Shown here in pieces: positions 1 to 64,000 of a stretch of DNA of 64,000 bases. The position numbers and the translations under genes were made by a program. Each line of letters opens with the position of its first letter. Positions within the stretch are counted from its first letter, which is position 1. Under the pieces are notes generated by a model, which was given only the letters and a program-made list of their open reading frames with translations, was not told the DNA's origin and did no database searches. Source of the stretch: Methanofastidiosum sp. (lineage in GTDB: Archaea > Methanobacteriota_B > Thermococci > Methanofastidiosales > Methanofastidiosaceae); the NCBI GenBank assembly GCA_013178285.1, contig JABLXD010000012.1, positions 5,174 to 69,173 on the forward strand, read 5' to 3'.

Positions 1-647
1 TCAACTAGTATTTCTCCATTGTCCATAATAACAAGCCTATCGCAGAGACGTGCAGCCTCTTCCATGTAGTGAGTTGTTATGATAACAGTTATCCCTTTTG
101 AGGAAAGATCCTTTAGTTTTTCCCAGATCAGATGCCTTGCCTGAGGGTCAAGGCCTGTAGTTGGCTCATCCAAAATCAATAGCTTGGGCTCATTGATCAT
201 TGCTCTTGCGAGTACAAGCCTTCTCTTCATCCCCCCAGAAAGCTTTTCAACAGAACTATCCTTTTTTTCTGTTAGTTGCACATACTCGATAAGTTCATTA
301 GCACGTTTCTTTGCTTCATCTATGGGTATGTCAAAATACCTGGAATACTGGATAAGGTTTCCAATAACTGAGAAATCCGGGTCAAGATTATCCATCTGAG
401 GAACGACGCCCATAAGCTTCTTTATTTCTTTTTGATTGCGTTCAACATCAAGGCCAAATACCTTTAATTCTCCACCCGTCTTCGGCGAAACACACTGGAT
501 CATCTTCATTGTTGTCGTTTTACCTGCCCCATTTGGTCCTAAAAAGCCAAAAACCTGCCCTTCATTTACCTTGAAATTGATCTTATTGACAGCTATAACA
601 TCACTGAATTTCTTTTCAAGATTTTTGGCCTCAAGGACTATAGTCAA
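1..647 (-). CDS. ABC transporter ATP-binding protein (ABC-2/CcmA-like); partial, C-terminus lies beyond the window start
   Basis: Reverse-strand translation from a TTG at 647 gives ...FGFLGPNGAGKTTTMKMI (Walker A), LSGGMKRRLVLARAM (ABC signature), LLILDEPTTGLD (Walker B), ITVIITTHYMEEAARLCDRLVIM. The ORF track misses it because it runs off the window edge and uses an alternative start. A stop lies just upstream of the TTG. Confidence 0.8.
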   Translation of the reverse strand, partial: MTIVLEAKNLEKKFSDVIAVNKINFKVNEGQVFGFLGPNGAGKTTTMKMIQCVSPKTGGELKVFGLDVERNQKEIKKLMGVVPQMDNLDPDFSVIGNLIQYSRYFDIPIDEAKKRANELIEYVQLTEKKDSSVEKLSGGMKRRLVLARAMINEPKLLILDEPTTGLDPQARHLIWEKLKDLSSKGITVIITTHYMEEAARLCDRLVIMDNGEILV

Positions 648-955
648 GTACTCACCAGTTGAAAAATTGTTCCTAATTATAAAAGTCTTTACTAATCGAT
701 TAATTTATATATTAGTTGTTCCAAACATTATATTGGGAGAAAAATGGCATCTATTGTGTACCTGTATATTGCAATAGCCAATTTTGTTTTGCTTCTAATT
801 GTTTATTCATCCCTTGTAAAAAATAAAAATAAAATCAAATATCTATACGCCCTTGGGATAACTGAAGTGCTGTGGGTAGTGTTATACATATTTCCTTTCA
901 GGAAATTCACATCTGACTTTGTTGACTGTATAATAAAATTACTTTAATTGATATT

Positions 956-1951
956 ATGCCGAGCTATTCTAACAACTGGAAGGTATGTCTAAAATTTAGC
1001 CCAGTTAGCAATCTTATCCTATCAAATAGTAAAGCGATAAACTATTTCACAAGGATAGAGTTGTTTGATGAAGATCCTGGAACTATTGAAGCGTTATGGG
1101 AACTTCCAGGTGCAGTATCCCTATTGAACAAACAACAGGAAGATGGATCGTGGAAATATTCTGGAGGTAAAGAGGAGATCCGCTCACAGATGAATTACAA
1201 TCAGCTTGAAACCTATCGAATAATGCGAGTTTTAATCGAAAAGTACGGCCTAAACAGCACAAATAATGCAATTTCAAGAGCCTGTGAATTTCTATTTTCA
1301 TTCCAAACTGACGAAGGGGATTTTAGAGGCATATACGGGAACGAATACACCCCAAATTACTCTGCAGGCATAATGGAGATGTTGATAAAGGCAGGCTATG
1401 GAAAAGATGACAGGATTGATCTTGGCATCAATTGGCTTTTGTCGATGAGGCAAAATGATGGGGGATGGGCCATACCTTTTAGGACTACAAAGTGCAAGAT
1501 ATCTGAAGTATTCTATAAAGATGAGAGAATTGAACCAATCAAAAATGATCCAACTAAGCCGTCTTCTCATTTAGTAACTGGGATAGTTTTAAGGGCCTTT
1601 GCAGCACATGGGCACTACAGAAAAACAAATGAAATAAGAAAAGCCGGAGCGTTTCTCAAATCACAATTTTTTAAGAAAGACAACTATAATGATCACGGCT
1701 CACCCGAGTACTGGGGGAAGCTAGCTTACCCTTTCTGGTGGACAGATATTGTTTCCTCTCTTGATTCCCTTTCCAAACTCAAATTTACTAAAGAAGACTA
1801 CGACGTCAAGAGGGGGCTAGATTATTTAATTGAAAATCAAAGACCTGATGGGACATGGAAAGTATATTATGGGCTTCCAAAGGACGATGAAAACGATTTA
1901 TGGATTACCCTGGCAATTTGCAGGTTATTTAAGAGATTTTATTCAATTTGA
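956..1951 (+). CDS. Prenyltransferase/squalene-oxidase (PFTB, alpha-alpha toroid) repeat protein, cytoplasmic
   Basis: 331-aa ORF with repeated Q/N-x-x-DG-[ST/G]-W motifs (QQEDGSWKY, QNDGGWAIPF, QRPDGTWKVY) typical of terpenoid cyclase / protein prenyltransferase beta-subunit repeats. No signal peptide. The exact start is uncertain. Confidence 0.5.
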   Translation: MPSYSNNWKVCLKFSPVSNLILSNSKAINYFTRIELFDEDPGTIEALWELPGAVSLLNKQQEDGSWKYSGGKEEIRSQMNYNQLETYRIMRVLIEKYGLNSTNNAISRACEFLFSFQTDEGDFRGIYGNEYTPNYSAGIMEMLIKAGYGKDDRIDLGINWLLSMRQNDGGWAIPFRTTKCKISEVFYKDERIEPIKNDPTKPSSHLVTGIVLRAFAAHGHYRKTNEIRKAGAFLKSQFFKKDNYNDHGSPEYWGKLAYPFWWTDIVSSLDSLSKLKFTKEDYDVKRGLDYLIENQRPDGTWKVYYGLPKDDENDLWITLAICRLFKRFYSI

Positions 1952-1999
1952 AAGAATCCGATAGTTTTAAATATCGATTACTATCATTAATTTGTAATA

Positions 2000-3256
2000 A
2001 TGGTGTCAATTATGAAAGGAAAAATTGCTATATTAATTTCTTTATTAATTGTTGTTTCTTTTATATCAGGATGTACGACTTCTGAGGTCTTTGTCAATAA
2101 TAGTGAATTCTACGGCTGCGTTCAAGAGCCTGTTGTAATGGATGAAGAACTGCAAAACGGGCTAAATCAAATATATGAAGGATACCTTGCTGAATGCCAG
2201 CAAGAATGCCCTACCTGCAACTGTGAAGCTGATGCAAAGATAGAAACTTTTATGGGATTAGCAGATGTATGGATACCGGGGCTATTAGGTAAGAGAGTAA
2301 CCCTACCATTTTCTTATAACATTGATAGGTGCTCACCTTCTCAGCATTATCGCCTTAATAATGCCGATTTAGGTATGGACATCAGAAAATGTCCTGAATT
2401 AACTATGAATATCAATGATTCTGGCCTTAGCATATATTCTTTACCTTATACATCATTCTTACCGTATGCCCTTGAATACATAGATATACCCATAACAGAG
2501 AATGGGTGTATTCCAACTTCCTTTAAAAATCAAAATCTTCCACCCAATAGCAAATGCCAACTAAAAGAAGATTATCTTTTGGTTATTACTTCAGAATCTC
2601 CAAACCTAATCCTTAACGGAAATGGAATAAAGCCACTGGAAGATGAAACTAGTAGTTACTATACATACATATTATATTTCTATTCAGGTTGGGACAAAGC
2701 TTTAATTGATGATTTTCTAGCAAATTATCCCTCGGGTCCATTCGATTTATCTGGAGTTTATGCCTATAACGAAATCCCTTCAAGTATCAATATTACATAC
2801 GATAAATGGGAAGGTCAGCCTACTACAAATGTATTTCTTTACAGAGAATGCTGCTGGCACTGTAATCCAAAACCTTCACTTCCTGCAACTATCCTTTATC
2901 CAAAAGTTGACATAGAAAGCTTTACATTAACTAACGGAGATGCAATTGTAAAAGATGGGAAGATAATCTCCTCATTTACTGTTGCGCCTGGAGTTCAAAA
3001 TACAACTATAGGTGTTGAGAACAGAGGATTCTTTACCCAAAACAACGTTTACATTAAGTTTGTCGGATTGCCAGAAGGGATAGAAGCCAGCACAATGCCA
3101 GAATTACAAAAGATTAAAGCACATAATATTGGCACCTATGAAACTACTTTTACCGTTGAACCAAATGTACCTTCAGGTACATACAAGATATCTCTGATCG
3201 CTTATTCTCAAAATGGAATACTTGATACAATAATCATGGATCTAGTAATTCCATAA
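2000..3256 (+). CDS. Cys-rich secreted lipoprotein (hypothetical), C-terminal beta-sandwich (CARDB/DUF11-like) region
   Basis: 418-aa ORF with N-terminal signal/TM followed by the lipobox-like ISGC. About 14 Cys, including CQQECPTCNCE and RECCWHCNP. C-terminal segments FTVAPGVQNTTIGVENRG and TFTVEPNVPSGTYKISLIAYS resemble archaeal surface-protein beta-sandwich repeats. Confidence 0.55.
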   Translation: MVSIMKGKIAILISLLIVVSFISGCTTSEVFVNNSEFYGCVQEPVVMDEELQNGLNQIYEGYLAECQQECPTCNCEADAKIETFMGLADVWIPGLLGKRVTLPFSYNIDRCSPSQHYRLNNADLGMDIRKCPELTMNINDSGLSIYSLPYTSFLPYALEYIDIPITENGCIPTSFKNQNLPPNSKCQLKEDYLLVITSESPNLILNGNGIKPLEDETSSYYTYILYFYSGWDKALIDDFLANYPSGPFDLSGVYAYNEIPSSINITYDKWEGQPTTNVFLYRECCWHCNPKPSLPATILYPKVDIESFTLTNGDAIVKDGKIISSFTVAPGVQNTTIGVENRGFFTQNNVYIKFVGLPEGIEASTMPELQKIKAHNIGTYETTFTVEPNVPSGTYKISLIAYSQNGILDTIIMDLVIP

Positions 3257-3316
3257 ATTTATTAATTTTTAATTTTTAAATTAAATATATATAGTAAAAG
3301 TTCCTAGATAGATTGG

Positions 3317-4750
3317 ATGATAAGAAATAAATTAATGGATATTGGGTTATACTCTCTTACCTTAAATCCCATAATTAAATATTCTATTAATCAAATAACA
3401 ACTAAGTGCGCCAAATGTAATAAAACAGTTTTAGAACAAATAATAAACAGTATAGAAACTGGAGAAGATCCTAAATTGTGCAATAGATGCTCTCTTTTAT
3501 TTCGACTTTACGTGCCATGGATTCCTATTTTACATCTTTTTGGTTTTGCAGTTAGCAGGGAGTCTTTTGAAAATGTTCCGACTTTTAATGAAGGATATTC
3601 ACTTAAGTCATATTCCTTGGGTGCCCATTCTTTCTTAAAAGGAGTGTCATCTTTTGGGTACAGGAAACCGTTGATATTTAATTCGCCAATATCTGTTGTT
3701 TTAGAATTAACTAGATTATGCAATCTTAATTGTAACTACTGTTATGTCAACACTTTTAATTCTGATTTAAATAAGCAAAAATATAACTTAGATTTATCAA
3801 CTGAGGAATGGTTTAAGGCAATAGATATTCTAAAAGAAACAGGAGTAGCTTCTCTTGTTTTTTCAGGAGGCGAACCATTAATTAGAGATGACTTTTTTAC
3901 AATTGCTAGTTATTCCAATAAACTGGGTTTTGCGACGTCTCTTGCAACAAATGGAACGCTATTAGATGAGGATATGGCTAAGAATATCAAAGAATCTGGA
4001 ATAAGCTATGTAGAAATAAGCATATTTAGTTCTATTGAAGAAACAAATGATGCCCACAGGAAAAATGATTCTTTTATGAAATCTATAAATGCTATTAAAT
4101 TCTGTAAAGAACAAGGTATTACAGTTGGCTTATCTCTGACTCTTACTAGCCTCGTAAAAGATGAGGTATCAAGCTTTTTAGAACTTGCAAAAAATACGGG
4201 CACTGATGTGTGTATATTCCTAAATTATGTCCCACATGGAAATGGAAATGACCCTCTGGCCCTAAATAATGGGGACAAAGAAAAAGTTCTAATTGAAATA
4301 TTAAACAAGCGCAATGAATATGATCAATACTTTAGAAAAATTGTAGTGCTACAAGCCCCAGAAATTTCTCAGCTCCATTTTGAAAAACAAAATAATAAAG
4401 AACTCATGCAGATTGGATTTACTAAATTTGATAAACCCGGATGGGGCAGATTTATAGAATATGTTGGGGGATGCTCTGCAGGAAGATTTCTTTTGGCAGT
4501 ATCTAATGAAGGAGCTATTATGCCCTGCCCTTTTCTTAGAATGGATTTGGGCAATGTTCTAGAAGTGGATCTTGATTCAATATGGAGAGATAACATTGCA
4601 TTGACTCAAATGAGAGACAGAAAAAGATGGGAAGGCAAGTGTGGAACTTGCAAATACAAAATAGTTTGTGGCGGATGCAGGGCTAGAGCCTATATTAACT
4701 CAAAAAACATACTTGCTGAAGATCCGTCCTGCTCTTATACCGGCTTTTAA
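3317..4750 (+). CDS. Radical SAM / SPASM-domain enzyme with N-terminal 4-Cys (rubredoxin/zinc-ribbon-like) module; tetraether-synthase(Tes/GDGT-MAS)-like or peptide/protein maturase
   Basis: CxxxCxxC radical SAM motif (LTRLCNLNCNYCYV) followed by GGEPL. A C-terminal SPASM-type Cys cluster (GGCSAGRF...MPCPF...CGTCKYKIVCGGCRARAY...DPSCSY). N-terminal CAKC...(x22)...CNRCS 4-Cys module. 477 aa. Confidence 0.85.
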   Translation: MIRNKLMDIGLYSLTLNPIIKYSINQITTKCAKCNKTVLEQIINSIETGEDPKLCNRCSLLFRLYVPWIPILHLFGFAVSRESFENVPTFNEGYSLKSYSLGAHSFLKGVSSFGYRKPLIFNSPISVVLELTRLCNLNCNYCYVNTFNSDLNKQKYNLDLSTEEWFKAIDILKETGVASLVFSGGEPLIRDDFFTIASYSNKLGFATSLATNGTLLDEDMAKNIKESGISYVEISIFSSIEETNDAHRKNDSFMKSINAIKFCKEQGITVGLSLTLTSLVKDEVSSFLELAKNTGTDVCIFLNYVPHGNGNDPLALNNGDKEKVLIEILNKRNEYDQYFRKIVVLQAPEISQLHFEKQNNKELMQIGFTKFDKPGWGRFIEYVGGCSAGRFLLAVSNEGAIMPCPFLRMDLGNVLEVDLDSIWRDNIALTQMRDRKRWEGKCGTCKYKIVCGGCRARAYINSKNILAEDPSCSYTGF

Positions 4751-5268
4751 CTCAATTAGGGCGGGCTATTCAACTAAAATACTCTATTCTAGAAACCCTC
4801 ATCACTCTATTTTTAAAAACCTCAAAAAATTCAAAAATTCAATTTTGTAACAATATATATTATTTATTATATATGATTAAATAATTATTGCATTTATTTT
4901 TAAAAATTTTAGGCTATACTAAAATTGCTATTTTTGAAAAATCAGCTTAAAAATTGCCTGAAGCCGAGCCATAAAAATTTCAAAAAATCATGAAAATAAC
5001 AATATATATGCCATATAATATATTTTTGAATAATTATTGCACTAATTAAAATTTTAGATATTCCTAATTTTAAATTATCTAAGGATCTTGAGATTGAAAC
5101 CCAATTACCATGTTTTTTTGTAGTTTCTTCTTGCAAAGCTACTCCATTGAACTCACTGTTTCCTAGTCGTATTTTACTTGTGCAAAGTACCCTAGTTTCT
5201 TTGAATAATCGAGTAACGTGAGAAAAATGCAAACACTCTGCTTTATATTCATATAATAACAATTAGCA

Positions 5269-5282
5269 TAAATTGCAATAAT
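5269..5282. promoter_or_regulatory. Palindromic motif copy (core AATTGCAAT; extended consensus ATAATTGCAATTAT), site 1 upstream of small gene 5489..5686
   Basis: Sequence taaattgcaataat. The 10-mer AATTGCAATT is its own reverse complement. One of six copies confined to 5269–7068. Confidence 0.5.
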
Positions 5283-5320
5283 TTTATAAAATTATATAAT
5301 ATAGAATATAATAATGAATA

Positions 5321-5334
5321 ATAATTGCAATTAC
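5321..5334. promoter_or_regulatory. Palindromic motif copy, site 2 (52 bp from site 1)
   Basis: Sequence ataattgcaattac. Centre-to-centre distance to site 1 is 52 bp. It lies about 160 bp upstream of the ATG at 5489. Confidence 0.5.
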
Positions 5335-5488
5335 CAATTAACATTAAGTTAAAGATTATTATTGAAATTGGATTACCAAAAATTTTTTACAGAATTTTTA
5401 AAATGAAAATGGAATCGGAATTCATTTACCAACTTTTTATAGGGGATAAAAATAAATACTTTGCCGCCCTAAGTAATAAGGTGAGAAT

Positions 5489-5686
5489 ATGGGATTAATG
5501 TCTTGGATAGATAAAAAATCAGGAAAATTAAGCGCCTGGGATATTGCATTTGTTAAAATTGGCGCAATGATCTTTGGCCTTATTATTGGAGCTTACTTCC
5601 CAGTTTTAATAAAACAATACGTTGTACTGCTTATAGTGCTTTTTATACTATTTTCCGCGAAACCTGTTTATGCTGCTTTCAAATAA
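5489..5686 (+). CDS. Small single-TM membrane protein (65 aa), paralog A
   Basis: MGLMSWIDKKSGKLSAWDIAFVKIGAMIFGLIIGAYFPVLIKQYVVLLIVLFILFSAKPVYAAFK. Clear paralog (about 50% identity by eye) of the 63-aa ORF at 6132..6323. Conservation of two copies argues both are real. Confidence 0.55.
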   Translation: MGLMSWIDKKSGKLSAWDIAFVKIGAMIFGLIIGAYFPVLIKQYVVLLIVLFILFSAKPVYAAFK

Positions 5687-5966
5687 ATTCACGGAAATAC
5701 TTTTTTATCCTATTACCCCGGGCTTATTTGAATAAAAAGAAGGACTTTAGATACCTTAATAATAAGTAAACTAGAGTATATCCTAATTGAATAACGCTGA
5801 AAATAACTGCGCGATCTTATGTCTAAAACCGCCTTTAGTTTGAGTCCTAATTATCCCTAAAAAGGTCCTAATATCGTCCTTTTTTAGCGAAATTTACGCG
5901 AAAACCGTCATTACTACGTATAATATACATTATACGCAATATTTGGATATAACTCAAGCACAAAAA

Positions 5967-6003
5967 GTAGGTCAAAAGTGGGTCGAAAGTAGGCCAAAAA
6001 GAG
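5967..6003. repeat. Three tandem imperfect ~12-nt units (AGTAGGTCAAAAGT / GGGTCGAAAGT / AGGCCAAAAAG) in a 445-bp non-coding spacer
   Basis: Read directly: gtaggtcaaaagtgggtcgaaagtaggccaaaaag, pattern RGGYCRAAARNG x3. Locally GC-richer than the surroundings. No ORF covers it. Confidence 0.4.
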
Positions 6004-6131
6004 CCTTTTTCCATATTTCTACCCATTTCGACTATAAACAAGATATTACCGTTTAACTATAAAAATCTTAGTATTACTAAAAAGCGCTTTTTTATTTGTT
6101 TAGGGTAGCTTAGATAAAAATAAAGTATGTT

Positions 6132-6323
6132 TTAGCGAAATGCATCATAGACGGGTTTTATTGAAAATAGCAAAGTAAGTATTATGAATACTATCAGATA
6201 CTGCCTCACAAAGGGAGATATGTAAGCACCGACAATAATCCCAAAAAACATTGCAGCAAACTTAACTAAGCCGATATCCCACACATTTAACTTCTTCCCT
6301 TTCTCATCGATATAGGAATCCAA
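6132..6323 (-). CDS. Small single-TM membrane protein (63 aa), paralog B
   Basis: MDSYIDEKGKKLNVWDIGLVKFAAMFFGIIVGAYISPFVRQYLIVFIILTLLFSIKPVYDAFR. Paralog of 5489..5686 and convergent with it. Confidence 0.55.
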   Translation of the reverse strand: MDSYIDEKGKKLNVWDIGLVKFAAMFFGIIVGAYISPFVRQYLIVFIILTLLFSIKPVYDAFR

Positions 6324-6421
6324 TCCCCTAAGATCGCCCCATCATATAAGAATCTTAACTATTTATATCTACCCGTTAAAACTTTGGGAATTGAATATCG
6401 ATTCCACTTCCAAACTTAAGA

Positions 6422-6435
6422 TAAATTGCAATAAA
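6422..6435. promoter_or_regulatory. Palindromic motif copy, site 3
   Basis: Sequence taaattgcaataaa, about 100 bp upstream of the minus-strand start at 6323. The flank is near-identical to site 1 (ataaattgcaataa). Confidence 0.5.
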
Positions 6436-6487
6436 TTTACATTATTATATTATTGAGTATATAATTTTAAATAATATTTGCAAAAGA

Positions 6488-6501
6488 TAAATTGCAATTA
6501 T
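6488..6501. promoter_or_regulatory. Palindromic motif copy, site 4
   Basis: Sequence taaattgcaattat, a near-perfect 14-bp palindrome. Confidence 0.5.
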
Positions 6502-6539
6502 CTTTCAATATAATATTATGCAAAATATATTTTTATAAA

Positions 6540-6553
6540 ATTATTGCAATTCT
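6540..6553. promoter_or_regulatory. Palindromic motif copy, site 5 (52 bp from site 4)
   Basis: Sequence tttattgcaattct with the palindromic core attgcaat. Overlaps the stop of the 108-aa ORF 6541..6867. Confidence 0.4.
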
Positions 6554-6867
6554 TCTTTGTTTTTATTTTCCCTATTCATCATGAAGGGCAAAGTAGTATA
6601 TGAGGTCGCTATTAATGCAATCCCGATTATCCCAATCACTCTCGCAATTGATACAGTATTCTCCCCAAGCAAAGCGCCATTAATCATCAAGAAAGCCCCT
6701 ATCAATGACAAGAAAAGCCCTATTATGAACTGGATAGCCGCCCTTTTCTTATGGATATTCCCTTTATTCTGGGCCGAAGATCTTTTTGGGCCAGTAAATG
6801 CCACAAAAAGCGCAAGAGCTAATAAAAGTACGCCTATAATAATTAGTATTATTGGCAGATTTACCAT
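6541..6867 (-). CDS. Small membrane protein (108 aa, 2–3 TM helices), hypothetical
   Basis: MVNLPIILIIIGVLLLALALFVAF...FIIGLFLSLIGAFLMINGALLG...IGIIGIALIATSY: coherent TM helices separated by a basic loop. The fully overlapping plus-strand ORF 6557..6871 is taken as its antisense shadow. Confidence 0.4.
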   Translation of the reverse strand: MVNLPIILIIIGVLLLALALFVAFTGPKRSSAQNKGNIHKKRAAIQFIIGLFLSLIGAFLMINGALLGENTVSIARVIGIIGIALIATSYTTLPFMMNRENKNKEELQ

Positions 6868-6967
6868 ATAAATTATATAAAATTGGCATATTTAAGTGTT
6901 TCGTTTATTAAATTATTTTGAAAAAAATTATATTTTAATGAATATTAATACATTAAATCAAAATATT

Positions 6968-7040
6968 GGTAATTCGTTACTAAATTCTATTGTCGAATTC
7001 ATTAAATTCAAATGCTGGTAATTCGTTACCAAATTCCATT
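6968..7040. promoter_or_regulatory. Pair of 24-bp direct repeats (GGTAATTCGTTACYAAATTCYATT) with 49-bp period, upstream of gene 7313..8140
   Basis: ggtaattcgttactaaattctatt at 6968–6991 and ggtaattcgttaccaaattccatt at 7017–7040 (22/24 identical). Confidence 0.45.
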
Positions 7041-7054
7041 TTAGAGCATAAAAA

Positions 7055-7068
7055 TAATTGCAATAATT
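7055..7068. promoter_or_regulatory. Palindromic motif copy, site 6
   Basis: Sequence ataattgcaataat, about 245 bp upstream of the ATG at 7313. Confidence 0.45.
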
Positions 7069-7312
7069 ATTATAATATATATCATATATAATATATATTG
7101 TTACAAAATTGAATTTTTGAATTTTTTCATGTTTTTAAAAATTGGTGATAGAGGAAATTTTAATTGAGTTTTGGCTGATTTAAGGGGCTAAAATGGAGAA
7201 GTTCGAATAGTATCGCCCAGGATATATGTTGTTATATCTGGATATTTTCAAAGAAATAGAAATCGACTATAAAATAGAATGATTTATCTATTAAACAAAT
7301 TATTGACTGTCG

Positions 7313-8140
7313 ATGGAAAATAATAAGATAATATTAATAGTATTACCATTTTTTTTAATTATCGGCACTTTATTTATTGTTCAGGTTAATAATTATAACC
7401 AGAACTTAGAAAAAGACTTAGTAAAAATAAATAGTTTTTATAGTATTAATAACGATTCATATTCAGAAGATTTAAGTTTCGATTATGACTATTATCAAAA
7501 GGATCCATATAATAAAAATATCTTTAATTCTAGTATAATCAGTTATAAATCTCTTCGCGTGAATTTTGGTAAAACTGAAACATCACTTATTCTTGAATTT
7601 CATACATTGAGAAAAGTAAAGGACAAATGGCTTTATTTATATATAAACAATTACTACTCATATTATTTTTTTGGAATAGATGAAATAAAATCTATAAAAA
7701 TAAAAAATAAAGAAGGGAAAGAAAAAACATATGACAAAGAAGATTTAGTAGATAAATGGTTTACAAATGGTAATCTAAAATTAGATCATGAAATGTTTAA
7801 TTCAGAATTCGACGAATATACAATAGAAATACTTATGGAACCTATGCCAATAAAAACAAATGAAATAATAATTCAGAATTGTATACGGGATATAAATTAT
7901 TATTTTGGGTGGAATGCTGATGAGTTTGTTTATATTAGTTCAAATGTTGGGAGAACGAACAACAATGTTATTTATTATTCACCAACAAATATTTCACCAA
8001 TGAATACAAAAATAGAAACTACCATAATTAGAGACAAAACAAAAAATGATTGGAACCTATATATCCAATTTCTAGCAAATGCTCTTGCATTTTCAGTTGT
8101 AATTGTTTCTGCAGGGAAGTATCTACTAGGAAAAAAATAA
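7313..8140 (+). CDS. Hypothetical membrane-anchored protein (N-terminal TM, C-terminal TM plus basic tail)
   Basis: 275-aa ORF with N-terminal IILIVLPFFLIIGTLFIV, an N/Y/K-rich body and a C-terminal FLANALAFSVVIVSAGKYLLGKK. No recognisable catalytic motif. Confidence 0.45.
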   Translation: MENNKIILIVLPFFLIIGTLFIVQVNNYNQNLEKDLVKINSFYSINNDSYSEDLSFDYDYYQKDPYNKNIFNSSIISYKSLRVNFGKTETSLILEFHTLRKVKDKWLYLYINNYYSYYFFGIDEIKSIKIKNKEGKEKTYDKEDLVDKWFTNGNLKLDHEMFNSEFDEYTIEILMEPMPIKTNEIIIQNCIRDINYYFGWNADEFVYISSNVGRTNNNVIYYSPTNISPMNTKIETTIIRDKTKNDWNLYIQFLANALAFSVVIVSAGKYLLGKK

Positions 8141-8184
8141 TAATGGTTAAGATTTTAGTTTAATTAGTAAAAATATAATTATCC

Positions 8185-8294
8185 AAAAATAAAGTCAATA
8201 AGGTTAAATAAAGGAGTGTAAAAAGATTAAAAGACTCTCCTTTTATTTACATCTTTTAGGCCTAGGGGCACGTTTATTTATTGACTTTATTTTT
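8185..8294. repeat. 110-bp structured element: perfect 17-bp inverted repeats (AAAAATAAAGTCAATAA / TTATTGACTTTATTTTT) enclosing an inner hairpin and a GGCCTAGG palindrome
   Basis: Left arm 8185–8201 and right arm 8278–8294 are exact reverse complements. Inner stem aaaggagtgt...actctcctttt at 8211–8244. ggcctagg at 8259–8266. Confidence 0.5.
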
Positions 8295-8462
8295 TTAATG
8301 GCCTATAAAAAGACCTAAAAATCATCTTTTGACGCCTTTAATGAATTCTTTATCTGTATGCGCTTGGCTCCTTAACAAGTGCGAGGGACTACAGTATTAC
8401 TCGAAAGAGTAGAGAGAAGAATTATTAAACTATTTAAATAAATAAACAAAATAATTATAAAA

Positions 8463-8801
8463 ATGATAGAAGGAATTATATTGGGAATAGGACTTCATGC
8501 AAAAGTAAAAGTAAAACAAAAAAGAATAAATAAAAAAAGACCTATTTTAGAATTGGAAGGAGGGCATGATCTTTTTAAAAAAGATAACAAGTGGAACTAT
8601 CTGACTAGAATTATTGATAGAGAAAATGATCATTATTTAGAAGTTATAAAAGATATAAAAACAGAGAAAATTATTAAAAAAGAAGATTGTAAACTTTCAG
8701 ATCATTACGGCCATGGCAGTGCCAAATGGAAAAAGAACAGATATAAGATACTTAGATTTTTTAAAACCATAATCTCATTTTTTAAAAGATTATTTGTCTG
8801 A
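8463..8801 (+). CDS. Hypothetical protein (112 aa), highly basic
   Basis: ORF only. K/R-rich, no motif recognised. Weak coding call in an AT-rich region. Confidence 0.3.
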   Translation: MIEGIILGIGLHAKVKVKQKRINKKRPILELEGGHDLFKKDNKWNYLTRIIDRENDHYLEVIKDIKTEKIIKKEDCKLSDHYGHGSAKWKKNRYKILRFFKTIISFFKRLFV

Positions 8802-9031
8802 TTCTTTAAGATTAGATAACGAAAAACAATATTTTTTTTATAATTCACTTTTTGAACTTCGTCAACAGCATGAATATAGACCCTAGTAGAGAAAATTAAT
8901 TACTAACTCCTCTAAATCCCCATTATTTTCCCTAACTACCCCGCCCTAAACAGCCACAAAATCATTTACGTATAATAATCCTATTTTAGTTAGAAGAAGG
9001 TATTTAAATAAAACGCCAATATATAAGGACG

Positions 9032-9289
9032 ATGACTACCAATGTAAGGCGTGTCTGGGATAAAATGGAATACGAAACTCCTAAGGCCTACGATGCATTT
9101 CTCTCCTATTGTGAGTTGGGCCCAAATAGAAGCCTATCAAAGTTGTCAAAGAATCTCAAGAAAAGCAAGTCGCTTCTCTCACGCTGGTCCGCTAGATATG
9201 ACTGGTTCTATAGGGCTTCCACATACGACAAGTACCTTCATGAAATGGTTATGAGAGAAGTTGCAATTATTTGGGCTATGGTCATTTGA
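9032..9289 (+). CDS. Hypothetical protein (85 aa)
   Basis: ORF MTTNVRRVWDKMEYETPKAYDAFLSYCELGPNRSLSKLSKNL... The composition is less AT-skewed than an intergenic shadow ORF would be. The overlapping frame 9051..9254 is rejected. Confidence 0.3.
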   Translation: MTTNVRRVWDKMEYETPKAYDAFLSYCELGPNRSLSKLSKNLKKSKSLLSRWSARYDWFYRASTYDKYLHEMVMREVAIIWAMVI

Positions 9290-9516
9290 GTATCTAATAT
9301 GCTCAATCTATTAACAAAAAAATAGTATGGCGCATATCTAAACAAAATTATAAAAGAAATAATCGTGAATAATCCAATAAATAAAGGAGTCTTATAATTA
9401 ATTTCCATTATTAGAAATCTCAAGTTGGAATATATAAATGTATATATAATGCGAGTTTATTTTGGTGAATTTCTCAATGAAAAAATATTTCCCTATTTGA
9501 AGAAAAATAAGTATAA

Positions 9517-10044
9517 TTATTTTTTAAAGAAATTTATTTTATCTCCTACTAATGAAACAATAAAAATAGAACTTAAGGTACCAATAAAAGCCGAAAATAA
9601 AATTCCTAAAAATAAGTTAATTCGATCTCTATTCTTATTATATAGAGATATGTCAGTAGTTTGAAAATTTTCATAATCAGCTATTTTGGCCCCACCAATT
9701 AAAGATTCTATATCATTTGATTTATTTCTCAATTCAAAATCAGAGTCCCATAAAATACTATAAGGATAATGATACGAAAATGCCCTCAAAAGATAATCTT
9801 TTTCTAAATCAAAATTCATATTTCTCTTAAATTTTATCTTAATATAAAGGTAAGAATAATTATTGGGATTAAATATATCTTGATTTAATTTTATATGTAT
9901 TGATGAATTATCAAATACAATTTTATCATTATTTATTTTGGAGGAATTATATATATTCTCATAAGCTATACTGAATGTGCGTTTTTCATAATTAGGATAA
10001 TAACGGTACACGTCAATGCTATCAATGTCTTTTGTATTTATCAA
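9517..10044 (-). CDS. Hypothetical protein with C-terminal TM anchor (175 aa)
   Basis: ORF only. C-terminal LFLGILFSAFIGTLSSIFIVSLVG. Confidence 0.35.
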   Translation of the reverse strand: MINTKDIDSIDVYRYYPNYEKRTFSIAYENIYNSSKINNDKIVFDNSSIHIKLNQDIFNPNNYSYLYIKIKFKRNMNFDLEKDYLLRAFSYHYPYSILWDSDFELRNKSNDIESLIGGAKIADYENFQTTDISLYNKNRDRINLFLGILFSAFIGTLSSIFIVSLVGDKINFFKK

Positions 10045-10087
10045 ATTTCCTTTTAAAGTGTCAATATTTATATAAAAATGTAAATAT

Positions 10088-10456
10088 TTATCGTATAAAA
10101 AATTTTTGTATATAGATGCTATCAGAATAGGTTTGGATAATAGTTGAAACGATTAATATCCCAAAAAAAGGCGGTATTAAGACTCCTAGTGAAGCAAATA
10201 AAGATCCCCAAAATCCCTTTATTTTGCTTCCTAATAATATTGACAAATTAAATGCAATTGGTCCCGGCATAGATTGTGCTATTGAGAGTAAATTAAAAAA
10301 TTCTTTTTCTGATATCAATTTTTTATTAATCAAATTTCTCTCTATTGCAGGGGCCATTGCATATCCGCCCCCAATAGTAAATCCGGATATCTTAAGAAAA
10401 ATGAGAAAAATAGAAAGTAATTCTCTATTTTTAGAGTCAAGAATCTTCATGTGCAA
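10088..10456 (-). CDS. Chromate-transporter (ChrA) family short-chain protein, apparently truncated (122 aa)
   Basis: FTIGGGYAMAPAIERNL matches the CHR-family GGGxAmiP signature. Only about 2–3 TM segments are present. No partner half-gene is adjacent. Confidence 0.45.
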   Translation of the reverse strand: MHMKILDSKNRELLSIFLIFLKISGFTIGGGYAMAPAIERNLINKKLISEKEFFNLLSIAQSMPGPIAFNLSILLGSKIKGFWGSLFASLGVLIPPFFGILIVSTIIQTYSDSIYIQKFFIR

Positions 10457-10592
10457 CTCCTTAAAATATTCTAACGATATAGATTTAAATCAATTTTTGA
10501 TGTAAACAATCGTATGAATTTATATTCGTAATCCAAAAACTTAAATATAGTTAGATGATTTAACATCAACATAAACAACAAAGGGGATTAAA

Positions 10593-12191
10593 TTGAGCGA
10601 ATATCTTTTGGAAGTTGAAAATATAACAATAACTTTTGATGGCAGAAAAATTCTTGATAATGTATCCTTCAAATTGAAAGAAGGGGAATCTTTAGGTTTA
10701 TTGGGTAAAAGTGGTAGCGGTAAATCTGTCCTTATCAACATATTGAGGGGAACTAAAGAATATAGGCCAACAGAAGGTAAAATCTTCTACAATGTTTCTT
10801 ATTGCCCAAAGTGTCTGAAAGTTGACCTTCCAAGCAAAAAGGGCACTAAATGCACTAAATGCAATGAAGAAATGATTCTAAAAAAAGTTGATTTCTGGGA
10901 AGATAAAACGCTCTTTAATCAAATAAGAAAAAGAACTGCTATTATGTTACAGCGTACATTTTCACTTTATGGTGAAAAAACGGTAATGGAGAATATGCAG
11001 GATGCTTTTACTGGAACTGAAATCCCAAGAAACATGGTCATACCAAGGATTATAGAACTTCTACAAAAAGTGAATATGGTCCAAAGGATGACACATATTG
11101 CAAGGGATTTATCGGGTGGAGAAAAACAAAGAATAGTTCTTGCAAGACAACTTGCCATAAATCCTATGTTACTTCTAGCTGATGAGCCTACAGGAACATT
11201 GGATCCTTTAACTGCAAGTACGGTTCATAATGTCCTTCTAGATTCGGTAAAACAAGGGATGTCCCTAATAGTCACATCACACTGGCCTGAAGCTATTGAG
11301 TTGTTGACTCAAAAAGCTGTTTGGCTTGAAAATGGAAAAGTAATCCAATCTGGAGATTCAAAAGAAGTTGTTAAATCCTTTATGCAAAAACTAATGCCTG
11401 AAGAGAAGATAAGATTCCCAGGCATTGGAAGTAGTATAATTGAACTATGGGATGTGAAAAAACACTACTATTCTATATCTCGTGGAGTTGTTAAAGCTGT
11501 TGATGGGGTTACTTTTGCCGTTAATGAAAAAGAGATTTTTGGATTAGTGGGCAAGAGCGGAGCTGGCAAAACTACAGTTTCAAGAATTATTGCTGGGATT
11601 ACTCCGTTTACTGATGGCGAACTAAACATAAGAATCGGTGATGAATGGATAGATATGAAAGAACCCGGATTCTTAGGTAAAGGTAAGGCAATGCTCTACA
11701 TGGGAATGCTTCACCAAGAATATACTTTGTATCCTGATAAAAACGTACTACAAAATTTAACTGACTCTATAGGAATCAAACTTCCAAAGGAATTAGGAAA
11801 AATGAAAGTTATTTCTGTCCTTGAAGGTGTTGGCTTTGAGGACCCAACTGAACTTGATGAAATACTACTTAAAATGCCAGATGCTCTTTCTGTTGGAGAA
11901 AAACATAGGATTGCATTGGCCCAAGTATTAATCAAGGAGCCAAGGATAGTTATTCTTGATGAACCTACAGGTACTATGGACCCATTCACAAGAAAAATTG
12001 TTGCAAAGTCTATAAGAAAAGCTAGGGAAGTATTGGGTGAAACATTTTTAATAGTCACGCACGACTCTGATTTTATCGTGGATGTTTGCGATAGGGCATG
12101 TTACATGAAAGATGGAAAAGTAGTTCTTATAGGGGAGCCTGAAGAAATAAAAGAACGAATGATATCTATTAAAGAACCTGAAAATGAATAG
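10593..12191 (+). CDS. atwA: Methyl-coenzyme M reductase system component A2 (AtwA-type tandem ABC ATPase)
   Basis: 532 aa with two ABC cassettes. Walker A GKSGSGKS and GKSGAGKT. Signatures LSGGEKQRIVLAR and LSVGEKHRIALAQ. Walker B LLLADEPTGTLD and IVILDEPTGTMD. A Cys-pair insert (CPKC...CTKC) in cassette 1. Size and architecture match AtwA of methanogens. Confidence 0.75.
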   Translation: MSEYLLEVENITITFDGRKILDNVSFKLKEGESLGLLGKSGSGKSVLINILRGTKEYRPTEGKIFYNVSYCPKCLKVDLPSKKGTKCTKCNEEMILKKVDFWEDKTLFNQIRKRTAIMLQRTFSLYGEKTVMENMQDAFTGTEIPRNMVIPRIIELLQKVNMVQRMTHIARDLSGGEKQRIVLARQLAINPMLLLADEPTGTLDPLTASTVHNVLLDSVKQGMSLIVTSHWPEAIELLTQKAVWLENGKVIQSGDSKEVVKSFMQKLMPEEKIRFPGIGSSIIELWDVKKHYYSISRGVVKAVDGVTFAVNEKEIFGLVGKSGAGKTTVSRIIAGITPFTDGELNIRIGDEWIDMKEPGFLGKGKAMLYMGMLHQEYTLYPDKNVLQNLTDSIGIKLPKELGKMKVISVLEGVGFEDPTELDEILLKMPDALSVGEKHRIALAQVLIKEPRIVILDEPTGTMDPFTRKIVAKSIRKAREVLGETFLIVTHDSDFIVDVCDRACYMKDGKVVLIGEPEEIKERMISIKEPENE

Positions 12192-12365
12192 CTAATTTTT
12201 CTCTAATATATTTTATTTATTTACATTATTAATATTTCAAAATACAAAGTTTTGAAAAGCAATAATATTAAACTATTGATTAACAATAATATTATATATT
12301 ATTTTCATTAATAACAATAATTGATTAATTATTGAAATTAATTTATTCTAAAATTAGCAATCATG

Positions 12366-13367
12366 TTATCGATGGGATAGGATATGAAGATATCGAGTAA
12401 GGCTTTTATGAACTCTAAAACTATAGATACTTTCAATTCTAAATCCTATTTCTTCAAAAGGATATTCTTTATCCAAGCCTACTACACATCTTTTTTTGAA
12501 AGATTCTAACATTGAAAAGAAACAATCTTTATACATCTTCTCTTTATCTTTATCTATTTTAGTTGAACGGCCATAAGGTGCATCGGTAACGATAGACTCA
12601 AACTTTCTACCAAAGGTCCCATATATCTTTCTTGCATCGCCCACACGAATATCAAAATTATGTATTCCATAATTTGAAAGATTCATTTTTGTTCCCAATA
12701 CGCTTTTTTCTTCTATATCTAGACCATAAGTTTCCAGGCCTATTAATCCTGCTTCAATTAAAATCCCCCCTGTTCCAGCAAAGGGATCCAAGATTTCTGA
12801 TTGTGCCTGAGAAATATTGATCATAGCTCTTGCTATACGTGGATCAATTGATGTTGGAGAAAAAAAGGGTCTAAGCTGTGGTTTTCTTTTGTTAAAGTCA
12901 CTCTTGTTTCTTTCGAATATTTTTTTCCCAATAACTAATCTATCATTTAAAATGACCCCAACTATTTCATCCATTGGATTCGTTAAATCTACCTTTATTT
13001 TATTTTGAAAAAAATTAGATATCGATTTTCCAATGATACTTTCGAGGTCCCCATAATCTTTAACATCTTTATTCTTAACTCTAACCTTAAAAGTTCTATT
13101 AAAGTCAAGTACAGAATCCCATTGTATTCCGGATAAAATTCTATCCATTTTTTCATCAATAATTGAATCAGAAATAATTTCCAAAACAAAATGGGTCAGG
13201 CCCAATCTATAAAGGAACTCAATATTTTTTTTATTAATGTTAACTAGTAGCAGTTGCCCCTCAGAATGCTCTATCTTATAGATTGCACCATAAGAATCTA
13301 GCAATGAAACAACTTCTTCTTTAGCAAATAAAGTGTTGCCCCCAGACAAAAAAAATAGTAATTTCAT
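12366..13367 (-). CDS. THUMP-domain tRNA (guanine-N2)-methyltransferase (Trm11/Trm-G10/Trm14 family)
   Basis: DPFAGTGGILIEA (motif I) and TDAPYG (motif IV, [DN]PPY-like) with an N-terminal THUMP-like region. 333 aa. Confidence 0.7.
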   Translation of the reverse strand: MKLLFFLSGGNTLFAKEEVVSLLDSYGAIYKIEHSEGQLLLVNINKKNIEFLYRLGLTHFVLEIISDSIIDEKMDRILSGIQWDSVLDFNRTFKVRVKNKDVKDYGDLESIIGKSISNFFQNKIKVDLTNPMDEIVGVILNDRLVIGKKIFERNKSDFNKRKPQLRPFFSPTSIDPRIARAMINISQAQSEILDPFAGTGGILIEAGLIGLETYGLDIEEKSVLGTKMNLSNYGIHNFDIRVGDARKIYGTFGRKFESIVTDAPYGRSTKIDKDKEKMYKDCFFSMLESFKKRCVVGLDKEYPFEEIGFRIESIYSFRVHKSLTRYLHILSHR

Positions 13368-14117
13368 CTATATCTCCATTGGAGCAAGGTACAAAGTAAA
13401 TCGACCTTCGTCTTTTGTAGGATACTCAAGTTTTAAGGGAAGTTTTGTTCCTCCAACAGATATTTTAAGGTAATCTGAGAGAGCATATGCATTTAAAAAA
13501 CTTAAAATATAGTTTAGATTATATTTTGAACGCTGAGTAGTTTTTGTTTCAAATTTTCTTATAGAACTTGAATCTGAAGAGATTTCAGCCAAAGCTTTTG
13601 ATGTGTAATCCTCAGATAGAATAGAAATATTATTTTTATGTACTGAAAAAAGGATAGTGCCTCCAATTATGGCCATATCTTTTATAATATCTCTAAAAAT
13701 CTTACTATCAATTTCAATGAAAGTTGAGTATTTTGGATTTAATGTTGGTATGTTAAAATTACTTGTTGAAAGTAAAGTAAATTCAAAATTTCTTTTAAAA
13801 TCACTTTCTAAAACAATTTCAATCTTGCCAGCTTTAGAATTGACATCAATTATCAATGATTCACCAGCACTTGCTCGTTTACATATTCTCGCAAAGGAAT
13901 CTATATTAATCCCAATAGACTCTTCAACATCTATTTGAAAAGTATCAAAAGTTTTAGCAGGCATGAAAAATTCAACTTTTGATATAAGAGAAGGATCTGT
14001 CCCCTCGATGTAGATCCCATTATTTTTTATTGTAAAAAGACATTCTCCCGTAAGTTCAGATATTGATTCAATTACTTGCTTAATAGATGATATATCACTG
14101 GATATGAAGCGGGACAT
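13368..14117 (-). CDS. pcn: DNA polymerase sliding clamp PCNA
   Basis: 249 aa, typical archaeal PCNA length and pattern (MSRFISSDISSIKQVIESISELTGECLFTIKNNGIYIEGTDPS...). The stop abuts the downstream methyltransferase start. Confidence 0.8.
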   Translation of the reverse strand: MSRFISSDISSIKQVIESISELTGECLFTIKNNGIYIEGTDPSLISKVEFFMPAKTFDTFQIDVEESIGINIDSFARICKRASAGESLIIDVNSKAGKIEIVLESDFKRNFEFTLLSTSNFNIPTLNPKYSTFIEIDSKIFRDIIKDMAIIGGTILFSVHKNNISILSEDYTSKALAEISSDSSSIRKFETKTTQRSKYNLNYILSFLNAYALSDYLKISVGGTKLPLKLEYPTKDEGRFTLYLAPMEI

Positions 14118-14179
14118 TAAAACACGTATAAGTTTATAAAAATAGTTATAAAAGATTTTCGTATAAGTTTATTAAATAC

Positions 14180-17100
14180 TTATATTGAATCCTTCTTCTT
14201 TCCCTTTATTACTTCTTTTGGATCAGGCACGGAATTAGAGTTATTAGAGGAGAATCGACGAATATTTTCTTCCTTTTTGCCTTTAATAACTTCCTTTATA
14301 TCTGGTACAGGAACATATGAATCATTTGAACTAGAAGGCCTTTTCTCTAATAATTCTTTAATTGAAGAGGGTATTTCGGGGGAGGTGTTGTTGTATCTAA
14401 AGTTGTTTGTCCAAGAGCTTCCCTTTTTACTTGATCCATTGTCGCCTTCTTTAAAGGGATTCTCTGGAGCACCGTTATTCTTCTTTTGTTTGAAGTCTTT
14501 GTATGCCCTTTCTACCGATGGAGGAAGATCTAGGTCGATATTTTTGGGAACCACTCTTCCTTTTATTTCTTTCAATTGCTCTTCTTCAAACTCAACATGT
14601 TTTTTATTTTCAATTTCGTTAATTTCATTTAATATTTTAGTCTGAAATTCGTCAAGTTCCTTTCTATCCATTAACTCTATATGACTAACATCCTCTGATT
14701 CAATTCTCTGCTCTGCTATTGCTATATTCTCTTTTCTTTTTTCAATTTCTTCTAAAGTTTTAGTAATTTCAGATCTTAATGATTCTATTTCAAAAGAATC
14801 AAGAGAGGCCAGCTTATCTTGATCCTGTAAAGTTGATTTTAATTCTTCTATATCTTTTCTAATCTCTTCCGGAGGGCCAAATTCTATCCTTGGGGGCCTT
14901 ATATTAATATCCTCTTCTGCTATTGGCATGACCTGTGGAGAATATTTCATTTCGGCCTTTGCATTGTTAATTTTAATTCCCTCTTTTTGTGAAGGTAGTT
15001 CTTTATTAATGACCCCTGCAGATTCCAATTCTTTTCTTAAAGATTCATTTTTTAGACCTTTGGATTCTTGAGATTCATATAAATGGGATAGGGAAAAAGG
15101 TTTCTTTTCTTGAGGTATGCCTTCTTTCTTCTTTGAAAATAATGAAAATTTACTCTTTTGTTTCTGTTTAATTGCAGGAGGCGCAACTTTTTTACCGAGT
15201 AATTCATGACCAATCTGATCTTTAGTTAGTATATTATCTTCACGTGTTGCAAACTCTTTAAACTTATTTTCAATTTCAAGACTTGGAGAGGGAGGTGGTT
15301 GCATTCTTTCTTTGGAGGGTATTTTTTCCTTCTTAGAAAACAGGTCAAAACTTTTCTTCTCTTTTTTAATGCCTCCATCTAGTGATTTAGATTGAGTTCC
15401 GAAGGGAGCTATTGGAGCCTGTTGTTCAGATTTAACAGATTTTTCTTTTTGTCTTGAGAAAACTCCAAATCCTTTTTCGGATTTAGTTGTTTTTTTCTTA
15501 ACTATCTCTGGGCCGGGAGGAGGTGTTCCACCTTTTTGGATCATAGATTTAGTAGATGGCCCTTTCGATCTGGTTGATCTATAGACCGAGTATCCTACTA
15601 CGGACAAAAGTAGTGCAATAATTGCAATTATAATATATGGCGCATATGGGGAAGACTTAATATCCTCTATTGTTTGAGTTACGGCTTGAGGGACACTTGG
15701 TACGCTAGATTGAGGAGCTACTTTTGCTTTAACACTGATTGCTGTTCTTTCAATATCAAAAGATTTTAACTCCTCAAAGGCGTTCATCCAGTAGAACTTT
15801 GAGTCTTCTAAGATAAAGGAGCCAGACTTTGTAGCTTTTATTTGTATTTCTTTTGATACCTCAGCCCCACCTTTAATTTCTTCAATTATAATTTCTTTAT
15901 CTCCAGAAATTATTTCAAATTCTGAAGGAAGTGCTTCAGCTATTTTAACTTCGTATATATCGTCCTTGCCCCAGTTTTTGATATTATATATAATTTTCAA
16001 TACTTCTCCTTCTTCAATTTCATTAGTAGAGATAGTTCTAGAAATTGAAGGTCCCCAAACTGTAACTAATGTAGGGGATAGAGATTTAGTTCCTTTGACG
16101 CCCCACTCGTCTTCATAAGTAGAAGCTGTTTGGCCAATCTGGTATTCTCCGCCTTGAGAAGGAACTAATGTGTATCTTAAAGTAACTCGCTCTTCTGGTT
16201 TCAGTTGGCCTCCCCAATAATTAATACCTGTTGTCAATTGAAGATTTGAAGGTATCCTGTCCTCGATTCTTACATTTTTAGCATCGCCATCGCCAGTATT
16301 AGTTATTATTGTTGTAACAGGGATGATATGCCCAATTCTAACAATATCCGATTCATATTCAGATTCTTGTCTAATCAACTGTATATTTGGAGTCCTTCCA
16401 CCAACAGTTATATTTGTAGATGCTTCAGATTTAGCCTTCTTCGCAGCAATATCTTCAAATTCTGATGAAGTATTGATAGTGAATATCTTATCCTTATTCT
16501 CTTGAAGAACTCTGACTGTGAATTTAGTTGTTTTGGAATCTCCTTGTTTTAAACTATCAACAAACCCTCCAAGTTCTCCGTCTACAAGCTCTATATCCCC
16601 AGAAATAGAGTTGATATAGCTTATTTTCTTTGCAAGACCATCTCCTGTGTTAGTTAAAGTTAGGACAACATCGACATACTTATAATCTGCAAAAGAATAA
16701 TCTTCATTGAAATATTGGATATTGGAAATTGTAATCTTAGGTTCTCCGTTTACTCTTACTGATGTACCTGATGCTATATGTTCAAAACTATGCCCTTCTA
16801 GATCATAATATAATAATTTAGTATCCCCAATTTTATATTCGCCTGGATACGACGCTGTTATGATATAATTATACATTTTTTCCTGTTCTGGTTTTAGTTC
16901 AGGAATTGTATATTCTATTCTTTTTATTTTAGGATTGTCAATCAATCTAAATCCTTCAGGGACATAATCAAGAACCTGCACATCTCTTGCAATTTTATTT
17001 CCAGTATTTCTTACAACTAGCACGACTATAACAGAATCTCCCCTAGATATGGTAACTCTATCCAATTTTTTAAGAATTTCAAGTCTAGGAAATTCCTTGC

Positions 17101-19123
17101 TTACGGTAACAGGCTCAATTTTAGAAGTTGTTTTGTATTTTTTCCCAGCTTCATCTTCAAAAAGTAGTTGAGTTTTAAATTCAAATTCTCCCATTTCTAA
17201 AGCTTTAACTTTGTAGATTAATGTAAATGTTTCATTTTTTGCCATTTTTGGAATATTTGTTGTTGCACTGCCATCAATTAACTCGAATCCGTCAGGAATA
17301 TAATCAATTAGATTTACTTTTGTGGCAGTTATATCTCCTATATTTTTAATTCTAACTTCAACGTCAGTAGTTTCTCCTACAAAAAGTTTTTCTTTTACAA
17401 TATTTCTTGTAATTTGAAATTCTGGTTGTTTTGGTACAATTGTAACTAATGTTTTATCACTTTTTGAATAATCTTGAATTACTTCCTGTTCTTTTTCATT
17501 AAAGTATCCCATTTGGTAGGATAAATCAATTTGGATTGGTGATACCTTTAGATAGTCAGTTTTTGGAGATTTAAATTTAAATACAATCAATCTTGTTTCA
17601 TCAGGTTCCATAGATTTTATTTCAAGGCATGCTTCATTGTCTGAACCACAATAACAATTGTTACCTGTTAAAAAAGTGAAATCTTTAGCTGTTATATGTA
17701 TTTTTACATTTTTTGCAGGTATATCCCCAGTATTTTGAATTTCAGTTACATACCAAAATGTTGTATCTGATTGAGGCTTTTCAATTTCATTTTCAGTTTC
17801 AAATTCAAAATCTTCAGGCCTCATTATTGAATGTATTATTGGAGTCCAAATTACTGTACCTCCACCCATCTCATAAATTGTTAGTTGTCTAATATTTTTA
17901 CAGGTACTATCTTTTCCGATAGTAACAATATCTCCCTGGCGCAATTCACCAAGTTGAACAAATGATCCATTTGTCTCTTCAAAGTTATAGACATATTGGA
18001 TATTTCCATTTATCATGGAAACATTGAAATTGTAAGTTTTTTCATCGAACTCGACAGAGCCGGAGCTTGCATTAATATCTACATCTCCTAAAAGAACAGT
18101 TTTAATCCCTTCCTTACTTCCTCTCAAGAAAGTTCTGTTGGTATCATCTATTTCTCCCCTATATAGTGTTGTTGAATTAATTGATAGTTCGGGTTCTTTT
18201 CTTTTAGTTACTGTTATGTTGAGTTTATATCTACCAAAGTAATTGGCATTTTCGTGATCATTAATTTCATTTACTTTAATTTTAAGAATTTCATCTATGT
18301 ATAATGTATCTCCCGGAACTACCACCTGCTGGATTACCAAGGTACCCTTTCGATAAACTTCTAGAATACCTCTTTCTGGAGGCATTACAGGATGCCTTCT
18401 TTGGAGATCTTTAAGCAATATTGTATAATCTCCTACAACTGTGAGATCTCCAATCTCTATCCATCCCATGAATACGGCATCGGGATCATAATAGGGCCCC
18501 GGTAAAAGGACAAAGTCTTGAGTAATAGTTCCAGAAGGATAAGGCACGTTGACACTTATTTTTTTAGGAAGCCATCCTACTCCAGAAGCTTCAATATCGT
18601 AGAGCCCCCCAAGACCGGAAAGTGAGTAATTACCATCAGTAGACGTTATAGAAGTTGCTAAAACATTTTCCGTTCCAGGATAGTAAGCATTTACAGTTGC
18701 ACCTTCAATTGGTGTTATGCCATCGGGCTGGAAAACATGTCCCACGACACTGCCATTTGTATCTTGGAGCGTTAAATTATAATCGGGCCCACAAGATGTG
18801 ATGCATGTATCTGCCAATGTAGAATTCGAAGTATAGCCCGGAGCATATGCCCTTATTATATACTTACCATGTTCTAATGGATATATATAAAATGTACCAT
18901 TTACATCTGTTGTTGTCATCCCTTTTATGGTGGGGCAAGCATTATTATCGTTAGCATAATGGGCATCAACGATTGCACCGCTGATTCCTTGTGGAGTTGC
19001 ATTAGTATCTGTTATTCGACCAGAAATTACGCCTTGCGCCAAAACTGGAGTTGCAACAACGCTGACCATGAATATCGATAATAAAAATATATTTAGTAAG
19101 TATAAATAATTGGATTTTTGCAT
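14180..19123 (-). CDS. Giant surface protein (1647 aa): signal peptide, carboxypeptidase-regulatory-like domains, multiple DUF11/CARDB-type repeats, one TM helix, ~500-aa K/E/S/P-rich coiled-coil cytoplasmic tail
   Basis: N-terminal MQKSNYLYLLNIFLLSIFMVSVVATPVLAQG. GVISGRITDT...GAIVDAHY and GSVVGHVFQPDG...GATVNAYY (CarboxypepD_reg-like). Repeated [IV]xNTG[DN]xxAKNV...[IV]P.GF units (TITNTGDGDAKNVRIEDRIPSNL, VRNTGNKIARDVQVLDYVPEGF, IKNIGDITATKVNLIDYIPDGF). TM YIIIAIIALLLSVVGYSVY. Tail with PPPGP and a heptad-like EIESLRSEITKTLEEIEKRKENIAIAEQRIE. Confidence 0.85.
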   Translation of the reverse strand: MQKSNYLYLLNIFLLSIFMVSVVATPVLAQGVISGRITDTNATPQGISGAIVDAHYANDNNACPTIKGMTTTDVNGTFYIYPLEHGKYIIRAYAPGYTSNSTLADTCITSCGPDYNLTLQDTNGSVVGHVFQPDGITPIEGATVNAYYPGTENVLATSITSTDGNYSLSGLGGLYDIEASGVGWLPKKISVNVPYPSGTITQDFVLLPGPYYDPDAVFMGWIEIGDLTVVGDYTILLKDLQRRHPVMPPERGILEVYRKGTLVIQQVVVPGDTLYIDEILKIKVNEINDHENANYFGRYKLNITVTKRKEPELSINSTTLYRGEIDDTNRTFLRGSKEGIKTVLLGDVDINASSGSVEFDEKTYNFNVSMINGNIQYVYNFEETNGSFVQLGELRQGDIVTIGKDSTCKNIRQLTIYEMGGGTVIWTPIIHSIMRPEDFEFETENEIEKPQSDTTFWYVTEIQNTGDIPAKNVKIHITAKDFTFLTGNNCYCGSDNEACLEIKSMEPDETRLIVFKFKSPKTDYLKVSPIQIDLSYQMGYFNEKEQEVIQDYSKSDKTLVTIVPKQPEFQITRNIVKEKLFVGETTDVEVRIKNIGDITATKVNLIDYIPDGFELIDGSATTNIPKMAKNETFTLIYKVKALEMGEFEFKTQLLFEDEAGKKYKTTSKIEPVTVSKEFPRLEILKKLDRVTISRGDSVIVVLVVRNTGNKIARDVQVLDYVPEGFRLIDNPKIKRIEYTIPELKPEQEKMYNYIITASYPGEYKIGDTKLLYYDLEGHSFEHIASGTSVRVNGEPKITISNIQYFNEDYSFADYKYVDVVLTLTNTGDGLAKKISYINSISGDIELVDGELGGFVDSLKQGDSKTTKFTVRVLQENKDKIFTINTSSEFEDIAAKKAKSEASTNITVGGRTPNIQLIRQESEYESDIVRIGHIIPVTTIITNTGDGDAKNVRIEDRIPSNLQLTTGINYWGGQLKPEERVTLRYTLVPSQGGEYQIGQTASTYEDEWGVKGTKSLSPTLVTVWGPSISRTISTNEIEEGEVLKIIYNIKNWGKDDIYEVKIAEALPSEFEIISGDKEIIIEEIKGGAEVSKEIQIKATKSGSFILEDSKFYWMNAFEELKSFDIERTAISVKAKVAPQSSVPSVPQAVTQTIEDIKSSPYAPYIIIAIIALLLSVVGYSVYRSTRSKGPSTKSMIQKGGTPPPGPEIVKKKTTKSEKGFGVFSRQKEKSVKSEQQAPIAPFGTQSKSLDGGIKKEKKSFDLFSKKEKIPSKERMQPPPSPSLEIENKFKEFATREDNILTKDQIGHELLGKKVAPPAIKQKQKSKFSLFSKKKEGIPQEKKPFSLSHLYESQESKGLKNESLRKELESAGVINKELPSQKEGIKINNAKAEMKYSPQVMPIAEEDINIRPPRIEFGPPEEIRKDIEELKSTLQDQDKLASLDSFEIESLRSEITKTLEEIEKRKENIAIAEQRIESEDVSHIELMDRKELDEFQTKILNEINEIENKKHVEFEEEQLKEIKGRVVPKNIDLDLPPSVERAYKDFKQKKNNGAPENPFKEGDNGSSKKGSSWTNNFRYNNTSPEIPSSIKELLEKRPSSSNDSYVPVPDIKEVIKGKKEENIRRFSSNNSNSVPDPKEVIKGKKKDSI

Positions 19124-19284
19124 TGTTCCACCTAGTTGTGAATATCCACTACCAATTATGATTTAATAACTATATAAAGCTTTTGGTATTATTGATTAAC
19201 AATAGATATTTTTAATTTTTAGAATTAGTAAATAACTCTTGTAATAATAAAATAGAAAAATATATTTTTGAGAAGAATATTGTA

Positions 19285-19503
19285 TTATTTAGAAAGTTTT
19301 TTAATTCTGGCAAGACGTGCCCTTAATATCTCAAGTTCTTCTCTTGACAATCTCCCACCACGTAATCTTTCAAGTTCTTCTTTTTGCAGGTACACTCTAA
19401 CTCCTAAGATAACATTAATTATTATACTAATTATGGCTATAATAAAAATTATTATCCAGCTATTAATCATTACATCTACTAGTGCCATAATATCATCTCC
19501 CAA
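19285..19503 (-). CDS. Small membrane protein with C-terminal coiled-coil/Arg-Leu-rich tail (72 aa), translationally coupled to minD
   Basis: MGDDIMALVDVMINSWIIIFIIAIISIIINVILGVRVYLQKEELERLRGGRLSREELEILRARLARIKKLSK. Start overlaps the minD stop by 11 nt. The competing plus-strand ORF 19268..19507 is a low-complexity antisense. Confidence 0.35.
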   Translation of the reverse strand: MGDDIMALVDVMINSWIIIFIIAIISIIINVILGVRVYLQKEELERLRGGRLSREELEILRARLARIKKLSK

Positions 19504-20263
19504 ATAGTCCTCCCATTAATTTATTCATGGATTTGGTAGAAGAATCAAATTCTGACTTCTTTCCTGCAATTTTTTTAGCAATATCTCTAATAGCTAGTGA
19601 AGCAGGAGATTTTGGATCCAATAACACGAAAGGTTTGCCTAGTGTTGTTGATTTCTTTACTATTTGATCCTCTGGGATGTTACCAATTATCCTGAGTTCA
19701 AGTATTGCTTCTATTTCCGGACCTGAAACTTCTGTTGGATCTCCTCTAACTCTATTTACAATAACTCCAAGAATCCTTGTGCCCAATTTTTCAGCTACCA
19801 ATTTTATCTTTAATGCATCGGACAAGGAAGTAATTTCAGGATTTACTATTAAAAGCATGTTTTGTGAAGCTGCTATAGAAGTAACTGCATCTACTTCAAG
19901 TCCAGGAGGCCCATCAATTATCAACAAATCAACTTTTTCAACAAATACTTTGAATATTTGATTAATTTTATCGGGATCTGATTTTTTTAGTCTTCTTAAT
20001 GATAAACCAGCTGGAACAACTTTAACTCCTCCAGGGCCATCATATACTATATCTTCAGGTCTTGCTTTATCTTCCAATACATCCTGTATTGTTTTGGGCA
20101 ATCCCTCCATTCCAAATATTAGCTCAAGATTGGCCATAGTTATATCTGCATCAAAAATTAGAACGTTAAGCCCAACCTCAGAAAGAGCAATTCCTAAATT
20201 GGCGGCTATTGTTGTTTTACCTACTCCGCCCTTTCCTGAGGATATGACTAGTGATTCTCCCAA
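19493..20263 (-). CDS. minD: MinD/ParA-family P-loop ATPase (archaeal MinD-like)
   Basis: Deviant Walker A GKGGVGKTT, a Walker B-like hhhhD segment and a C-terminal amphipathic tail. 256 aa. Confidence 0.85.
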   Translation of the reverse strand: MGESLVISSGKGGVGKTTIAANLGIALSEVGLNVLIFDADITMANLELIFGMEGLPKTIQDVLEDKARPEDIVYDGPGGVKVVPAGLSLRRLKKSDPDKINQIFKVFVEKVDLLIIDGPPGLEVDAVTSIAASQNMLLIVNPEITSLSDALKIKLVAEKLGTRILGVIVNRVRGDPTEVSGPEIEAILELRIIGNIPEDQIVKKSTTLGKPFVLLDPKSPASLAIRDIAKKIAGKKSEFDSSTKSMNKLMGGLFGR

Positions 20264-20386
20264 TAAAACTCCTCCATTGTTTATAAAGTAAAAAGTAAAT
20301 TAATATATAAAATTATCCCTGATTATTACGAAATCTACAAAAAAGATAAGGAAAAACTTAAAACAGACTTTAATATTGAAAAATCA

Positions 20387-20884
20387 ATGATAAAAAATAA
20401 TATAATTCAAAAATATGGCGAAGAAAATTATATCAAGTTATTATTTTTTATCAAAGGGGCGTTAATATCTATATTTCTTTATGTTATAAGTGATTATACC
20501 CCCATTAGAATATTTACTGCGCAGGCTGTTAAAGAAGGGATAACTTTTTTTGATATACAAAAGCCACTAATTATATCTGGTAAATTTGTGGCCGTTGGAA
20601 ATTATGAGATATCTAAACGATGTATTGGATTGGCTTCAGGGGCTATATTTACTGCTTTATTTATTTTATCTTCTTTTAAACTAGTCAAAAAGATCATATA
20701 CTTATCACTATTCCTTATAAGTCTATTATTCCTTAATATATTAAGATTGATAATAACAATATATCTTTTCGAACAAGGTTACACCTGGCTTATTGCCCAT
20801 GACATATTAGCTTATGTTCTTGGGATTGGTTTTTCATTTCTTGTTCTAATAAGAATTAATCCTTACATACCATTATTTAGATAA
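20387..20884 (+). CDS. Minimal archaeosortase/exosortase-family protein (short form, ArtE-like) - tentative
   Basis: 165-aa polytopic membrane protein with Cys79 (SKRCIGLASG), Arg121 in an N-x-x-R context (LNILRLII) and Arg159 (LIRINP). The Cys-Arg-Arg spacing (about 41 and 38 aa) mirrors the catalytic C/R/R spacing of archaeosortase A. Confidence 0.45.
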   Translation: MIKNNIIQKYGEENYIKLLFFIKGALISIFLYVISDYTPIRIFTAQAVKEGITFFDIQKPLIISGKFVAVGNYEISKRCIGLASGAIFTALFILSSFKLVKKIIYLSLFLISLLFLNILRLIITIYLFEQGYTWLIAHDILAYVLGIGFSFLVLIRINPYIPLFR

Positions 20885-21904
20885 AGTATTTTTATAAACC
20901 TCCAAATTTGCCTTTGCACATTTTTCCCATGAAAATAGATTTGATTTGCCAATGACTTTATTCGAGATATTTTCCCTAAATTCTGGAATTTTTATTATTT
21001 TCTCTACTAACTCAATTAGTTGACTTTTATCTGGAACTGCCAGATCTAAATCGCCCAATAAATAATTAGACCCAGGGCTTTCTAAAGCTACGACAGGGAT
21101 GCCACACGCCATGGATTCCAAAATAGAAAGTCCAAATCCTTCTGTTTTTGATGTAGATACAACGCAAAGAAGTTTTTTCAAATATTTCTCAGTTTCAATT
21201 ATTTCTCCCAAGAAAAAAATATTTTGTCCTTCTGAAATTTTCTCAAGTTCCGTTCTTAGATATCCATCTCCAATAATATAAGCTGGTTCAAGAATTCCTT
21301 TTCTTCTAAGTTCTTTTACTAATTCAATAAATTCTCTAGGATTTTTTTCATTGACTAATGCTCCAATGAACCCAATACCTTTTTTTTCTGAGTTTTCTGG
21401 TAAAAATTTAGAATGCTCAACTCCGTTGGGTATGGAAAAAATTTTTCCTTTTGATAAAGTTTCAATTTTTTCTGCTAGATCTGGAGAAACGGCTATGATT
21501 GTAGGATAATTGGATAATATAAACTTGACTAACTTTCCCATTATTCCTTTTTCTAAGTATACATTAATATCGCTTCCATGAACAGTTAGAATCCTTTTCT
21601 TTCTTGTAAATATTGATAAAAAAAATCCCAATAATCCAGGAGTTGTTGCAAAATGAGAATGTATGACTTCAATTTTATTCTTTCTAATAACACTAACTCC
21701 CTTGAAAATCCCAAAGAGAACAAAAAAAAAGCCTCTAAATTTTTTAGGTAATTTAGATGAGTAGACTTTTTCTTCTAAAGAATTTGAATAAGTTAGCACA
21801 TAAACATCTTGGTCAAGTTTCTCTAATTCTTTTTTAAGTTGATATATATGGGTTGAAATGCCACCAATTTTGGGAGGATATTCTCCAATCATCAAGATAT
21901 TCAT
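20873..21904 (-). CDS. Glycosyltransferase family 4 (GT-B, 'group 1')
   Basis: 343 aa. N-terminal GGISTH, C-terminal EGFGLSILESMACGIPVVA (E-x7-E-type GT4 motif). Confidence 0.8.
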   Translation of the reverse strand: MNILMIGEYPPKIGGISTHIYQLKKELEKLDQDVYVLTYSNSLEEKVYSSKLPKKFRGFFFVLFGIFKGVSVIRKNKIEVIHSHFATTPGLLGFFLSIFTRKKRILTVHGSDINVYLEKGIMGKLVKFILSNYPTIIAVSPDLAEKIETLSKGKIFSIPNGVEHSKFLPENSEKKGIGFIGALVNEKNPREFIELVKELRRKGILEPAYIIGDGYLRTELEKISEGQNIFFLGEIIETEKYLKKLLCVVSTSKTEGFGLSILESMACGIPVVALESPGSNYLLGDLDLAVPDKSQLIELVEKIIKIPEFRENISNKVIGKSNLFSWEKCAKANLEVYKNTLSK

Positions 21905-21941
21905 GAAAAAATTTATATCTTAAACTTTTTTAAGTTATTGT

Positions 21942-22246
21942 GTGGGCGGATTATTGGCTTCCCTTCGGGGAGGAAGCTCCATCCACCCGGCCAAGATGTG
22001 GCATCAAAAGATGCTTGGGTAAATCCAAGGTAAAGGAACAGAAAAAAACGACCTTTGTCTGATGAAGATGATGTAGACAGAATATGGCAACATATTCTAA
22101 AACTACTGAGAAGACATAGGAAACGGTGGAATACCTTCCCACATGGTGCAAGACCAAACTAAAACCGATGAAACTTGGCCTGAGGTTTGTGGTAGGTCGC
22201 TTAGTTCAATGCCAATATTACAAAAGATGGGCTATAGTCCGTCCAC
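21942..22246 (+). ncRNA. rnpB: RNase P RNA candidate (structured ~305-nt GC-rich RNA; SRP RNA is the alternative)
   Basis: A GC-rich island between protein genes in an AT-rich genome. The 5' GUGGGCGGA pairs with the 3' UCCGUCCAC (9-bp terminal P1-like helix). A GNRA/UUCG-capped hairpin GGCUUCCCUUCGGGGAGGAAGCUCC (P3-like). Segments resembling bacterial/archaeal RNase P conserved regions: GAAACGGUGGAAUACC (cf. GUGAAACGGUGCGGUAAG), GGUGCAAGACCAAACUAAAACC (cf. GAGCAAGGCCAAAUAGG), ACAGAAAAAAACGACC (cf. ACAGAAxxCGGC). Followed by a T-rich tract. Embedded ORFs 21951..22157 and 22143..22388 are rejected. Confidence 0.5.
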
Positions 22247-22247
22247 T

Positions 22248-23006
22248 TTAACTTTTTATGGCTTTTATTATGTCATAAAGTTTTTCTTTTTCTTTCTCAA
22301 TTATAGTTCCAGTTACGAATATATCTGCTCCCGCCATTGCGAGCTTCTTTGCAGCTTCAGGAGATCTTATTCCCCCACCTACTATTAGCGGTATATCTAT
22401 GACTTTTTTTACAAGCCCTACCATTTCTGGTGTGACTGTATCTGGGGAACCCGATCCAGCTTCAAGATAAACTAACCTCATACCTAGGTATTGTGCTGCT
22501 AAAGAATAAGCAGCGGCAATTTGTGGTTTTTTTCTTGGAATTAGATCAGCTTCGCCCATCCAGCCTACAGTTTCTCCTGGTTCGACTACTAAGTAACCTG
22601 TTGGTATTGGTTCAATTCCTGTTTTTTTTACTAAGAAGCTGCCTAACGCTTGAGATTTAGTAATAAAATATGGATTCCTTGAATTCATATAAGACATGAA
22701 TAAAATTGCATCGGCTTTGGGAGACACTTGCGCAACACCTCCAGGAAAAATTATTACTGGAAGTTTAGTATTAGCTTTAATTGATTCTATCAAGAGATCA
22801 AGATAATTCCCTAAAGTATGAGTAGAACCACCTATCAATATTGCATCGCTCCCCGCTTCTTCAGATATTGTGGCGGCGCTCTTAGCTTCGTCTATAGAGA
22901 AGCTATCTGGATCAACTAAAGAAAAATGAAGTTTTTCCCTCTGTAATTTATCTAAAAGATATTTTTCTACTTTGCCTGTCATTTTAAGTACACCTTTACA
23001 TTCCAA
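22248..23006 (-). CDS. Geranylgeranylglyceryl phosphate synthase (GGGPS, PcrB family)
   Basis: About 245-aa TIM-barrel pattern. DAILIGGSTHT, LPVIIFPGG and GADIFVTGT fit the archaeal GGGPS/PcrB family. The true start is probably the internal MTGKVEKY (22982). Confidence 0.75.
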   Translation of the reverse strand: MECKGVLKMTGKVEKYLLDKLQREKLHFSLVDPDSFSIDEAKSAATISEEAGSDAILIGGSTHTLGNYLDLLIESIKANTKLPVIIFPGGVAQVSPKADAILFMSYMNSRNPYFITKSQALGSFLVKKTGIEPIPTGYLVVEPGETVGWMGEADLIPRKKPQIAAAYSLAAQYLGMRLVYLEAGSGSPDTVTPEMVGLVKKVIDIPLIVGGGIRSPEAAKKLAMAGADIFVTGTIIEKEKEKLYDIIKAIKS

Positions 23007-23226
23007 GTTTTACTGAGTCTTCTTTTTTAGCTCTTACGATAACAATGTCCCCGATGGCAGAAACATCTTTGAATGGGACGGCAATGTTATCTATTCCTTT
23101 TTCTTGGCCTACTGCAAGTCCAAAGACTACCCCTTCTTTTACTTCAAGAATAATATCATTAATAATGCCTATGTACTCGCCCTTTGTATTATACAATTCG
23201 AGCCCATATAATTTAGAAATCCTCAT
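22996..23226 (-). CDS. PRC-barrel domain protein (76 aa)
   Basis: Size and pattern (LYGLELYNTKGEYIGIINDIILEVKEGVVFGLAV...DIVIV) of archaeal stand-alone PRC-barrel proteins. Overlaps the GGGPS ORF start by 11 nt. Confidence 0.55.
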   Translation of the reverse strand: MRISKLYGLELYNTKGEYIGIINDIILEVKEGVVFGLAVGQEKGIDNIAVPFKDVSAIGDIVIVRAKKEDSVKLGM

Positions 23227-23357
23227 GAATATCCCTTTTATGGATTTTAATATATGAGTTTATATATTTTTCTATATATTTAATTTTAGTTATATAGAAT
23301 AATATATAGTTTAATTAAACTTTAATATAAAAAAGAATATAATAGATTATGAATCTA

Positions 23358-24275
23358 TTACATTAAAAGTGCCATTACTGCTTTTTGTGCATGATTTCTA
23401 TTTTCAGCCTGATCAAGTACTACTGAATGTGGTCCGTCGACAACTTCGTCAGTTATTTCTTCTCCCCTGTGTGCAGGTAAACAGTGCATAACTATACAGT
23501 CGTCTTGAGCTTGTGCAACTAATTTTTCGTTGACCTGATAAGGTTTGAATATCTTTACCCTGTCATCATGCTCTGTATCTTTTCCCATGCTTGCCCATAC
23601 ATCAGTATATATTACATCAGCACCATTAACGCCTTTTGGATCATTTGTTATCTCAAGCTTAAGCCCATCTTCTAATGCCAATTTCTCTATTTGTTTATCT
23701 GGCTCATATCCCTTTGGACATACAACAGTCATTTCCATCCCTACTTTTGCAGAACCAAACATTAATGAGTGACAAACATTGTTTCCATCGCCAACAAATG
23801 CTAATTTAAGTCCTTTGAATTCCTGTTTCTTCTCAAGAATTGTTTCTAAATCAGCCAAGCATTGACATGGGTGTAAAAGATCAGATAGACCATTTATAAC
23901 TGGTACAGTTGAATGTTTGCATAATTCTATAATATTATCATGTGAGAATACCCTTGCCATTATACCATCACAATAACGAGCGAGAACTGCTCCCGTATCT
24001 CCAACTGTTTCACCCCTCCCTAATTGAAGGTCAGTAGAAGATAGGTACAAAGCATGCCCCCCCAATTGTTTCATTCCTACTTCAAAAGAAACCCTTGTTC
24101 TTGTGGATGGTTTTTGGAATATCATTGCTAAGGTTTTGCCATATAATAATTCGTGCTTTTCTCCAGTTTTCTGTCTAATTTTTAATGTTTCAGCAGTTTT
24201 CAAAATTTGCCATATCTCCTCTTTCGTAAGATCATGCAAAGAAGCAAGATGCTTGCCTTTCATATTAACTACCAT
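23358..24275 (-). CDS. argF: Ornithine carbamoyltransferase
   Basis: STRTRVSFE (carbamoyl-phosphate binding), HCLPAHRGEE (ornithine-binding HCLP) and DVWASMG. 305 aa. Confidence 0.85.
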   Translation of the reverse strand: MVVNMKGKHLASLHDLTKEEIWQILKTAETLKIRQKTGEKHELLYGKTLAMIFQKPSTRTRVSFEVGMKQLGGHALYLSSTDLQLGRGETVGDTGAVLARYCDGIMARVFSHDNIIELCKHSTVPVINGLSDLLHPCQCLADLETILEKKQEFKGLKLAFVGDGNNVCHSLMFGSAKVGMEMTVVCPKGYEPDKQIEKLALEDGLKLEITNDPKGVNGADVIYTDVWASMGKDTEHDDRVKIFKPYQVNEKLVAQAQDDCIVMHCLPAHRGEEITDEVVDGPHSVVLDQAENRNHAQKAVMALLM

Positions 24276-24366
24276 TAAGTATCACCGAATGAAGAAAATA
24301 AAAATGCCTTTTAAATCTGATGACCTTGGTGTAACAAATTCAACATTCAATGTTTTAAACTAAACA

Positions 24367-24831
24367 TTATTCAAGTGTCCTAAGGTAGGATCCTCTGTCA
24401 ATTATATTACTAAGCATTTTTCCATCAAATTTTCCAAGTCCAATTACTTCATTCCTTATATTGGAGACTATAACATATCCTTTTTTGGGAGAATTTATCA
24501 TATTTTTTATAAAGACGTCACGCCCATATAAAAATAAAGAAGTTCCTTTTTCATTCAGTTTTGATTTTTTTGTAGATATCCCCATTATTAAATAGCTTTC
24601 CAAACCTAATAAGAAATTACCTTTTGAAAATTTTCCAATTTGAGTTCCAAGTGACACCAGATTTTCATTTATTTTTTCATTATGAACTTTTTCTAAAATA
24701 AGTTTATTATAAAGAAATACTTCATCTCCAATTATTGATAATAGAGTATTTTCTGGTAATTCAAATGTTCCCCCATACATTTCTATTGTCTTTTTAATGG
24801 TGTCTAATTTTTTTCCATCTGCAATTTTCAT
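24367..24831 (-). CDS. PUA-domain protein, NIP7/UPF0113-like (ribosome biogenesis) - tentative
   Basis: 154 aa. C-terminal KGYVIVSNIRNEVIGLGKFDG resembles the PUA beta-barrel. Overall size matches archaeal Nip7 homologs. Confidence 0.4.
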   Translation of the reverse strand: MKIADGKKLDTIKKTIEMYGGTFELPENTLLSIIGDEVFLYNKLILEKVHNEKINENLVSLGTQIGKFSKGNFLLGLESYLIMGISTKKSKLNEKGTSLFLYGRDVFIKNMINSPKKGYVIVSNIRNEVIGLGKFDGKMLSNIIDRGSYLRTLE

Positions 24832-24838
24832 AGTATCC

Positions 24839-25294
24839 CTATAAATTTAAAGTGTAAGCCATTTCAATCTTAATCTTCTGGCATAATTCCAATATTTTCT
24901 CAATATCAAATGGTTCCCCTTCATCCCCAATTCCGGGACAGGAAACATCTACATATATGTAAACTTTTTCGCCATTATTTAAAATATGTGGTGTGTCTGA
25001 TTCTGATATGGGATTATAGAAAACTCCCAATGGAAAAAGTCTACAAATCAGAGGCTTATACTCATGTATTGTACAACTTGTATCATCCAAAAATACACAG
25101 CCATTATCCCAAATTCTTTTTTCAATGACGAATTTATTTCTTGTGATATCATATAAAGCAAACTCCTTATCAGTATTCTTTTCAATTCTTTCTATATCAA
25201 ATAAGGTAAGTGGAACTCCCCTAACTCTGCAACATTCTCCACATTGTCTACATTTATATTTTTGTCCCGTATATAGTACTAATACCTCTTTCAT
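24839..25294 (-). CDS. YkgJ/UPF0153 family Fe-S/zinc-binding protein (CxxCxxCC)
   Basis: N-terminal CRQCGECC plus downstream Cys residues (CVFLDDTSCTIHEYKPLICRLFP) typical of the family. 151 aa. Confidence 0.6.
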   Translation of the reverse strand: MKEVLVLYTGQKYKCRQCGECCRVRGVPLTLFDIERIEKNTDKEFALYDITRNKFVIEKRIWDNGCVFLDDTSCTIHEYKPLICRLFPLGVFYNPISESDTPHILNNGEKVYIYVDVSCPGIGDEGEPFDIEKILELCQKIKIEMAYTLNL

Positions 25295-25362
25295 TATAAC
25301 CCCTTCATTTCCTATGGAGATTTAAAAAATTATATATAGAGTGCTAATTAAAATAAATTAAT

Positions 25363-26250
25363 TTAAGAGTTAATCAATCTTAATACTGCATCCCTTGTCT
25401 TTTCCCTATCTGCCCCTGCAACAATAATTACATCGCGTCCAGGGTATAGGCCATCTTGTATAAATTCAATATCTCCTTGAGAGCTATACCAATCAATTTT
25501 TGATTTTCCTCGTTGCACAAGTCCTGCAACAATATTATTTGCAACTGGTCCCCCTACAAGTACAATATTATTATTTTTGGCAACATTTTCTAATAATGTT
25601 TCATCATTTGTTATCAGTTTCTCAGGTTCCCATATATTTACTTTGACTTGTTGGAATGCGCCGGGTTGTTCCGTTCTGAATATAGTATTAAATCTTAGAT
25701 TTCCTCCAGAGTTGTACAATCCAAGTGAGTTGTCATTATTGTCCAATATTTCGATAGAGAAATCTGGAGAAATTGTAACATTTCTATTAAATTCTGGATT
25801 AATAATGTTTAATGGATTTTGATTTTGGGCAATATATATCTTTAGATTATTTGTATCTGTTGTAATGAATCTAAGATTTGTTACTAGAATAGACTGGCCA
25901 TATGTGAAGGTGCCAGTATTTCCTGCATTGTCTGCCCATGTTAGGTTCATAGTAGAGGGATCTAAGGTGATTAATTGATCATTTGAAGCTTCCATTATTT
26001 TTGAACCCGATATTGTAACATAAACAAAATTCTCATAATAAGCTTCACTTTGAATTTTTGTTATAATTAAATTACCAGAGATTAGGTCCATGGAAGCAGC
26101 GTTTTTACCAACTACAATTATGGAGTGAGGTTGCCCGTTACTCGTATCGACAAAAAAGGATCTTGGGATATCTGTAGATAAAACTGGAAAAATTAAAAAG
26201 AGTTGAAAAGTCAATATTAATGAAAAAATAAAAGCCATTTTAGTTCTCAT
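25363..26250 (-). CDS. Secreted hypothetical protein (295 aa) with N-terminal signal peptide
   Basis: MRTKMAFIFSLILTFQLFLIFPVLS signal. N/T/S-rich beta-type body. C-terminal GGPVANNIVAGLVQRG. Confidence 0.55.
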   Translation of the reverse strand: MRTKMAFIFSLILTFQLFLIFPVLSTDIPRSFFVDTSNGQPHSIIVVGKNAASMDLISGNLIITKIQSEAYYENFVYVTISGSKIMEASNDQLITLDPSTMNLTWADNAGNTGTFTYGQSILVTNLRFITTDTNNLKIYIAQNQNPLNIINPEFNRNVTISPDFSIEILDNNDNSLGLYNSGGNLRFNTIFRTEQPGAFQQVKVNIWEPEKLITNDETLLENVAKNNNIVLVGGPVANNIVAGLVQRGKSKIDWYSSQGDIEFIQDGLYPGRDVIIVAGADREKTRDAVLRLINS

Positions 26251-26321
26251 GTATTCTAATTAGTTATTTAATTTTTATGTCTTGCTATTTTATTTAAATA
26301 GAGATGAGTAAACAAAGAAAG

Positions 26322-27782
26322 TTAATAGTAATTTTTTAGTCCTTCGTAAGCTTCATTTATTTCTTTTAATATTTTTTCTTTAATTATTTTTTCTTTTTCA
26401 TCTTGAGTTGTATCAGGATGATAGTACTTTGAAAGCTCTTTCCATCTACGTTTAATTTCCTCTGCTGTTGCATCCATATCTAATCTTAAAACTTTCAAAT
26501 AGGATATCAAATATAAAGAATCATTATCAAGAGAATAGGGGATCTCTAAGGGGTATAATGTACTAGTTTCATAAATCTCTTTTCCCTTATAGTTACAATA
26601 TATTTTAATATCAAAAGATCCCTCATTCTTTGATTTAATTGGAATTGTATATGACCTATACTCCATAGGTTTGAGAGAATCTATTCTATCTTCAACTTTT
26701 GAGATATTCAAATCTTTGTTCTTTTCTATAAAAATAGATATCTCAAAAGCTTCCATGTCCCCATTATTAACTAAATACAATTGAATTTCAGATTCTTTTT
26801 TTCTTTCTAATGAGTCTAAAATATAAAAAATATACCTTAGACTTGGTCTTCCAATGTCTTCATCTATTTTCACATTAAGAGTTTCAAGGCTCTCACTTAA
26901 ACTATTAACTCGAACAAGAAGCTCTTTAATATATACATTAGAAGAAGATATAGACCTTTTACCATAATTATCTAAGAAAGACGAATAATCTTCATCAATT
27001 TGCAAGATGTCTTTGTAAAGACCTTCAAAAATATCTTTATAAAAATTATAATTTTTGCCCAAATCTTTTTTTGCCATTAAATTTAGGCCGATTTTTTCAT
27101 AATTTGATAAACAATTTACCAAAAGATCCTTTAATGTTTTAATTTTTTCTTCTACTTTTCTTCTTTCAGAATAAAGATGTCTGACGTTTTCTAAGTACCG
27201 TAATGACTCTCCCTCCATGCCCAACATTTTTAAGGCATAAGCAATATTCTCAAGAGAAGGTATACTTTCAGGATTTTCGTTGAGGCACATTTGTAATAGA
27301 TTTATTGAATCTTCAATCTGTTTTTTACCATTTTCAAGCATTAATTGTGCTCTTGTATATACATAGTCAAATTCACCCCATTCTTTAAGGAGTTGAATGG
27401 CTTCTTCTAATCTTTCCATTTTTTGAAGTGCTATTGCTAGATTAATAATTGCATTTTTATTATTTTTTTCTTCACTCAAAACTTTCTTAAAACAATTTGC
27501 AGCATCAGAATACTTCCCAATTTTTGATAAGGAAATGCCTTTATTGTAAAGAGTTTTAGTATCTTCTTGTTTTTTAAGAGCTATGTCATAAAATTTTAAT
27601 GCCTCTTCTGGTTTTCCTAGTTTATCAAAAGATATGCCAATATTAGTAATAACGTCAATGTCTTGAGGGTCAATAGATTTAGCTTTTTCAAAACATTCTA
27701 ATGCGTCCTTGTGTTTTCCCATTCTGTCAAGTAGTATTCCTTTTGAATTCCAGTAAGAAGAAGATTCAATAAGATTCGGCAC
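26322..27782 (-). CDS. TPR-repeat protein with C-terminal DnaJ (J) domain
   Basis: At least five N-terminal 34-aa TPR-like units (W/L-G-Y-A-F-P pattern). C-terminal YLKVLRLDMDATAEEIKRRWKELSKYYHPDT with the HPD tripeptide diagnostic of J domains. 486 aa. Confidence 0.75.
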   Translation of the reverse strand: MPNLIESSSYWNSKGILLDRMGKHKDALECFEKAKSIDPQDIDVITNIGISFDKLGKPEEALKFYDIALKKQEDTKTLYNKGISLSKIGKYSDAANCFKKVLSEEKNNKNAIINLAIALQKMERLEEAIQLLKEWGEFDYVYTRAQLMLENGKKQIEDSINLLQMCLNENPESIPSLENIAYALKMLGMEGESLRYLENVRHLYSERRKVEEKIKTLKDLLVNCLSNYEKIGLNLMAKKDLGKNYNFYKDIFEGLYKDILQIDEDYSSFLDNYGKRSISSSNVYIKELLVRVNSLSESLETLNVKIDEDIGRPSLRYIFYILDSLERKKESEIQLYLVNNGDMEAFEISIFIEKNKDLNISKVEDRIDSLKPMEYRSYTIPIKSKNEGSFDIKIYCNYKGKEIYETSTLYPLEIPYSLDNDSLYLISYLKVLRLDMDATAEEIKRRWKELSKYYHPDTTQDEKEKIIKEKILKEINEAYEGLKNYY

Positions 27783-27832
27783 GTTTCTAGGGGAAAATAT
27801 ACATTTAAAAGAGTTTTTATAGAATATTAATT

Positions 27833-28462
27833 ATGTACCAACAAAAAGATGGTTACCATAGGATGGCAAAGAAAGAGGGGTATAAATCTAGGGCCTCATT
27901 TAAACTAATCCAACTCAATAAAAAATTCAATTTAATAAAAAAGGGGTATAGCGTTCTAGATCTCGGAGCTGCGCCAGGAGGGTGGATGCAAATAGCATCT
28001 ACATTTGTTGGAGAAACAGGTCTTGTAGTGGGTGTTGATTTAAAAATAGTTAAAGAAAAATTTCCAAATTCTTTTTTTGTCCAAGGCGATATATTTGAAG
28101 ATGAAACAATAAATAAAGTTAAAGAGATTAAAGAAGAGTTTAATACGATTATTTCAGATATGGCCCCAAATACTTCTGGCATTAGGTCTCTTGACCATCA
28201 GAAGTCGATTGACCTTTGTTACAGGGCCTTGGAATTATCTCTAAATTTATTACAATACAAAGGAAATCTATTGATAAAAATATTTCAAGGAGAAGGTACA
28301 AAAGAATTGATAGATGACCTCAAAAATGAATTTCATTATGTTAAAATATCAAAACCTGAGTCTTCAAGGTCTGCTAGTAGAGAAACATATGTCATATGTA
28401 AAGGTTTTAAAAAGAGAAAATTAAAAATAATTGAAAAAGAATTAACCGAAGAGAGCGCCTAA
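27833..28462 (+). CDS. rlmE: 23S rRNA (uridine-2'-O)-methyltransferase RlmE/FtsJ
   Basis: [31 protein letters not shown] and DMAPNTSG fit the FtsJ/RrmJ motifs. 209 aa. Confidence 0.85.
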
Positions 28463-28762
28463 ACCTTCAAGTGCTGATTCTTCTGCTTCTTCTTTCTTTT
28501 CTTCCTTCTTTGATTCTCCAGAAGGCTTTTGTTCTGAAGCGCCTGCTGCTGGTGCAGCTGCAGGTGCATGTGCAACTGGCATTGAAGCAGAGCTTATAGC
28601 TTCCTCAATATCTACACCTTCTAATGAAGATACAAGAGCTTTAATTCTGGCCTCATCGACTGTCACACCGGCAGCCTTTAAAACATTGTTTAAATTCGCT
28701 TCATTTATTTCCTTCTTAGCCTCATGAAGGATCATCGCAGCATATACATATTCCATAATCAC
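28442..28762 (-). CDS. rpl12: 50S ribosomal stalk protein P1 (L12)
   Basis: 106 aa with an Ala/Glu-rich hinge and the C-terminal [16 protein letters not shown]. Confidence 0.85.
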
Positions 28763-28773
28763 ACCTCCATTAA

Positions 28774-29784
28774 TTAACCAAATAGGGCCCCTAGACCTTC
28801 TAATCCGGCGTCCCCATCTTTATCTTTATCATCTTTAGTTTCTTCAACTTTTTTTTCAGTTACTTTTTTTTCAGCAGGAGCAGCTGATTGAACTACGTTC
28901 AACTTATTTTTTAGTTCATCGTCCAATGCTGCACCGTTTAACAATCTAGATAGACTTAGAGCCTGAGCAACGCTCTTTGACATAATTGGGCCTATTGTTT
29001 CTGGGGAAACTATATTTGCGCCAATTGCCAAGGACTTTGATTTAATTGTAGCTTGCTGTATTAATAGTTTTACGCTTTCTTTTGTGAATATTCTTCTATC
29101 AAAGGATAATGCTAAAGCTTTAGTGAATGCTTTTATTATGTTGTTTCTAGTTTCAACATCGTCTATACTTAGAACATTTCGCTTGAATATTAATCCTTCT
29201 TCATAAGCAGCTGCTAAATCTGCTCCAACTTCCATTGGTTCAATCTTAAGTTGAGAAAGTATCTCGCTAACTTTTTTAGATATTGTTTCTCCATGTTTAA
29301 CAAATACAGTATCTCTTTCAATGGATATCGTCCCTTTATCAATTTTAGCAGGAACTCCAAGAGATTGAAGCTCACTTACAAGTGGACCTGGTGGTAATCC
29401 AGTACTTCCTTGAGAGATTACTATATCCGCCTTTGCAACGTCACCTGGTTTTGCTGGAGCAGGTGCTTTAGATTTTTGTAAAAGTTTATAAATTCTGAAT
29501 GGATTTTCATTGGAAAAAATGAATGCTGCTCCGGCGTTAATGTGATCTTTAAGTTGCTCTTTTTCAGTTTTTTCGAGAGCGATCTTCATTAAATTATTTT
29601 TAGACATTCTAAAAGTAACTTTGCCCCTCAGCTCTTCCCTTATGTTTTGCAACTGTTTTGCAGGAATATTTTGAAGATCAACTACCCCTACAACAGGAGA
29701 AGATTTAATCATGTCTCTAAGGGAATCTACCTCTTCGGATTTCCATTCCGCTACTTGTCCTTTTACTGCTACTCTTCCCTTCAT
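28774..29784 (-). CDS. rpl10: 50S ribosomal stalk protein P0 (L10)
   Basis: 336 aa. Ends in the same EGLGALFG tail as P1, which is diagnostic for P0. The conserved L1-L10-L12 gene order is present. Confidence 0.9.
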
Positions 29785-30425
29785 TTAAAATCCTCCAGTT
29801 TTACCGAAGGCCCCATGGTGGTCTTTATATAAATAGACTTTATATTGTCAAATCCTTTTTCAAGTTTCTTTTCAAAAAACTTAATAACTTCTGAAATGTT
29901 TTCAGCTAACATTTCATCGTCCATTTTTTCGGAGCCAACAAAAGTATGAATCACAGACTGATTAGTACTTTTTATTTTAACTGTCTTTTTCAATTTATTT
30001 AGTATAGGTTCGAGCGGAGCAGTTGGAGGCAAAGGTGCAGGTGTTTTTCCTCTTGGCGCAAAGATTGGACCTAAAGATTTTCCAACTAAGGTCATGAAAT
30101 CTGTTTGCGCTATGAAAAAATCATGACTATTTGCAACTTTTTTTGCAATTTTTTTGTCCTTTGCGAATTTTTCTATGTCTTCTTGATCAAATACTGACAA
30201 GTTTTCCTTTTTGGCCCTTAAAGCCATGTCGCCCGAAGCAAAGACACCAATTTTAACATCTTTGCCCCTTCCGTTAGGTAAAACAAAGTCTTCTTTGATA
30301 CGATTTTGTGTTTTTTTCATGTCTAGCCCTTGGAGATTAATGCTCATCTCCACTGACTGTGTGAAGTTTCTCGGCTTTGAAGTTTCCTTCGCCTTCTTCA
30401 CCGCTCGTAATACGGCATCTTTCAA
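29781..30425 (-). CDS. rpl1: 50S ribosomal protein L1
   Basis: 214 aa. Position in the L11-L1-L10-L12 operon. 4-nt overlap with rpl10. Confidence 0.85.
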   Translation of the reverse strand: MKDAVLRAVKKAKETSKPRNFTQSVEMSINLQGLDMKKTQNRIKEDFVLPNGRGKDVKIGVFASGDMALRAKKENLSVFDQEDIEKFAKDKKIAKKVANSHDFFIAQTDFMTLVGKSLGPIFAPRGKTPAPLPPTAPLEPILNKLKKTVKIKSTNQSVIHTFVGSEKMDDEMLAENISEVIKFFEKKLEKGFDNIKSIYIKTTMGPSVKLEDFK

Positions 30426-30437
30426 AACTATTCCTCC

Positions 30438-30917
30438 TTATTTAATTAAATTATCGTATTTTCCTTCATTTATCTCATTTTGTACTACTCTTGGATCTTT
30501 TCCTTCGCAGGTTACCCCCATGGAAACACATGTTCCGAGGATCTCTTTTACTACGCCTGCGATAGTAGGAGATAAAGAAGAAGGTTCCTTCATCTTGGCA
30601 ATTTTAACCAGTGCATCTATACTTATGTCCCCAACTTTGCTTGAAGATGGTGTAGAAGATCCTTTTTCCAATTTAAGATCTTTAAGAATTAATGCGGAAG
30701 CAGGGGGAACGCCGACCTCGACTCTAAAATTCTTTTTTTCATCGACAAATATTTTCACGGGTACTTTCATTCCCTGAAAATCTTTAGTTTTCTCATTTAT
30801 TTCGGCAACAACCTTTCCCACATTAATACCAAGAGGACCTAAAGCGGGCCCTAAAGGTGGACCGGCAGTAGCTTTTCCTCCATCAACAAGTGAGGTAACA
30901 GATCTCTCTTTTCCCAT
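30438..30917 (-). CDS. rpl11: 50S ribosomal protein L11
   Basis: GPPLGPALGPLGINV (L11 N-terminal signature). 159 aa. Confidence 0.9.
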   Translation of the reverse strand: MGKERSVTSLVDGGKATAGPPLGPALGPLGINVGKVVAEINEKTKDFQGMKVPVKIFVDEKKNFRVEVGVPPASALILKDLKLEKGSSTPSSSKVGDISIDALVKIAKMKEPSSLSPTIAGVVKEILGTCVSMGVTCEGKDPRVVQNEINEGKYDNLIK

Positions 30918-30927
30918 TATATCACCA

Positions 30928-31428
30928 CTAGCTCTTTTTCTCTATAATCCTGACGTAATCTCCTTTAACAGTAACCGGTATTGGTACCATTGCTTCAAGA
31001 AGTTCAACTGTAAGTTCTTCTTTACCTTTATCCACTCTTATTATCTTAGCTTTTTCGCCCTTAAACGGACCAGCTATTAACTCAACAATGTCTCCTTTTG
31101 CAAGACCGGATACGGATGGCTTTGCCTCTAAGAAATGACTAATTTCATCGAAAGCAATTTTACCTTCAAGAATCCCTCTTACATTTCGAAGGCCTTGAAT
31201 GGCTTCTTCTACAGCCCCTTTATCACTCGCCTCAATGAAAACATACCCTTTTAAGGTTTCTGGTGCTAAGATTGCATAAACTTTAAGGTTGTTAGTTTTT
31301 ACTTTTCCCTCTATCATCTTTGCTACATTCTGTTCTTGATTAACAGCTACCTTTAATGCAAAGATTGGATTCTCGTCATCATCCATCACATTCTCTCCCA
31401 CAATAATAGCAAAATCAAAGGTACTCAA
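30928..31428 (-). CDS. spt5: Transcription elongation factor Spt5 (NusG homolog)
   Basis: NGN domain followed by a KOW (GDIVELIAGPFKGEKAKIIRVD). Conserved position between secE and rpl11. Confidence 0.8.
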   Translation of the reverse strand: MSTFDFAIIVGENVMDDDENPIFALKVAVNQEQNVAKMIEGKVKTNNLKVYAILAPETLKGYVFIEASDKGAVEEAIQGLRNVRGILEGKIAFDEISHFLEAKPSVSGLAKGDIVELIAGPFKGEKAKIIRVDKGKEELTVELLEAMVPIPVTVKGDYVRIIEKKS

Positions 31429-31461
31429 AGATTTAAAAAGTTTAGCCTTTGGAAAAGAAAT

Positions 31462-31665
31462 TTATGCCCCAAAATTTTGAATTATGACTGAAACAAATTT
31501 TATTAGATACCCAATTATTCCAATCAATACTATTCCTATTCCAGTAACTTTGGAGGTGAGTGAATACTCTTTTCTTCCAGGCTTCTTAGCAAGTTTAAGT
31601 ACTCTCGTGTACTCGGAAACCCAACTTCTTGCTCTTTCTTTTTTCTTTAGATTAGCCTCTGCCAT
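31462..31665 (-). CDS. secE: Protein translocase subunit SecE (Sec61 gamma)
   Basis: 67 aa, basic N-terminus plus a single C-terminal TM (GIGIVLIGIIGYLIKFVSVII). Conserved position. Confidence 0.7.
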   Translation of the reverse strand: MAEANLKKKERARSWVSEYTRVLKLAKKPGRKEYSLTSKVTGIGIVLIGIIGYLIKFVSVIIQNFGA

Positions 31666-31689
31666 GAGGCTAATTAATAAGAATCCTTT

Positions 31690-32811
31690 TTAAATGTATT
31701 CTATTCCAAGATCTATTCCTCTAACAGGCGCTTCGCTTTCAATGAGCATCTCAGTTTCTTTTCTTCCGAATATGTAAGGTGATTTGACCCCTGAAAGAAC
31801 TACCATAACTCTAAGTCCGTTTTTAATATCTTCGTTTATCATTGCACCCCAAATTATTTGGGCATCTGGTTCAAGTTCATTTGTTACATGCTCAACGATT
31901 TTCTCTGCTTCCTCGAGTTTCATGTTTGAACTTCCGGTAATATTAATTAATGCTCCCTTTGCACCTGTTACATCTACATCTATTAGAGGACTGCTTAATG
32001 CTTCAGTAATAGCTTCTTTTGCCCTATTTTCTGTATCGGATTCTCCCATTCCGATCATTGCAACATCTCCCTCTCTCATTACTGATCTAACATCAGCGAA
32101 ATCAACATTAACTAGTCCGGGCTTTGTAATTAATTCAGCTATCCCACCAACAGCCCTTATTAAAATATCATCAGAAACTTTAAATGCTGCATTTATAGGT
32201 AAGCCAGGGGCTATATCTAGTAATTTATCATTTGGTATAACAATAACCGTATCTGTAACTTTTCTTAATTTTTCAAGTCCTTTTTCTGCATTTCTTTGTC
32301 TCCTTAGACCTTCGACAGTAAAAGGTAATGTAACTACTGCGACAGTAAGTGCCCCAAGTTTTTTAGCTATTTCGGCTATTACTGGTGCAGAGCCTGTTCC
32401 AGTTCCACCGCCAAGTCCACAAGTAACAAAAACCATGTCACTTCCTTCGAGGACATCTTTTATAGTCCTCTCGTCTTCTCTTGCGGATTCTTCCCCTATT
32501 TTTGGGTCGTTGCCTGCTCCCAAGCCTCTTGTGACTTCTTTCCCTATCAAAATCTTTTTATCGGCTCTTGTGTCCAATAAATCTTGGGCATCTGTATTGA
32601 CGGCTACTGCCTCAACTCCAATAACTCCAATTTCCATTAATCGGTCGATAGCATTAGACCCTGCTCCACCAGTTCCTACTACTTTAATTTTAGCCCTTGA
32701 GTCTCTGAGTACTCTTTCAAGTTCCTCATCTACAGAAGTATAGCGATGATCTTTAACTATCTCTTTTTCTGTTACCGCCCTCTCAATGGCATCTTCAATA
32801 ACAGACCTCAT
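31690..32811 (-). CDS. ftsZ: Cell division GTPase FtsZ
   Basis: [17 protein letters not shown] (tubulin signature) and NTDAQDL. 373 aa. The large antisense ORF 31784..32743 is a low-complexity shadow. Confidence 0.95.
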
Positions 32812-32948
32812 ATAACTCCCCCTTATTATTAATGTAGCTACTTAATATTGGTAACATAAAACTCCTATTTGTAATCTATATATGTTAATAGTATATAAAG
32901 CTTTTGCTTAATAATGATAATTACAATGCTTCTCTTTAGTGGTAATCC

Positions 32949-33788
32949 TTATTCTTTTTCAATATCACTTGTTTTTGCAAATGATATACCTAGATTAGTT
33001 AGTTTATCTTTTAAATCTGACCGTTCTTTAATACCCTTCCAGTCTAAAAGGATAACGTCTAGGCGTTCACTTTTTTTAATTAATTCATGAAGCATGGAAT
33101 CTGTTACAGGAGTGTTATACTTTGCAATAACATGGCCTATAGCAATATCTGTATTCAACATCATCTCGGTAAATTTAGGGCAATAATGGCCTCCGCCAAC
33201 ACCTGCGGCAATTCTATAAGACTTTTGTTTTTGATTATATGAAAGAGAAGTATAAATTGCGGAAGCTATTACTTCTCCAGCTTCTTTTATTCCCCAATAG
33301 GTTTCATCACTTCCTATCTCGATGAATGTTGTAGGAAGTCCGGTCAAAGGGCCATGGTGTGTGGCTTCAAGGGATACTTCAAAAGATATATCCAATTTTT
33401 TTGACAAATTCATAATTTCGTTTAACACTATTTTTTGGAATACTGGATTGGAAGGAGAAACTAGATCATCTTTTCCACCATAATCGGCCTTGCCAAAATT
33501 TCCCGGGGTATGGCAAGTCAATGTTGGAATTTTAGCAACGGATTTATGTCTTGTTGCAAAAAAAATTGAATCTATTTTTGTCAGTTCATAATCGGCCACT
33601 TCTTTTTGAATAATAATTTCTGGAAAATCAGTGTAAATAGTTTCATTTTTAATTCTTACTATTAAAGCATCTTTATTCTTATCATAAAAATAATTATTTT
33701 CAAGTTTTTCAAAGGGATATTTTTGAAGTAAGTTTTCCCTAATATTTTCTCCTGCTTTATCTAATTCTGAACTTATTATTAGCTTCAT
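32949..33788 (-). CDS. D-aminoacyl-tRNA deacylase, archaeal DTD2/DtdA-like - tentative
   Basis: 279 aa with EATHHGP, GGGHYCPK and DWKG blocks that I recall from the archaeal DTD2 (tRNA_deacylase) family. From memory, unverified. Confidence 0.4.
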   Translation of the reverse strand: MKLIISSELDKAGENIRENLLQKYPFEKLENNYFYDKNKDALIVRIKNETIYTDFPEIIIQKEVADYELTKIDSIFFATRHKSVAKIPTLTCHTPGNFGKADYGGKDDLVSPSNPVFQKIVLNEIMNLSKKLDISFEVSLEATHHGPLTGLPTTFIEIGSDETYWGIKEAGEVIASAIYTSLSYNQKQKSYRIAAGVGGGHYCPKFTEMMLNTDIAIGHVIAKYNTPVTDSMLHELIKKSERLDVILLDWKGIKERSDLKDKLTNLGISFAKTSDIEKE

Positions 33789-33839
33789 CTAGTTACCCCA
33801 AACATTAAAATACCCCTGCCTATAGTATTTATATATTTA

Positions 33840-34421
33840 ATGAGGATTTACATGGATTCTGAACTAAGAAGAAAAATATTCCATGAAATAGGATTATTAA
33901 TTCCAATAAATTATTATATATTTTTTGATAAAAAAGACGCAATATTTGGGATGTCAATTTTAGTATTACTTTTTGTATTTATAGAATTTTTAAGATTACG
34001 ATACAATTTTGGGATTGAATTTATTCCAAAAGTTGTAGGAAAAACTGTAAGAGATTATGAAGAAGTTGATTTGTCGGCTGCAACTTATTTTATTATTTCT
34101 TCATTTTTTGCAGTTCTTTTATTTGATAAATACATCGCTATTGCTGCGATTACTTATAATTCTATTGGAGATTTTTTTTCAGCTATGGTCGGTAAAAAAT
34201 TTGGGAATACAAAGTATATGGGCGGAAGGAAATCTTTAGAGGGTAGTTTTGCTTGTTTTATTTCATGTTTTCTTATTGGATTATTGATATTAAATCCATT
34301 TTTAGCAATTATTGGTGCCCTTGCGGCAACATTTGCAGAAGGATATTTAATAAAGGTAAATGATAATTTATCTATACCGATAATATCTGGAATAGTACTT
34401 ACCCTTGTATCTTTTCTTTGA
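33840..34421 (+). CDS. CTP-dependent polyprenol/dolichol-kinase-like membrane protein (CTP_transf_1 superfamily)
   Basis: 193 aa with 5–6 TM helices. N-terminal RRKIFHEIG (RKxxH). C-terminal GDFFSAMVGKKFG...GGRKSLEGS, matching the CdsA/dolichol kinase/CarS G-D-x-x-A...K-[ST]-x-E-G-[ST] catalytic signature. Confidence 0.45.
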   Translation: MRIYMDSELRRKIFHEIGLLIPINYYIFFDKKDAIFGMSILVLLFVFIEFLRLRYNFGIEFIPKVVGKTVRDYEEVDLSAATYFIISSFFAVLLFDKYIAIAAITYNSIGDFFSAMVGKKFGNTKYMGGRKSLEGSFACFISCFLIGLLILNPFLAIIGALAATFAEGYLIKVNDNLSIPIISGIVLTLVSFL

Positions 34422-36057
34422 AAATTTCAAATATTGCTGAAAGATCTATTTCAAATGCAGAAACTGGCATTTCTAATTTGAAATTATACAACACTTCAGG
34501 ATGCAACTCTCCCATTTTTCCTATAAGAATGCCCCCAATATCTAAGGAACAAGACCTTCCTTCAATGAAGTAAGGATAATCTTCTTCTTTAACTGAATAC
34601 TGAAGTCCAAATGAAGAAATAAGGCCATTAATTATCCCCTTTATCTCAGAGAAGTTTGCATTTGGGTGACAAATTGCACAAGAAAGATATTGTTTTTCTA
34701 CTAAATTTTGATCAGGTACAACTATTCCTACTTCAAATATATTCTGAGGGTACTCATAATGTGAATTTGAAACTAATGCTTTTAGTAATAAAGGTAGCAA
34801 GCTACATCTTACTGTATCAAATTCTGTATTTACTGCATTTATTGTCTTTACAAGTTTTCTTTTATTATCAAGCATTTTGGTAATCAGGACATCTTCATTT
34901 GAAAGGATATAATTTTTGACTTCAAAGAAATTAAATCCTACCATCACTTCTTCTACTTTTCTTACAAATATTTCAATAGGATTTTCTTGCCCAATTGTCG
35001 CTATTTCAGGTATTTCGGGGATGAAGTTTTCAAATCCATAAGAAATAGAGATATCCTCAACTATATCTATAGGGTGTAAGATATCTGCCCTATATGCGGG
35101 GATTTCTACGACAATTTTACCTTTAGACTTTGAAGATATTCCATATCGCATTTTCAATAACAAATCTGCAGTTTCATTTTCAGATAAATTTAGTCCAAGG
35201 ATTTTATTTGAATATGATAAATCCAGTTCCATTTTTTCTCGAGTAAGTTCCGGATAAATCAACTCTTTTCCTTCATCCGTTAGTTTAAAAGAATGTATCT
35301 CTCCCCCTCTAATGAAAAGCCCCATCAAAATTATATTCAACGCGTATTCAATGCTCTTTTTATGCGTGCCTGTTATATCAATAAAAAGATTTTTTGTTTT
35401 CTCAGTTACTTTTGTATGATCTCCATTAATAATAGGTGGCATTGATAATACTTTGCCACTGCTATCTATCCAAATTGGGCATTCTTTAAATTCTGATAAT
35501 AGATGTGCATAAGCTATTCCTTTAGGATGTGTCTTCAATATTTCATCTATAGTTAGATTTTTATCAAATTCTAAAGGTATAAATGAGAAATCTCTGGGCA
35601 TTGTAGTGTATGTAATCGGAAATTTAATCGTATCTAAGTCATGTACCCCTATTGCAACTTTCTTTCGATTCCTCCCGTGAGTGATATGTAATTTTTCTTG
35701 AATCTGCATTAAAGATTTAATTGTGTCATCGTCAAATTTTATTCCTTTAACAATTGCGCCAACTGCAAAAGGCCTTACAGATTTTACTTTTGGGTCAACA
35801 GACCCTTCGTAATTTGACTTATGAACTTTGAATTCAATAGGCCCTTTCTCTAATCCCATGAAGCCCTTCAAAGCACTAGTAAATCCTTCGATAGACAACA
35901 TATCTGGCCTATCTGGAAAAATTTCAACAACAATTTCAGGATTTACTTTCTCTAAATCTGTACCAATCATTGAGATTCTATCGCTCAGAGTTTTATCATC
36001 AACAGCTTTTCCGAGCAATGATATGAATTCATTCTTATCAAAATTAACAGTTGGCAT
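34399..36057 (-). CDS. pheT: Phenylalanine--tRNA ligase beta subunit
   Basis: 552 aa, archaeal PheT length. B3/4 and B5 pattern. Lies immediately downstream of pheS. Confidence 0.85.
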   Translation of the reverse strand: MPTVNFDKNEFISLLGKAVDDKTLSDRISMIGTDLEKVNPEIVVEIFPDRPDMLSIEGFTSALKGFMGLEKGPIEFKVHKSNYEGSVDPKVKSVRPFAVGAIVKGIKFDDDTIKSLMQIQEKLHITHGRNRKKVAIGVHDLDTIKFPITYTTMPRDFSFIPLEFDKNLTIDEILKTHPKGIAYAHLLSEFKECPIWIDSSGKVLSMPPIINGDHTKVTEKTKNLFIDITGTHKKSIEYALNIILMGLFIRGGEIHSFKLTDEGKELIYPELTREKMELDLSYSNKILGLNLSENETADLLLKMRYGISSKSKGKIVVEIPAYRADILHPIDIVEDISISYGFENFIPEIPEIATIGQENPIEIFVRKVEEVMVGFNFFEVKNYILSNEDVLITKMLDNKRKLVKTINAVNTEFDTVRCSLLPLLLKALVSNSHYEYPQNIFEVGIVVPDQNLVEKQYLSCAICHPNANFSEIKGIINGLISSFGLQYSVKEEDYPYFIEGRSCSLDIGGILIGKMGELHPEVLYNFKLEMPVSAFEIDLSAIFEIFKEKIQG

Positions 36058-36061
36058 CTTA

Positions 36062-37561
36062 TCATCCTTTTATCCAAATAGGTAATTTTTTCATCATTTC
36101 AAGATCATTCATATATTTTTGCCTGATATCTGTCAATCCGTAATAGTCCATTATGAGTCTTCCAAATCCTGGGCCCCATGCAAGCACTGGTATGTCCTTA
36201 CCCAAGAGAGGAACTACTACTTCAGGTCTGAAAATTCCTGCGCCTAAAAGTTCTACCCACTCACCTTTGTCTTTATTATAAATATCAACTTCTATACTTG
36301 GTTCTGTGTAAGGGAAGTATGCAGGTCTAAATCTTATTTTAGAGTGTCCCATTTTATTTAAGAAGCGTTTAAGGTAACCAAGTAAATGCTTAAAGTTTGC
36401 ATCTTCATCAACAACTATTCCATCAGTCTGATAAAATTCAAAGAGGTGCTTCCAGTCAAGTTTTTCATTTCTAAAAACCTTGCCGACTGAGAAAAATTTT
36501 GCAGGTAAATCTTCAGGTTTTAAACTACTAAGAGTCCTTACAGATAAGGAAGTGGTATGAGTTCTTAAGACGTATTCTTCGCTAATTCTTTTGTTCCAGT
36601 CATAACCCCAACCTTTTGAACCTATGTTGCCTCCATGTTCATGCATTGAACAAATTTTATCTAATAATTTTGGATCAATTGCACCATACCTTGGAGAATC
36701 TATAAAGAAGGTATCTTGCATATCTCTAGCGGGATGGTCTTGAGGTTGAAATAATGCGTCAAAAACCCAAAAAGAGGTATCGATCATTGGCCCAGACATT
36801 TCTTTGAATCCCATTTCTAGCCATATCTTCCTAATATATTCTATTGCTTGATTTACAAAATGCTTTCTCGAAGGATAAACTACTTTGACATTTGAAGTAA
36901 CATCGAATCTCTTTAAAGCTATGTCTCTCCAACTTTGATTTTTTAGCATTTCAGGAGTTAATTCTGAAACTTCTTCAGTTATCTCTATACCCTTAGATAC
37001 TTCACTTTTGCCCAATTCGGTAAGATGTACTTTCCTGATAGTATCTATTTTCTTCTCGACAAGTTTTCTTTTAATTAGAATATTTACTAGATTATCATTA
37101 ACTTTTTTATTATTTGATATATCTTCTAAAGCATTCTCTTCGGGAGTTTTTTCATTTAAAGCGATTTTTCCTTTGTCTGTTAGAGAAAATGACAGGGAAT
37201 CATTAATTTTCTCAATGGATATCCAGCCATTTCTTCTAGCCATCCCTATTGCAATATTTCTTTCTTCTTCGGAAAGCCCAATTTCATTTAATGAGATTTT
37301 ATCGTTTATACTCCTGACAAATATTTTTTCAATAAGTCCTTTTTCAATACTTTTCTTCCCTTCTTTTGACAAGACTAAATTAGAAACAGCTTTTTCATCG
37401 ACAATAACTAGATTTTTACTTGATAAATAAAGGAGCGTTCTCATAACTGCAACTTCAGGCAGATTTGAAATACTTGCTATTTCTTCTGGGTTTGATTCTC
37501 CTTTTAAACTACCGAGTGTCTTTAGAATAATCTTCTCTTGCTTTGAAAGCATCGAATTCAC
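36062..37561 (-). CDS. pheS: Phenylalanine--tRNA ligase alpha subunit
   Basis: Class II aaRS motifs (FRPAYFPYTEPS, GAGIFRPEV, GPGFGRL). Long archaeal N-terminal extension. 499 aa. Confidence 0.9.
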   Translation of the reverse strand: MNSMLSKQEKIILKTLGSLKGESNPEEIASISNLPEVAVMRTLLYLSSKNLVIVDEKAVSNLVLSKEGKKSIEKGLIEKIFVRSINDKISLNEIGLSEEERNIAIGMARRNGWISIEKINDSLSFSLTDKGKIALNEKTPEENALEDISNNKKVNDNLVNILIKRKLVEKKIDTIRKVHLTELGKSEVSKGIEITEEVSELTPEMLKNQSWRDIALKRFDVTSNVKVVYPSRKHFVNQAIEYIRKIWLEMGFKEMSGPMIDTSFWVFDALFQPQDHPARDMQDTFFIDSPRYGAIDPKLLDKICSMHEHGGNIGSKGWGYDWNKRISEEYVLRTHTTSLSVRTLSSLKPEDLPAKFFSVGKVFRNEKLDWKHLFEFYQTDGIVVDEDANFKHLLGYLKRFLNKMGHSKIRFRPAYFPYTEPSIEVDIYNKDKGEWVELLGAGIFRPEVVVPLLGKDIPVLAWGPGFGRLIMDYYGLTDIRQKYMNDLEMMKKLPIWIKG

Positions 37562-38067
37562 TTCTTAATCTTCTTAAACTCAATAACACATGGGCCACCG
37601 TTTTTGAATTGTGGTTTATATTCCCACTTTTTTGATTCCCCTGGCTTTGAGTTTTCTATTGCTCCGATAATGGCCATTGCTCTTAAACAAGCTAGTTTTT
37701 CTATTTTATCATCAGTAACAAGCATATTACAATGTTCATTGTAAGGACATTTTTGAACAGTGTATATAAAATTCTCACTGTCACCTTTGATTTCATGATC
37801 TTTTCTTTCCATGAAACCAGTTTTAGAAACTTCTTCTACATACATTTTAGCAGCATCAAAACCTTCAAGATCATATTTAAACTCTGCTCCGAGTTCTTTC
37901 CATTTGGCTATAAAAGGTCGAAGAGAAATAATAATCCATTGCCTATAAAATGCTTCAGGTTTTCCAAAAAAACTGTTTGCCGTTTTTTCGATTCCATAAA
38001 CCCATGCATTCATTACAGTCATTACAGCATCTATTTTTTTCCTCTCATCTTTACATTCTTCAGGCAA
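37558..38067 (-). CDS. Hypothetical Cys-containing protein (169 aa), start of pheST operon
   Basis: ORF with a 4-nt overlap onto the pheS start. Scattered Cys (CPYNEHC, LACL, GGPCV). No family recognised. Confidence 0.5.
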   Translation of the reverse strand: MPEECKDERKKIDAVMTVMNAWVYGIEKTANSFFGKPEAFYRQWIIISLRPFIAKWKELGAEFKYDLEGFDAAKMYVEEVSKTGFMERKDHEIKGDSENFIYTVQKCPYNEHCNMLVTDDKIEKLACLRAMAIIGAIENSKPGESKKWEYKPQFKNGGPCVIEFKKIKK

Positions 38068-38196
38068 AAAACCACCTTCTAATCTGCATAAAGGACGATT
38101 AGTCGTTTATAAATCTTTTCTAATAATAATTCAAAAAATAGAGTATTGACAGTAAAGTTTTAAAATAATAAATTAAACTGTTGTATAGTTGATTCT

Positions 38197-38799
38197 ATGA
38201 TCGGAAGGAATACCCATATGGTCCAATGTAGGATGGGCGGGGGCATGGGCCTTGGAGGTGGACTTGCCCAAAGGGGAACTTTTGCGGATGCAGGTAGAGA
38301 TATTATAGCAATAGCAATGAGCCCTGGAAGGAGGCATATTACAAAACCAATATGCGAGATAACATATGCAATGAGAGAAGCAGGAATTAAGACAAGTGTT
38401 ATGGTGTTAAATGCGGGCAATGGTGTTCCTCCTGAAGCTCCATCTTCTGGAGTTAGTGTTTTATTTGGAATCGAAGAAAAAGAAGTTGAAATATTACACG
38501 AATTTAAATTAGCAATAATTCATCTTGGGAATATTAGAACTCATGTTGTTTACAAATCCAAATTTATTCTAGATCTTGTTCCAATTGATGCAATAGTTGC
38601 ATGTCAAGCCCCTGTTACGTTTGAAGATTTTGAAAAGATAGGTGTAAAGACTGTTAACAATGAAAATGGAACTACAAAGGGAAGAGTAGTAGATATAGTT
38701 AGTGGAATAATTAGAGGGCAAAGCTGCCCTCAAGAAAAACTTGATGAAATTATTTCAAAAGTAAAAATAAACGTTCACCATGATAGCAATAGTATTTGA
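38197..38799 (+). CDS. mcrC: Methyl-coenzyme M reductase operon protein C (McrC) homolog
   Basis: MIGRNTHMVQCR...GGGLAQRGTF...AMSPGRRHITKPICEIT...VLNAGNGVPPEAP...DFEKIGVKT...DIVSGIIRG.SCPQEKLDEII matches my recollection of McrC from Methanothermobacter/Methanococcus almost block for block. 200 aa. Confidence 0.6.
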   Translation: MIGRNTHMVQCRMGGGMGLGGGLAQRGTFADAGRDIIAIAMSPGRRHITKPICEITYAMREAGIKTSVMVLNAGNGVPPEAPSSGVSVLFGIEEKEVEILHEFKLAIIHLGNIRTHVVYKSKFILDLVPIDAIVACQAPVTFEDFEKIGVKTVNNENGTTKGRVVDIVSGIIRGQSCPQEKLDEIISKVKINVHHDSNSI

Positions 38800-39580
38800 T
38801 AAATCGGGAACACTTGTTGATACGAAGAGAGTATCAAAAGATTTGGAAAAAAACGAGTTTATTTACCACAAATCTTGTATAGAACTAATTGAAGATGATC
38901 CAAATCTTTTCCTTGTAACTATAGCCACAGACCCAAGACTTACTTTTTTACAAGAAGACCCTAAAAAAAACCTTGGCCAATCAATAAGAGAACAAAAATT
39001 AGGCTTTGAAGTTGTTTTTAAGGGATCGACTGCCGTTATTGATAAAAATAAAATACTTGAATGGTCAGAAAAGATAACTATCGAAGAAGTTAATGAAACT
39101 ATAAAAAAATTAAAAAAAGAATTTGATATTTGTACCTTAGTTGGATGCGGAGTTGTTGTTGATTCAAAAAAAGAAATGATAACATATATAGTCGCTTCAT
39201 CTGGAAAAATTAAGGACGGAGTCTTTGAATTATTTGATTTTCTTCAATCAGAAGGTATGGATGTATATCTTGCGACTGGAGATAATCCTTGTTCTGTTTA
39301 CCCACTAGCAAAAAGGCTTGGAATAGTTGATAACTTTGTTTTCCCTCAGGTGGATCCCGACGGAAAGAAGAAGATTATATCAAATCTAAAAAAGACTTAT
39401 GAACAGGTTATAATGGTCGGCGACGATATTAATGATAAAGGTGCTTTTGAAGAAGCCGATGTGAGTTTCTTAATACTAGAAAGTGAATCTAAGAGAAAAA
39501 ATGAATTGAAAACAATAGTTGATTATACTATCAGCGAACCTCTAGAGATCAAAAATATATTAAAGAGATTTAAGATTTAG
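38780..39580 (+). CDS. HAD-superfamily hydrolase
   Basis: N-terminal IVFDKSGTL (DxxGT[LV] motif I). C-terminal MVGDDINDKGAFEEADVS (motif III). 266 aa. Overlaps the mcrC end by 20 nt. Confidence 0.7.
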   Translation: MIAIVFDKSGTLVDTKRVSKDLEKNEFIYHKSCIELIEDDPNLFLVTIATDPRLTFLQEDPKKNLGQSIREQKLGFEVVFKGSTAVIDKNKILEWSEKITIEEVNETIKKLKKEFDICTLVGCGVVVDSKKEMITYIVASSGKIKDGVFELFDFLQSEGMDVYLATGDNPCSVYPLAKRLGIVDNFVFPQVDPDGKKKIISNLKKTYEQVIMVGDDINDKGAFEEADVSFLILESESKRKNELKTIVDYTISEPLEIKNILKRFKI

Positions 39581-40575
39581 AAATACATATCAAGAGTTTT
39601 CTGCTTCAAAGTATTTTCTAGAGAAAAATCAATTCTTTCTATCCCTTTTTCTACCCTAAGTTCAGAAAACTCATATTTGTCGCATAATAATTTTATAATT
39701 CTATCTTTATCTGATTTTTCAAATGAAATATTATAGTTATCCGTGACTTCTGGGTTTAAAAATAGATTAATAATTTGGTCAAATTCTCCATATTCACCAA
39801 ATTTCCCATCTTTTACAATTTCAATTGCTTTTTTAGGCCCAATTCCTTTTACCCCTCCAGGGTTATAATCCGTTCCAATAAGTATTGCAACTTCAATCAA
39901 TTGCTTTCTCGAAAGATTTAGATTATTTAAAACACCTTGGTTATCTATAATTTCAGGAACGACATCTACAAATAGATCCTTTCCAGGAATCTTTCTTTTT
40001 CCAGATATCGTTAGATTTCTTACCAATGTAGGAGCTCCAAAGAGAATTGAATCGTAATCTTGCGATGCAGAGAGATCGGCATCTCCTTTTAATACTACAT
40101 ATGCGGCCTGAGCTTCTCCTTCTGAGGGTGCTTCAATATAAGGTATCCCCATTGAAGTTAATAATTCTTTAGAACTAGTAATCATATCTCCTTTCAAAGA
40201 GGAGGTCATCTGGGAATATTTTTTCGCTTCTTTAAAATCCCCTCTTGATTTAGCATCAATATATTTTTCTCTCGCTTCTTCTTTAATTTCTTTTCTTTTT
40301 TCAATTGTTTGAAATTTAAGTTCAGGAGGTTTTCCATCGAAAACATAAATTGGTCTAATTCCCTGTTCAATAAAATTAACGCTTCTGTAGAAAAGTCCTG
40401 ATAAATGAGATGTTACGTCTCCTTTTGAATTCTTCAGAGGGGTACCATCCCTTTGCCTTATTATTGCTAAAAATTGGTAAAGTGCATTATAGGCATCAAT
40501 TGCCACACTTTTACCCTTTAAATCAGAGATATCAATTTTCTTCTTGGGAACTATTTCGCCCAGATTTACGCCCAT
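39577..40575 (-). CDS. fen: Flap endonuclease 1 (FEN-1)
   Basis: XPG-N/XPG-I pattern (MGVNLGEIVPKK...AIDAYNALYQF...IEAPSEGEAQAAY...ILIGTDYNPGGVKGIGPKKA) and a C-terminal PCNA-interacting tail. 332 aa. Confidence 0.9.
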   Translation of the reverse strand: MGVNLGEIVPKKKIDISDLKGKSVAIDAYNALYQFLAIIRQRDGTPLKNSKGDVTSHLSGLFYRSVNFIEQGIRPIYVFDGKPPELKFQTIEKRKEIKEEAREKYIDAKSRGDFKEAKKYSQMTSSLKGDMITSSKELLTSMGIPYIEAPSEGEAQAAYVVLKGDADLSASQDYDSILFGAPTLVRNLTISGKRKIPGKDLFVDVVPEIIDNQGVLNNLNLSRKQLIEVAILIGTDYNPGGVKGIGPKKAIEIVKDGKFGEYGEFDQIINLFLNPEVTDNYNISFEKSDKDRIIKLLCDKYEFSELRVEKGIERIDFSLENTLKQKTLDMYF

Positions 40576-40579
40576 AAGG

Positions 40580-40756
40580 CTAATCCCTTACAACTGTTAT
40601 CGGAATTACTCCATTCTTCATTTCTTCTTGTGCTATTCTAATAGGGTCAAGAATAGATGTTTCAATTAATATGGGTGCACCTAAGGATATTTGAAGGGCT
40701 CTGGCCCCAATAATTCTGACTTTTTCATATTTAGTATAATTCAACGACTCCACCAT
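40580..40756 (-). CDS. rpoK: DNA-directed RNA polymerase subunit K (Rpo6/omega homolog), 58 aa - missing from the ORF track
   Basis: Hand translation of the minus strand: [66 protein letters not shown] is the RpoK/Rpb6 signature. Stop lies 4 nt before the fen start. Confidence 0.6.
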
Positions 40757-40832
40757 TTCTGAATGAATATAAAGGGATTATAAATTTTATTGTTATAAAT
40801 AAAATTGGAGCAGATTTCTTGCAAGAAAAAGT

Positions 40833-41243
40833 TTATTTACCTACCGTATTTTCCCCTTTTTTTATCTTGTCGATTGTATCGTTGAATAGTTTAATGAACT
40901 TTTCTCTATCTTCGGCATTATAGGTTTGCATTATACTAATATGTATAGTGAGAATTTTCTCCAACACTTTAATGTGCTCATCTGCAGTTTTAATTGATTC
41001 TATCAAGTCTCTAGTTTTTCGGAGAAGAACATGCTGTGCATATGAGAGCTTTGTTGCAACAAAATAAACTTTTGCCATACCAATTCTTCTATAGTCAACT
41101 AATCCTATTGCCCTCATTATTTCAAGATACTTTACAGCGGTGGCCCTAGACATATTAAGATTATCAGCAATCTCTGAAGGAGTAGCACCTATTTTCACAC
41201 CTTTAAGATACTCTATAATGGCCTCTTCGGCATTTTCTTCCAT
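40833..41243 (-). CDS. Winged-helix transcriptional regulator (136 aa)
   Basis: N-terminal HTH (TPSEIADNLNMSRATAVKYLEIMRAIGLV) followed by a helical C-terminal domain. Confidence 0.5.
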   Translation of the reverse strand: MEENAEEAIIEYLKGVKIGATPSEIADNLNMSRATAVKYLEIMRAIGLVDYRRIGMAKVYFVATKLSYAQHVLLRKTRDLIESIKTADEHIKVLEKILTIHISIMQTYNAEDREKFIKLFNDTIDKIKKGENTVGK

Positions 41244-41706
41244 TGATGCTCACCATCATTATCTCTAACGTTAATATATATAAATGTTACTACTATCAGT
41301 ATTCAAAAAAAGAGAATAATTTTAAAGCAATAATAAAAATATACCAGACCATTGAATTTTATTTGTTATGTTAATGATAAATAAGAATTAAATTCAAGGT
41401 GAATTAAGTATATACTATTATTAATTTTATTAACTAATAAATTCTTATTTGATTATAGTATTCCCTCTAATAATACAAGTTAAAGTTCAACCATGTTGGT
41501 TATGAACATTAATATTCATAATTAAAAAAATATATTAAAATATTATAATTCAACAAATAGAAAAATTTATATACTATTGCTTTACAATAATAATTAAGAG
41601 TGGTAAAAATGAAAAAGAAAACTAAATCTGTTATGCCAATAGCAATAATGATCCCAATAATAGTATTAGATATCCTATTTAGAGGAGAAAAATCTAGATC
41701 TAGTTA

Positions 41707-42135
41707 CTAATCTTTTCTTTTCAGGATTACTCTTTGGATATTATTGCCTATAGGACATTCAAGTTTCTCTTTGATTGCAATAATGTGAAATTTATCGCCA
41801 ATGTTTATACCATCTGGGATACATAAATCATGGTATTGGCATCTTTCATCACAAGAGAATGAGAATATTCCTGTTGCACCTTCAATTGCAAACTTTTTAG
41901 GGATTGCCGCTTCAATTTGAGATTCTTTTACTTCAACTATTTTAACGCCTGAATCGTGAATTTTACAAGGGTGTTCAATATTTCTTACTGAAAAAACAGT
42001 ATATATCCTTCCAGGCTTCAAATTTTCAACACATGTCTTGAAAAATCTGCACTCTTTGCATTCATCACCCCCCTTCCCAGCTACAAAAGAAAATCCTGGC
42101 TTTGCAAGATTTTTGGGCAGGAGGGTAAGTATCAA
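41707..42135 (-). CDS. UPF0179 family protein
   Basis: MILTLLPKNLAKPGFSFVAGKGGDECKECRFFKTCV matches the N-terminal pattern of archaeal UPF0179 proteins as recalled. 142 aa. Confidence 0.5.
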   Translation of the reverse strand: MILTLLPKNLAKPGFSFVAGKGGDECKECRFFKTCVENLKPGRIYTVFSVRNIEHPCKIHDSGVKIVEVKESQIEAAIPKKFAIEGATGIFSFSCDERCQYHDLCIPDGINIGDKFHIIAIKEKLECPIGNNIQRVILKRKD

Positions 42136-43172
42136 TCTATAACCCCCGTTACTTTGGCAAGTTTAGTAGCTGCTCTTTCAGTAAGCCCACTTTCCCCAAG
42201 TATTGTGTACCTGTCTCTAATTTTATGCGCCATTGTTAAAGCTTTTATAATTTCCTTATCAGAAATCCCAAGTTCTTGAGCATTTGTTGGTGCCTTTATT
42301 TTTTCTAAAGCTTCCTTGATTGTTTTGTATTTGTCCTCTCTATGAAGGTACATTGTCATTATAGATCCAACTCCGCATTGCTCGCCATGCATTGCAGGCT
42401 TTTCTGCAACCATGTCAAGTGCATGTGCAAATGCATGTTCTGCTCCGGATGCAGGTCTGGAGGAGCCTGCAATACTCATAGCTACACCAGAAGATATAAG
42501 TCCTTTCAGAACTTTTCTTGCCGATTCTTCCAATCCCTCTTTTATAACATCGGCATTGTCAATTGTCACCTTTGCGCTCATAGAGGATAATGATGCTGCA
42601 TGTTCGCTATAATATTCACCTTTCAGTTTATGTGCAAGTTGCCAGTCCAAAACAGCAGTATAATTTGATATGAGATCTGCACACCCTGAAGCAATGAAAC
42701 GATAGGGGGCTTGAGATACTATCTTTGTGTCTGCTATTATTGCAATAGGAGGTTGCGCTTCAATTGATAATTTCTTTTCGCCATCTCTAATTGATGCTCT
42801 AGAGGAAGCTATTCCATCATGAGAAGCTACAGTTGGATAGCTAATAAACGGTATAGAAATATTAAATGATGCCAACTTCCCAACATCTATAACTGACCCG
42901 CCACCTATTGAAACAACTATATCGTATTTTCCTTTTTTCAAAAGATCAGCAACTAAATCTACTTCTGCCATTGTAGCAGTTTTCACTTCGTGGTGGTCAC
43001 AATTTAAGTCGTCAGATACTTTTTTCCCAACAATCCCTCTTGTAATTGAATCATCAAGGACGACAGGATTTTTATATCCTAATTTCTCAACAGTTGTTTT
43101 AACTGAACTCCAAAGGTCTGAGCCCATTACAACCATTCTTGAAAGATTAATTATGTGAATAGGATTTTCCAT
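42132..43172 (-). CDS. egsA: Glycerol-1-phosphate dehydrogenase [NAD(P)+] (G1PDH), ether-lipid backbone synthesis
   Basis: Iron-dependent ADH/DHQS-like fold. GGGSVIDVGK (NAD-binding loop) plus the DIVVSIGGG context. 346 aa. 4-nt overlap with the downstream UPF0179 gene. Confidence 0.75.
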   Translation of the reverse strand: MENPIHIINLSRMVVMGSDLWSSVKTTVEKLGYKNPVVLDDSITRGIVGKKVSDDLNCDHHEVKTATMAEVDLVADLLKKGKYDIVVSIGGGSVIDVGKLASFNISIPFISYPTVASHDGIASSRASIRDGEKKLSIEAQPPIAIIADTKIVSQAPYRFIASGCADLISNYTAVLDWQLAHKLKGEYYSEHAASLSSMSAKVTIDNADVIKEGLEESARKVLKGLISSGVAMSIAGSSRPASGAEHAFAHALDMVAEKPAMHGEQCGVGSIMTMYLHREDKYKTIKEALEKIKAPTNAQELGISDKEIIKALTMAHKIRDRYTILGESGLTERAATKLAKVTGVID

Positions 43173-43210
43173 AAGAATAACTCTTTGATACTATTAATAA
43201 GTCTTTTGAA

Positions 43211-44035
43211 TCAAAAAAGGGATGGTAAAAGAGCATTTCTAAATCCAGGGCCAAATCCAAGTATGAAGATTAATACTTTAATAGATAAGTAAAAGTTATT
43301 CATCATCAAATTTGTAAGCTTAAATTTATATTTAAAAATTGAAACTTCTTTTTCCTTAAAGTTTTTTCTTTCTTCTTTGTATAAGGTATCAAGTAAGTAA
43401 ATTACAACAAGGATCAATATTAATTTTAAGGGTATCATAACTAAAGCGGTACCGGAAAGATTAATTAAAAAAAGAGGCAACAAGTGTTCTTCTCCAAAGC
43501 CATAATAATCAATTGCAATAAATGTAGCACACCCGTCAAGCAAATGGCCAAATAGTATTGCAGTGTTCTCAAACTCTTTAAGAGGTTTATAAAATAAAGT
43601 CGATAAAAAGTATACTGCTAATGTTATCCCTAAAGCCATAGATATAGGAACTAATATTCTCAAAGGATAGTTAAAAAAAGGAACTAAGTTTACTAAAAAA
43701 TAGATCATTCCAATAATTCCAACTGTGAAAGGAAGTTTCCAATAGGCCACAATATTTCTCTTTTCAAGTTCAAATCCAACTAATATCATGGAAAATGCAA
43801 GAATGAAGGTTACTATATACACTCCAGGAGTAATATTCCAGAATTTTGATCTTTCGTAAAATCCGACATCTGCCAATACCCTAAGGGCTACTGCCATTAT
43901 CATATAAGGTGAAATCGCAATTATGAAAGTCTTATCGATTTTTATTTTGTTGAAAAGAAACTTTAATGCAAAAGCCAATAAGACTAAAAGAATTCCTATA
44001 TAGATAACATAGTCTTGAGGCTGATAAACTCCCAT
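43211..44035 (-). CDS. Polytopic integral membrane protein (about 8 TM), family unassigned
   Basis: 274 aa, hydrophobic throughout. No catalytic motif recognised. Confidence 0.5.
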   Translation of the reverse strand: MGVYQPQDYVIYIGILLVLLAFALKFLFNKIKIDKTFIIAISPYMIMAVALRVLADVGFYERSKFWNITPGVYIVTFILAFSMILVGFELEKRNIVAYWKLPFTVGIIGMIYFLVNLVPFFNYPLRILVPISMALGITLAVYFLSTLFYKPLKEFENTAILFGHLLDGCATFIAIDYYGFGEEHLLPLFLINLSGTALVMIPLKLILILVVIYLLDTLYKEERKNFKEKEVSIFKYKFKLTNLMMNNFYLSIKVLIFILGFGPGFRNALLPSLF

Positions 44036-44066
44036 GAAAAAACACGAACTTATTTAATTAAAAAGG

Positions 44067-46157
44067 TTATGGTTTTTGTCTTAGAACCTCGACCATTTTT
44101 TGATATATTTCTTTTTCTTTTCCCTCGGTTGTTTTGGAAAGTCTTTCAACAATTAATTCAGGGGTACTTTTTCCAGCTTTATAGAATACTGGTTGTCTAT
44201 CCACAATTAGCTCTAAGGATTCATCCAATCCTTTTGCTTCTATACCATCTACCCTCATATCTTCAGGTAACTTTCCCTCTATTGATTTGATAGAGGATAA
44301 AATATCTTCCCCAAGATGTGTAACGATAACACACAAAGTATTCGAACTTCTTAAGAAATTTAGAAATGTACCGATTATTCTAGCCGCAGAACCGGGTTCA
44401 GTAATTGCTTCGAGTTCATCAATCAATAATAATCTCTTTTTTTCCTCAATTGCTAATGGTACTAGTCTTTTAAGGCTAGTTTCAAATGCCCCTCTTGATT
44501 CACCCCTATGTTTTGATAAGAATCCGACCTCATCAAAAATAGAAGTATATGAATTATCGGCAGGCACTAAAAATCCCATTTGAAAAAGAATCTGGATAGT
44601 AAGTATAAGTTTCAAAAGGGTAGTTTTGCCTCCTGAGTTGGCACCTGTTAGTATTATCACATTTTCATTTCCGCCAATGGAATCTTCCGTTGTACCAACC
44701 TTATATGTAATGGGGATGGAATTTTGAATTAGCACATTTTTACCATTTCTAAAACTTAGGCCTTTATCAGATATTTTGGGCATCGAGAGATTATTTTCAA
44801 CTGCAAATCTTCCCATTGCTACAAAAAAATCAATATCATAACATTCTTCAACTCTCTGAATTAAAAACTCCCAAAGTTCTGCTATATCCATCATTTCTTT
44901 CTTAATTTCAAATTCTCTCTTAGATATTTCCTTGCGAATATTTTCTTTAATTTCAAATAGCTCATTTCTGTTTGCCTCTATCGGAAATGATACCTCTTCC
45001 GGGAAAAGCTCTGAAACATCTAGCCCGGTTTTATTATTCAGCTCGTCAATTGATTCCTTTAGGATTTTTCTATATGCGTCCTCAAGTTGTTTTGGGATAT
45101 AACTCTGAAAAGCTTTCAGAGGGTCGGAATGTTTTATATCAGAAAGCATTGACAATATATCTTTGCCTGCTATACCGATATCCTGATTTTCAATAATTTT
45201 AGAGAATCTCTCGTTGATTTCCTTCTCTTTTGTTTTTACCATTTCCTCAAGATTCAATGCTCCCTTTAGTTTGGTTAGTCTCTCGTCTGGAAAATTACCT
45301 TTAGAAAACGATTCAACAGTATCGGAAATCTTTTGAAGTTTTTGAACATAATCATCTAATTGTGCACCATCGTCAGCAGCTATCCCCCTACTGTTTTTGA
45401 TTTGGTAGAGTACTTTGTACATTTCAAGTATCATTTTTATTTTATGGGCATTTTCAATAAAGCGTTCAATGTATATTTCAGGAACAATATCTCGGATAGA
45501 AAAATCATCGATATTTATTGAGAAATCAGATATTTCCGAAAGTGTGTCATAAAGTTTGGAATCTTTTCCGTATAGATAAAATATCAAAGGGTAATCTTCT
45601 CTAACGCCCCTTGTTTCATGGGGTGAAGAAACATAGATAGAATCGTAATATTCTGATTTAGTCTTAGATGAAATTTCCTCATCGTCAGTTATTAAAACTC
45701 TGTCTCTGAATTTTTTTAGAGAAGGGATCTTTAAATCAGAGATACCTTCAAGAAATACTAAAATATTGTCAATTTCTTCTTTAGTTAAACTCTGAACAAA
45801 GTTTTTTGCTTTGTTACAATAGTTTAATCTTTTTAATATTAATTCTTTATCCCTTAAGGGCATGTAAAGATAAAATCTATTCCTTGACCTCTCAGTTTTT
45901 GGGTAAGACACCAATATGGAAATTATTTCTTCATATATTTCCCAAGCATCACCAAAAAGTATATCTTCATACTTTTTGCCGGTCTTTGCTTCAAATGTTT
46001 CTTTTTGTATTTGCAATACCTTCTTTTTACCAAATCCTGGAATTTTCAATAATTTTTCAAGCTCTAGTTTTTCTATAATGCTGGTTAATTCATCTTCATT
46101 GTAGTATTCTAAAGCTTTTTCAAGACCTTTCTCTCCCAGTATTTGGCAAACATCCAT
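44067..46157 (-). CDS. MutS2-family ATPase (archaeal MutS-like, no Smr domain)
   Basis: C-terminal ABC-type ATPase (TGANSGGKTTLLK Walker A; LLLIDELEAITEPGS-type Walker B). N-terminal helix-hairpin-helix (GFGKKKVLQI). 696 aa. Confidence 0.7.
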   Translation of the reverse strand: MDVCQILGEKGLEKALEYYNEDELTSIIEKLELEKLLKIPGFGKKKVLQIQKETFEAKTGKKYEDILFGDAWEIYEEIISILVSYPKTERSRNRFYLYMPLRDKELILKRLNYCNKAKNFVQSLTKEEIDNILVFLEGISDLKIPSLKKFRDRVLITDDEEISSKTKSEYYDSIYVSSPHETRGVREDYPLIFYLYGKDSKLYDTLSEISDFSINIDDFSIRDIVPEIYIERFIENAHKIKMILEMYKVLYQIKNSRGIAADDGAQLDDYVQKLQKISDTVESFSKGNFPDERLTKLKGALNLEEMVKTKEKEINERFSKIIENQDIGIAGKDILSMLSDIKHSDPLKAFQSYIPKQLEDAYRKILKESIDELNNKTGLDVSELFPEEVSFPIEANRNELFEIKENIRKEISKREFEIKKEMMDIAELWEFLIQRVEECYDIDFFVAMGRFAVENNLSMPKISDKGLSFRNGKNVLIQNSIPITYKVGTTEDSIGGNENVIILTGANSGGKTTLLKLILTIQILFQMGFLVPADNSYTSIFDEVGFLSKHRGESRGAFETSLKRLVPLAIEEKKRLLLIDELEAITEPGSAARIIGTFLNFLRSSNTLCVIVTHLGEDILSSIKSIEGKLPEDMRVDGIEAKGLDESLELIVDRQPVFYKAGKSTPELIVERLSKTTEGKEKEIYQKMVEVLRQKP

Positions 46158-46714
46158 TAAAGTCTGTACCCCCTTGCGAATTCACCATTTACACTTAGTA
46201 CTCCTTCATTAAATTTGAATAAGTCTTTATTTGAATTTTGTAGTTTGTCAGCTTTTTCTTGTTCAGTTATTACGGCCCCATGAGGAACTAATTTATTATC
46301 TCCAATTTTTACTCCAACGACTATTGCACCGTGCCCAATGAAGCATTCTTTTCCAATTTGTGAACTATGAATTACTGCCCTAAATCCAACAAAAGAATTA
46401 TCCCCAATTTTAGTAGGCCCGTGGATAACTGCACCATGTGCTATTGAAGTTTTCTTCCCAATTTCAACGGAAGTATGCTCTAAAGCATGAACGATGACTC
46501 CATCTTGTAAATTGCTTTCATCTCCGATAACTATAGGAGTTCCTTCATCTGCTCTTAATGAAACAAAAGGTGCAACATATACTCCTTTTCCTATTCTGAC
46601 ATCCCCTATAACTGAGGACATCTCATCACAGAAACTTTCTTTATCTATATTTGGATATCTACATTCCTTATTAAAAGAACAAGATGGATTTTCTTTTATT
46701 GTCATATTTTTCAC
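46157..46714 (-). CDS. Left-handed beta-helix hexapeptide-repeat protein (gamma-carbonic-anhydrase/acetyltransferase-like)
   Basis: Repeated [LIV]-G-x-x-[SA]-x-[LIV] hexapeptides (IGKGVYVAPFVSL, IGDESNLQDGVIVHA, IGKKTSIAHGAVIHG, IGDNSFVGFRAVIHS). 185 aa. 1-nt overlap with the mutS2-like start and 4-nt overlap with hypD. Confidence 0.75.
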   Translation of the reverse strand: MKNMTIKENPSCSFNKECRYPNIDKESFCDEMSSVIGDVRIGKGVYVAPFVSLRADEGTPIVIGDESNLQDGVIVHALEHTSVEIGKKTSIAHGAVIHGPTKIGDNSFVGFRAVIHSSQIGKECFIGHGAIVVGVKIGDNKLVPHGAVITEQEKADKLQNSNKDLFKFNEGVLSVNGEFARGYRL

Positions 46715-47781
46715 CTGAAAGATTTTTCATATTTAAAAGATATATAACATGCCCCTTCTCTTGAAACCATACATGGGCCTTTTGGAGTTTGAGGCGTACA
46801 TATATTTCCAAATAATTTACATTCCTTGGGGGTTTTTTCTGCTCTTAAAACTTCCGGACAACTACAGCCTTTTTCTTCAGGTATGTCTTCTATTCCAATA
46901 TTAAATTCTTTGTACGCATCTTTGTTAGAAAATTCATTTTTTAAGGATAGACCAGAACCGGGTATTACTGGAAATCCCCTCCATCGAATGTCACAAGGTT
47001 CAAATACTTTTTCCATCAATTTTTGTGCTTTAGTGTTACCTTCTGTTCTAACTCCACGAATATATTCATTTTCAACTTCTGCTCTTTTTTCTTTAATTTG
47101 TTTTAATAAAAGGTAGATTCCCATAAGGATATCATTTGGTTCAAAGCCACATATCACCTGGGGAACATTAAATTTTTTAGATATAGGTTCATAAGGTTTA
47201 GTTCCAATTATTGTAGAAACATGACCCGGATCGATAAACCCTGAAAGATTAATTTTACCGCTACTTAACAATAAATCCATTGCAGGAGGGATAACTCTGT
47301 GTGCAGATAAAACAAAAAAATTATCTGGAGAATTAAGAACCGCAACTGCAGTTGTAGGGCAAGTTGTTTCAAATCCGATAGCAAAATGAACTATTTTTTT
47401 ATTAGGATTTGATATGGCAAGATTAATTGAATCGTTAATGCTATAGACTAATCTAATATCAAGCCCAGCAGCTTTTGCATCTGAAAGTGATCTCTTAGAA
47501 GGCACCCGTATCATATCGCCATAAGTAGTTACAATTGCACCTTTTTCAGCTATTTTTACTGCGGCCTCTATTTCTCCTTGTGTCGTGACGCAAACTGGGC
47601 ATCCTGGTCCCGAAACAACTTGAACATTTTCTGGTAATAAAGCTCTTATGCCATAATGGGTAATCACATGCTCATGTGTCCCACATACATGGCAGAGATT
47701 TACATCCCCTACATCTTTGGATATTTCAGATATTTTTCTTATTATCGTATCTGAAGCACTTCGATCCTTATATAAATCCAC
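46711..47781 (-). CDS. hypD: [NiFe]-hydrogenase maturation factor HypD
   Basis: CHVCGTHEH (CGxH), GPGCPVC and C-terminal CxxC motifs characteristic of HypD. 356 aa. Confidence 0.85.
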   Translation of the reverse strand: MDLYKDRSASDTIIRKISEISKDVGDVNLCHVCGTHEHVITHYGIRALLPENVQVVSGPGCPVCVTTQGEIEAAVKIAEKGAIVTTYGDMIRVPSKRSLSDAKAAGLDIRLVYSINDSINLAISNPNKKIVHFAIGFETTCPTTAVAVLNSPDNFFVLSAHRVIPPAMDLLLSSGKINLSGFIDPGHVSTIIGTKPYEPISKKFNVPQVICGFEPNDILMGIYLLLKQIKEKRAEVENEYIRGVRTEGNTKAQKLMEKVFEPCDIRWRGFPVIPGSGLSLKNEFSNKDAYKEFNIGIEDIPEEKGCSCPEVLRAEKTPKECKLFGNICTPQTPKGPCMVSREGACYISFKYEKSFR

Positions 47782-48005
47782 TAATAATCCTCCTCACTTT
47801 TAAGGAGTTCTTTCCAGATATTAAGAGATTCAAGAGCATCTTTCTCATCCATCTTCTCAATGGCAAAACCTGTGTGAACAATAACATAATCGCCAATTTT
47901 TACATCTACAAGATCCAATCTAACTTCTCTTTTAACCCCGTTAAAATCAACTATTCCAACGGTGTTTTTAATTTCTAAAACTTTACCTGGAACTGCTAGA
48001 CACAT
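47781..48005 (-). CDS. hypC: [NiFe]-hydrogenase maturation factor HypC
   Basis: MCLAVPGKVLEI N-terminus (essential Cys2). 74 aa. Stop/start overlap with hypD. Confidence 0.8.
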   Translation of the reverse strand: MCLAVPGKVLEIKNTVGIVDFNGVKREVRLDLVDVKIGDYVIVHTGFAIEKMDEKDALESLNIWKELLKSEEDY

Positions 48006-48276
48006 GATTTTACCATATTATATTGATTAAAAAGTCTTTCTTTTATACAACTTTATAATTTTACTAATGTTATATAAATTAGATAATTAATATTTTTTCT
48101 TTTCTAAGTAAATTAGCATAAATCTAAAATTCTTTAATTAATACTTATTATTACATAAAAAATAATATTATTTATACTATTTCTGACTATAGCTATATTT
48201 CAAAATGTATAAAGTTATATATATTTGATTCCCAAAAGGTATAGCAACATAAAAAATATGTTGAGTTGGTGAATAT

Positions 48277-48960
48277 ATGGAAGAAGAAGGTAAAGAACCG
48301 ATAAGCATGCCATTAATAGGGGATGACGCCCCTAAGTTTAAAGCAAAAACAACAATGGGGGAAATTAATTTCCCAGAAGATTACAAAGGCAAGTGGGTAA
48401 TACTTTTCAGCCATCCAGCAGATTTTACACCTGTATGCACAACTGAATTTATGACTTTTGCATCAATGCAAAAAGAGTTTCAGGATTTAAATTGTGAATT
48501 AATAGGATTGTCAATTGATAGCATTTATGCACATATAGCCTGGCTAAGAACTATAAAAGAAAAGATTGAGTATAAAGGAATGAAAAACATAGAAGTGACA
48601 TTTCCCGTAATAGAAGACATACGTATGGATGTTGCAAAGAAATTTGGGATGGTCCAACCAAATGCGTCTACTACACAGGCAGTTAGAGCAGTATTTTTGA
48701 TAGATACAAAAGCAAAAATAAGGGCAATTCTTTACTATCCACTATCAAATGGAAGAAACATGCAAGAAATTAAGAGGTTACTTATAGCAATGCAGAAGTC
48801 AGACAAGGAACAAATAGCAACACCTGCCAACTGGCAACCGGGTGACGATGTAATAATTCCTCCTCCTGGTTCATGCGGAATGGCAAAGGAAAGAGTAGAA
48901 AAAAAGGAAGAAGGGAAATACTGTCTTGACTGGTTTATTTGTTTTAGGAAAGAAAAATAA
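48277..48960 (+). CDS. Peroxiredoxin (AhpC/TSA family, archaeal Prx)
   Basis: FTPVCTTEF peroxidatic-Cys motif. 227 aa. Confidence 0.85.
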   Translation: MEEEGKEPISMPLIGDDAPKFKAKTTMGEINFPEDYKGKWVILFSHPADFTPVCTTEFMTFASMQKEFQDLNCELIGLSIDSIYAHIAWLRTIKEKIEYKGMKNIEVTFPVIEDIRMDVAKKFGMVQPNASTTQAVRAVFLIDTKAKIRAILYYPLSNGRNMQEIKRLLIAMQKSDKEQIATPANWQPGDDVIIPPPGSCGMAKERVEKKEEGKYCLDWFICFRKEK

Positions 48961-48990
48961 TTTAAATTATTTTTTTTATTTAAATATTGA

Positions 48991-49473
48991 TTAAACTTCT
49001 GCAAAAGTAACAACGTAATTGTGGCCATAGTATTCCGCACATTTTGGGCATGTGGTAAAATAAAAGTAATATTTCTTAGCTTTTTTTCCTTTGTTCTCAA
49101 GGTATCTATTCATTTCTTTTATCCATTTAGGAACATCTTTATATGGGCCATCGAAAACTTTGCTTATGAAAGTTCCACTTAATCTAACATTTTTTACATT
49201 TGGAACTTCTTTCGTAACAGTCATGTAAAGCTCCGAAATCCATGGAGAAGGGTCATAAGCCAACAACAAGAAATCCTTAATTTCAGGTCCTGCTTGAGCC
49301 TCTTGTGCTTTGTTCCACATACTTGTTATGACATCACTAATGTTAAGAGGCTTATGCAAAATCTGCCTAACATTATCCTGAATGAACAGTTTATCCTTCC
49401 ATTTATGCGTTTTCTCATCCCATTCTTTAGGATCAAACTTTGGGCAACATGGAGCTTCATTTGTATTTGTCAT
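48991..49473 (-). CDS. Hypothetical protein (160 aa) with N-terminal CC and C-terminal CPKC pairs
   Basis: ORF only. Cys pairs at both ends (APCCPKF ... TTCPKCAEYY). No family recognised. Confidence 0.4.
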   Translation of the reverse strand: MTNTNEAPCCPKFDPKEWDEKTHKWKDKLFIQDNVRQILHKPLNISDVITSMWNKAQEAQAGPEIKDFLLLAYDPSPWISELYMTVTKEVPNVKNVRLSGTFISKVFDGPYKDVPKWIKEMNRYLENKGKKAKKYYFYFTTCPKCAEYYGHNYVVTFAEV

Positions 49474-49572
49474 GAACTATAATAAGGGCATTATTATTTA
49501 AATTTTTATTGTATAATTTGGAGTATACTAAATTGACAATAATAATATAAAGAATTCAATGATGAGTATTTT

Positions 49573-50328
49573 ATGGCAAAGTGGTATGAAGAATTATTTG
49601 AGAATTATGCCCAAACTTATGAAACTGAAGTATTTACTAAAGGTACGATAGGCGAGATAGATTTTATCGAAAAGGAAATAAAAAAAGATAAATCAAAAAA
49701 AATCTTGGATATTGGATGCGGAACAGGAAGACACTCAATTGAGCTTGCAAAAAGAGGGCATAATGTAACTGGTATTGATCTATCCGAGTGCATGCTAGAA
49801 ATGGCAAAACAAAAAGCCAAAGTAGCTAAAGTTAAAGTTGAATTCATTAAGGCAGATGCTAGATACTTAAAATTTGAAAAAGAATTTGATCTTGCCCTTA
49901 TACTATGTGAAGGTGGATTCTCCTTAATGGAAACAGATGAAATGAACTATATGATTCTACAAAGTGCAAGTAGATCTCTAAAAGATAATGGGAAATTGAT
50001 CCTTACTACTTTAAATGGACTTTTTCCTTTATACCATTCTGTTAAAGATTTTATTAATTCCAACTCCGTTGATGGAAAAAGCCAAGATAATACTTTTGAC
50101 TTAATGACATTTAGAGATAAATCAATAATAGAGATTACCGATGACGATGGAAATACTAAAAAAATAAAGGCTAATGAAAGGTACTACGTTCCCTCAGAAA
50201 TGATGTGGTTATTAAAATCCCTAGGGTTTAAAAAAGTTGACATATATGGATGTAAATTAGGCGCATTTAGTAGAGATGACAAATTAACAACTGAAGATTA
50301 CGAAATGTTAATAATAGCAGAATATTAA
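49573..50328 (+). CDS. Class I SAM-dependent methyltransferase
   Basis: ILDIGCGTGRHSIELAKRGHNVTGIDLSECMLEMA (motif I GxGxG and post-I acidic residue). 251 aa. Confidence 0.75.
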   Translation: MAKWYEELFENYAQTYETEVFTKGTIGEIDFIEKEIKKDKSKKILDIGCGTGRHSIELAKRGHNVTGIDLSECMLEMAKQKAKVAKVKVEFIKADARYLKFEKEFDLALILCEGGFSLMETDEMNYMILQSASRSLKDNGKLILTTLNGLFPLYHSVKDFINSNSVDGKSQDNTFDLMTFRDKSIIEITDDDGNTKKIKANERYYVPSEMMWLLKSLGFKKVDIYGCKLGAFSRDDKLTTEDYEMLIIAEY

Positions 50329-50472
50329 AGATTGCAAAGATTACATAAGGTTTAAAAATAGATTGGCAGAGAATAAATTGGGAGAAGGTATTATTTCAGC
50401 CATATCGCCAGTATGCTTTCTTATTACCTTCTCCTTCAAAATCTTTAAATAGAAATTATTATTTCTTAATTT

Positions 50473-51117
50473 ATGAATATTTGTGTAATAACAGATATAC
50501 ATGGCAAAAAAAGTTCTTTAAGAAATTTTTTTGATTCGATTGATATCAAGCAATTTGACTTATTACTCTGCTGTGGAGATATAACCTCCTTTGGGGGGGA
50601 AATTGAAGCAAAAGAAATATTAGATCTAATACCAAATATGCCTTTTTATACAGTTTTTGGAAACTGTGATAAAAGTGGTGTTAGTGACTATATTTCCTCA
50701 AAAGGAATTTCACTTCATGAAAGAGAATTAAAGATCTCAGACTACACTATCGGGGGTTTTGGGGGTTCAAATAAATCTCCTTTTGGGACACCTTCCGAAT
50801 ACGAAGAAGATCATATTATGGCAGGATTGTCAAAACTCTCATATAAAAACATGGTACTGGTAACTCACGTTCCTCCATATGGAACTAAACTAGATAGAAT
50901 TGGAAATAATAAATCTATAGGAAGTAACTCAGTTAGAACTATTATAGAAAAAAAGCAGCCTTTGGTGGCGATCTCAGGACACGTTCATGAATCTAGGGCC
51001 ATTGACTACCTGGGCAAAACTGCCTTATTGAATCCCGGACCATTGAAAGATGGTTATTATGGGATAGTCAAACTTAATCTAAATGAAGTAAAGGTTGAAT
51101 TAAAGGAAATTGACTAA
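50473..51117 (+). CDS. Calcineurin-like metallophosphoesterase
   Basis: ITDIHGK, CCGDITSFG, GNCD, VTHVPPYG and GHVHE: the canonical metallophosphatase motif set. 214 aa. Confidence 0.75.
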   Translation: MNICVITDIHGKKSSLRNFFDSIDIKQFDLLLCCGDITSFGGEIEAKEILDLIPNMPFYTVFGNCDKSGVSDYISSKGISLHERELKISDYTIGGFGGSNKSPFGTPSEYEEDHIMAGLSKLSYKNMVLVTHVPPYGTKLDRIGNNKSIGSNSVRTIIEKKQPLVAISGHVHESRAIDYLGKTALLNPGPLKDGYYGIVKLNLNEVKVELKEID

Positions 51118-51151
51118 ATATATTTAAATATGGATAAAATAAATTAATTGC

Positions 51152-51574
51152 ATGATTTACGAGGTTTTAATAGGTGCAGTCGTTTTAATAGCCATTCTTT
51201 TTGTAATATATTTCTTTTATGGCCCAAAGAAAGAAGGGATCCCAAAAGAGCCTGTTAAAAGACCAATCCCACGAGAAGAGGTTCCTTCAGTTCCCTATTA
51301 CACAGAAGGTGAAGTAATAGTCGAGGATGAACTACTTGGGATGAAAATGATCTGGGACTCCTATGAAGACAGGGTTGAGAACTTTATAAAATATCTTGAA
51401 AACTCAAGAGGGGTTCAGGATCCTAAAGTAATAAGTACCTTCCAAGAAATAGAAGGAGATTATGTTAAAATGAAAAAAAGACTCCGCCCATTCCTAAGGG
51501 ATCACATGGTAAAAAGAATGGACGAGAGAATTCTATATGCTAGAAATCTAATAAATAAAAAGTTCCGATATTAA
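51152..51574 (+). CDS. Hypothetical protein with N-terminal TM anchor (140 aa)
   Basis: ORF only. Confidence 0.35.
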   Translation: MIYEVLIGAVVLIAILFVIYFFYGPKKEGIPKEPVKRPIPREEVPSVPYYTEGEVIVEDELLGMKMIWDSYEDRVENFIKYLENSRGVQDPKVISTFQEIEGDYVKMKKRLRPFLRDHMVKRMDERILYARNLINKKFRY

Positions 51575-51623
51575 AGGTGTATATTACAATAAACTTTAAT
51601 ATCAATCTATTTTATTATCTCTG

Positions 51624-52526
51624 ATGATTGGAATCCCTTTATTAATAATTATCTCTTCAATACTTCTTGGCGTTTATTTTCCCATATTCGGAAAAGAGTT
51701 ATCCCAAATAGTTCCACTCCTACAAAGTATATTGATTTTTTTATCTACAATTAAAGTCGATTTTAATATCTACAAAAAATACATGGGACTTCTAAAGCCT
51801 TTTTTATTAGGATTCTTCACTTGCTATATATTTATTCCAATAATCTTTTTCCTATCAGGGATATTGCTACTTAAAATGGGTATAATCAACTTTCCATTAT
51901 TTGTTGGAATCATAATAACTGGGAGTGTACCTCTGGCAGCTGGATCAAGTCTAGTGTGGTCTAAAGAATTAGGGGGTAAGCTTGAAATTACATTACTCCT
52001 TATTATTACGACAATCTTGGCATCACCCCTAATTACGCCTTCTTATATCTATCTATTCTTAAGAGATAGTATAAACGTTAATGCCCAAAAGATGTTTTTA
52101 GAGATGGCAATCATAATATTTGTGCCCGTTTTATTATCATTTATTTTTAAAAAAAAGTTGAAAAGGAGTCTGAGCCCTAATCTTTCTTTTTTTGTTATGG
52201 GGATGATTATATACATTGCAGTTTCTAAAAGCGTTGAAAGACTTAATTTGGTAAAAGGCTACCTTTTTGTCTCAATAATCTTATCCTTAATTCTAATTAT
52301 TTTTACACTGGGATTTTTAAGAATAATTTCTAATCTCCTGAAGTTTAAAGAAGAAGAAAAAGAATCAATCTTTATCCCTTCTTTTTTTAAGAATATTAGT
52401 CTCGCAATAATTGTAGTTTCGTTTTTTGAGCCTGAAGTTGTATTTTTCCCTGTTGTATACTATATTATTGAACAGCTTGTTTCCCCACTCTATTACGAAA
52501 TAAAAAAACATAATTCAAATCAATAA
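51624..52526 (+). CDS. Polytopic membrane transporter, BASS (bile acid:Na+ symporter)-like
   Basis: 300 aa with about 9 TM. GSVPLAAGSSLVWS...ITLLLIITT resembles the BASS/ACR3 core. Tentative. Confidence 0.45.
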   Translation: MIGIPLLIIISSILLGVYFPIFGKELSQIVPLLQSILIFLSTIKVDFNIYKKYMGLLKPFLLGFFTCYIFIPIIFFLSGILLLKMGIINFPLFVGIIITGSVPLAAGSSLVWSKELGGKLEITLLLIITTILASPLITPSYIYLFLRDSINVNAQKMFLEMAIIIFVPVLLSFIFKKKLKRSLSPNLSFFVMGMIIYIAVSKSVERLNLVKGYLFVSIILSLILIIFTLGFLRIISNLLKFKEEEKESIFIPSFFKNISLAIIVVSFFEPEVVFFPVVYYIIEQLVSPLYYEIKKHNSNQ

Positions 52527-52563
52527 AATATTTATATTGAAAACATAATATTATCTTGATTCG

Positions 52564-53031
52564 ATGGGTACAAAAAGTAAATCTTGGAAAGAAAAGTTGG
52601 AAGATAGCAAAGGATTGCCCAAAGTTGAACCTATAACAGATAAGATGTCTAAAAGATGGGGCGAGGGAACAGTTGTTATCCCGGCACCAATTGAAGTAAA
52701 TGACATAATGAAAACTGTTCCAGAAGGAAAACTAATTACAATTGATCAAATCAGGAAAAAGCTAGCAGAAAAACATAGAGCAACTATAGGGTGCCCCTTG
52801 ACAACAGGCATTTTTGCCTGGGTAAGTGCACATGCTGCAAATGAGACTGCTTTAGAAGGTAAAAAAGACATTACCCCTTATTGGAGGACTCTAAAAACGG
52901 GAGGCATAGTTAATGAAAAGTATCCCGGTGGCATTAATTATCAGAAACAACTTTTGGAAAGAGAGGGTCACAAAGTAATACAAAAAGGAAAAAAATTCAT
53001 TGTCCAAGATTATGAAAAAGCATTGGTATGA
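52564..53031 (+). CDS. Hypothetical soluble protein (155 aa)
   Basis: ORF only. A possible winged-helix/MGMT-like region (IDQIRKKLAEKHRATIGCPLTTG) is not convincing. Confidence 0.4.
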   Translation: MGTKSKSWKEKLEDSKGLPKVEPITDKMSKRWGEGTVVIPAPIEVNDIMKTVPEGKLITIDQIRKKLAEKHRATIGCPLTTGIFAWVSAHAANETALEGKKDITPYWRTLKTGGIVNEKYPGGINYQKQLLEREGHKVIQKGKKFIVQDYEKALV

Positions 53032-53125
53032 AGATAAATTCTATTTAAGATCAACTTTCAATTTTTTGCTTTAATAGTAAAAAGCTTTTTAAAAATACAA
53101 AATCATTATAGTCTAGAGGGATTTT

Positions 53126-53668
53126 TTGATAGAGATAAGATTTCACGGTAGAGGGGGACAGGGTGCTGTAGTTGCATCAAATTTACTAGCTGATGCAGCT
53201 TTTAGAGAGGGAAAATATGTTCAGGCTTTTCCTTACTTTGGCGTGGAAAGAAGAGGTGCTCCTGTTACATCCTTTACAAGAATAGACAAAAATCCTATTA
53301 AAATAAAAAGCCAGGTTTATACACCAAATTATATTATCGTCCTGGACCCAACATTGATGGATGTAACTGACGTAACTTCTGGCCTAGATAAAGATGGAGT
53401 AGTTCTAATAAATTCTGATAAAGATCCAAAATACTACAATCTTTCCTTTAAGACTGCAACTGTTGATGCTACTTCTATTGCAATTGAAAATAAATTGGGC
53501 TCAAAAATGTCACCGATTGTAAATACTTCTATCCTTGGTGCTTTTGCTAAGATATCAGGAGAGATAATGCTTGAATCTATAATTTTAGCAATAAAAGAAA
53601 ATGCGCCTTCTAAAAAAGAAGAGAATGTTAAAGCCGCAAAAGAGGCTTATGATAAAACAACAATGTAA
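53126..53668 (+). CDS. porG: Pyruvate:ferredoxin oxidoreductase gamma subunit
   Basis: [47 protein letters not shown]. 180 aa. First gene of a G-D-A-B operon. Confidence 0.85.
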
Positions 53669-53675
53669 TGATCCC

Positions 53676-53963
53676 ATGAAAAAGTTAGAAAAATTAGTAT
53701 CAATAAAAGATTTACCAGAGGCCCCAGTTTCAAATGTGCCTTCCCTTAATCAGAAGACTGGGACATGGAGAGTTTTTAGGCCAGAGGTAGATAAAGAAAA
53801 GTGTATTAAATGCAGTATTTGTTGGAGATGTTGCCCCGATATCTCAATTGATGTAGATGAAGATGGGTTTCCCATTATAAATTATGATTATTGTAAAGGT
53901 TGTGGAATATGTGCTCATGAATGCCCAAAAAATGCAATTAGGATGGAAAGGGAGGGAAAGTAA
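53676..53963 (+). CDS. porD: Pyruvate:ferredoxin oxidoreductase delta subunit (2x[4Fe-4S] ferredoxin)
   Basis: Two CxxCxxCxxxCP motifs (CIKCSICWRCCP, CKGCGICAHECP). Start chosen at the internal ATG (MKKLEKL) just after the porG stop rather than the ORF-track start at 53601 inside porG. Confidence 0.8.
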   Translation: MKKLEKLVSIKDLPEAPVSNVPSLNQKTGTWRVFRPEVDKEKCIKCSICWRCCPDISIDVDEDGFPIINYDYCKGCGICAHECPKNAIRMEREGK

Positions 53964-55141
53964 TGGTGAAGAAGATAATGACTGGGAATATAGCTGCTGC
54001 TTGGGGGGCAAGACTCTCAAGAACAGAAGTAATAGCTGCATATCCCATAACTCCACAAACGATTATTGTTGAAAAACTAGCACAGTTCGTTTCAGATGGA
54101 GATCTTAAAGCTGAATATCTTCATGTTGAATCTGAACATTCTGCTATGGCCGCATGTATTGCAGCATCTCAAATAGGGGCCAGAGCTTTTACGGCAACAT
54201 CTTCACAAGGATTATTATTGATGCATGAACTTCTTCATTGGGCTTCTGGAGCAAGAACCCCTATAGTTATGGCAAATGTCAATAGAGCTTTAGCCCCCCC
54301 TTGGAGTGTATGGGTAGAGCATACAGACATGATATCTCAAAGGGATACTGGATGGATCCAATTCTATGCCGAAAGTAATCAAGAAGTTCTTGATACTATA
54401 TTAATCTGCTACAAATTATGTGAAGATAAAGAAATACAACTGCCGGCTATGGTAGGATTAGATGCTTTTTATTTATCTCATACTTCAGAGATAGTTGATA
54501 TCCCTGACCAAGAATTAGTTGATAAATTCTTGCCAAAATATGAAGCTCAATACCCGATAGATACTGAAAATCCTCTAAGCTTGGGGTCTCTTTCAATGCC
54601 CCATCAGTGGTATCCTGAATTTAGATACAAAATATATGAAGCAATGGAAAGAGTAATTCCTAGATTATATCAAATAGAAGAAGATTTTTATAAACAATTT
54701 GGAAGAAGATACACTGGCCCCCTTGAGCTTTATAATACTGAAGATGCAGAAGTCGTCCTTATTATTTCAGGCGCAGCTGCTGGAACTGTCAAAGAAACTG
54801 TAGATATACTCAGGAAAAATGGAGTTAAAGTAGGGGCTATAAGGCTAAGGATGTTCAGACCATTTCCCAAAAAGGAATTAGTTAAAGCTTTATCAAATGT
54901 TTCATTTGTTGGAGTAATCGATAGATCTTTCTCATTTGGTCATGAAGGTGCTATGTTCTCAGAAATAAAAGCATCGTTATATGGAACAAAATTTTCCCCC
55001 GCAATAAAAAATTATATTGTTGGAATTGGAGGGCGGGACATTACAACAGATACAATTAAAAAAATATTTGATAATTGTTTCAATTGTTTAAAAAATAATA
55101 AAATTGATGCCCATGTAGAATGGGTTGATATTAAGGTGTAA
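53963..55141 (+). CDS. porA: Pyruvate:ferredoxin oxidoreductase alpha subunit
   Basis: 392 aa. GNIAAAWGARLS...AYPITPQT N-terminus typical of PorA/KorA. Start overlaps the porD stop. Confidence 0.9.
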   Translation: MVKKIMTGNIAAAWGARLSRTEVIAAYPITPQTIIVEKLAQFVSDGDLKAEYLHVESEHSAMAACIAASQIGARAFTATSSQGLLLMHELLHWASGARTPIVMANVNRALAPPWSVWVEHTDMISQRDTGWIQFYAESNQEVLDTILICYKLCEDKEIQLPAMVGLDAFYLSHTSEIVDIPDQELVDKFLPKYEAQYPIDTENPLSLGSLSMPHQWYPEFRYKIYEAMERVIPRLYQIEEDFYKQFGRRYTGPLELYNTEDAEVVLIISGAAAGTVKETVDILRKNGVKVGAIRLRMFRPFPKKELVKALSNVSFVGVIDRSFSFGHEGAMFSEIKASLYGTKFSPAIKNYIVGIGGRDITTDTIKKIFDNCFNCLKNNKIDAHVEWVDIKV

Positions 55142-55143
55142 TC

Positions 55144-56040
55144 ATGAAAAGAGCAGGCATACCAACTGAAGAATTTATTTATTCTGGCCATACTGCATGC
55201 CCCGGATGTGGGGCCATGCTAGTTTCCAGATATCTTCTAAAAGTGTTAGGAAAGAATACGATAATGAATATACCTGCCTGTTGTTTTGCAGCTATACCTG
55301 GAACATTTCCAGAAACTTGTTTAGGCATACCATTGTTGTACAATGCTTTTGAAACAACTGCAGCAACAGCTTCTGGTGTTGAAGCCGCCTTGAAAATAAA
55401 AGGAAGAAAGGAAAAAATTAACGTGGTAGGCTTTGCAGGCGATGGAGGTACTGCGGATATAGGAATTCAAGCTTTATCTGGTGCCATAGAAAGAGGTCAT
55501 GATATTATCTACGTCTGTTATGATAATGAAGCTTACATGAATACTGGAATGCAGACTTCTAGTCTCACCCCAATGGGAGCTTCAACTACAACTAATCCCG
55601 TTGGTAAAAAGGGTGGGTGGAGAACTAGAAACAAGAAAAATATGATAGATATAGTAGCAGCACATGATATACCCTATGCTGCTACAGTCAATCCTTCGTA
55701 TCCAATGGACTTTATTAAAAAAATAGAAAAGGCAAAAGAAGTTAATGGACCAGTTTATATTCATGCTTATTCGGTCTGTCCAACGGGATGGAGATATCAG
55801 CCAGAACTTGGCCTAGAAATAGGAAGACTTGCAACAGAAACTGGAATATTCCCATTATATGAATTTGAAGATGGGAAATATAAAATTAGTTATAAGAAAA
55901 AAACAAAACAAGTTATTGAATACTACAAATTACAAGGAAGATTCAGGCACTTATCTGAAGATTTCATCAATGAAGTGCAAACAAAAATAGATAAAGAATG
56001 GCAGAAATTACTCCTAAAGGAAGAATGTAGTAATCGATAA
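55144..56040 (+). CDS. porB: Pyruvate:ferredoxin oxidoreductase beta subunit (TPP-binding)
   Basis: CPGCG (Fe-S/TPP region) and GDGGTADIG (TPP GDG motif). 298 aa. Confidence 0.9.
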   Translation: MKRAGIPTEEFIYSGHTACPGCGAMLVSRYLLKVLGKNTIMNIPACCFAAIPGTFPETCLGIPLLYNAFETTAATASGVEAALKIKGRKEKINVVGFAGDGGTADIGIQALSGAIERGHDIIYVCYDNEAYMNTGMQTSSLTPMGASTTTNPVGKKGGWRTRNKKNMIDIVAAHDIPYAATVNPSYPMDFIKKIEKAKEVNGPVYIHAYSVCPTGWRYQPELGLEIGRLATETGIFPLYEFEDGKYKISYKKKTKQVIEYYKLQGRFRHLSEDFINEVQTKIDKEWQKLLLKEECSNR

Positions 56041-56069
56041 ATAAAAAATATTAATTTAAATTTATCAAA

Positions 56070-57029
56070 TTATATTGTTAGAACTATCAAAGCGATTACT
56101 AACAAAAAGAGTATAACGAAAACTCTTGTTATAATTTTTTTAGAAAGTGATTTTTTATAGTATTCTCTTGGGCCTACATCCAATAGTATTGCGCCAAATA
56201 AGCTTCCCACCATTAATCCAAAGATATTTTGAAATACGATGGTAAGAGGTCCAATAAATTTAACTGGGGAAATAATTAAGAAAATTCCGCTAACTGCTGC
56301 CGGCGGTACAAGCGCAGCTGCAATTGCCACGCCCGCGATGCTCTCAGATATTCCTTTTGTAAGTGCTAACATAGATGCAAATCCTAGTGCAAATGAAATA
56401 AATACGTAAATATAATTAGGTTCAATTCGCGTTAGAATTTCTTCGGTCAAAATAGGATCATTAATAATAAATAAAATTAATGTAAAAGCAGAAGAAAAAA
56501 TTATAACTGCACCTAACATCGCCAATAGATTTACAAAACTTTTAATTACATCTTTTGTTTTTCCTACTGCCGAATTAATAGCAAATGCATAAATTGGGCC
56601 AAGTAGAGGAGAGAGTAACATTGCACCTATGATTATAGCCACGTTATTCATGAAAAGTCCAGCTAATGCAATTAATCCTGCAATAGAAACCATAGCCAAT
56701 TTATTTATGTCAAATCTTAGATAAGGTGTAGTGTTAGATATCAATTTTTCAATAACTTCCTTTTCCGTGTGTGACTTCTTTTCTTCTAGTTTATTCAAAG
56801 TTGGTGAAACAACAAAATCAGGAGAGTATACTTCTATTAAATTTTTTTTATGCCTAAAATTAATATTTTTATTTAAATTGTCCATAATTTCATCAAGTTC
56901 AAAATTTGGTAGAATGAGAGTTACTATATATAATTCATCGCCTTCTCTTATGTAATGGTGTTTTTTGGATATAATTGGTAAGATTTTTTCTAATTCTTCT
57001 TTTCTAATTCTTATAATGACTTTCTTCAT
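56070..57029 (-). CDS. DUF389-type integral membrane protein
   Basis: 319 aa. A soluble N-terminal about 100 aa followed by a Gly/Ala-rich polytopic domain (GLIALAGLFMNNVAIIIGAMLLSPLLGPI) typical of DUF389. Confidence 0.55.
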   Translation of the reverse strand: MKKVIIRIRKEELEKILPIISKKHHYIREGDELYIVTLILPNFELDEIMDNLNKNINFRHKKNLIEVYSPDFVVSPTLNKLEEKKSHTEKEVIEKLISNTTPYLRFDINKLAMVSIAGLIALAGLFMNNVAIIIGAMLLSPLLGPIYAFAINSAVGKTKDVIKSFVNLLAMLGAVIIFSSAFTLILFIINDPILTEEILTRIEPNYIYVFISFALGFASMLALTKGISESIAGVAIAAALVPPAAVSGIFLIISPVKFIGPLTIVFQNIFGLMVGSLFGAILLDVGPREYYKKSLSKKIITRVFVILFLLVIALIVLTI

Positions 57030-57154
57030 CTATGATTAGGCACTTGGGAAAATATATAAAACTAATCTATATGCTCATATGCTTAAAATAAGTTTTTTTA
57101 TTAATAAAAAACTTTTAATACATAGAAAAACACAATACATTATTCACCAGTATA

Positions 57155-58726
57155 TTGAAAAACATATGGAGATTTTATATGGCCAAAAATCCATCTTCTA
57201 AACTTGTAATTAGAAATGCATCAATGAAAGATGTTAAGGAAATTCATAAACTATCAATTAAAACATACAAAGAGATGCCCCCGTACTCTCTTGATATTAT
57301 AAGGGCACAGATTAATAATTTTCCGGAAGGGCATTTCGTTGCGGTTTATGAGGGAAAAATTGTGGGTTATTGTTCTACTATAAGAGTTCCTGAGAAGTTA
57401 GCTCTGGGCCACCACAGTTGGAAAGAAGTGACTGGTGGGGGATATGGATCTACTCATGACCCCAAGGGAACATATCTATATGGCATCGATATTTTTGTGG
57501 ACAGCGATTATCGGGGACTTAAAATTGGAGAGCGGTTTTATAGAGAACGAAAAAAATTATGCAAATATTATAGGCTAAAAGGGATTGTTTTCGCTGGCCG
57601 AATGCCTTTGCTTTCTAAACGTATTAAAAAAGTTGGAACTGTTGAAAATTACATTGAACAAGTTAAAAATAAAAAAATTAGGGATCCGGTTATTTCTTTT
57701 CAAATCAGGAATGGATTTGAAATTATAGGAATACTTAAAGGATATTTACCTATCGATAGAGAATCATTGGGATATGCCGCACATATGTTATGGAAAAATC
57801 CAGAATATGCAGATTCCCCCGTATCATCGGCGCTTTCGCCTTCCAGAATACCTCAAAGTGTAAGAGTTGCAACAGTACAGTATCTTCAAAGAAGAATAAA
57901 TTCATTAGATGAGTTTAATCAAATATTTAGATATTTTGTTGACGTAGCATCCGACTATCATTGCGACTTTGTACTCTTCCCCGAATTATTCACGATGCAA
58001 CTTTTATCAATTGAAAATGAACCGTTGTCCCCTCACGAATCAATTGAACGTTTAACTAATTATACAGATACGTTGAAGACCTTTTTTAGTGAAATGGCAA
58101 TTAAATATAATGTGAATATCATAGCGGGTTCACATCCTGTAAAGATTGAAGAGGAAGTTAAGAATATTTCATTTATTTGCCTAAGAGATGGTTCAATCTA
58201 CGAACAAATGAAAATACATGCGACTCCCAACGAAAAATATTGGTGGAACATAAGTGGTGGTGAAAAATTAAGTGTAATTGAAACTGATTGTGGGAATATA
58301 GGGGTATTAATCTGCTATGATATTCAATTTCCTGAGTTGGCAAGACATTTGGTAGATCAAGGTGCCAATATACTTTTCGTCCCATATATGACTGAAGAAA
58401 GACAAGGTTATAATAGGATAAGGTACTGTGCTCAAGCAAGAGCAATCGAAAATCAATGCTATGTCATTATGTCAGGGAATGTTGGGAATTTGCCTAGAGT
58501 CCACAACATGGATATAAACTATGCACAAAGCTGTATTATAACGCCGTGTGATTTTCCATTTGCAAGGGATGGAATAGCTTCTGATACAACTCCAAATGTA
58601 GAAACAATAGCAATATCTGATATAAGCCTTCAAAATCTCTTTGAATCTAGAAACGCTGGAACTGTACAAAATCTAAAGGATAGGAGACACGACTTATACA
58701 GCGTTACATGGAATAAAAAAGATTAG
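57155..58726 (+). CDS. Fusion protein: N-terminal GNAT acetyltransferase plus C-terminal carbon-nitrogen hydrolase (nitrilase superfamily)
   Basis: GNAT core (HFVAVYEGKIVGYCS...IFVDSDYRGLKIGERFY). CN-hydrolase about 300–523 with the catalytic Cys in GVLICYDIQFPE, upstream Glu (LFPEL) and Lys. 523 aa. Confidence 0.75.
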   Translation: MKNIWRFYMAKNPSSKLVIRNASMKDVKEIHKLSIKTYKEMPPYSLDIIRAQINNFPEGHFVAVYEGKIVGYCSTIRVPEKLALGHHSWKEVTGGGYGSTHDPKGTYLYGIDIFVDSDYRGLKIGERFYRERKKLCKYYRLKGIVFAGRMPLLSKRIKKVGTVENYIEQVKNKKIRDPVISFQIRNGFEIIGILKGYLPIDRESLGYAAHMLWKNPEYADSPVSSALSPSRIPQSVRVATVQYLQRRINSLDEFNQIFRYFVDVASDYHCDFVLFPELFTMQLLSIENEPLSPHESIERLTNYTDTLKTFFSEMAIKYNVNIIAGSHPVKIEEEVKNISFICLRDGSIYEQMKIHATPNEKYWWNISGGEKLSVIETDCGNIGVLICYDIQFPELARHLVDQGANILFVPYMTEERQGYNRIRYCAQARAIENQCYVIMSGNVGNLPRVHNMDINYAQSCIITPCDFPFARDGIASDTTPNVETIAISDISLQNLFESRNAGTVQNLKDRRHDLYSVTWNKKD

Positions 58727-58775
58727 TTATAAAAATACTAATATATTTTTAAATCAATGAGATGCTTAATTAATA

Positions 58776-59693
58776 ATGAAACTTATTCGAGTTAAATATC
58801 ATCTAAATTCGATAGTTGTGTTGGCATTGTTTTTAGTATCTTGGGTATTTTTCATATACATCAAGGTAAATATTCCCTTAACTTATCATGAGAGTACTTC
58901 CCAAGGTTACATCCTAACGGTGACTACTCTTTTATTCTCATTCCTTGTAGGGCACTATTTTAATTCAAGGTATGAAAGATATATTTCTATAAGAGAACAC
59001 CATCTTTCAAGGCATTCAAGGTGTATTTCTCTTATAGATATTGCCCAATCATTTTCAGAAAATAAGAGTCTCTTAAAAAAATTATATGAAAAACTTAACG
59101 ACATTGCAGTCATAGATGAGCTGTGCAGCTGGTCTGAAGGTTACATAGAAGAGCCATACTATAGAAATCTATATTGCCTTTTAGATGAAATTAAAATAAT
59201 CGATCAAAAAGATTTAACAAACTATAGAATATTCTATGATAAGATAAATGAAATTAATGAATTAACAAGAAAGCTTAATTCACTTGGTAGGGACAAATTT
59301 GGATTCTTACGATGGTTACTCCTAGGGTCTCTAGCTGCCGTCATTATTGTTCTAACATTGTTTGTTCCAATATCAAATTTTATTAACATAGTATTGCTTA
59401 TGTTATTTCCCCCAATAATATTCCTCGTAATATACACAATTAATAGTTACCAGAATATGACATTCCATAAAGAAAGTACCTCTATGGAAATAAATGAAAA
59501 GATATTTGATGAAATTGGTAAAAGAAGATTCTATAAAAAAGAGAGATTAAAATTTGTTAGAGTTGATATAAGGAAAAATAAAAATTTATATATAACTGAG
59601 GATGAGCTAGAAGGAAGAGAAAAAGATATCTATTTAGACTACCTTGATAAAGAATTTTACGTTAATAGATCAAATAAAAAACAATGCAATTAA
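58776..59693 (+). CDS. Hypothetical membrane protein (305 aa)
   Basis: ORF with 4 TM-like segments. No motif recognised. Confidence 0.4.
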   Translation: MKLIRVKYHLNSIVVLALFLVSWVFFIYIKVNIPLTYHESTSQGYILTVTTLLFSFLVGHYFNSRYERYISIREHHLSRHSRCISLIDIAQSFSENKSLLKKLYEKLNDIAVIDELCSWSEGYIEEPYYRNLYCLLDEIKIIDQKDLTNYRIFYDKINEINELTRKLNSLGRDKFGFLRWLLLGSLAAVIIVLTLFVPISNFINIVLLMLFPPIIFLVIYTINSYQNMTFHKESTSMEINEKIFDEIGKRRFYKKERLKFVRVDIRKNKNLYITEDELEGREKDIYLDYLDKEFYVNRSNKKQCN

Positions 59694-60013
59694 CAAACCC
59701 TGCTTTATAATAAGCATTGGACAAATTTCCAGTAGAAATAAAGGGGTAATAGACACTAAGATACTACAATTATAAGGATACAATACATATGAATAAAAGT
59801 ATAATTTAAATAAATAAGGATATCATAATAAATAAATAAGATAAAATTTACATATAATTATTAATAATAAATAAATTTAGGCCTAAATTCATTATTGTGA
59901 CTGTAATATTGAGAATAGGTAAGAATTAATAGAATCAAAATACATATAAAAACAAAAATTTTAGACTTGATGGTGATATTATTTGCAGTGTTGGCGGAAG
60001 TTTTGATGTAGAT

Positions 60014-60130
60014 ATGGCTGAAGGCCCAGAAGGATATGTTTGTACAGAGTGCGGCGCACAATTTAAAGGAATCGGGAAAGATCTAAAATGCCCAAAATGC
60101 TCTTCGGATAAGGTTATTAAAATTGGATAG
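60014..60130 (+). CDS. Zinc-ribbon mini-protein (38 aa; RpoP/Rpb12-like pattern) - not in ORF track
   Basis: Hand translation MAEGPEGYVCTECGAQFKGIGKDLKCPKCSSDKVIKIG: CxxC-x13-CxxC. Its stop overlaps the TTG start of the next ORF. Confidence 0.3.
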   Translation: MAEGPEGYVCTECGAQFKGIGKDLKCPKCSSDKVIKIG

Positions 60131-60605
60131 CTTATTTGTTCCTTTAGGCAGTGAAGAGATATTATTTATATCTCGTAATGATTTTTTTTTAGGATTAGTA
60201 AAAACTTTAGGAAAATCTTTTTTTCTAGAAACTGACGAAGAAGAAATAGTTCTTGGAACAGGAAATGAAGATATATTAGCCGTTTCATCATTAGTAAATG
60301 ACATAAAAATGAAGAGCATAATGATTTCAGCACTATACTCAATAAGAGAACTTTCATTTCCGCTTGTAATATTAAATAAGGGGCACCCTGCATCAAAGAG
60401 ACTAAAATTATTATACGGATGCGGAGATAAGATACTTCTTGATTCCTGTATTGAAGCAGGAACACATCCAGACCAACACCTACTTTGCTCTAGAGAAGAT
60501 TTATCGGGTCTTTGTATATTAGCAAAAAAAGATGGCGTAGAAATAATAGACGAGCTTAAGAGAAAAATTATAACGGAAAAGATGGCTTTTGAGTTAAAAT
60601 TATAA
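60123..60605 (+). CDS. Hypothetical protein (160 aa) upstream of the MoaD-like/tgtA pair
   Basis: ORF only (TTG start in the track; the true start may be an internal Met). No family recognised. Confidence 0.4.
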   Translation: MDSLFVPLGSEEILFISRNDFFLGLVKTLGKSFFLETDEEEIVLGTGNEDILAVSSLVNDIKMKSIMISALYSIRELSFPLVILNKGHPASKRLKLLYGCGDKILLDSCIEAGTHPDQHLLCSREDLSGLCILAKKDGVEIIDELKRKIITEKMAFELKL

Positions 60606-60627
60606 AATCACATGTTTTATTTGGTAC

Positions 60628-60882
60628 ATGAAGATTCTTTATTTTGGAGATTTAAAGGATATTACCTTGAAAAGAGAAGAAAATATCGAAATTGAATCAA
60701 TTAAAATAAAAGACCTAAAGAATCTTCTATCAGAAAAATATCCACTTTTAGAGGAATCATTTTTAAAGGATGAGATAAGGATTATAGTAAATGGGAAAGA
60801 CTATTCTTTTACAGGTGGAGATGAAACTTTAATTTCAAAGGGATGTGAGATAGCTCTTTTTTCTCCTGTAGGTGGTGGATAA
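60628..60882 (+). CDS. MoaD/ThiS-type ubiquitin-like small protein (SAMP-like) with C-terminal Gly-Gly
   Basis: 84 aa, beta-grasp pattern (MKILYFGDLKDI...IIVNGKDYSF...EIALFSPVGGG) ending in GG. TAA-ATG junction directly into tgtA. Confidence 0.6.
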   Translation: MKILYFGDLKDITLKREENIEIESIKIKDLKNLLSEKYPLLEESFLKDEIRIIVNGKDYSFTGGDETLISKGCEIALFSPVGGG

Positions 60883-62637
60883 ATGTTTGAAATAAAAGCA
60901 AAAGACGGATTAGGAAGGATAGGAAAACTACCAATAGGCAAAAAAAAGGTTGAAACTCCAACATTAATGCCTGTTATTAATCCCAACAAGATTGTAATTG
61001 CCCCAAAAGATATGCCAGATTATGGGGCAGAGATGATAATCACAAATTCTTATATTATTTACAGAACTCAAAAACTAAAAGAAACTGCTCTTGAAAAAGG
61101 CGTCCATAAAATGCTTGATTTTAATGGAATTATTGAAACTGATTCTGGATCTTTTCAGATGTCAGCCTATGGGGATATAGAAATAGAAAATAAAGAGATA
61201 CTTCAATTCCAAAAAGACATTGGAGTTGACATTGGAACATTTCTTGATATACCAACACACCCTGATGAATCGCGCAAGAAAACTCTTTCAGATCTAGAAA
61301 TAACTTTAGAAAGAGCAGAAGAAGCGATTGAATTTGATCTAAATCTAAATGGCACAATTCAGGGAGGAACTCATCTAGATCTAAGAAAAAAATCAGCAGA
61401 AGCTATGAGCAATCTACCATTTACAGTAAATCCCATTGGAGGAGTTGTGCCATTAATGATGGAGTACAGATTCAGTGAATTGGTAGATATAATCCTTACA
61501 GTCAAAGGAAATCTTCTGCCTTCAAGACCTGTACATCTATTCGGTGCTGGCCATCCAATGTTACTATCTCTTTCAGTTTTATTGGGTTGTGATCTTTTTG
61601 ATTCTGCTGCATACGTTCTCTATGCACAAGACTCAAGATATCTAACATCCTACGGTACAAAAAAACTAAATGAAATGAAATATTTGCCATGTAACTGTCC
61701 AGTCTGCAGAAAATATACTGCACAGGAACTAATTAATGAAAATGAAGTGAAGAGATTAGAGCTACTGTCAAGTCATAACTTATATGCAACATTTGAAGAA
61801 ATAAAAATAATCAAGGAAGCCATTCATGAGGGGACATTGTTTGAACTAGTTGAAAGCCGAATCAGGGGGCATCCAAGATTATTACTCGCATATAGACGAA
61901 TCAAAGACTATTACGATGTCCTAGAAGAATATGATCCTTTCACGAAAAGATCTTCAATTTTTTATACCGGAGAAGAATCAAACTTAAGGCCAGTAGTAAA
62001 GAGGACTAAAGAAAGAATAAAAGACATAAAATCTAAAAAATATGATGAGCATCTCTTTTTTGGAAAATTTCCGAAGGAGCTTGAGTTTACATATCCTTTT
62101 GGTCAATGTGAGATGGAAGAAGAGAGAAAAGATAAAGGAGATCCAGAACTTAAAGATGAAGATATAGTAAAAAAAATTGCTGACTATCAGTTTGGCCCTA
62201 ATGTTGGAGAAAAATTGTTTCATGATGTTGTTGTCAAAAGATCAAAAACAGGCATGATACGTTATGTTTTTGATAAAAATGGAACTATGCTTGCAACTTT
62301 AAGGGCAAGAGATGGATTATTCACACCAAATATCGAAGGATTAAGAAGATTAAAAGATATAATTCCTAAACCTCGATATCGGGTCGTTGTTGATGATGAG
62401 GCTGCACCTTTCATAAAAGACGGTGCTAACGTATTCTCTAAATTTGTTTTAAAAATTGATACTAATCTTAGGGCTTATGAAGAAGTAATAATTGTGGATT
62501 CAAAAGACAATCTTTTGGGAACTGGAACTTTAATGCTTTCACCAAGAGAAGTAAAAGCCTTTGAAAGGGGAATGGCTGTTAGGACAAGATGGGGGATAGA
62601 AAAAAATACTATCCAAGAAGACCAGATAGAAGATTAG
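60883..62637 (+). CDS. tgtA: Archaeosine tRNA-guanine transglycosylase (ArcTGT) with C-terminal PUA domain
   Basis: 584 aa. TIM-barrel TGT core with the zinc site CNCPVC...H and the conserved D...GGV pattern. C-terminal extensions including a PUA-like region (GTGTLMLSPREVKAFERGMAVRTR). Confidence 0.9.
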   Translation: MFEIKAKDGLGRIGKLPIGKKKVETPTLMPVINPNKIVIAPKDMPDYGAEMIITNSYIIYRTQKLKETALEKGVHKMLDFNGIIETDSGSFQMSAYGDIEIENKEILQFQKDIGVDIGTFLDIPTHPDESRKKTLSDLEITLERAEEAIEFDLNLNGTIQGGTHLDLRKKSAEAMSNLPFTVNPIGGVVPLMMEYRFSELVDIILTVKGNLLPSRPVHLFGAGHPMLLSLSVLLGCDLFDSAAYVLYAQDSRYLTSYGTKKLNEMKYLPCNCPVCRKYTAQELINENEVKRLELLSSHNLYATFEEIKIIKEAIHEGTLFELVESRIRGHPRLLLAYRRIKDYYDVLEEYDPFTKRSSIFYTGEESNLRPVVKRTKERIKDIKSKKYDEHLFFGKFPKELEFTYPFGQCEMEEERKDKGDPELKDEDIVKKIADYQFGPNVGEKLFHDVVVKRSKTGMIRYVFDKNGTMLATLRARDGLFTPNIEGLRRLKDIIPKPRYRVVVDDEAAPFIKDGANVFSKFVLKIDTNLRAYEEVIIVDSKDNLLGTGTLMLSPREVKAFERGMAVRTRWGIEKNTIQEDQIED

Positions 62638-63478
62638 ATCCAATAATGAACCTAAATGTTAGATAACCTATAGCTGTAAGTACAATGCTGTGCTTAACTC
62701 CAGAGAATAAAGAGTTTGTTGTCATTTTTCCGATCATTAAACCTGCTAATGCCCCGTGTATAATAAGCATATTTTGGAATGTAACTTTAAATGCCTCTTT
62801 ACTAATTGTTTCTTTAGCTGTTGGGAGTGTAATCTCAGAGAATACATCAACGAACTGAGTTTGAAGCAAGAATACTACAGATAAAAAAACTAGATAAGAA
62901 ATGTAAATAATGCCGGTATACTGCCCAAGTTTAGAAGCCTGCTCCTTTGCAAGACCCCTCATCATTCTAGCACTTTCTGCTGCAGATTCCAATATCTTTA
63001 TGATATTTCCTCCAGCATGATGGGCTATAACTATAAGCGATACTGTCCCTTGAACATTTTCACTTTTTACCTTGTCTGCAAACGAAGTTAATACTTCATC
63101 GAATGGCACTCCCCAAGATATTTTTGACGCCATAATCTTTATTTCATCACTGAGTCTTCCATAGTCATCGTCCTGGGCCATTTTTATAGCTTGAGGTAAA
63201 GTCATCCCTGCAGCTTGTGAATCTGCTAAAGCTCTCAAAAACTCAGGGAACTGGTCTTCAATTTCTGTAATCCATGCTTGTTCTCTCATTTTTATGATAA
63301 GGTAGGGGGCCACCGCTATAGCAATTCCTGCTATAGCTAGCTCACTCAAATTTAAGATGAAAAATCCAATTAGCCCCAAGATTATTCCTGAGGCAATACT
63401 GCCAATTATTATGTACATGTTATAATTTCTTTTTCTCAAATTTTCACCTACATTATCTCTTTGGCGCCACCTGATCAA
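62609..63478 (-). CDS. Type II secretion system F (TadC/FlaJ-like) domain membrane protein
   Basis: T2SSF-domain pattern: a TM pair, then the cytoplasmic helical domain (FPEFLRALADSQAAGMTLPQAIKMA...ISWGVPFDEVL), then a TM pair. The true start is probably the internal MYIIIGS (63418). Confidence 0.7.
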   Translation of the reverse strand: MIRWRQRDNVGENLRKRNYNMYIIIGSIASGIILGLIGFFILNLSELAIAGIAIAVAPYLIIKMREQAWITEIEDQFPEFLRALADSQAAGMTLPQAIKMAQDDDYGRLSDEIKIMASKISWGVPFDEVLTSFADKVKSENVQGTVSLIVIAHHAGGNIIKILESAAESARMMRGLAKEQASKLGQYTGIIYISYLVFLSVVFLLQTQFVDVFSEITLPTAKETISKEAFKVTFQNMLIIHGALAGLMIGKMTTNSLFSGVKHSIVLTAIGYLTFRFIIGSNLLSGLLG

Positions 63479-64000
63479 CAGCTATTATGAATAAAGCATA
63501 TCCAATCGGCAGCCCAAAATAAACAACTAAATTATTAATTAAATTAACCTGGGACATTGGGGTCCCCATTATACCCATGATTGTGGTCATGATAATTACA
63601 AAAACTGGACCTACAACTAAAGCTGTAACATAAGCTTCTGCAATTAATCCAATAGTTTCTATTGCAGCTTCAGTCTTCATCCTCTCAATTTCCATCAATC
63701 TGTTCCCTTCAAGATACAAATATTCCTTTAGATTTCCACCTGTTCTAATTGTTGCAATCATCTTCCACAAAAGTTCACTAAAGAGGGGCGAGGGAGATCT
63801 ATTGGCTGCCCTCTGGAGCGCTTGGACCAAATCAAGTCCAAAATTTTCAATATCGTTCAAAATCTTTTCAGACTCTCTTGATACTTCACCATATCGTCTA
63901 AACTCTACAAGTGACCAAAAAATAACAGCAGGTGGAACGCCTGTTCCTGCTATTGTTGCCATTGTATTAACAGCATTAGTAAGTGCAAGATTTATTTTTC
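63453..64000 (-). CDS. Second T2SS-F domain membrane protein, partial (N-terminus beyond window end)
   Basis: LNDIENFGLDLVQALQRAANRSPSPLFSELLWKMIATIRTGGNLKEYL fits the T2SSF cytoplasmic domain, followed by TM helices. The reading frame continues to the window edge. Overlaps the downstream ORF by 26 nt in another frame. Confidence 0.65.
   Translation of the reverse strand, partial: KINLALTNAVNTMATIAGTGVPPAVIFWSLVEFRRYGEVSRESEKILNDIENFGLDLVQALQRAANRSPSPLFSELLWKMIATIRTGGNLKEYLYLEGNRLMEIERMKTEAAIETIGLIAEAYVTALVVGPVFVIIMTTIMGIMGTPMSQVNLINNLVVYFGLPIGYALFIIAVDQVAPKR

Follow-up and report, generated by a model that had tools for sequence, protein, structure and literature searches.

GMGT synthases (Gms) form a family of radical SAM/SPASM enzymes which cross-link membrane lipid tails and whose homologues have all been found in strictly anaerobic archaea. 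Gms has been described as a homologue of AhbD whose N-terminus is extended by 100 aa (COG4001), the extension forming a hydrophobic lipid pocket (Garcia et al., 2024; PMC11214058), and is represented by the proteins of M. okinawensis (METOK_RS04425), T. guaymasensis (X802_RS00105) and P. furiosus (PF0647). The haem-pathway enzymes AhbD, AhbC and NirJ have the radical SAM/SPASM core without this N-terminal domain. Radical SAM and SPASM chemistry is also shared by peptide- and protein-directed systems such as anSME, QhpD, SkfB, PqqE and TIGR04133 ("rSAM with lipoprotein"), of which anSME and QhpD modify whole proteins; in the QhpD/QhpC and TIGR04133 pairings, a Cys-rich exported protein is encoded beside the enzyme. 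Here, we report a locus of Ca. Methanofastidiosum in which a radical SAM/SPASM enzyme is encoded next to a Cys-rich lipoprotein and a terpenoid-cyclase-like protein, the enzyme sharing its three-part architecture and its strictly anaerobic host with Gms.

Layout and Conservation of the Locus

In the window (the whole stretch of 64,000 nucleotides that was analyzed, from a Ca. Methanofastidiosum MAG), positions 956-4750 hold three co-directional plus-strand genes, A (956-1951), B (2000-3256) and C (3317-4750), with exactly the coordinates given in an earlier note made from the sequence alone, whose domain identities for the three products also hold. They are real genes, each being matched at 100% in a publicly available Ca. 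Methanofastidiosum MAG and having many homologues. The earlier note had recognized no named system here, and none fits in PADLOC or NCBIfam; it had also expected the genes to lie together in related genomes, and the order A-B-C is indeed found on four or more contigs of Methanofastidiosum (L004, L005, L006 and L088), one of which, L004, represents the region of the window itself in a second assembly. A further contig, L008, is otherwise syntenic and retains the series ABC exporter - A - small TM gene - DUF1801 - 108-aa TM gene, yet B and C are both missing and no remnants of either were found there. With the flanking genes kept, B and C behave like a single insertion or deletion of two genes, acquired or lost as one unit. 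At all C-type loci seen (L004, L005, L006, L088), B lies directly upstream of C, and agreement in the lengths of their contigs hints at four further pairs (P0002/P0122, P0005/P0127, P0008/P0131 and P0018/P0126). The spacer between B and C contains TATA-like boxes and T-runs as read from the sequence, suggesting that the two genes are transcribed separately.

Upstream and divergent from the cluster, the ABC exporter ATPase reported in the earlier note was found on the minus strand at 1-647, as the 5' part of an ABC-2-type gene which runs off the window start. The encoded protein has a Walker A motif (GPNGAGKTT), and the TTG start at 647 was set by homology to MTIVLEAKN in L008. The ABC-2 permease gene lies further upstream, beyond the window, with ABC_tran and ABC2_membrane called on the same contig, and L004, L006-L009 and L088 likewise carry the ATPase-permease pair upstream of A. 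The earlier account had passed over a conserved 67-aa ORF at 744-947 (plus strand), which ends 8 nt before A, is missing from the gene calls of the public contig and encodes two predicted hydrophobic membrane helices (mean Kyte-Doolittle 2.5 over residues 2-20). This ORF is kept at 63-90% identity directly upstream of A in L005, L006, L088 and L010, is missing at this position in L007, L008 and L009, and accompanies B-C wherever B-C is seen.

Regarding the other side of the cluster, the tract 4750-7300 is AT-rich (GC 24-33%) and gives no Rfam match. It had been called gene-poor and accessory-looking; it holds, however, three small membrane-protein genes, at 5489-5686 (plus strand), 6132-6323 (minus strand) and 6541-6867 (minus strand), the first and third with homologues in related genomes and the second a within-window paralogue of the first, and is not obviously accessory.

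Gene A, a Stand-Alone Toroid Protein

The product of gene A (331 aa) is cytoplasmic and consists of one alpha/alpha-toroid domain containing four QW-like repeats; it belongs to the squalene-cyclase/PFTB repeat superfamily. In Pfam it matches SQHop_cyclase_C (5e-14) and SQHop_cyclase_N (4e-6), with no match to PF00432 itself. It has no signal peptide, given that its strongest hydrophobic 19-residue stretch averages only 0.86 on the Kyte-Doolittle scale. The AF2 model (pLDDT 92) is an all-helical toroid, and the best PDB structural matches, drimenyl-PP synthase, SHC, MstE and complement TED, reach a TM of only ~0.45. Protein A thus shares fold and QW-like repeats with class II terpene cyclases, monodomain ones included, but differs from them in being a single 331-aa domain of 12-16% identity, in lacking the acid motif (neither DxDD nor DxD[ST]A, DxDTA included, is present), in scoring far below the cut-offs of all NCBIfam cyclase models and in its invariant residues (EGDFRG, H205, H218, D264, D270).

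The A family shows 50-58% identity across archaeal phyla and some bacteria. Among 81 loci with A homologues, the A-B-C arrangement is confined to Methanofastidiosum, no partner is kept across lineages, and none places A beside a C relative outside Methanofastidiosum; A is therefore independent of C. The link of A to C that the cluster of the earlier note suggests finds no support outside the genus. A stands alone as a strongly conserved protein with the alpha/alpha toroid of the terpenoid-cyclase fold, and the locus shows a gene arrangement restricted to one lineage rather than a demonstrated three-part system. In the present locus, A would be at most an isoprenoid-binding partner.

Gene B, a Cys-Rich Lipoprotein

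Gene B (418 aa; start at ATG 2012 in the public annotation) encodes a secreted lipoprotein with a signal peptide and the lipobox I-S-G-C25. The lipobox and Cys-richness had been correctly read, although the Cys number is 13 and not about 14: besides C25, the N-domain contains 12 further Cys, including C66xxxC70xxC73xC75 and C284-C285-x-x-C288. This Cys-rich N-domain has no known relatives, and B gives no match in Pfam, NCBIfam or PDB sequences; its C-terminus (~292-418) is an Ig-like beta-sandwich. B is a member of a narrow secreted or cell-surface family, found mainly in Methanofastidiosum and having the C-terminal Ig-like domain in common. B-family genes also occur within two genes of the paralogous radical SAM genes in L001-L003.

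Gene C, a Divergent Member of the Gms Family

Gene C (477 aa) encodes a radical SAM/SPASM enzyme of a divergent Gms subfamily, here subfamily 1 (Pfam: Radical_SAM, 5e-27; SPASM, 1.3e-7, residues 386-446). On the plus strand, its radical SAM cluster motif C135-x3-C139-x2-C142 (3719-3742) occupies invariant columns, and its SPASM region (4472-4732) has the full set of seven Cys (386, 404, 442, 445, 451, 454, 472) for two auxiliary [4Fe-4S] clusters, whose invariance is seen in the family alignment; Gms has the same set. Residues 1-120 (3317-3676) make up a Gms-type ("COG4001"-like) extension corresponding to the ~100-120-aa helical N-domain of Gms, in which C31xxC34...C55xxC58 is followed by a hydrophobic helix (residues 61-79, hydropathy 1.54) more hydrophobic than that of Gms. 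Canonical Gms-like proteins share the two Cys pairs, which are invariant or nearly so in 15 family members including the Archaeoglobus and Methanopyrus proteins. Pfam finds no domain in this N-terminus, and an HMM built from canonical-cluster N-termini alone matches residues 16-120 (41.7 bits, E 7e-9). The best curated models for C as a whole are AhbD (209.6 bits), NirJ2 and TIGR04053, each under its cut-off, and the full-length Archaeoglobus and Methanopyrus homologues give the identical three families in identical order.

Among the top 120 matches of C, taking full-length proteins (≥420 aa), 90 form a Gms-like cluster (~444-502 aa) with named members from Bathyarchaeia, Archaeoglobus, Methanopyrus and Thermoplasmatota, most of them spanning ~93-98% of C, N-terminus included. 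Subfamily 1 accounts for 23 of the top matches and has its own indels and an "IGFTKF" motif. In a neighbour-joining tree of the catalytic core only, with an outgroup from metagenomic loci, subfamily 1 is monophyletic (100/100 bootstraps), the canonical Gms-like cluster is recovered in 95/100, and the two together stand apart from short AhbD/NirJ-like proteins in 91/100; judged by the catalytic core, the canonical Gms-like clade is thus the sister group of the C subfamily. In the published Source Data (Li et al., 2024), two Gms homologues of 477 aa belong with C, namely NYT04340.1 (E 9e-58, 33% identity), which shares a 90% cluster with it, and KYC46914.1 (E 1e-57, 32% identity; our P0006), which is 78% identical to it. 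With only ~31-33% identity to canonical members, C stands at the weak end of this list and would probably be excluded at 1e-80, the stricter threshold set by Garcia et al. (2024). A closer homologue, NPV49862.1, is listed for Methanofastidiosum sp. (43% identity to MoGms, 2e-113; Li et al., 2024), its origin from the same MAG as C being judged from accession-number proximity only. Unlike Gms, C is not beside gmm, grs or tes, and there is a third paralogue type, 47-49% identical to C, which overlaps convergently with a gene for a CDP-alcohol phosphatidyltransferase, a lipid head-group enzyme family.

Because of its Gms-type N-domain, its orthologues on the Gms list and the sister position of its core, C groups with lipid-modifying enzymes, the very outcome named in the earlier note as speaking against action of C on B.

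Alternative Readings

A broader envelope or isoprenoid-lipid remodelling module, formed by the 67-aa membrane protein, A, B and C, appears unlikely. In such a module, a polyprenyl or biphytanyl chain would be bound or processed by A and cross-linked or modified by C, with the small protein as their tether; the target would be the anchor of B, a surface lipoprotein, or the membrane around it. Both the terpenoid-cyclase/prenyltransferase fold of A and the lipid-tail-modifying type of C point to isoprenoid chemistry. Moreover, small ORF, A, B and C follow one another behind the ABC exporter in the window, L006 and L088 and, in L005, behind a different, UvrA-like gene; L010 retains small ORF - A behind yet another neighbour, its sequence ending directly after A. 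The small ORF, which is present wherever B-C is seen, is also missing in L008. However, L008 retains A without its three supposed partners, A occurs without any Gms-like neighbour in at least 75 loci of other archaea and bacteria and lacks the DxDD catalytic acid, the lipobox is the sole tie of B to lipids, and the synteny evidence is limited to one genus.

We give slightly less credit still to C as a protein maturase that, before export of B, would cross-link its Cys or the residues next to them by thioether or other linkages, the reading of the earlier note, for which we found no support. It would imply that a divergent Gms-like subfamily was recruited from lipid to protein substrates. The existence of whole-protein-modifying SPASM enzymes, the constant position of B immediately 5' of C together with the four hinted pairs, and the joint loss of both genes from L008 agree with it, as do the B-family genes, with 31 Cys, at most two genes away from the 47-49% paralogues of C. 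These last are, however, not co-transcribed with the paralogue, since they lie on the opposite strand or are separated from it by opposite-strand genes, and P0172 and P0158, both B-family members with retrieved neighbourhoods, are far from any radical SAM gene. Likewise, the three subfamily-1 loci without B-family genes that were examined (L085-L087, one of them from Methylarchaceae) have no Cys-rich secreted neighbour, and the B-C spacer suggests separate transcription. In contrast to protein- and peptide-modifying SPASM enzymes, C has a Gms-type N-domain in place of an RRE/PqqD-like recognition domain and resembles them in its core only: the best PDB match, SkfB (65 bits), aligns to the core alone, TIGR04133 scores 87.6 bits against a cut-off of 425, and all curated RiPP or protein maturase models remain far under their cut-offs and below AhbD/NirJ. 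The candidate substrate is, moreover, a 418-aa Sec lipoprotein and not a short precursor or signal-less subunit; its Sec-type signal would entail unfolded membrane crossing, which fits poorly with cytoplasmic cross-linking.

Finally, a tetrapyrrole-modifying AhbC/AhbD/NirJ-type activity (decarboxylating or removing side chains of haem or of a haem-d1-like cofactor) is very improbable: the top curated models AhbD (8e-62), NirJ2, NirJ and AhbC, the equal SPASM Cys pattern and, in L002/L003, a URO-D family gene lying upstream of the paralogue by three genes favour it, but C scores under half of every equivalog cut-off (209.6 vs 500), has an N-terminal extension missing from AhbD, is parted from the short AhbD/NirJ-like proteins in the core tree and has no further Ahb or Nir genes in its neighbourhood.

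Proposed Role of the Enzyme

A purely lipid role leaves two facts unexplained: B and C are tightly co-inherited, and B-family genes lie within two genes of the paralogous radical SAM genes (L001-L003).

As C falls in a family that cross-links membrane lipid tails, we favour, with modest confidence, a divergent Gms paralogue in a sister subfamily, likelier to modify lipids than to mature B. The N-domain may form a hydrophobic pocket holding an isoprenoid lipid chain, the CxxxCxxC cluster would cleave SAM so that a hydrogen is abstracted from an unactivated chain carbon, and the SPASM auxiliary clusters could finish C-C coupling or a related tail modification. Since Methanofastidiosum sp. is already listed with a closer Gms homologue, the substrate or regiochemistry of C is probably other than that of canonical Gms. 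For Ca. Methanofastidiosum, the locus would then, on balance, represent a divergent Gms-family paralogue within a lineage-restricted gene cluster.

Architecture of the locus

Three long plus-strand ORFs occupy positions 956–4750 of the window: gene A (956–1951, 331 aa), encoding a toroid protein with squalene-cyclase repeats, gene B (2000–3256, 418 aa), encoding a Cys-rich lipobox protein, and gene C (3317–4750, 477 aa), encoding a radical SAM/SPASM enzyme. They are separated by spacers of 48 nt (A–B) and 60 nt (B–C), and an 85.9-kb contig of a public Candidatus Methanofastidiosum MAG contains a 100% match to each of them, many homologues being found besides. The divergent ABC exporter ATPase that an earlier note had placed beside the cluster is indeed encoded there, as the 5' part of a minus-strand gene (1–647); in L004, a longer copy of this region from a second assembly, an ABC-2 permease gene lies behind it, and trehalose and glycolysis genes come next. 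An unannotated plus-strand ORF of 67 aa with two hydrophobic helices (744–947) ends 8 nt before A. Besides its copy in L004, it is kept upstream of A in three further A–B–C loci (L005, L006 and L088) and in L010 (63–90% identity), where the small ORF and A stand behind another neighbor and the sequence ends directly after A. This ORF was not found in L007–L009, and its presence follows that of B–C wherever visible.

Regarding the AT-rich stretch after C (GC 24–33%), its earlier description as gene-poor and accessory-looking has to be abandoned. Indeed, it contains three small membrane ORFs, i.e., two paralogues of 63–65 aa (5489–5686, plus strand, and 6132–6323, minus strand), which are 53% identical and in opposite orientation, and an ORF of 108 aa (6541–6867, minus strand). 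Since the 5489–5686 and 108-aa ORFs have homologues in related genomes (L006, L008 and/or L088), we regard the tract as syntenic and not as accessory. No RNA element was detected in or after the cluster with Rfam (E ≤ 0.1, window 1–10000). Further along, the window encodes a DUF11/CARDB surface protein of 1647 aa (14180–19123, minus strand), a short archaeosortase/exosortase-like membrane protein (20387–20884, plus strand) and a PcrB-family protein (22248–23006, minus strand; geranylgeranylglyceryl phosphate synthase, archaeal lipid backbone synthesis).

By eye, TATA-like boxes can be read before the start codons of B (ttttaaatat, 1965–1974) and C (ttaaatatatata, 3266–3293), one per spacer and 24–36 nt 5' of the start codon, and two T5 runs are present in the B–C spacer, 3' of the B stop codon. 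Together, these features suggest that B and C may each have their own promoter and be transcribed separately, a suggestion of low weight in such a very AT-rich genome. A promoter/terminator scan using a sigma-70 consensus, which is unsuited to archaea, gave the same counts as shuffled sequences.

Family assignment of protein C

The radical SAM and SPASM domains previously noticed in C were both recovered by Pfam, with all the expected Cys residues. In the Radical_SAM core (4.7e-27), C135, C139 and C142 of the CxxxCxxC motif are invariant in the family alignment, while in the SPASM domain (1.3e-7), Cys 386, 404, 442, 445, 451, 454 and 472 are invariant or nearly so. C also possesses an N-terminal extension of 120 residues with a C31xxC34...C55xxC58 motif, whose four Cys are invariant or nearly so family-wide; this CxxC...CxxC motif is common to Methanopyrus and Archaeoglobus proteins. 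Pfam has no domain in residues 1–125 of C, and an HMM of N-termini from 90 other Gms-like proteins (hereafter the canonical cluster), built from these proteins only and leaving out C's own subfamily (subfamily 1), matches residues 16–120 with 41.7 bits (E 7e-9). GMGT synthase (Gms), which bridges two biphytanyl chains of GDGTs, is composed of an AhbD homologue, an N-terminal COG4001 extension of ~100 aa containing a hydrophobic lipid pocket and a SPASM domain (PMC11214058; PMC11186832), the extension being absent from AhbD (Garcia et al., 2024, PMC11214058). C has the three parts of Gms, namely the N-terminal extension, the radical SAM core and the SPASM domain with Cys ligands for two auxiliary [4Fe-4S] clusters.

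Among curated profiles, AhbD, NirJ2 and TIGR04053 rank highest for C, none of them reaching half of its cut-off, and the canonical Gms-like proteins have the same three on top. Membership in the AhbD/NirJ equivalogs was rejected (TIGR04545, 209.6 vs. 500; TIGR04051, 185.1 vs. 515; TIGR04055, 195.7 vs. 500), as was an identity with Tes/GDGT-MAS, 7TOL (MJ0619) being matched over the radical SAM core residues 125–306 only (40.7 bits, E 1e-9). Models of peptide or protein maturases come out weaker again, all of them under their cut-offs and under the AhbD/NirJ scores, and C falls in none of these curated families (PqqE, 125 vs. 381; TIGR04133, 87.6 vs. 425; StsB, 91 vs. 625). In PADLOC, only generic viperin-core hits were obtained for C and none for A, B or the small ORF, and anti-phage defense was set aside. 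As anticipated in the earlier note, the cluster matches no named system in NCBIfam or PADLOC.

Within the top 120 hits of C, 90 full-length proteins (~444–502 aa) constitute the Gms-like cluster, with named members from Bathyarchaeia, Archaeoglobus, Methanopyrus, Thermoplasmatota and others, most of which align with ~93–98% of C, N-terminus included. Clustering of the top hits distinguished this canonical cluster (n=90) from subfamily 1 (n=23), formed by C and its orthologues, paralogues with 47–49% identity and proteins from Methylarchaceae and other uncultured archaea. In a neighbor-joining tree of the catalytic core only, subfamily 1 was monophyletic in 100/100 bootstraps and the canonical cluster in 95/100, and both together were split from short AhbD/NirJ-like proteins in 91/100. 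The outgroup was drawn from a metagenome scan with the subfamily-1 alignment, in which degenerate patterns recovered mostly AhbD/NirJ-like genes and a single C-type locus, L088.

Two relatives of C appear among the Gms homologues in the Source Data of Li et al.: NYT04340.1 (E 9e-58, 33% identity, 477 aa), which falls in the same 90% cluster as the window protein, and KYC46914.1 (E 1e-57, 32% identity, 477 aa), which is our homologue P0006, 78% identical to C. Orthologues of C thus pass the criteria of these authors (E < 1e-50, > 30% identity, > 420 aa), and at ~1e-57 they probably miss the 1e-80 cut-off of Garcia et al. (PMC11214058). From the Gms-type N-domain, the core tree and this published listing, C is assigned to the Gms superfamily, in a sister subfamily to the canonical cluster, an assignment made from the published table of homologues and from canonical sequences standing in for verified Gms. 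The table of Li et al. also holds a closer Gms homologue from Methanofastidiosum sp., NPV49862.1 (43% identity, 2e-113), whose nearby accession number suggests that it may come from the same MAG as C. In the light of this closer homologue, the window protein is most probably a paralogue with a specificity differing from that of Gms.

Properties of proteins A and B

B is a predicted lipoprotein whose N-terminus (MVSIMKGKIAILISLLIVVSFISGC25, hydropathy 2.4) forms a signal peptide ending in the lipobox ISGC25, which fits the pattern [LVI][ASTVI][GAS]C and is kept across B orthologues and sister subfamilies (ISGC, LSGC, FSAC, FAGC). The signal peptide and lipobox announced by the earlier note are therefore present, its count of about 14 Cys being corrected to 13 (the lipobox Cys25 and 12 others). 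B has no match in Pfam, NCBIfam or PDB sequences, nor did any B-family member searched against Pfam. Proteins corresponding to B sensu stricto (55–100% identity) always have the lipobox and, in nearly all cases, 13 Cys; more than 100 further secreted proteins share only its C-terminal 125–240 residues (40–63% identity), and the N-domains of this wider family are variable, with 6–45 Cys. In B, an Ig-like domain occupies the C-terminus (residues ~292–418, window 2873–3256, plus strand). Its other bearers (P0122–P0470) are diverse secreted proteins of up to 1368 aa, mainly from Methanofastidiosum. In most hits containing it, the conserved family domain is at the C-terminus or a few residues from it, and this common domain seems to serve in anchoring or sorting. 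A profile search with the B-family domain among 1.84 billion representatives retrieved only 68 clusters, all relatives with names belong to Methanofastidiosum or Methanofastidiosa, and two other family members that were examined are surrounded by other surface-protein genes, with no radical SAM gene near. These restricted relatives and surroundings place B in a narrow cell-surface protein family.

Regarding A, its AlphaFold model is a single confident alpha/alpha toroid (pLDDT 92), and the closest solved structures, which resemble it only loosely (TM ~0.45), are drimenyl-diphosphate synthase, squalene-hopene cyclase, the monodomain MstE and complement TED. Fold and repeats (four QW-like repeats; Pfam SQHop_cyclase_C, 5e-14) loosely recall those of class II terpene cyclases. 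However, the DxDD/DxDTA general-acid motif is absent from A (regex) and from the invariant columns of 52 homologues, and A lies below the curated NCBIfam cyclase cut-offs (49 vs. 431 and 48 vs. 323). The PFTB/terpene-cyclase-like label thus stands for the toroid fold and the Pfam match, with no curated cyclase model reaching its cut-off.

An alignment of A, run against 185,579 species genomes, identified 212 relatives, of which the best 80 loci were kept (about 47–56% identity, archaea and bacteria). The archaeal ones belong to Methanobacterium (cultured species included), Bathyarchaeia, many Asgard lineages, Methanomassiliicoccales and Nitrosopolaris, and the bacterial ones (44–54% identity; L027, L034, L039, L054, L058, L066, L072, L073, L080 and L083) to Chloroflexota (Anaerolineae, Chloroflexia), Actinomycetota, Solirubrobacteraceae, Anaeromyxobacter and alphaproteobacterial MAGs. 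Such conservation appears unusually strong for a protein without assigned function, and the occurrence of A at this level of identity in bacterial MAGs and many archaeal phyla implies transfer between domains. Among the 81 loci, no partner of A is conserved across lineages, its neighbors showing lineage-specific synteny only (e.g., Methanobacterium and Lokiarchaeia blocks). A literature search on the A family returned no relevant paper.

Gene neighborhoods

Conservation of the neighborhood, which the earlier note had put forward as a check, holds within Methanofastidiosum and not outside: among the 81 A loci, the A–B–C order was found only in this genus (L004, L005 and L006, and later L088). 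In each of the four C-type loci, B lies directly before C, and in L005 the small ORF–A–B–C series stands behind a different upstream gene. In the syntenic Methanofastidiosum locus L008, where A is 73% identical, the order is ABC exporter, A, small TM gene, DUF1801 and 108-aa TM gene, with neither B, C, remnants of either nor the 67-aa ORF. As flanks and A are kept and B and C are jointly missing, B and C behave as a two-gene indel while A stays put.

The L008 contig bears elsewhere a C paralogue of the P0012/P0013 type. These paralogues (47–49% identity, 466–497 aa) overlap convergently with a CDP-alcohol phosphatidyltransferase gene (364–373 aa) on different Methanofastidiosum contigs (L001, 8001–10608; L002, 8001–10465; L003, 4003–6467), and B-family genes encoding 31 Cys lie at most two genes away from them, on the opposite strand or behind opposite-strand genes. 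In the three subfamily-1 loci devoid of B-family genes (L085–L087), no Cys-rich secreted neighbor was found. A second radical SAM gene of ~343 aa directly adjoins the Gms-like gene in L086 (4881–5909) and L087 (7468–8502) and, given the similar N-termini of its products (KPIILTHSVT and RPILLTHSLT), may be a conserved partner. In L085, from Methylarchaceae, a gene for a 519-aa type I phosphodiesterase/nucleotide pyrophosphatase of the alkaline-phosphatase superfamily (4309–5868) directly precedes the subfamily-1 gene.

Possible functions of protein C

On balance, we lean toward C being a lipid-modifying Gms paralogue whose neighbors are not proven partners. By analogy with its family, SAM would be reductively cleaved at the cluster bound by C135, C139 and C142, an isoprenoid chain seated in the pocket of the N-domain would lose a hydrogen atom from one of its unactivated carbons, and the auxiliary clusters would assist C–C coupling or a related modification.

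The small ORF accompanies B–C and A has no conserved partner across lineages; a four-gene isoprenoid or envelope module seems rather doubtful. The earlier note, arguing from adjacency, had proposed C as the SPASM maturase of B. Adjacency is real and kept within the genus, and B and C are co-inherited. However, the N-domain of C is of the Gms lipid-pocket type and not a peptide-recognition domain (RRE or PqqD-like), and C groups with lipid-tail-modifying enzymes, subfamily 1 being sister to the canonical Gms-like cluster, an outcome that the earlier note had itself set against its proposal. Moreover, a paralogue of C has the gene of a lipid head-group enzyme beside it, B, as a Sec-type lipoprotein, would be exported unfolded, and neither L085–L087 nor the two other B-family members have such a pairing, to which the TATA-like boxes of both spacers add a minor argument. 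A maturation of B by C is hence unlikely. There is likewise only a slim chance that the subfamily switched from free lipids to a protein-linked target, C cross-linking the Cys-rich domain of B or of a paralogue, or modifying the isoprenoid anchor of the lipoprotein. If true, the lipid-tail radical SAM clade would gain in C its first member acting on a protein-linked target, and a new kind of archaeal surface-protein maturation would come to light. Finally, AhbD and NirJ2 lead the profile ranking of C far under their cut-offs, and a tetrapyrrole enzyme is highly improbable.

Significance

GMGT ("H-shaped") tetraethers serve as biomarkers of anoxic and of warm settings, gms homologues being used to infer which organisms produce them. 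As orthologues of C are in the published list of Gms homologues, the novelty lies not in the gene but in its placement in a distinct sister subfamily, in addition to a third paralogue type and to the closer Gms homologue that Li et al. list for Methanofastidiosum, and in its travelling with a lipoprotein gene. The wider payoff is modest, the cluster being confined to one uncultured genus. Our comparisons suggest up to three Gms-family paralogue types in Methanofastidiosum. Subfamily 1, which extends to Methylarchaceae and further uncultured archaea, satisfies the less strict of the published thresholds, and its substrate or product probably differs, which bears on the reading of gms-like genes as GMGT potential and as biomarker sources. 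The locus is thus a lead to an uncharacterized modification of lipid tails or, less likely, of protein.

Follow-up and report, generated by a model that had tools for sequence, protein, structure and literature searches.

What is the short palindrome that recurs around two paralogous mini-genes in this Methanofastidiosum contig: the operator of a dedicated regulator, a component of the core promoter, the end of a mobile element, or simply a product of A+T-rich composition? The sequence-only reading of the window, that is, the entire 64-kb stretch of DNA analyzed here, had located six AATTGCAAT sites (5271-5279, 5323-5332, 6424-6432, 6490-6499, 6543-6551, and 7056-7064), and these positions hold, as do the quoted flanking letters of the first and third sites and the two pairs with centers 52 bp apart (5275.5 to 5327.5 and 6494.5 to 6546.5). 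To these, we add a third 52-bp pair, from 6428.5 to a degenerate ATTTGCAAA centered at 6480.5, and two degenerate single units, with palindromes at 4887-4893 (ATTGCAT) and 5036-5042 (ATTGCAC). The 14-mer by which the family had been described, ATAATTGCAATTAT, has its sole exact match at 15618-15631, that is, outside the gene island that holds the six sites, each of which departs from it by 1-3 mismatches. The core is more compact: a logo pooled from 44 units has its peak of information content on ATTGCAAT, a perfect, dyad-symmetric palindrome of 8 bp with abutting half-sites. The claim that the motif occurs nowhere else in the 64 kb fails in its literal form, given that AATTGCAAT is also found at 15620, 43511, and 53477; however, all three of these copies lie within long ORFs, and no copies of ATTGCAAT were found in the other intergenic DNA of the window.

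Chance or composition does not account for this cluster. Between 4751 and 7312, ATTGCAAT is observed 6 times where 0.22 copies are expected, the highest count in 2000 dinucleotide shuffles being 3, and over the whole window, there are 12 strand-hits against 2.7 expected, a count reached in 0 of 100 shuffles. In orthologous control regions from 8 lineages, the palindromes are kept above the level of the flanking DNA. Since the motif is over-represented relative to composition and is retained in orthologous loci, both grounds on which the sequence-only reading was prepared to abandon it, a compositional origin and a lack of conservation, fall away.

The palindrome is only one part of the repeat, the full unit being TATAT-N13-ATTGCAAT, which is present in about 9 copies in one small gene island. 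TATAT is found at exactly +13 in 34 of the 62 oriented contexts, compared with at most 8 at any offset in 1000 shuffles. A single unit is 26 bp long, and the back-to-back module derived from it is 62 bp long; the 52-bp spacing arises because two inverted units stand back to back, so that the spacing itself is real but its original explanation, two operators on one DNA face, is too simple. The 13-nt distance is fixed, the orientation of the unit being deduced from the gene context only, and several TATA-like boxes can be read in DNA of such high A+T content. A short perfect palindrome at a set distance from a TATA box would fit a dimeric DNA-binding protein.

The units are distributed over the island as follows. 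M1 (4869-4893) and M2 (5018-5042), both on the plus strand, consist of ATATA (4869-4873 and 5018-5022, respectively), a 13-nt spacer, and the degenerate palindromes mentioned above, which face right, in the case of M2, toward a lineage-variable non-coding stretch, the DNA between M2 and M3 differing between lineage groups. M1 is embedded in a 94-nt arm (4809-4902) that is 90% complementary to 7049-7142, the arm of M6, which is an inverted copy of M1. The paired module M3 (5271-5332) carries the first two palindromes and, 13 nt inward from each, a TATAT box (5293-5297 and 5306-5310, respectively); the right unit faces mini-gene A, and the left unit faces a gene for a 153-aa membrane protein in lineages L134 and L174. 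An ORF on the minus strand (4942-5262, 106 aa), considered as the divergent target of M3 in the window, is broken in relatives and unrelated to the 153-aa gene, and is probably spurious. Mini-gene A (5489-5686, plus strand) encodes a 65-aa protein with two hydrophobic segments that belongs to a widespread unnamed family, and is preceded by a near-invariant leader block (5403-5441, plus strand; ATGAAAATGGAATCGGAATTCATTTACCAACTTTTTATA), which may comprise a second operator and a proximal TATA-like box, followed by a conserved TATAAATA-like element (5448-5459).

Mini-gene B (6132-6323, minus strand, TTG start) encodes a 63-aa protein that is 51% identical to A, which bears out the paralogy of the two, and has a leader block of its own (6375-6411, minus strand) related to that of gene A. 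Gene B exists only in the window and L132 lineages; elsewhere, a DUF1801 gene on the opposite strand occupies the same place, and the DNA corresponding to 6375-6411 codes, on that strand, for the DUF1801 C-terminus. The paired module M4 (6424-6485) combines the palindrome at 6424-6432 with the degenerate partner TTTGCAAA 52 bp away, centered at 6480.5; the two TATAT boxes between them span 6446-6450 and 6459-6463, and its left unit faces gene B. In M5 (6490-6551), with palindromes at 6490-6499 and 6543-6551 that keep the 52-bp spacing, the one on the right overlaps the final codons and the stop of a 108-aa membrane-protein gene (GAA TTG CAA TAA on the minus strand). In every lineage examined, this gene (6541-6867, minus strand) is flanked by M6 on its 5' side and by the right unit of M5 at its 3' end. 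Its leader contains two 49-bp tandem repeats (6947-7044, minus strand), each with a TGGTAA-N4-TTACCA-type palindrome related to the gene A leader block. M6 (7056-7082, minus strand) is a single unit, with the palindrome at 7056-7064, a 13-nt spacer, and TATAT at 7078-7082. Its palindrome faces left, so that the site at 7056, previously placed upstream of 7313-8140, points instead at the 108-aa gene, and does so in all lineages; 7313-8140 is absent from the other lineages. The leaders between palindromes and start codons are long (50-215 nt) and include T5-T7 runs and separate proximal TATA-like boxes.

We compared about 15 lineages, leaving out L178, the contig of which looks chimeric. In the 8 lineages from which the identity figures for M3 derive, with mini-protein A 62-94% identical, the two palindromes are 100% and 98% identical, the spacer 83%, and the flanks 61-71%, with zero indels. 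All 28 distinct paired modules have the 52-bp spacing, and spacings of 50, 51, 53, or 54 bp were never seen. Altogether, 227 kb of DNA from the archaeal order Methanofastidiosales contain 85 units, which form one cluster per locus, of at most 3.7 kb and with about 3 units per kb, and there are no units in the approximately 195 kb outside the clusters. Module positions are orthologously fixed, and the modules tend to be alike within a genome (M1 and M6 are 90% identical over 94 nt, and M3 is nearly identical to M5 in L132), while the gene content between them varies by lineage (cupredoxin, the 153-aa gene, gene B versus DUF1801), the gene B/DUF1801 state not tracking the phylogeny of gene A. 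In public metagenomes, all genuine paired modules turned out to represent this one island. A scan of GTDB genomes gave 73 matches, with real-looking modules on two Methanofastidiosales contigs only and one perfect pair per Methanofastidiosales genome; among viral contigs, none of the 48 matches to ATTGCAAT-N44-ATTGCAAT has an island-like A+T-only TATA module, the spacers mostly containing G+C and a few matches being other A+T-rich repeats. A literature search on the motif and on promoters of Methanofastidiosales yielded no description of a regulatory element; the unit provides these uncultured methanogens with a precisely defined, deeply conserved cis-element.

The orientation of the units relative to genes is equally regular. 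Single units point the palindrome at the 5' end of a gene, namely, the 108-aa gene in all lineages, the NHL-repeat gene in L003, and the cupredoxin gene in L085, L136, L148, and L164, and their TATA side faces gene 3' ends. The paired modules are less uniform in their relation to genes. The three sites assigned to the upstream region of gene B do occupy that position in the window, but in most lineages they lie between convergent stop codons because the DUF1801 gene replaces gene B: there, the DUF1801 and 108-aa genes converge, and M4 and M5 take up all of the DNA from one stop codon to the other. Similarly, M2 directly adjoins the 153-aa gene at its 3' end in L134. Because of this placement at gene 3' ends, M4 and M5 in most lineages and M2 in L134 are not sense promoters there, and because M4 and M5 fill the convergent gap, they would either drive antisense RNA or play an architectural role.

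The reading we favor, albeit tentatively and with slightly less than even confidence, is that ATTGCAAT is the operator of a putative homodimeric transcription factor of the Methanofastidiosales, set in a duplicated promoter cassette that consists of a TATA-like box, 13 bp, and ATTGCAAT. Under this scenario, transcription would run outward from the TATA box through the palindrome; because single units point the palindrome at gene 5' ends, the latter would be positioned between the TATA box and the start site. With a TATA-to-start distance of about 26 bp in this genome (26.5 bp from TTTATATC at 21912-21919 to the RNase P RNA start at 21942), the palindrome would cover approximately -11 to -4, and a bound dimer would still allow TBP and TFB to bind but would block RNA polymerase. 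Such blocking after TBP/TFB binding is the usual mode of archaeal repression, and an operator between TATA and start is classical. Two cassettes back to back would make a divergent promoter, and the paired operators, 52 bp or about five helical turns apart and hence on the same DNA face, could bind two cooperating dimers. The island, within which the cassette appears to have been duplicated about ninefold, encodes membrane mini-proteins along with a few variable cassette genes.

Because genes A and B and the 108-aa gene share the unit and a second leader element, their co-regulation is plausible, and in this respect, the small dedicated regulon proposed from the sequence is partly supported; it is, however, one island of at most 3.7 kb rather than a dispersed set. 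What is delimited here is a compact island of uncharacterized membrane mini-proteins that are probably co-regulated. It may be that the mini-genes are transcribed mainly from promoters other than the cassettes, given that the leaders are long and contain T5-T7 runs and TATA-like boxes of their own. Also counting against an operator is the length of the palindrome, since a classical helix-turn-helix dimer usually needs a site longer than 8 bp with abutting half-sites. No transcription factor gene lies beside the island in any lineage, as judged by Pfam searches of about 30 neighboring ORFs in the window and the other loci, and the unit could serve as bait for the regulator (ATTGCAAT versus ATTATAAT).

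Several known archaeal systems offer partial parallels to an operator of this kind. In Methanothermobacter, the TRP boxes of TrpY (TGTACA) in the divergent trpY-trpE region are short, hexamer-type palindromes, repeated and overlapping the core elements of both promoters, as would be the case in the island, but they differ in sequence, and trpY is encoded beside its own sites; to our knowledge, neither a fixed 13-bp coupling to TATA nor a multi-copy cassette has been described for TrpY sites. The NrpR operators of the nif and glnA promoters of Methanococcus maripaludis (GGAA-N6-TTCC) are paired palindromes downstream of TATA, bound cooperatively by a dimer of dimers, but again, the sequence is different, the sites stand in tandem below one promoter rather than back to back around two TATA boxes, and the regulon, unlike the island, is dispersed across the genome.

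The fit is closer with YtrASa of Sulfolobus acidocaldarius, whose repression is limited to two loci that code for membrane proteins of unknown function and is exerted from an operator located downstream of the TATA box and covering the start site, steric hindrance of polymerase recruitment being common among archaeal repressors (PMC6746942). The short palindromic site just downstream of TATA, the very small target set, the nature of the targets as small membrane proteins of unknown function, and the presumed block of RNA polymerase recruitment are all shared with the island. In contrast, YtrASa has as its motif a semi-palindrome of 14 bp whose center is A/T-rich, rather than the 8-bp ATTGCAAT with abutting half-sites, its gene is co-encoded with a target whereas no regulator gene is adjacent here, and its binding and start sites have been demonstrated whereas those of the island are putative (PMC6746942). 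The island further differs in having about 9 copies, partly in back-to-back pairs and partly at gene 3' ends.

The Ss-LrpB boxes of Sulfolobus solfataricus, with the consensus TTGCAAAATTTGCAA and three regularly spaced sites, are bound cooperatively on one DNA face, as would be the case in our model (PMC1802622). The TTGCA/TGCAA letters of the half-sites and the grouping of several palindromes at regular intervals within one A+T-rich control region are common to both, but the Lrp box extends over 15 bp and needs an A/T center of 5 bp, whereas here the half-sites overlap on the central GC without a spacer; moreover, there is no adjacent Lrp/AsnC gene, and the host is euryarchaeal, not crenarchaeal. 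An Lrp/AsnC-type box, which calls for a 13-15-bp palindrome whose two 5-bp half-sites flank an A/T-rich center of 3-5 bp, is accordingly rejected: TTGCA and TGCAA overlap on the central GC, and the units have no second TGCAA 10 bp away.

An unlikely alternative to an operator is that ATTGCAAT is a specialized core-promoter element, promoter-proximal or initiator-like and located near -10, which would mark an unusually strong or factor-paralog-specific promoter class without a dedicated repressor and would have spread by local duplication. The rigid distance to TATAT is what would be expected of elements read by one basal complex, and the homogenization of modules in one genome (M1/M6, and M3/M5 in L132) suggests that the cassettes are interchangeable. 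Methanogen stable-RNA promoters do have a "box B" with ATGC at the start site. Nevertheless, the motif is missing from about 25 further promoter regions of the window, the RNase P RNA promoter among them; a directional basal complex has no need of a perfect palindrome; in unit M0 of L085, the position 26 bp from the central G is not occupied by a TATA box; and G+C at the center of DNA that must melt is atypical for a promoter-proximal element. The other promoters of the window are of the AAAGC-TTTATATA type, and a generic archaeal initiator or box B is rejected, TTGCA being absent at the expected place in all other intergenic regions of the window.

Somewhat less probable is an architectural or bracketing function, in which one protein would occupy all palindromes and loop or condense the DNA, act as a polymerase roadblock, or switch the mini-genes by convergent antisense transcription. 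It is here that the bracketing of genes carries weight, that of the 108-aa gene by M6 on the 5' side and by the right unit of M5 on its stop codon, and that of the 153-aa gene in L134 by the left unit of M3 and by M2, as do the units at the 3' end of DUF1801, kept across lineages, and the clustering of units at about 3 per kb with none elsewhere. However, a purely structural site does not require the tight coupling of every palindrome to a TATA-like box that is seen here.

We consider quite improbable, too, a more elaborate scenario in which the island is a sense/antisense switch under a single regulator and the modules double as recombination handles for cassette exchange between strains. As several small membrane-protein genes have TATA-N13-ATTGCAAT on their 5' side and an inward-pointing copy at their 3' end, the regulator would decide between sense reading and silencing by convergent antisense transcription, a logic that would be like that of type I toxin-antitoxin systems, here applied to membrane mini-proteins. 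Should the 3'-end units turn out to be promoters of antisense RNA, archaea would have in this island a natural case of control by convergent promoters; failing that, it adds one more candidate operator motif, a sound and fairly ordinary finding.

Still more doubtful is the inverse arrangement, whereby a dimer on ATTGCAAT would act upstream of the adjacent TATA as an activator, centered at about -46 from a start site near the opposite palindrome, and would recruit TBP and TFB in the manner of Ptr2. The 13-nt spacer often ends in an A-rich, local-BRE-like sequence (ATAAAAT-TATATAA, to be compared with GAAAAAA-TTTATATC), and the paired modules would likewise produce divergent transcription, but single units would then fire into gene 3' ends, away from the neighboring 5' ends, a misdirection seen for M6 in L001 and L130, for M0 in L085, and for the unit at 8090 in L003.

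The derivation of the modules from recombination or mobile elements, either as attC-like hairpins of a cassette array or as a MITE/REP-type palindromic repeat, appears highly improbable. As in integron attC sites, REPs, and MITEs, the modules are near-palindromes of about 62 bp with conserved inverted ends and a variable center, next to genes that vary between lineages, and the B/DUF1801 state is off the gene A phylogeny. Yet mirror complementarity is 0.66 within a module, not above the 0.71 obtained when arms are taken from different modules; selection for a hairpin is therefore absent, and with no arm covariation, a hairpin or cruciform is rejected. An integron attC site is rejected on the same lack of covariation, together with the lack of an adjacent intI integrase (only the L006 locus has an rve gene, at a distance of about 3.5 kb) and of a co-oriented array of promoterless cassettes, the genes being on both strands. 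Finally, there are zero dispersed copies in the approximately 195 kb of flanking DNA or elsewhere in the metagenome scan, and the orthologously fixed positions, with one cluster per locus and metagenome matches that are the same island, speak against a dispersed MITE/REP repeat.

A role of the island in replication initiation, as an origin in which inverted initiator-binding repeats flank A+T-rich unwinding elements, is scarcely credible: there are 60-bp stretches of 88-93% A+T flanked by inverted repeats, and we know of no replication origin in the Methanofastidiosales lineage, but no orc1/cdc6 was detected among the neighboring ORFs scanned with Pfam (part of the window ORFs), the motif is unlike ORB elements, genes are interleaved with the modules, and the GC skew has no inflection at the island (5-7 kb), changing instead near 12 kb and 48 kb, where the gene strand appears to switch.

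Structured RNA was also considered and rejected. For the gene A leader block as a riboswitch or other structured leader, RNAalifold gave one invariant 7-bp hairpin with zero compensatory pairs and a positive covariation term, and Rfam matched nothing there; a conserved non-coding stretch of 400 nt downstream of gene A likewise had no covariation, and neither box C nor box D of a C/D-box small RNA was seen by inspection downstream of the units. Rfam produced only two chance-level matches between 3 and 10 kb at E<=1 and, at the gathering score, the RNase P RNA alone in the whole window, which contains no tRNA genes. Pfam had no matches for mini-genes A and B, a 275-aa ORF, or the 153-aa gene. 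As for the metal or stress response suggested by the sequence-only reading, the single hint of such a role is the cupredoxin gene that lies behind a TATAT-N13-ATTGCAAT unit in some lineages.

The six palindromes on which the sequence-only reading was built lie where it had placed them, with AATTGCAAT at 5271-5279, 5323-5332, 6424-6432, 6490-6499, 6543-6551 and 7056-7064, and two pairs are spaced at exactly 52 bp, centre to centre. A chance origin of the motif is excluded by shuffling together with conservation: over the whole window there are 12 strand-hits against 2.7 expected, a count reached in 0 of 100 shuffles, and within 4751-7312 there are six copies of ATTGCAAT against 0.22 expected, the maximum in 2000 dinucleotide shuffles being three. 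The claim that the 64 kb holds no other copies has to be given up, as AATTGCAAT recurs at 15620, 43511 and 53477; all three copies lie within long ORFs, and on a crude gene map no further intergenic copy is left in the window. The 14-mer as originally written, ATAATTGCAATTAT, has its sole exact match at 15618-15631, within a 1647-aa ORF (14180-19123, minus strand), presumably by coincidence.

The palindrome, a perfect 8 bp that contains the only G+C in about 60 bp, is just one end of a longer repeat. When every TTGCAAT in A+T-rich surroundings is listed for the window and the related loci, 34 of the 62 distinct oriented contexts have TATAT at exactly 13 nt to one side of the palindrome (about one of the two reading directions per palindrome), against a maximum of 8 at any offset in 1000 shuffles; TATAC, CATAT and AATAT are rare variants at the same distance. 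The unit is therefore TATAT-N13-ATTGCAAT, and the "52-bp pair" is two inverted units back to back, with two TATAT boxes 13 bp apart at the module centre. There are nine units in the window, grouped from left to right as M1 and M2 (single units ending at 4887-4893 and 5036-5042 in the degenerate palindromes ATTGCAT and ATTGCAC), the pairs M3 (5271-5332), M4 (6424-6485, its right partner degenerate, TTTGCAAA) and M5 (6490-6551), and the single unit M6 (7056-7082). A 94-nt inverted repeat, 90% complementary, is formed by the regions of M1 and M6 (4809-4902 and 7049-7142) and flanks the island core on both sides. Modules are more alike within one genome than orthologous modules are across genomes, and in the related locus L132, M3 is nearly identical to M5 (131-192 and 1353-1414), a pattern that points to possible gene conversion between modules.

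Loci with orthologues of mini-protein A, the product of gene A (5489-5686), represent about ten lineages, in which the protein is 62-94% identical. In an alignment of 240 nt upstream, and in the M3 modules of eight lineages stacked without gaps, identity is 100% for the left ATTGCAAT, 98% for the right one, 83% for the 44-nt spacer and 61-71% for the outer flanks; the spacer has no indels and falls into two sequence subtypes among the eight lineages. All 28 distinct paired modules have the 52-bp spacing, and spacings of 50, 51, 53 and 54 bp between palindromes were never seen. A metagenome scan for TTGCAAT-N13-TATAT-N26-ATTGCAA recovered 42 loci, of which 15 are genuine (A+T of 84% or more across the matched module, most matching on both strands), and all 15 are the same island. 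A GTDB scan of one genome per species, with a stricter pair pattern, gave 73 matches, of which the two that are module-like come from Methanofastidiosales contigs, both at the island locus; a viral scan for the pair pattern yielded no island-like module. In 18 partly redundant loci (227 kb), every locus has all its units, 85 in total, in one cluster no longer than 3.7 kb, with none in the roughly 195 kb outside the clusters. Given the conservation of the palindrome and its confinement to one cluster per locus, the motif is neither compositional nor unconserved in orthologous loci. The proposed small dedicated "regulon", however, shrinks to a single island. One metagenome contig, L178, is probably an assembly chimera: at about 250 its island-like, A+T-rich sequence gives way abruptly to coding DNA that is G+C-rich and looks bacterial.

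Mini-protein A finds its closest homologues in proteins labelled Candidatus Methanofastidiosa or Methanofastidiosum, and the window carries an archaeal RNase P RNA gene (21942-22246, plus strand; Rfam RF00373, 164 bits), so the element is to be read against archaeal promoters, with their BRE, TATA box and start site. In single units, the palindrome is turned toward a gene's 5' end and the TATA box toward a 3' end: the palindrome of M6 faces the 108-aa membrane gene (6541-6867, minus strand) in every lineage, and units face a cupredoxin gene in loci L085, L136, L148 and L164 and an NHL-repeat gene at L003 8090. As for the pairs, M3-right is turned toward gene A and M3-left, in L134 and L174, toward a gene for a 153-aa membrane protein, and M4-left faces gene B (6132-6323, minus strand) in the window and L132. 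From this layout, we infer that transcription would proceed outward from the TATA box and cross the palindrome. The RNase P RNA promoter is a canonical GAAAAAA-TTTATATC, with TTTATATC at 21912-21919, 26.5 bp from the RNA start at 21942; applied to the unit, this distance would put the start site a few nt outside the palindrome and the palindrome itself at roughly -11 to -4. The other promoters of the window are of the AAAGC-TTTATATA type and lack TTGCA, so the palindrome is not a generic start-site element.

That a perfect palindrome follows a TATA box at a rigid distance, and is specific to one promoter set, leads us to predict, tentatively, an operator at which a dimeric regulator would block RNA polymerase recruitment; a bound protein, the start positions and repression rather than activation are all inferred here. 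A close functional precedent is YtrASa of Sulfolobus, whose very small regulon consists of genes for membrane proteins without known function and whose operator, downstream of the TATA box, spans the start site (PMC6746942). The palindrome resembles the Ss-LrpB consensus TTGCAAAATTTGCAA in its TTGCA half-site but lacks the 5-bp A/T centre that this consensus requires (PMC1802622), and an Lrp-box type was rejected for want of that centre. No DNA-binding protein gene adjoins the island in any lineage, as judged from Pfam scans of neighbouring ORFs. The original observation holds up, and its regulatory reading is reasonable; this reading can be sharpened to a TATA-N13-ATTGCAAT promoter/operator cassette that has been duplicated, occurs only in a single conserved island of Methanofastidiosales and is, putatively, a new operator-type motif.

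Some conserved units, however, cannot be sense promoters, because they sit at gene 3' ends. Where a DUF1801 gene is present, it converges with the 108-aa gene, and M4 and M5 occupy everything between the two stop codons; the M5-right palindrome touches or overlaps that of the 108-aa gene. In L134, M2 adjoins the 3' end of the 153-aa gene. Such units may drive antisense RNA or serve as architectural or roadblock sites. From palindrome to start codon, the leaders measure 50-215 nt and contain T5-T7 runs. Proximal TATA-like boxes of their own are present at genes A and B and at the 108-aa gene, whose leaders also have in common a second conserved element, of the type GGTAATTCGTTACCAA, so the cassettes may be an upstream control layer rather than the sole promoters. 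In gene A, this element is the nearly invariant ATGAAAATGGAATCGGAATTCATTTACCAACTTTTT at 5403-5441; in gene B, a related block at 6375-6411 (minus strand); and in the 108-aa gene, two 49-bp tandem repeats with TGGTAA-N4-TTACCA at 6947-7044. It is usually followed by a short T-run and could be a second operator or an attenuator; no covarying RNA structure was found in it.

Other explanations of the modules fare worse than the operator. For a hairpin or attC-like site, complementarity of the arms within a module is 0.66, no higher than the 0.71 between modules, so the near-palindromy comes from two copies of one consensus, not from a selected hairpin. A mobile repeat is rejected, the copies being restricted to one island and orthologously fixed. 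A replication origin has against it the lack of orc1/cdc6 among the neighbouring ORFs scanned against Pfam and of a skew inflection at the island.

The paralogy of genes A and B is confirmed, at 51% identity. Their products fall in an unnamed, widely distributed family whose members are about 65 aa long and have two hydrophobic segments; a profile search recovered 151 representatives at E<=0.001. Most lineages have, instead of gene B, an oppositely oriented DUF1801 gene: comparison of the window (6132-6420) with L085 (2700-3060) places gene B (window, L132) and DUF1801 (all other lineages) in one slot between identical flanks, the gene B leader being the reverse complement of DUF1801 C-terminal coding sequence. 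The state of the slot does not track similarity of gene A (in L148 and L172 its product is 94% identical to that of the window, yet DUF1801 is present), which suggests cassette exchange by recombination. L085, from a GTDB representative genome, has a gene A orthologue (2050-2247) with an in-frame TAG at codon 6, atgggatttacttctTAGata, which makes it either a pseudogene or misassembled.

The left boundary of the island is marked by TTAGGGCGGGCTA(A/T)TC(A/G)ACTAAAATA, conserved at 4751-4790 and in the equivalent place in L001, L003, L006 and L085, after the stop codon of a gene left of M1 that varies among radical SAM, squalene-hopene-cyclase-like and cupredoxin. Right of the island, 7313-10044 holds ORFs of 275, 112, 85 and 175 aa, without Pfam matches above threshold or a counterpart in the related loci; with the lowest G+C in the window (0.27), the segment looks strain-specific and possibly acquired.

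Downstream of gene A, about 400 nt of non-coding DNA (5687-6131) is conserved across lineages and is a possible source of one or two small RNAs; no covariation emerged there with RNAalifold. It includes a hairpin with a T-run, CTAAAAAGG...CCTTTTTTAG (5857-5887), replaced in L132 by a different G+C hairpin and T-run, an invariant, nearly symmetric TATA-like element, TACGTATAATATACATTATACGCAATA (5915-5941), and, in both the window (about 5962-5996) and L132, tandem 11-nt repeats of AAAAGTAGGTC.

Follow-up and report, generated by a model that had tools for sequence, protein, structure and literature searches.

The window analysed here is a 64,000-nt stretch of DNA from the methanogen Candidatus Methanofastidiosum. 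Three consecutive open reading frames on its minus strand encode a MinD-type ATPase, a membrane mini-protein and a giant surface protein, and all three are present where the first-pass annotation had placed them (Table 1). The stretch from the OTCase gene to the ABC gene is syntenic throughout in 14 Methanofastidiosum loci. Since the entire neighbourhood is conserved within the genus, this synteny is uninformative on the linkage of the three genes.

Table 1. Features of the minD locus, in window coordinates.
Feature	Position	Strand	Remarks
minD	19493..20263	(-)	archaeal MinD-type ParA/MinD ATPase, 256 aa
Mini-protein gene	19285..19488	(-)	67 aa from ATG at 19488; 72 aa if TTG at 19503
Promoter/leader of giant gene, conserved	19124..19231	(-)	11-species alignment
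Giant type-I surface protein	14180..19123	(-)	1647 aa
TM helix of giant protein (residues 1163-1181)	15581..15637	(-)	
Membrane-proximal tail region, three K-x-F-x-L-F-S-K-K-K copies	15119..15484	(-)	
Helical (coiled-coil-like) tail core, residues 1419-1522	14558..14869	(-)	AF2 and conserved blocks
Two C-terminal Lys-rich P-x-KEVIKGKK copies	14195..14296	(-)	
Divergent intergenic region, minD / archaeosortase-like gene	20264..20386	(.)	sequence read directly
Archaeosortase/exosortase-family gene, 165 aa	20387..20884	(+)	divergent from minD

The MinD-like character proposed for the first gene was confirmed. Its product scores 298.6 bits against TIGR01969 minD_arch (cut-off 201.75) and 144.4 bits, under the cut-off of 212.9, against TIGR01968 minD_bact, and it matches Pfam CbiA/ParA/AAA_31. 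A deviant Walker A box with the signature lysine (xKGGxGK[ST]) was read from the translation at residues 8-18 (SSGKGGVGKTT). The nearest solved structure is that of Archaeoglobus fulgidus MinD-1 (1HYQ; E 5.5e-78). The C-terminus, KSMNKLMGGLFGR, is membrane-targeting-like, with a moderate hydrophobic moment of 0.33; it is invariant in the genus, and ends resembling it were found in distant orthologues. The start codon is TTG, with the Shine-Dalgarno GGAGG, and a TATA-like TTTTATATAT was read ~45 nt upstream of it, within the divergent intergenic region. In one Methanofastidiosum population minD is split by an 8-kb transposon insertion while the mini-gene and the giant gene are intact; the giant protein may thus not require MinD.

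An 11-nt overlap between minD and the mini-gene had been reported. It exists for the TTG start only: from the ATG at 19488, which is preceded by GGGAG and is used by most public gene calls, the mini-gene begins 4 nt past the minD TGA. The single TM helix and the Arg/Leu-rich C-terminus described for the 72-aa ORF (19285-19503) were both recovered. Within the TM helix a Ser and an Asn are invariant (IS..LN); a GG loop and a basic amphipathic C-terminal helix (REELEILRARLARIKKLS) come next. The predicted topology is N-out/C-in, and the AF2 model (pLDDT 80) consists of a helix at residues 3-43, a loop at 44-48 and a second helix at 49-66. Because synonymous substitutions far exceed nonsynonymous ones (e.g. 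15 versus 2 in the C-terminal 33 codons), a sign of purifying selection, we conclude that the mini-ORF is a real gene.

The window mini-protein, hitherto undescribed, gave no Pfam or NCBIfam match at E ≤ 0.01. A word-index search with the mini-protein alone returned the genus only, and distant members were reached with a profile seeded with the neighbours of distant MinDs. The exhaustive family search yielded 86 cluster representatives, nearly all of 42-81 aa. The family pattern, into which the window protein fits, is a polypeptide of 56-80 aa with an N-terminal TM segment, [IFV]S..LN, then L..E[LV] ... [ST]..E[LV]..[LI]..RL.[RK].K. In the family alignment A2, of which the window protein is the first row, S21, N25, E38 and E51 are invariant, and T48, R58, L59 and K63 are near-invariant. 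Among the Pfam matches listed for the family (25 families; 29 of 45 members found) MinE is absent, and just sub-threshold DUF4446, FlaC_arch and DUF948 appear. Judged from these alignments, the mini-proteins are an archaeal family without a Pfam or NCBIfam model.

The proposed three-gene adjacency recurs in relatives in part: the minD-mini pair is found in many archaea and the triad in one distant lineage (lineage 2, labelled at NCBI 'Methanomicrobia archaeon' or 'Thermoplasmatales archaeon'), while the third gene otherwise differs or is absent. Look-ups from the MinD side beyond the genus found the pair in 4/4 cases (Archaeoglobus neptunius, lineage 2, Methanotorris and Pyrococcus). These MinDs are 46-57% identical to that of the window, and each is followed by an ORF of 62-80 aa with an N-terminal TM helix, which overlaps the end of minD, abuts it or starts 4 nt beyond it. 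In six of the seven look-ups that started from the mini-gene, MinD is encoded immediately upstream; the exception is an orphan mini-gene (L060). The pair is distributed over Archaeoglobus, Methanococcales, a hydrothermal euryarchaeal lineage, two unclassified archaea and Pyrococcus, the mini-protein of the last being a divergent 80-aa form. The paired MinDs are of the A. fulgidus MinD-1 type with a C-terminal membrane-targeting-like end. When a genome collection was scanned with MinD, the hits beyond the genus were only unrelated bacterial MinDs, ~30% identical, which match by pattern chance. Judged from gene order and spacing, minD and the mini-gene are a conserved, translationally coupled two-gene module of Euryarchaeota. 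The mini-protein, which had been regarded as an accessory, is on this recurrence across lineages the conserved core partner.

What follows the pair varies. No third gene lies on the same strand in Archaeoglobus, at locus L038 or in Pyrococcus. The Methanococcales third gene encodes a surface protein of 222-251 aa with a signal peptide and a TM helix at its C-terminal end, without a tail; hence the tail cannot be a general interface. At locus L059 the third gene encodes a PilB3-type ATPase (type IV pilus), and PilC is present as well. The third genes elsewhere are thus likewise envelope-related: surface proteins in Methanococcales and pilus genes at L059.

The architecture claimed for the giant protein is borne out: it has a Sec-like signal, CarboxypepD_reg domains (two in number), a single TM helix and a tail that is long and K/E/S/P-rich. 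The ectodomain carries DUF11/CARDB/TRAP_beta/BatD domains, and scores 98.8 bits against PF01345 (cut-off 24.6) and 73.4 bits against TIGR01451 (cut-off 24). From the N-terminus, the order is signal peptide, two CarboxypepD_reg domains, a ~240-aa module without assignment (~205-445), six DUF11/CARDB-type domains, TM helix and tail; at least eight DUF11/CARDB repeats had been counted, and only six of DUF11 type are evident by the N-x-G signature (residues ~445-1135). A conserved SPYAP motif precedes the TM helix. A search of solved structures by sequence found no relative of the giant protein.

The 161-nt gap between the mini-gene and the giant gene holds a BRE/TATA element, AAAGCTTTATATA, ~50 nt before the ATG, and the Shine-Dalgarno AGGTGG. 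Further upstream in the leader lies a conserved block with the semi-palindrome ATTGTTAATCAAT. Promoter and leader are nearly invariant in 11 species, and the first ~60 nt past the mini-gene stop are not conserved. Because of this conserved BRE/TATA promoter, the giant gene of Methanofastidiosum is probably its own transcription unit.

The cytoplasmic tail, given earlier as 500 aa, has 466 aa. Its length is held at 453-469 aa in 13 species and its composition is rich in K (15.7%), E (12.9%), S and P; it is the fastest-evolving of the parts compared, with 55-72% identity versus 80-90% for the ectodomain. An AF2 single-sequence model agrees with the coiled-coil stretch that had been noticed within the disordered tail. 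Confident helices span residues 1419-1477 and 1487-1522 (block-mean pLDDT mostly 81-95, with dips to 65-69), and elsewhere disorder prevails, about half of the modelled segment having a pLDDT < 50. The core contains conserved blocks, e.g. EIESLRSEISKTLEEIE and KELDEFQ. The tail is not simply a low-complexity linker, the finding that would have spoken against the first-pass annotation, since it contains islands that are invariant across 13 Methanofastidiosum species. The K-x-F-x-L-F-S-K-K-K copies are at residues ~1219, ~1259 and ~1326, and the third copy, with the subsequent PFSLSHLY, is nearly invariant in the genus. The P-x-KEVIKGKK copies occupy residues 1610-1617 and 1636-1643. The tail-end motif PKEV[IL]KGKKK is common to both lineages, 13 residues from the C-terminus in the window protein and 14 in lineage 2 (PKEVLKGKKK). 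Its 9/10 identity was reached in 0/300 shuffles, and the motif had no further occurrence in the sequence searched. Taken as membrane-binding helices, the tail motifs have hydrophobic moments of 0.05-0.37. The conservation of these motifs, one of them shared across lineages, argues for a cytoplasmic binding partner.

In lineage 2 the giant gene directly follows the MinD-mini pair and overlaps the mini-gene by 4 nt. The flanks of this triad are otherwise unrelated to the window: two Roadblock genes lie upstream and Pelota downstream, and no Roadblock/LC7 gene was found in the window. Identity between lineage 2 and the window is 53% for MinD, 32% for PCNA and 29% for the giant ectodomain, and the giant orthologue is collinear over 1060 aligned positions (E 2e-124). 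A metagenome scan from the giant side detected 16 orthologue loci, all in Methanofastidiosum or lineage 2, and every one that extends far enough upstream carries MinD and the mini-protein. With the triad confined to two lineages, its presence in both could stem from common ancestry or from one transfer event.

On balance, we consider it somewhat probable that MinD and the mini-protein form a conserved membrane module which places envelope components, with the giant protein as a lineage-specific cargo or landmark. The contacts and positioning functions that we infer would be as follows. MinD-ATP dimers would sit on the inner membrane face by way of their C-terminal amphipathic end, and the mini-protein, N-out/C-in, would be their integral-membrane partner. 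Its basic C-terminal helix may contact MinD, serving either to tether it or, in the manner of MinE/ParB, to activate the ATPase, and the invariant polar Ser/Asn pair in the TM helix of the mini-protein could give single-pass envelope proteins a contact site within the membrane. The module would place or mark envelope components that differ by lineage, and in Methanofastidiosum and one distant lineage this component would be the giant DUF11 surface protein. The giant tail, with its KxFxLFSKKK repeats, helical core and terminal PKEV[IL]KGKKK peptide, would be a second candidate MinD interface. Because the pair adjoins the same giant protein in two distant lineages, the mini-protein is a testable candidate for a partner of archaeal MinD. 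Only tentatively do we go further and suggest that it is the missing archaeal MinD partner, a single-pass TM adaptor/activator that relays a cytoplasmic ATPase pattern across the membrane to single-pass surface proteins and pilus machines. By such an inside-out MinD system, unlike the described Min, Par and Dip systems, Euryarchaeota would place envelope structures, here the 1647-aa DUF11 protein with a MinD-addressed tail.

MinD and the mini-protein may instead be a functional pair acting on, say, type IV pili, division-site choice or cell shape, next to a giant protein that is an independent adhesin or S-layer-like protein and owes its place to inherited gene order without coupling. We doubt this explanation, and still give it some weight. 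It accommodates the giant gene's own promoter and Shine-Dalgarno, both strongly conserved, the pair without giant protein in Archaeoglobus, L038, Methanococcales, L059 and Pyrococcus, and the intact giant gene of the minD-disrupted Methanofastidiosum strain; the pilus genes linked to the pair in L059 and the link of arCOG00589 to T4P (PMC4858521) are also in its favour. However, the triad is kept between two lineages that have no other flanking gene in common, with overlapping codons in lineage 2. Likewise, 16/16 giant orthologue loci fall in these two lineages, and wherever enough upstream sequence is available MinD and the mini-protein are there. The conserved tail motifs, one of them cross-lineage, also argue against an independent giant protein. 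The same motifs bear on a reading of the tail as a mere disordered low-complexity spacer, with which its composition, its rapid divergence and the low-confidence half of the model would agree. That reading is contradicted by the held length, the invariant blocks and the repeated motifs, and by the confident helices of residues 1419-1522 and the terminal motif common to the distant lineage; we regard it as scarcely credible.

Two further explanations concern the division plane and protein sorting. A small, translationally coupled gene after minD, as in bacterial minDE, an MTS-like MinD end and an Arg-rich helix in the mini-protein would all suit a membrane-anchored MinE analogue which, with MinD, forms a Min-like oscillator or gradient setting the FtsZ division plane, the surface genes being incidental. 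Dip is reported absent from Methanococci and Thermococci, and the pair occurs in both classes; however, it occurs also in Archaeoglobi, which possess Dip (PMC13228585). Moreover, MinE alternates between the cytosol and the membrane, which an activator fully integrated in the membrane cannot do, the Pfam matches listed for the mini-proteins do not include MinE, and the annotated genes around the locus include no MinC. The Haloferax MinDs studied to date do not position the divisome (PMC11588486), and we find a MinE analogue improbable. As for sorting, the 165-aa product divergent from minD scores 30.7 bits against TIGR04178 exo_archaeo (cut-off 23), and is under the cut-offs of the heimdallarchaeosortase and ArtE models. 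Its gene is syntenic in the genus; we treat it as a neighbour only, and its link to the module is uncertain. The Archaeoglobus pair has an ArtA-like gene 3 kb away. Were the giant protein an archaeosortase substrate, its TM helix and tail would be a cleaved sorting signal, without a MinD role for the tail. These neighbours favour the idea, as does Methanococcus maripaludis, where ArtE and a MinD/ParA operon are both required for transformation (PMC10133366). A sorting signal would end in a short basic stub, whereas the giant protein continues past its TM helix for another 466 residues, which are conserved. No PGF-, PEF- or VPXXXP-CTERM model matches it, and in lineage 2 no archaeosortase gene was found within 7-8 kb of the triad. 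The sorting explanation is therefore very unlikely.

Archaeal MinD homologues are widespread, and we know of no MinE-like partner reported for them. In Bacillus subtilis, MinD is connected to a landmark by MinJ, an adaptor that spans the membrane (MinD-MinJ-DivIVA). MinJ belongs to the multi-pass PDZ proteins and is no relative of the mini-protein. FlhG/FleN are MinD-type ATPases that set the place and number of envelope machines, and the FlhG partners FlhF and FliM/N are cytoplasmic. The locus resembles Escherichia coli minCDE in its gene order: directly after the gene for a deviant-Walker-A ATPase, whose C-terminal end is here membrane-targeting-like, comes a small gene that is translationally coupled to it and whose product has a basic helix that could address the MinD dimer. 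The mini-protein departs from MinE in its genuine TM helix at the N-terminus and in lacking the MinE fold, and unlike in minCDE the downstream genes encode envelope proteins. The Dip system, comprising a GTPase, a DUF2073 protein and a Zn-ribbon protein, was considered as a relative and found to be unrelated.

Among archaeal systems, Haloferax volcanii MinD4 positions archaella and chemosensory arrays, and ParA/MinD ATPases generally require a partner that stimulates the ATPase (10.1101/2020.04.03.021790, the latter in its introduction). MinD4 and MinD2 resemble the proposed module as MinD homologues that position envelope machines, not the divisome (10.1101/2020.04.03.021790; PMC11588486). 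According to PMC11588486, MinD2 is co-transcribed with a small protein, HVO_0596, an AF3-predicted binder whose deletion gave no phenotype, no giant surface protein is involved, and the Haloferax MinD partners are still to be identified. HVO_0596 was ruled out as a haloarchaeal mini-protein on size, its gene having 584 nt (~194 aa) versus a TM peptide of 56-80 aa. The MinD/FleN group arCOG00589 is linked to type IV pili and often lies in operons with membrane proteins (PMC4858521). A. fulgidus MinD-1 was solved as an isolated protein, and no assigned partner or function was found for it in the literature searched; in Archaeoglobus, MinDs of the same type are followed by the mini-gene. In M. 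maripaludis, surface-dependent natural transformation involves an operon of MMJJ_11080 (MinD/ParA) and the uncharacterised MMJJ_11090, and the small ArtE MMJJ_17200 (PMC10133366). Compared by description, the window is similar in that an ArtE-like gene adjoins minD, and differs in the size of MMJJ_11090, for which the insertion coordinates require 1.5 kb or more, and in the absence of any mini-gene from the published description (PMC10133366).

A coupled membrane mini-protein across Archaeoglobi, Methanococci and Thermococci-class lineages offers a concrete candidate for a MinD partner that can be tested in tractable species, and the giant surface protein, whose cytoplasmic tail is conserved, is in turn a candidate for its cargo or landmark. 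Should the proposal prove true, it would reveal how a positioning ATPase in the cytoplasm of an archaeon is linked to the exterior of the envelope, and would give a name and a function to a family now annotated only as 'hypothetical'.

The giant ectodomain, a DUF11-type beta-sandwich array with CarboxypepD_reg domains, is like that of other archaeal DUF11/CARDB surface proteins, and the protein differs from them in its conserved tail and in its fixed position after minD and the mini-gene. Against the curated S-layer family NF052345 it scored 33 bits, under the cut-off of 1400. A separate PF05124 S_layer_C gene lies in the window at 25363-26250.

Candidatus Methanofastidiosum is a methanogen of the WSA2 group, and identical or near-identical copies of the window locus are present in MAGs and metagenome assemblies. 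The sequence bore out the three minus-strand ORFs described in the first-pass annotation: minD, a mini-gene coding for a single-TM protein, and a giant gene coding for a 1647-aa surface protein. The product of minD passed the archaeal MinD model TIGR01969 (298.6 bits, cut-off 201.75), fell below the bacterial equivalog TIGR01968 (144 bits, cut-off 212.9), and has A. fulgidus MinD-1 (1HYQ) as its closest solved structure. The giant ORF carries a signal peptide, 2 CarboxypepD_reg domains and DUF11/CARDB/TRAP_beta/BatD-type domains (Pfam). Several details needed correction. Six DUF11-type domains are evident by their N-x-G signature, where at least eight DUF11/CARDB repeats had been counted, and the cytoplasmic tail measures 466 aa rather than 500 aa, because the TM helix lies at residues 1163-1181. 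The 11-nt overlap of minD with the mini-gene is true for an upstream TTG start alone; the ATG at 19488, which has GGGAG ahead of it, lies 4 nt past the minD TGA and is used in most public gene calls, is the more likely start and gives a 67-aa product.

The mini-ORF is a real gene. The C-terminal 30 residues of its product are nearly invariant in 15 sequences, and comparisons with eight species show a large excess of synonymous over nonsynonymous codon changes (e.g., 23 vs 10 in total, with 15 vs 2 for the C-terminal 33 codons). No match was obtained when Pfam and NCBIfam were searched with the 72-aa version of the ORF. An AF2 model built from the family alignment (mean pLDDT 80) shows a helix at residues 3-43, comprising the TM helix and an extension, a loop at a GG motif (44-48), and a second helix at 49-66. 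The predicted topology is N-out/C-in; an acidic N-terminus and a net charge of +6 on the cytoplasmic part are consistent with this.

Within the genus, adjacency of the three genes proves nothing, because the whole stretch is syntenic there (OTCase, PRC, GGGPS, GT4, archaeosortase-like gene, MinD, mini, giant, PCNA, methyltransferase, ABC); MinD is 89-96% identical in 14 loci whose source genomes are labelled as Methanofastidiosum or as close relatives. The next-closest MinDs past the genus share 46-57% identity, and the contigs of four of them were examined. In Archaeoglobus neptunius a gene for a 62-aa TM protein begins 4 nt past minD; in a distant hydrothermal-sediment euryarchaeal lineage, labelled 'Methanomicrobia archaeon' or 'Thermoplasmatales archaeon' (lineage 2), the gene of a 67-aa TM protein abuts minD; and in Methanotorris igneus minD shares 4 nt with the gene of a 62-aa TM protein, after which comes a gene for a 222-aa protein. 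These three small proteins align with that of the window, with an invariant Ser and an invariant Asn within the TM helix and the common cytoplasmic pattern L..E[LV] ... [ST]..E[LV]..[LI]..RL.[RK].K. The 80-aa protein of Pyrococcus has a TM signature, LISVLLN, like that of the family, with a weak profile score; the cytoplasmic part diverges from the family and is acidic.

When loci were approached from the mini-protein side, minD was found directly upstream in 6 of 7 (lineage 2, locus L038, Methanofervidicoccus, a Methanococcales MAG, Methanothermococcus okinawensis and L059, from an uncultured archaeon). The seventh is an orphan; its mini-gene lies directly 3' of an RHH/UPF0175 - DUF3368 toxin-antitoxin-like pair. 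The MinDs of the mini-linked loci have similar, basic-hydrophobic C-termini. We conclude that minD and the mini-gene form a conserved pair whose translational coupling is conserved as well. A profile search placed the mini family in Methanofastidiosum, lineage 2, Methanococcales and Archaeoglobi, and an exhaustive search of 1.84 billion cluster representatives gave 86 matches at E ≤ 1e-3, nearly all of 42-81 aa. All named members are annotated as hypothetical or carry a spurious label, and no description of the family was found in the literature searched; the pair is a robust and apparently undescribed element. The family alignment (A2, with the window protein as first row) showed sub-threshold Pfam likeness to DUF4446 (20/29 members), FlaC_arch (15) and DUF948 (10), all of them TM-plus-coiled-coil families. 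DUF4446 genes often adjoin bacterial parAB, so this likeness is a lead only.

Coordinates of the features in the window and in comparison loci (L numbers) from other genomes and metagenomes
Feature	Location	Strand	Remarks
minD	window 19493-20263	-	
Mini-gene	window 19285-19488	-	
Giant gene	window 14180-19123	-	
Probable giant-gene promoter/leader	window 19124-19231	-	~108 nt almost invariant, 11-species alignment
Exosortase/archaeosortase-family gene	window 20387-20884	+	165 aa; divergent from minD; TIGR04178 passed
S-layer-like protein gene	window 25363-26250	-	295 aa; PF05124 (S-layer like family, outer domain; S_layer_C), E 3e-28
Split minD	L044:828-9628 (also L042:1-1226)		residues 1-60 and 55-256 ~8 kb apart
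Pyrococcus minD and gene of 80-aa N-terminal-TM protein	L061:5001-6022		4-nt overlap at minD stop codon
Three tandem mini-family genes after minD, Methanofervidicoccus abyssi	L039:7596-8186		60, 66, 61 aa; two nearly identical
Orphan mini-family gene without MinD neighbour	L060:2967-4107		66 aa; 7th mini-side locus
MinD, mini, PilB3-type T2SSE ATPase, T2SSF PilC-like platform protein	L059:419-5932		uncultured archaeon GCA_902386085.1
Two Roadblock/LC7-like genes, lineage 2	L033:6300-6988 (also L035, L036, L052-L055)	same as minD	113 and 116 aa; 12 nt upstream of minD

What follows the pair differs among lineages. In Methanococcales the third gene codes for a protein of 222-251 aa. It carries a signal peptide, a domain rich in N-glycosylation sequons and an N/S/T-rich linker, and since its TM helix stands at the very C-terminus it has no tail. 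In L059 the gene order links the pair directly, as an operon, to the machinery of a type IV pilus. No same-strand third gene follows the pair in Archaeoglobus, L038 or Pyrococcus. In lineage 2 the gene of a 1192-aa CarboxypepD_reg and DUF11 protein overlaps the mini-gene by 4 nt. This protein is a collinear orthologue of the giant protein (29% identity over 1060 aligned positions, E 2e-124, window residues 118-1135), with a signal peptide and a single TM helix as in the window and a tail of just 116-120 aa. Apart from the triad, its flanks have nothing in common with the window (two Roadblock/LC7 genes upstream, Pelota downstream), and the PCNA encoded on one lineage-2 contig shares 32% identity with that of the window, vs 70-84% within the genus. 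The two Roadblock/LC7-like genes, which have no homologue in the window, suggest a five-gene operon with the triad. Seeded with aligned orthologues of the giant protein, a metagenome scan yielded 17 loci. Sixteen hold orthologues, all from Methanofastidiosum and lineage 2; the remaining one, L056, was rejected as merely a weak partial DUF11 match. MinD and the mini-protein are encoded in every orthologue locus that reaches far enough upstream. The giant gene is attached to the pair in two distant lineages, as a lineage-specific third member. The adjacency noted in the first-pass annotation is thus conserved past the genus, with its robust part in the MinD-mini pair and the full triad in two lineages only.

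The tail carries conserved short motifs. Its length is held at 453-469 aa in 13 Methanofastidiosum orthologues, the alignment of which shows many invariant islands: K-x-F-x-L-F-S-K-K-K in three copies, LLGK.VAPP.IK, PENPF, SWT..F...TS..IP.SI.ELL.K, and P-x-KE[VIL]IKGKK twice, the second copy at the extreme C-terminus. The helical core contains EIESLRSEI.K.L, and single-sequence AF2 gave confident helices at residues 1419-1477 and 1487-1522. Lineage-2 tails have the terminal sequence PKEVLKGKKKKKEE, which matches PKEVIKGKKK of the window at 9/10 positions and lies 14 residues from the C-terminus in lineage 2 and 13 in the window. The case of a mere low-complexity linker, which would have spoken against the original proposal, is contradicted by the islands and because this terminal motif is common to both lineages, was reached by 0/300 shuffles and was found nowhere else in the window or in the loci checked.

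The proposal was that a positioning ATPase could engage the giant protein's tail, and so place a surface structure or mark the division plane. It is partly supported, and the observation behind it is real with the corrections made here. The link of the giant protein to the pair is weakened, however, by three results. Several lineages have the pair and lack a same-strand third gene. One Methanofastidiosum population, possibly a natural minD knockout, has its minD interrupted: an ~8-kb insertion that carries two identical UPF0236-type transposase genes and a gene for a CLC chloride channel separates the two parts, and both the mini-gene and the giant gene remain whole. Finally, the giant gene of Methanofastidiosum probably has its own promoter. 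The spacer from the mini-gene is 161 nt; its first ~60 nt show no conservation in 11 species, and the near-invariant stretch before the giant gene holds an AGGTGG ribosome-binding site and, ~50 nt ahead of the ATG, a BRE/TATA element (AAAGCTTTATATA), which argues for a separate promoter. The upstream invariant block of this leader contains a semi-palindrome, ATTGTTAATCAAT, as a possible site for a regulator.

Beyond conservation of the pair, attachment of the giant gene in two lineages and the tail motifs, we infer a model of how these proteins could act. Partners of ParA/MinD often work through a short basic peptide, and the mini-protein is an obvious candidate partner of MinD: it would sit permanently in the membrane and show a basic amphipathic helix to the cytoplasm. 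ParA/MinD ATPases are described as surface-acting ATP-dependent dimers that need a partner for cargo tethering or stimulation of hydrolysis (10.1101/2020.04.03.021790). The invariant polar Ser/Asn pair of the TM helix could bind another TM helix, which would explain how coupling might extend to the tail-less single-pass proteins of Methanococcales. The Lys-rich peptide that ends the giant tail is a candidate for a second contact in Methanofastidiosum and lineage 2. The pilus-ATPase association in L059 is consistent with placement of an envelope structure.

The MinD-mini system would belong, as a variant, among ParA/MinD positioning systems. It is not the bacterial Min system: no MinE match was found (Pfam/NCBIfam) and the bacterial MinD model stayed below cut-off. 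Nor is it the Dip system, whose components are others (GTPase, DUF2073 protein, Zn-ribbon protein) and which Methanococci and Thermococci are reported to lack (PMC13228585). Haloferax MinD2 is co-transcribed with HVO_0596 (PMC11588486); at 584 nt this gene has the wrong size for the mini-protein. Natural transformation of M. maripaludis requires an operon of MinD/ParA and a hypothetical protein, plus the ArtE archaeosortase (PMC10133366). The window likewise has a small archaeosortase-family gene beside minD; in lineage 2 no such gene lies within 7-8 kb of the triad. By family models and TM/tail layout the giant protein does not resemble an archaeosortase substrate, and it matched none of the curated S-layer families. 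The archaeosortase-family protein of the window scored below cut-off with the heimdallarchaeosortase and ArtE models, and its gene shares 12 nt at the 3' end with a convergent GT4 glycosyltransferase gene (20873-21904). The S_layer_C gene is separate from the giant gene, ~5 kb from minD.

In two comparison loci, L001 and L002, gene calls beyond the ABC gene include Nitro_FeMo-Co, an Mrp/ParA-like gene and mcrB/mcrD. The window seems unlike them at ~7.3-9.5 kb (region 7313-10044), where it holds a 275-aa plus-strand ORF with no Pfam match; this difference may be a strain-level rearrangement.
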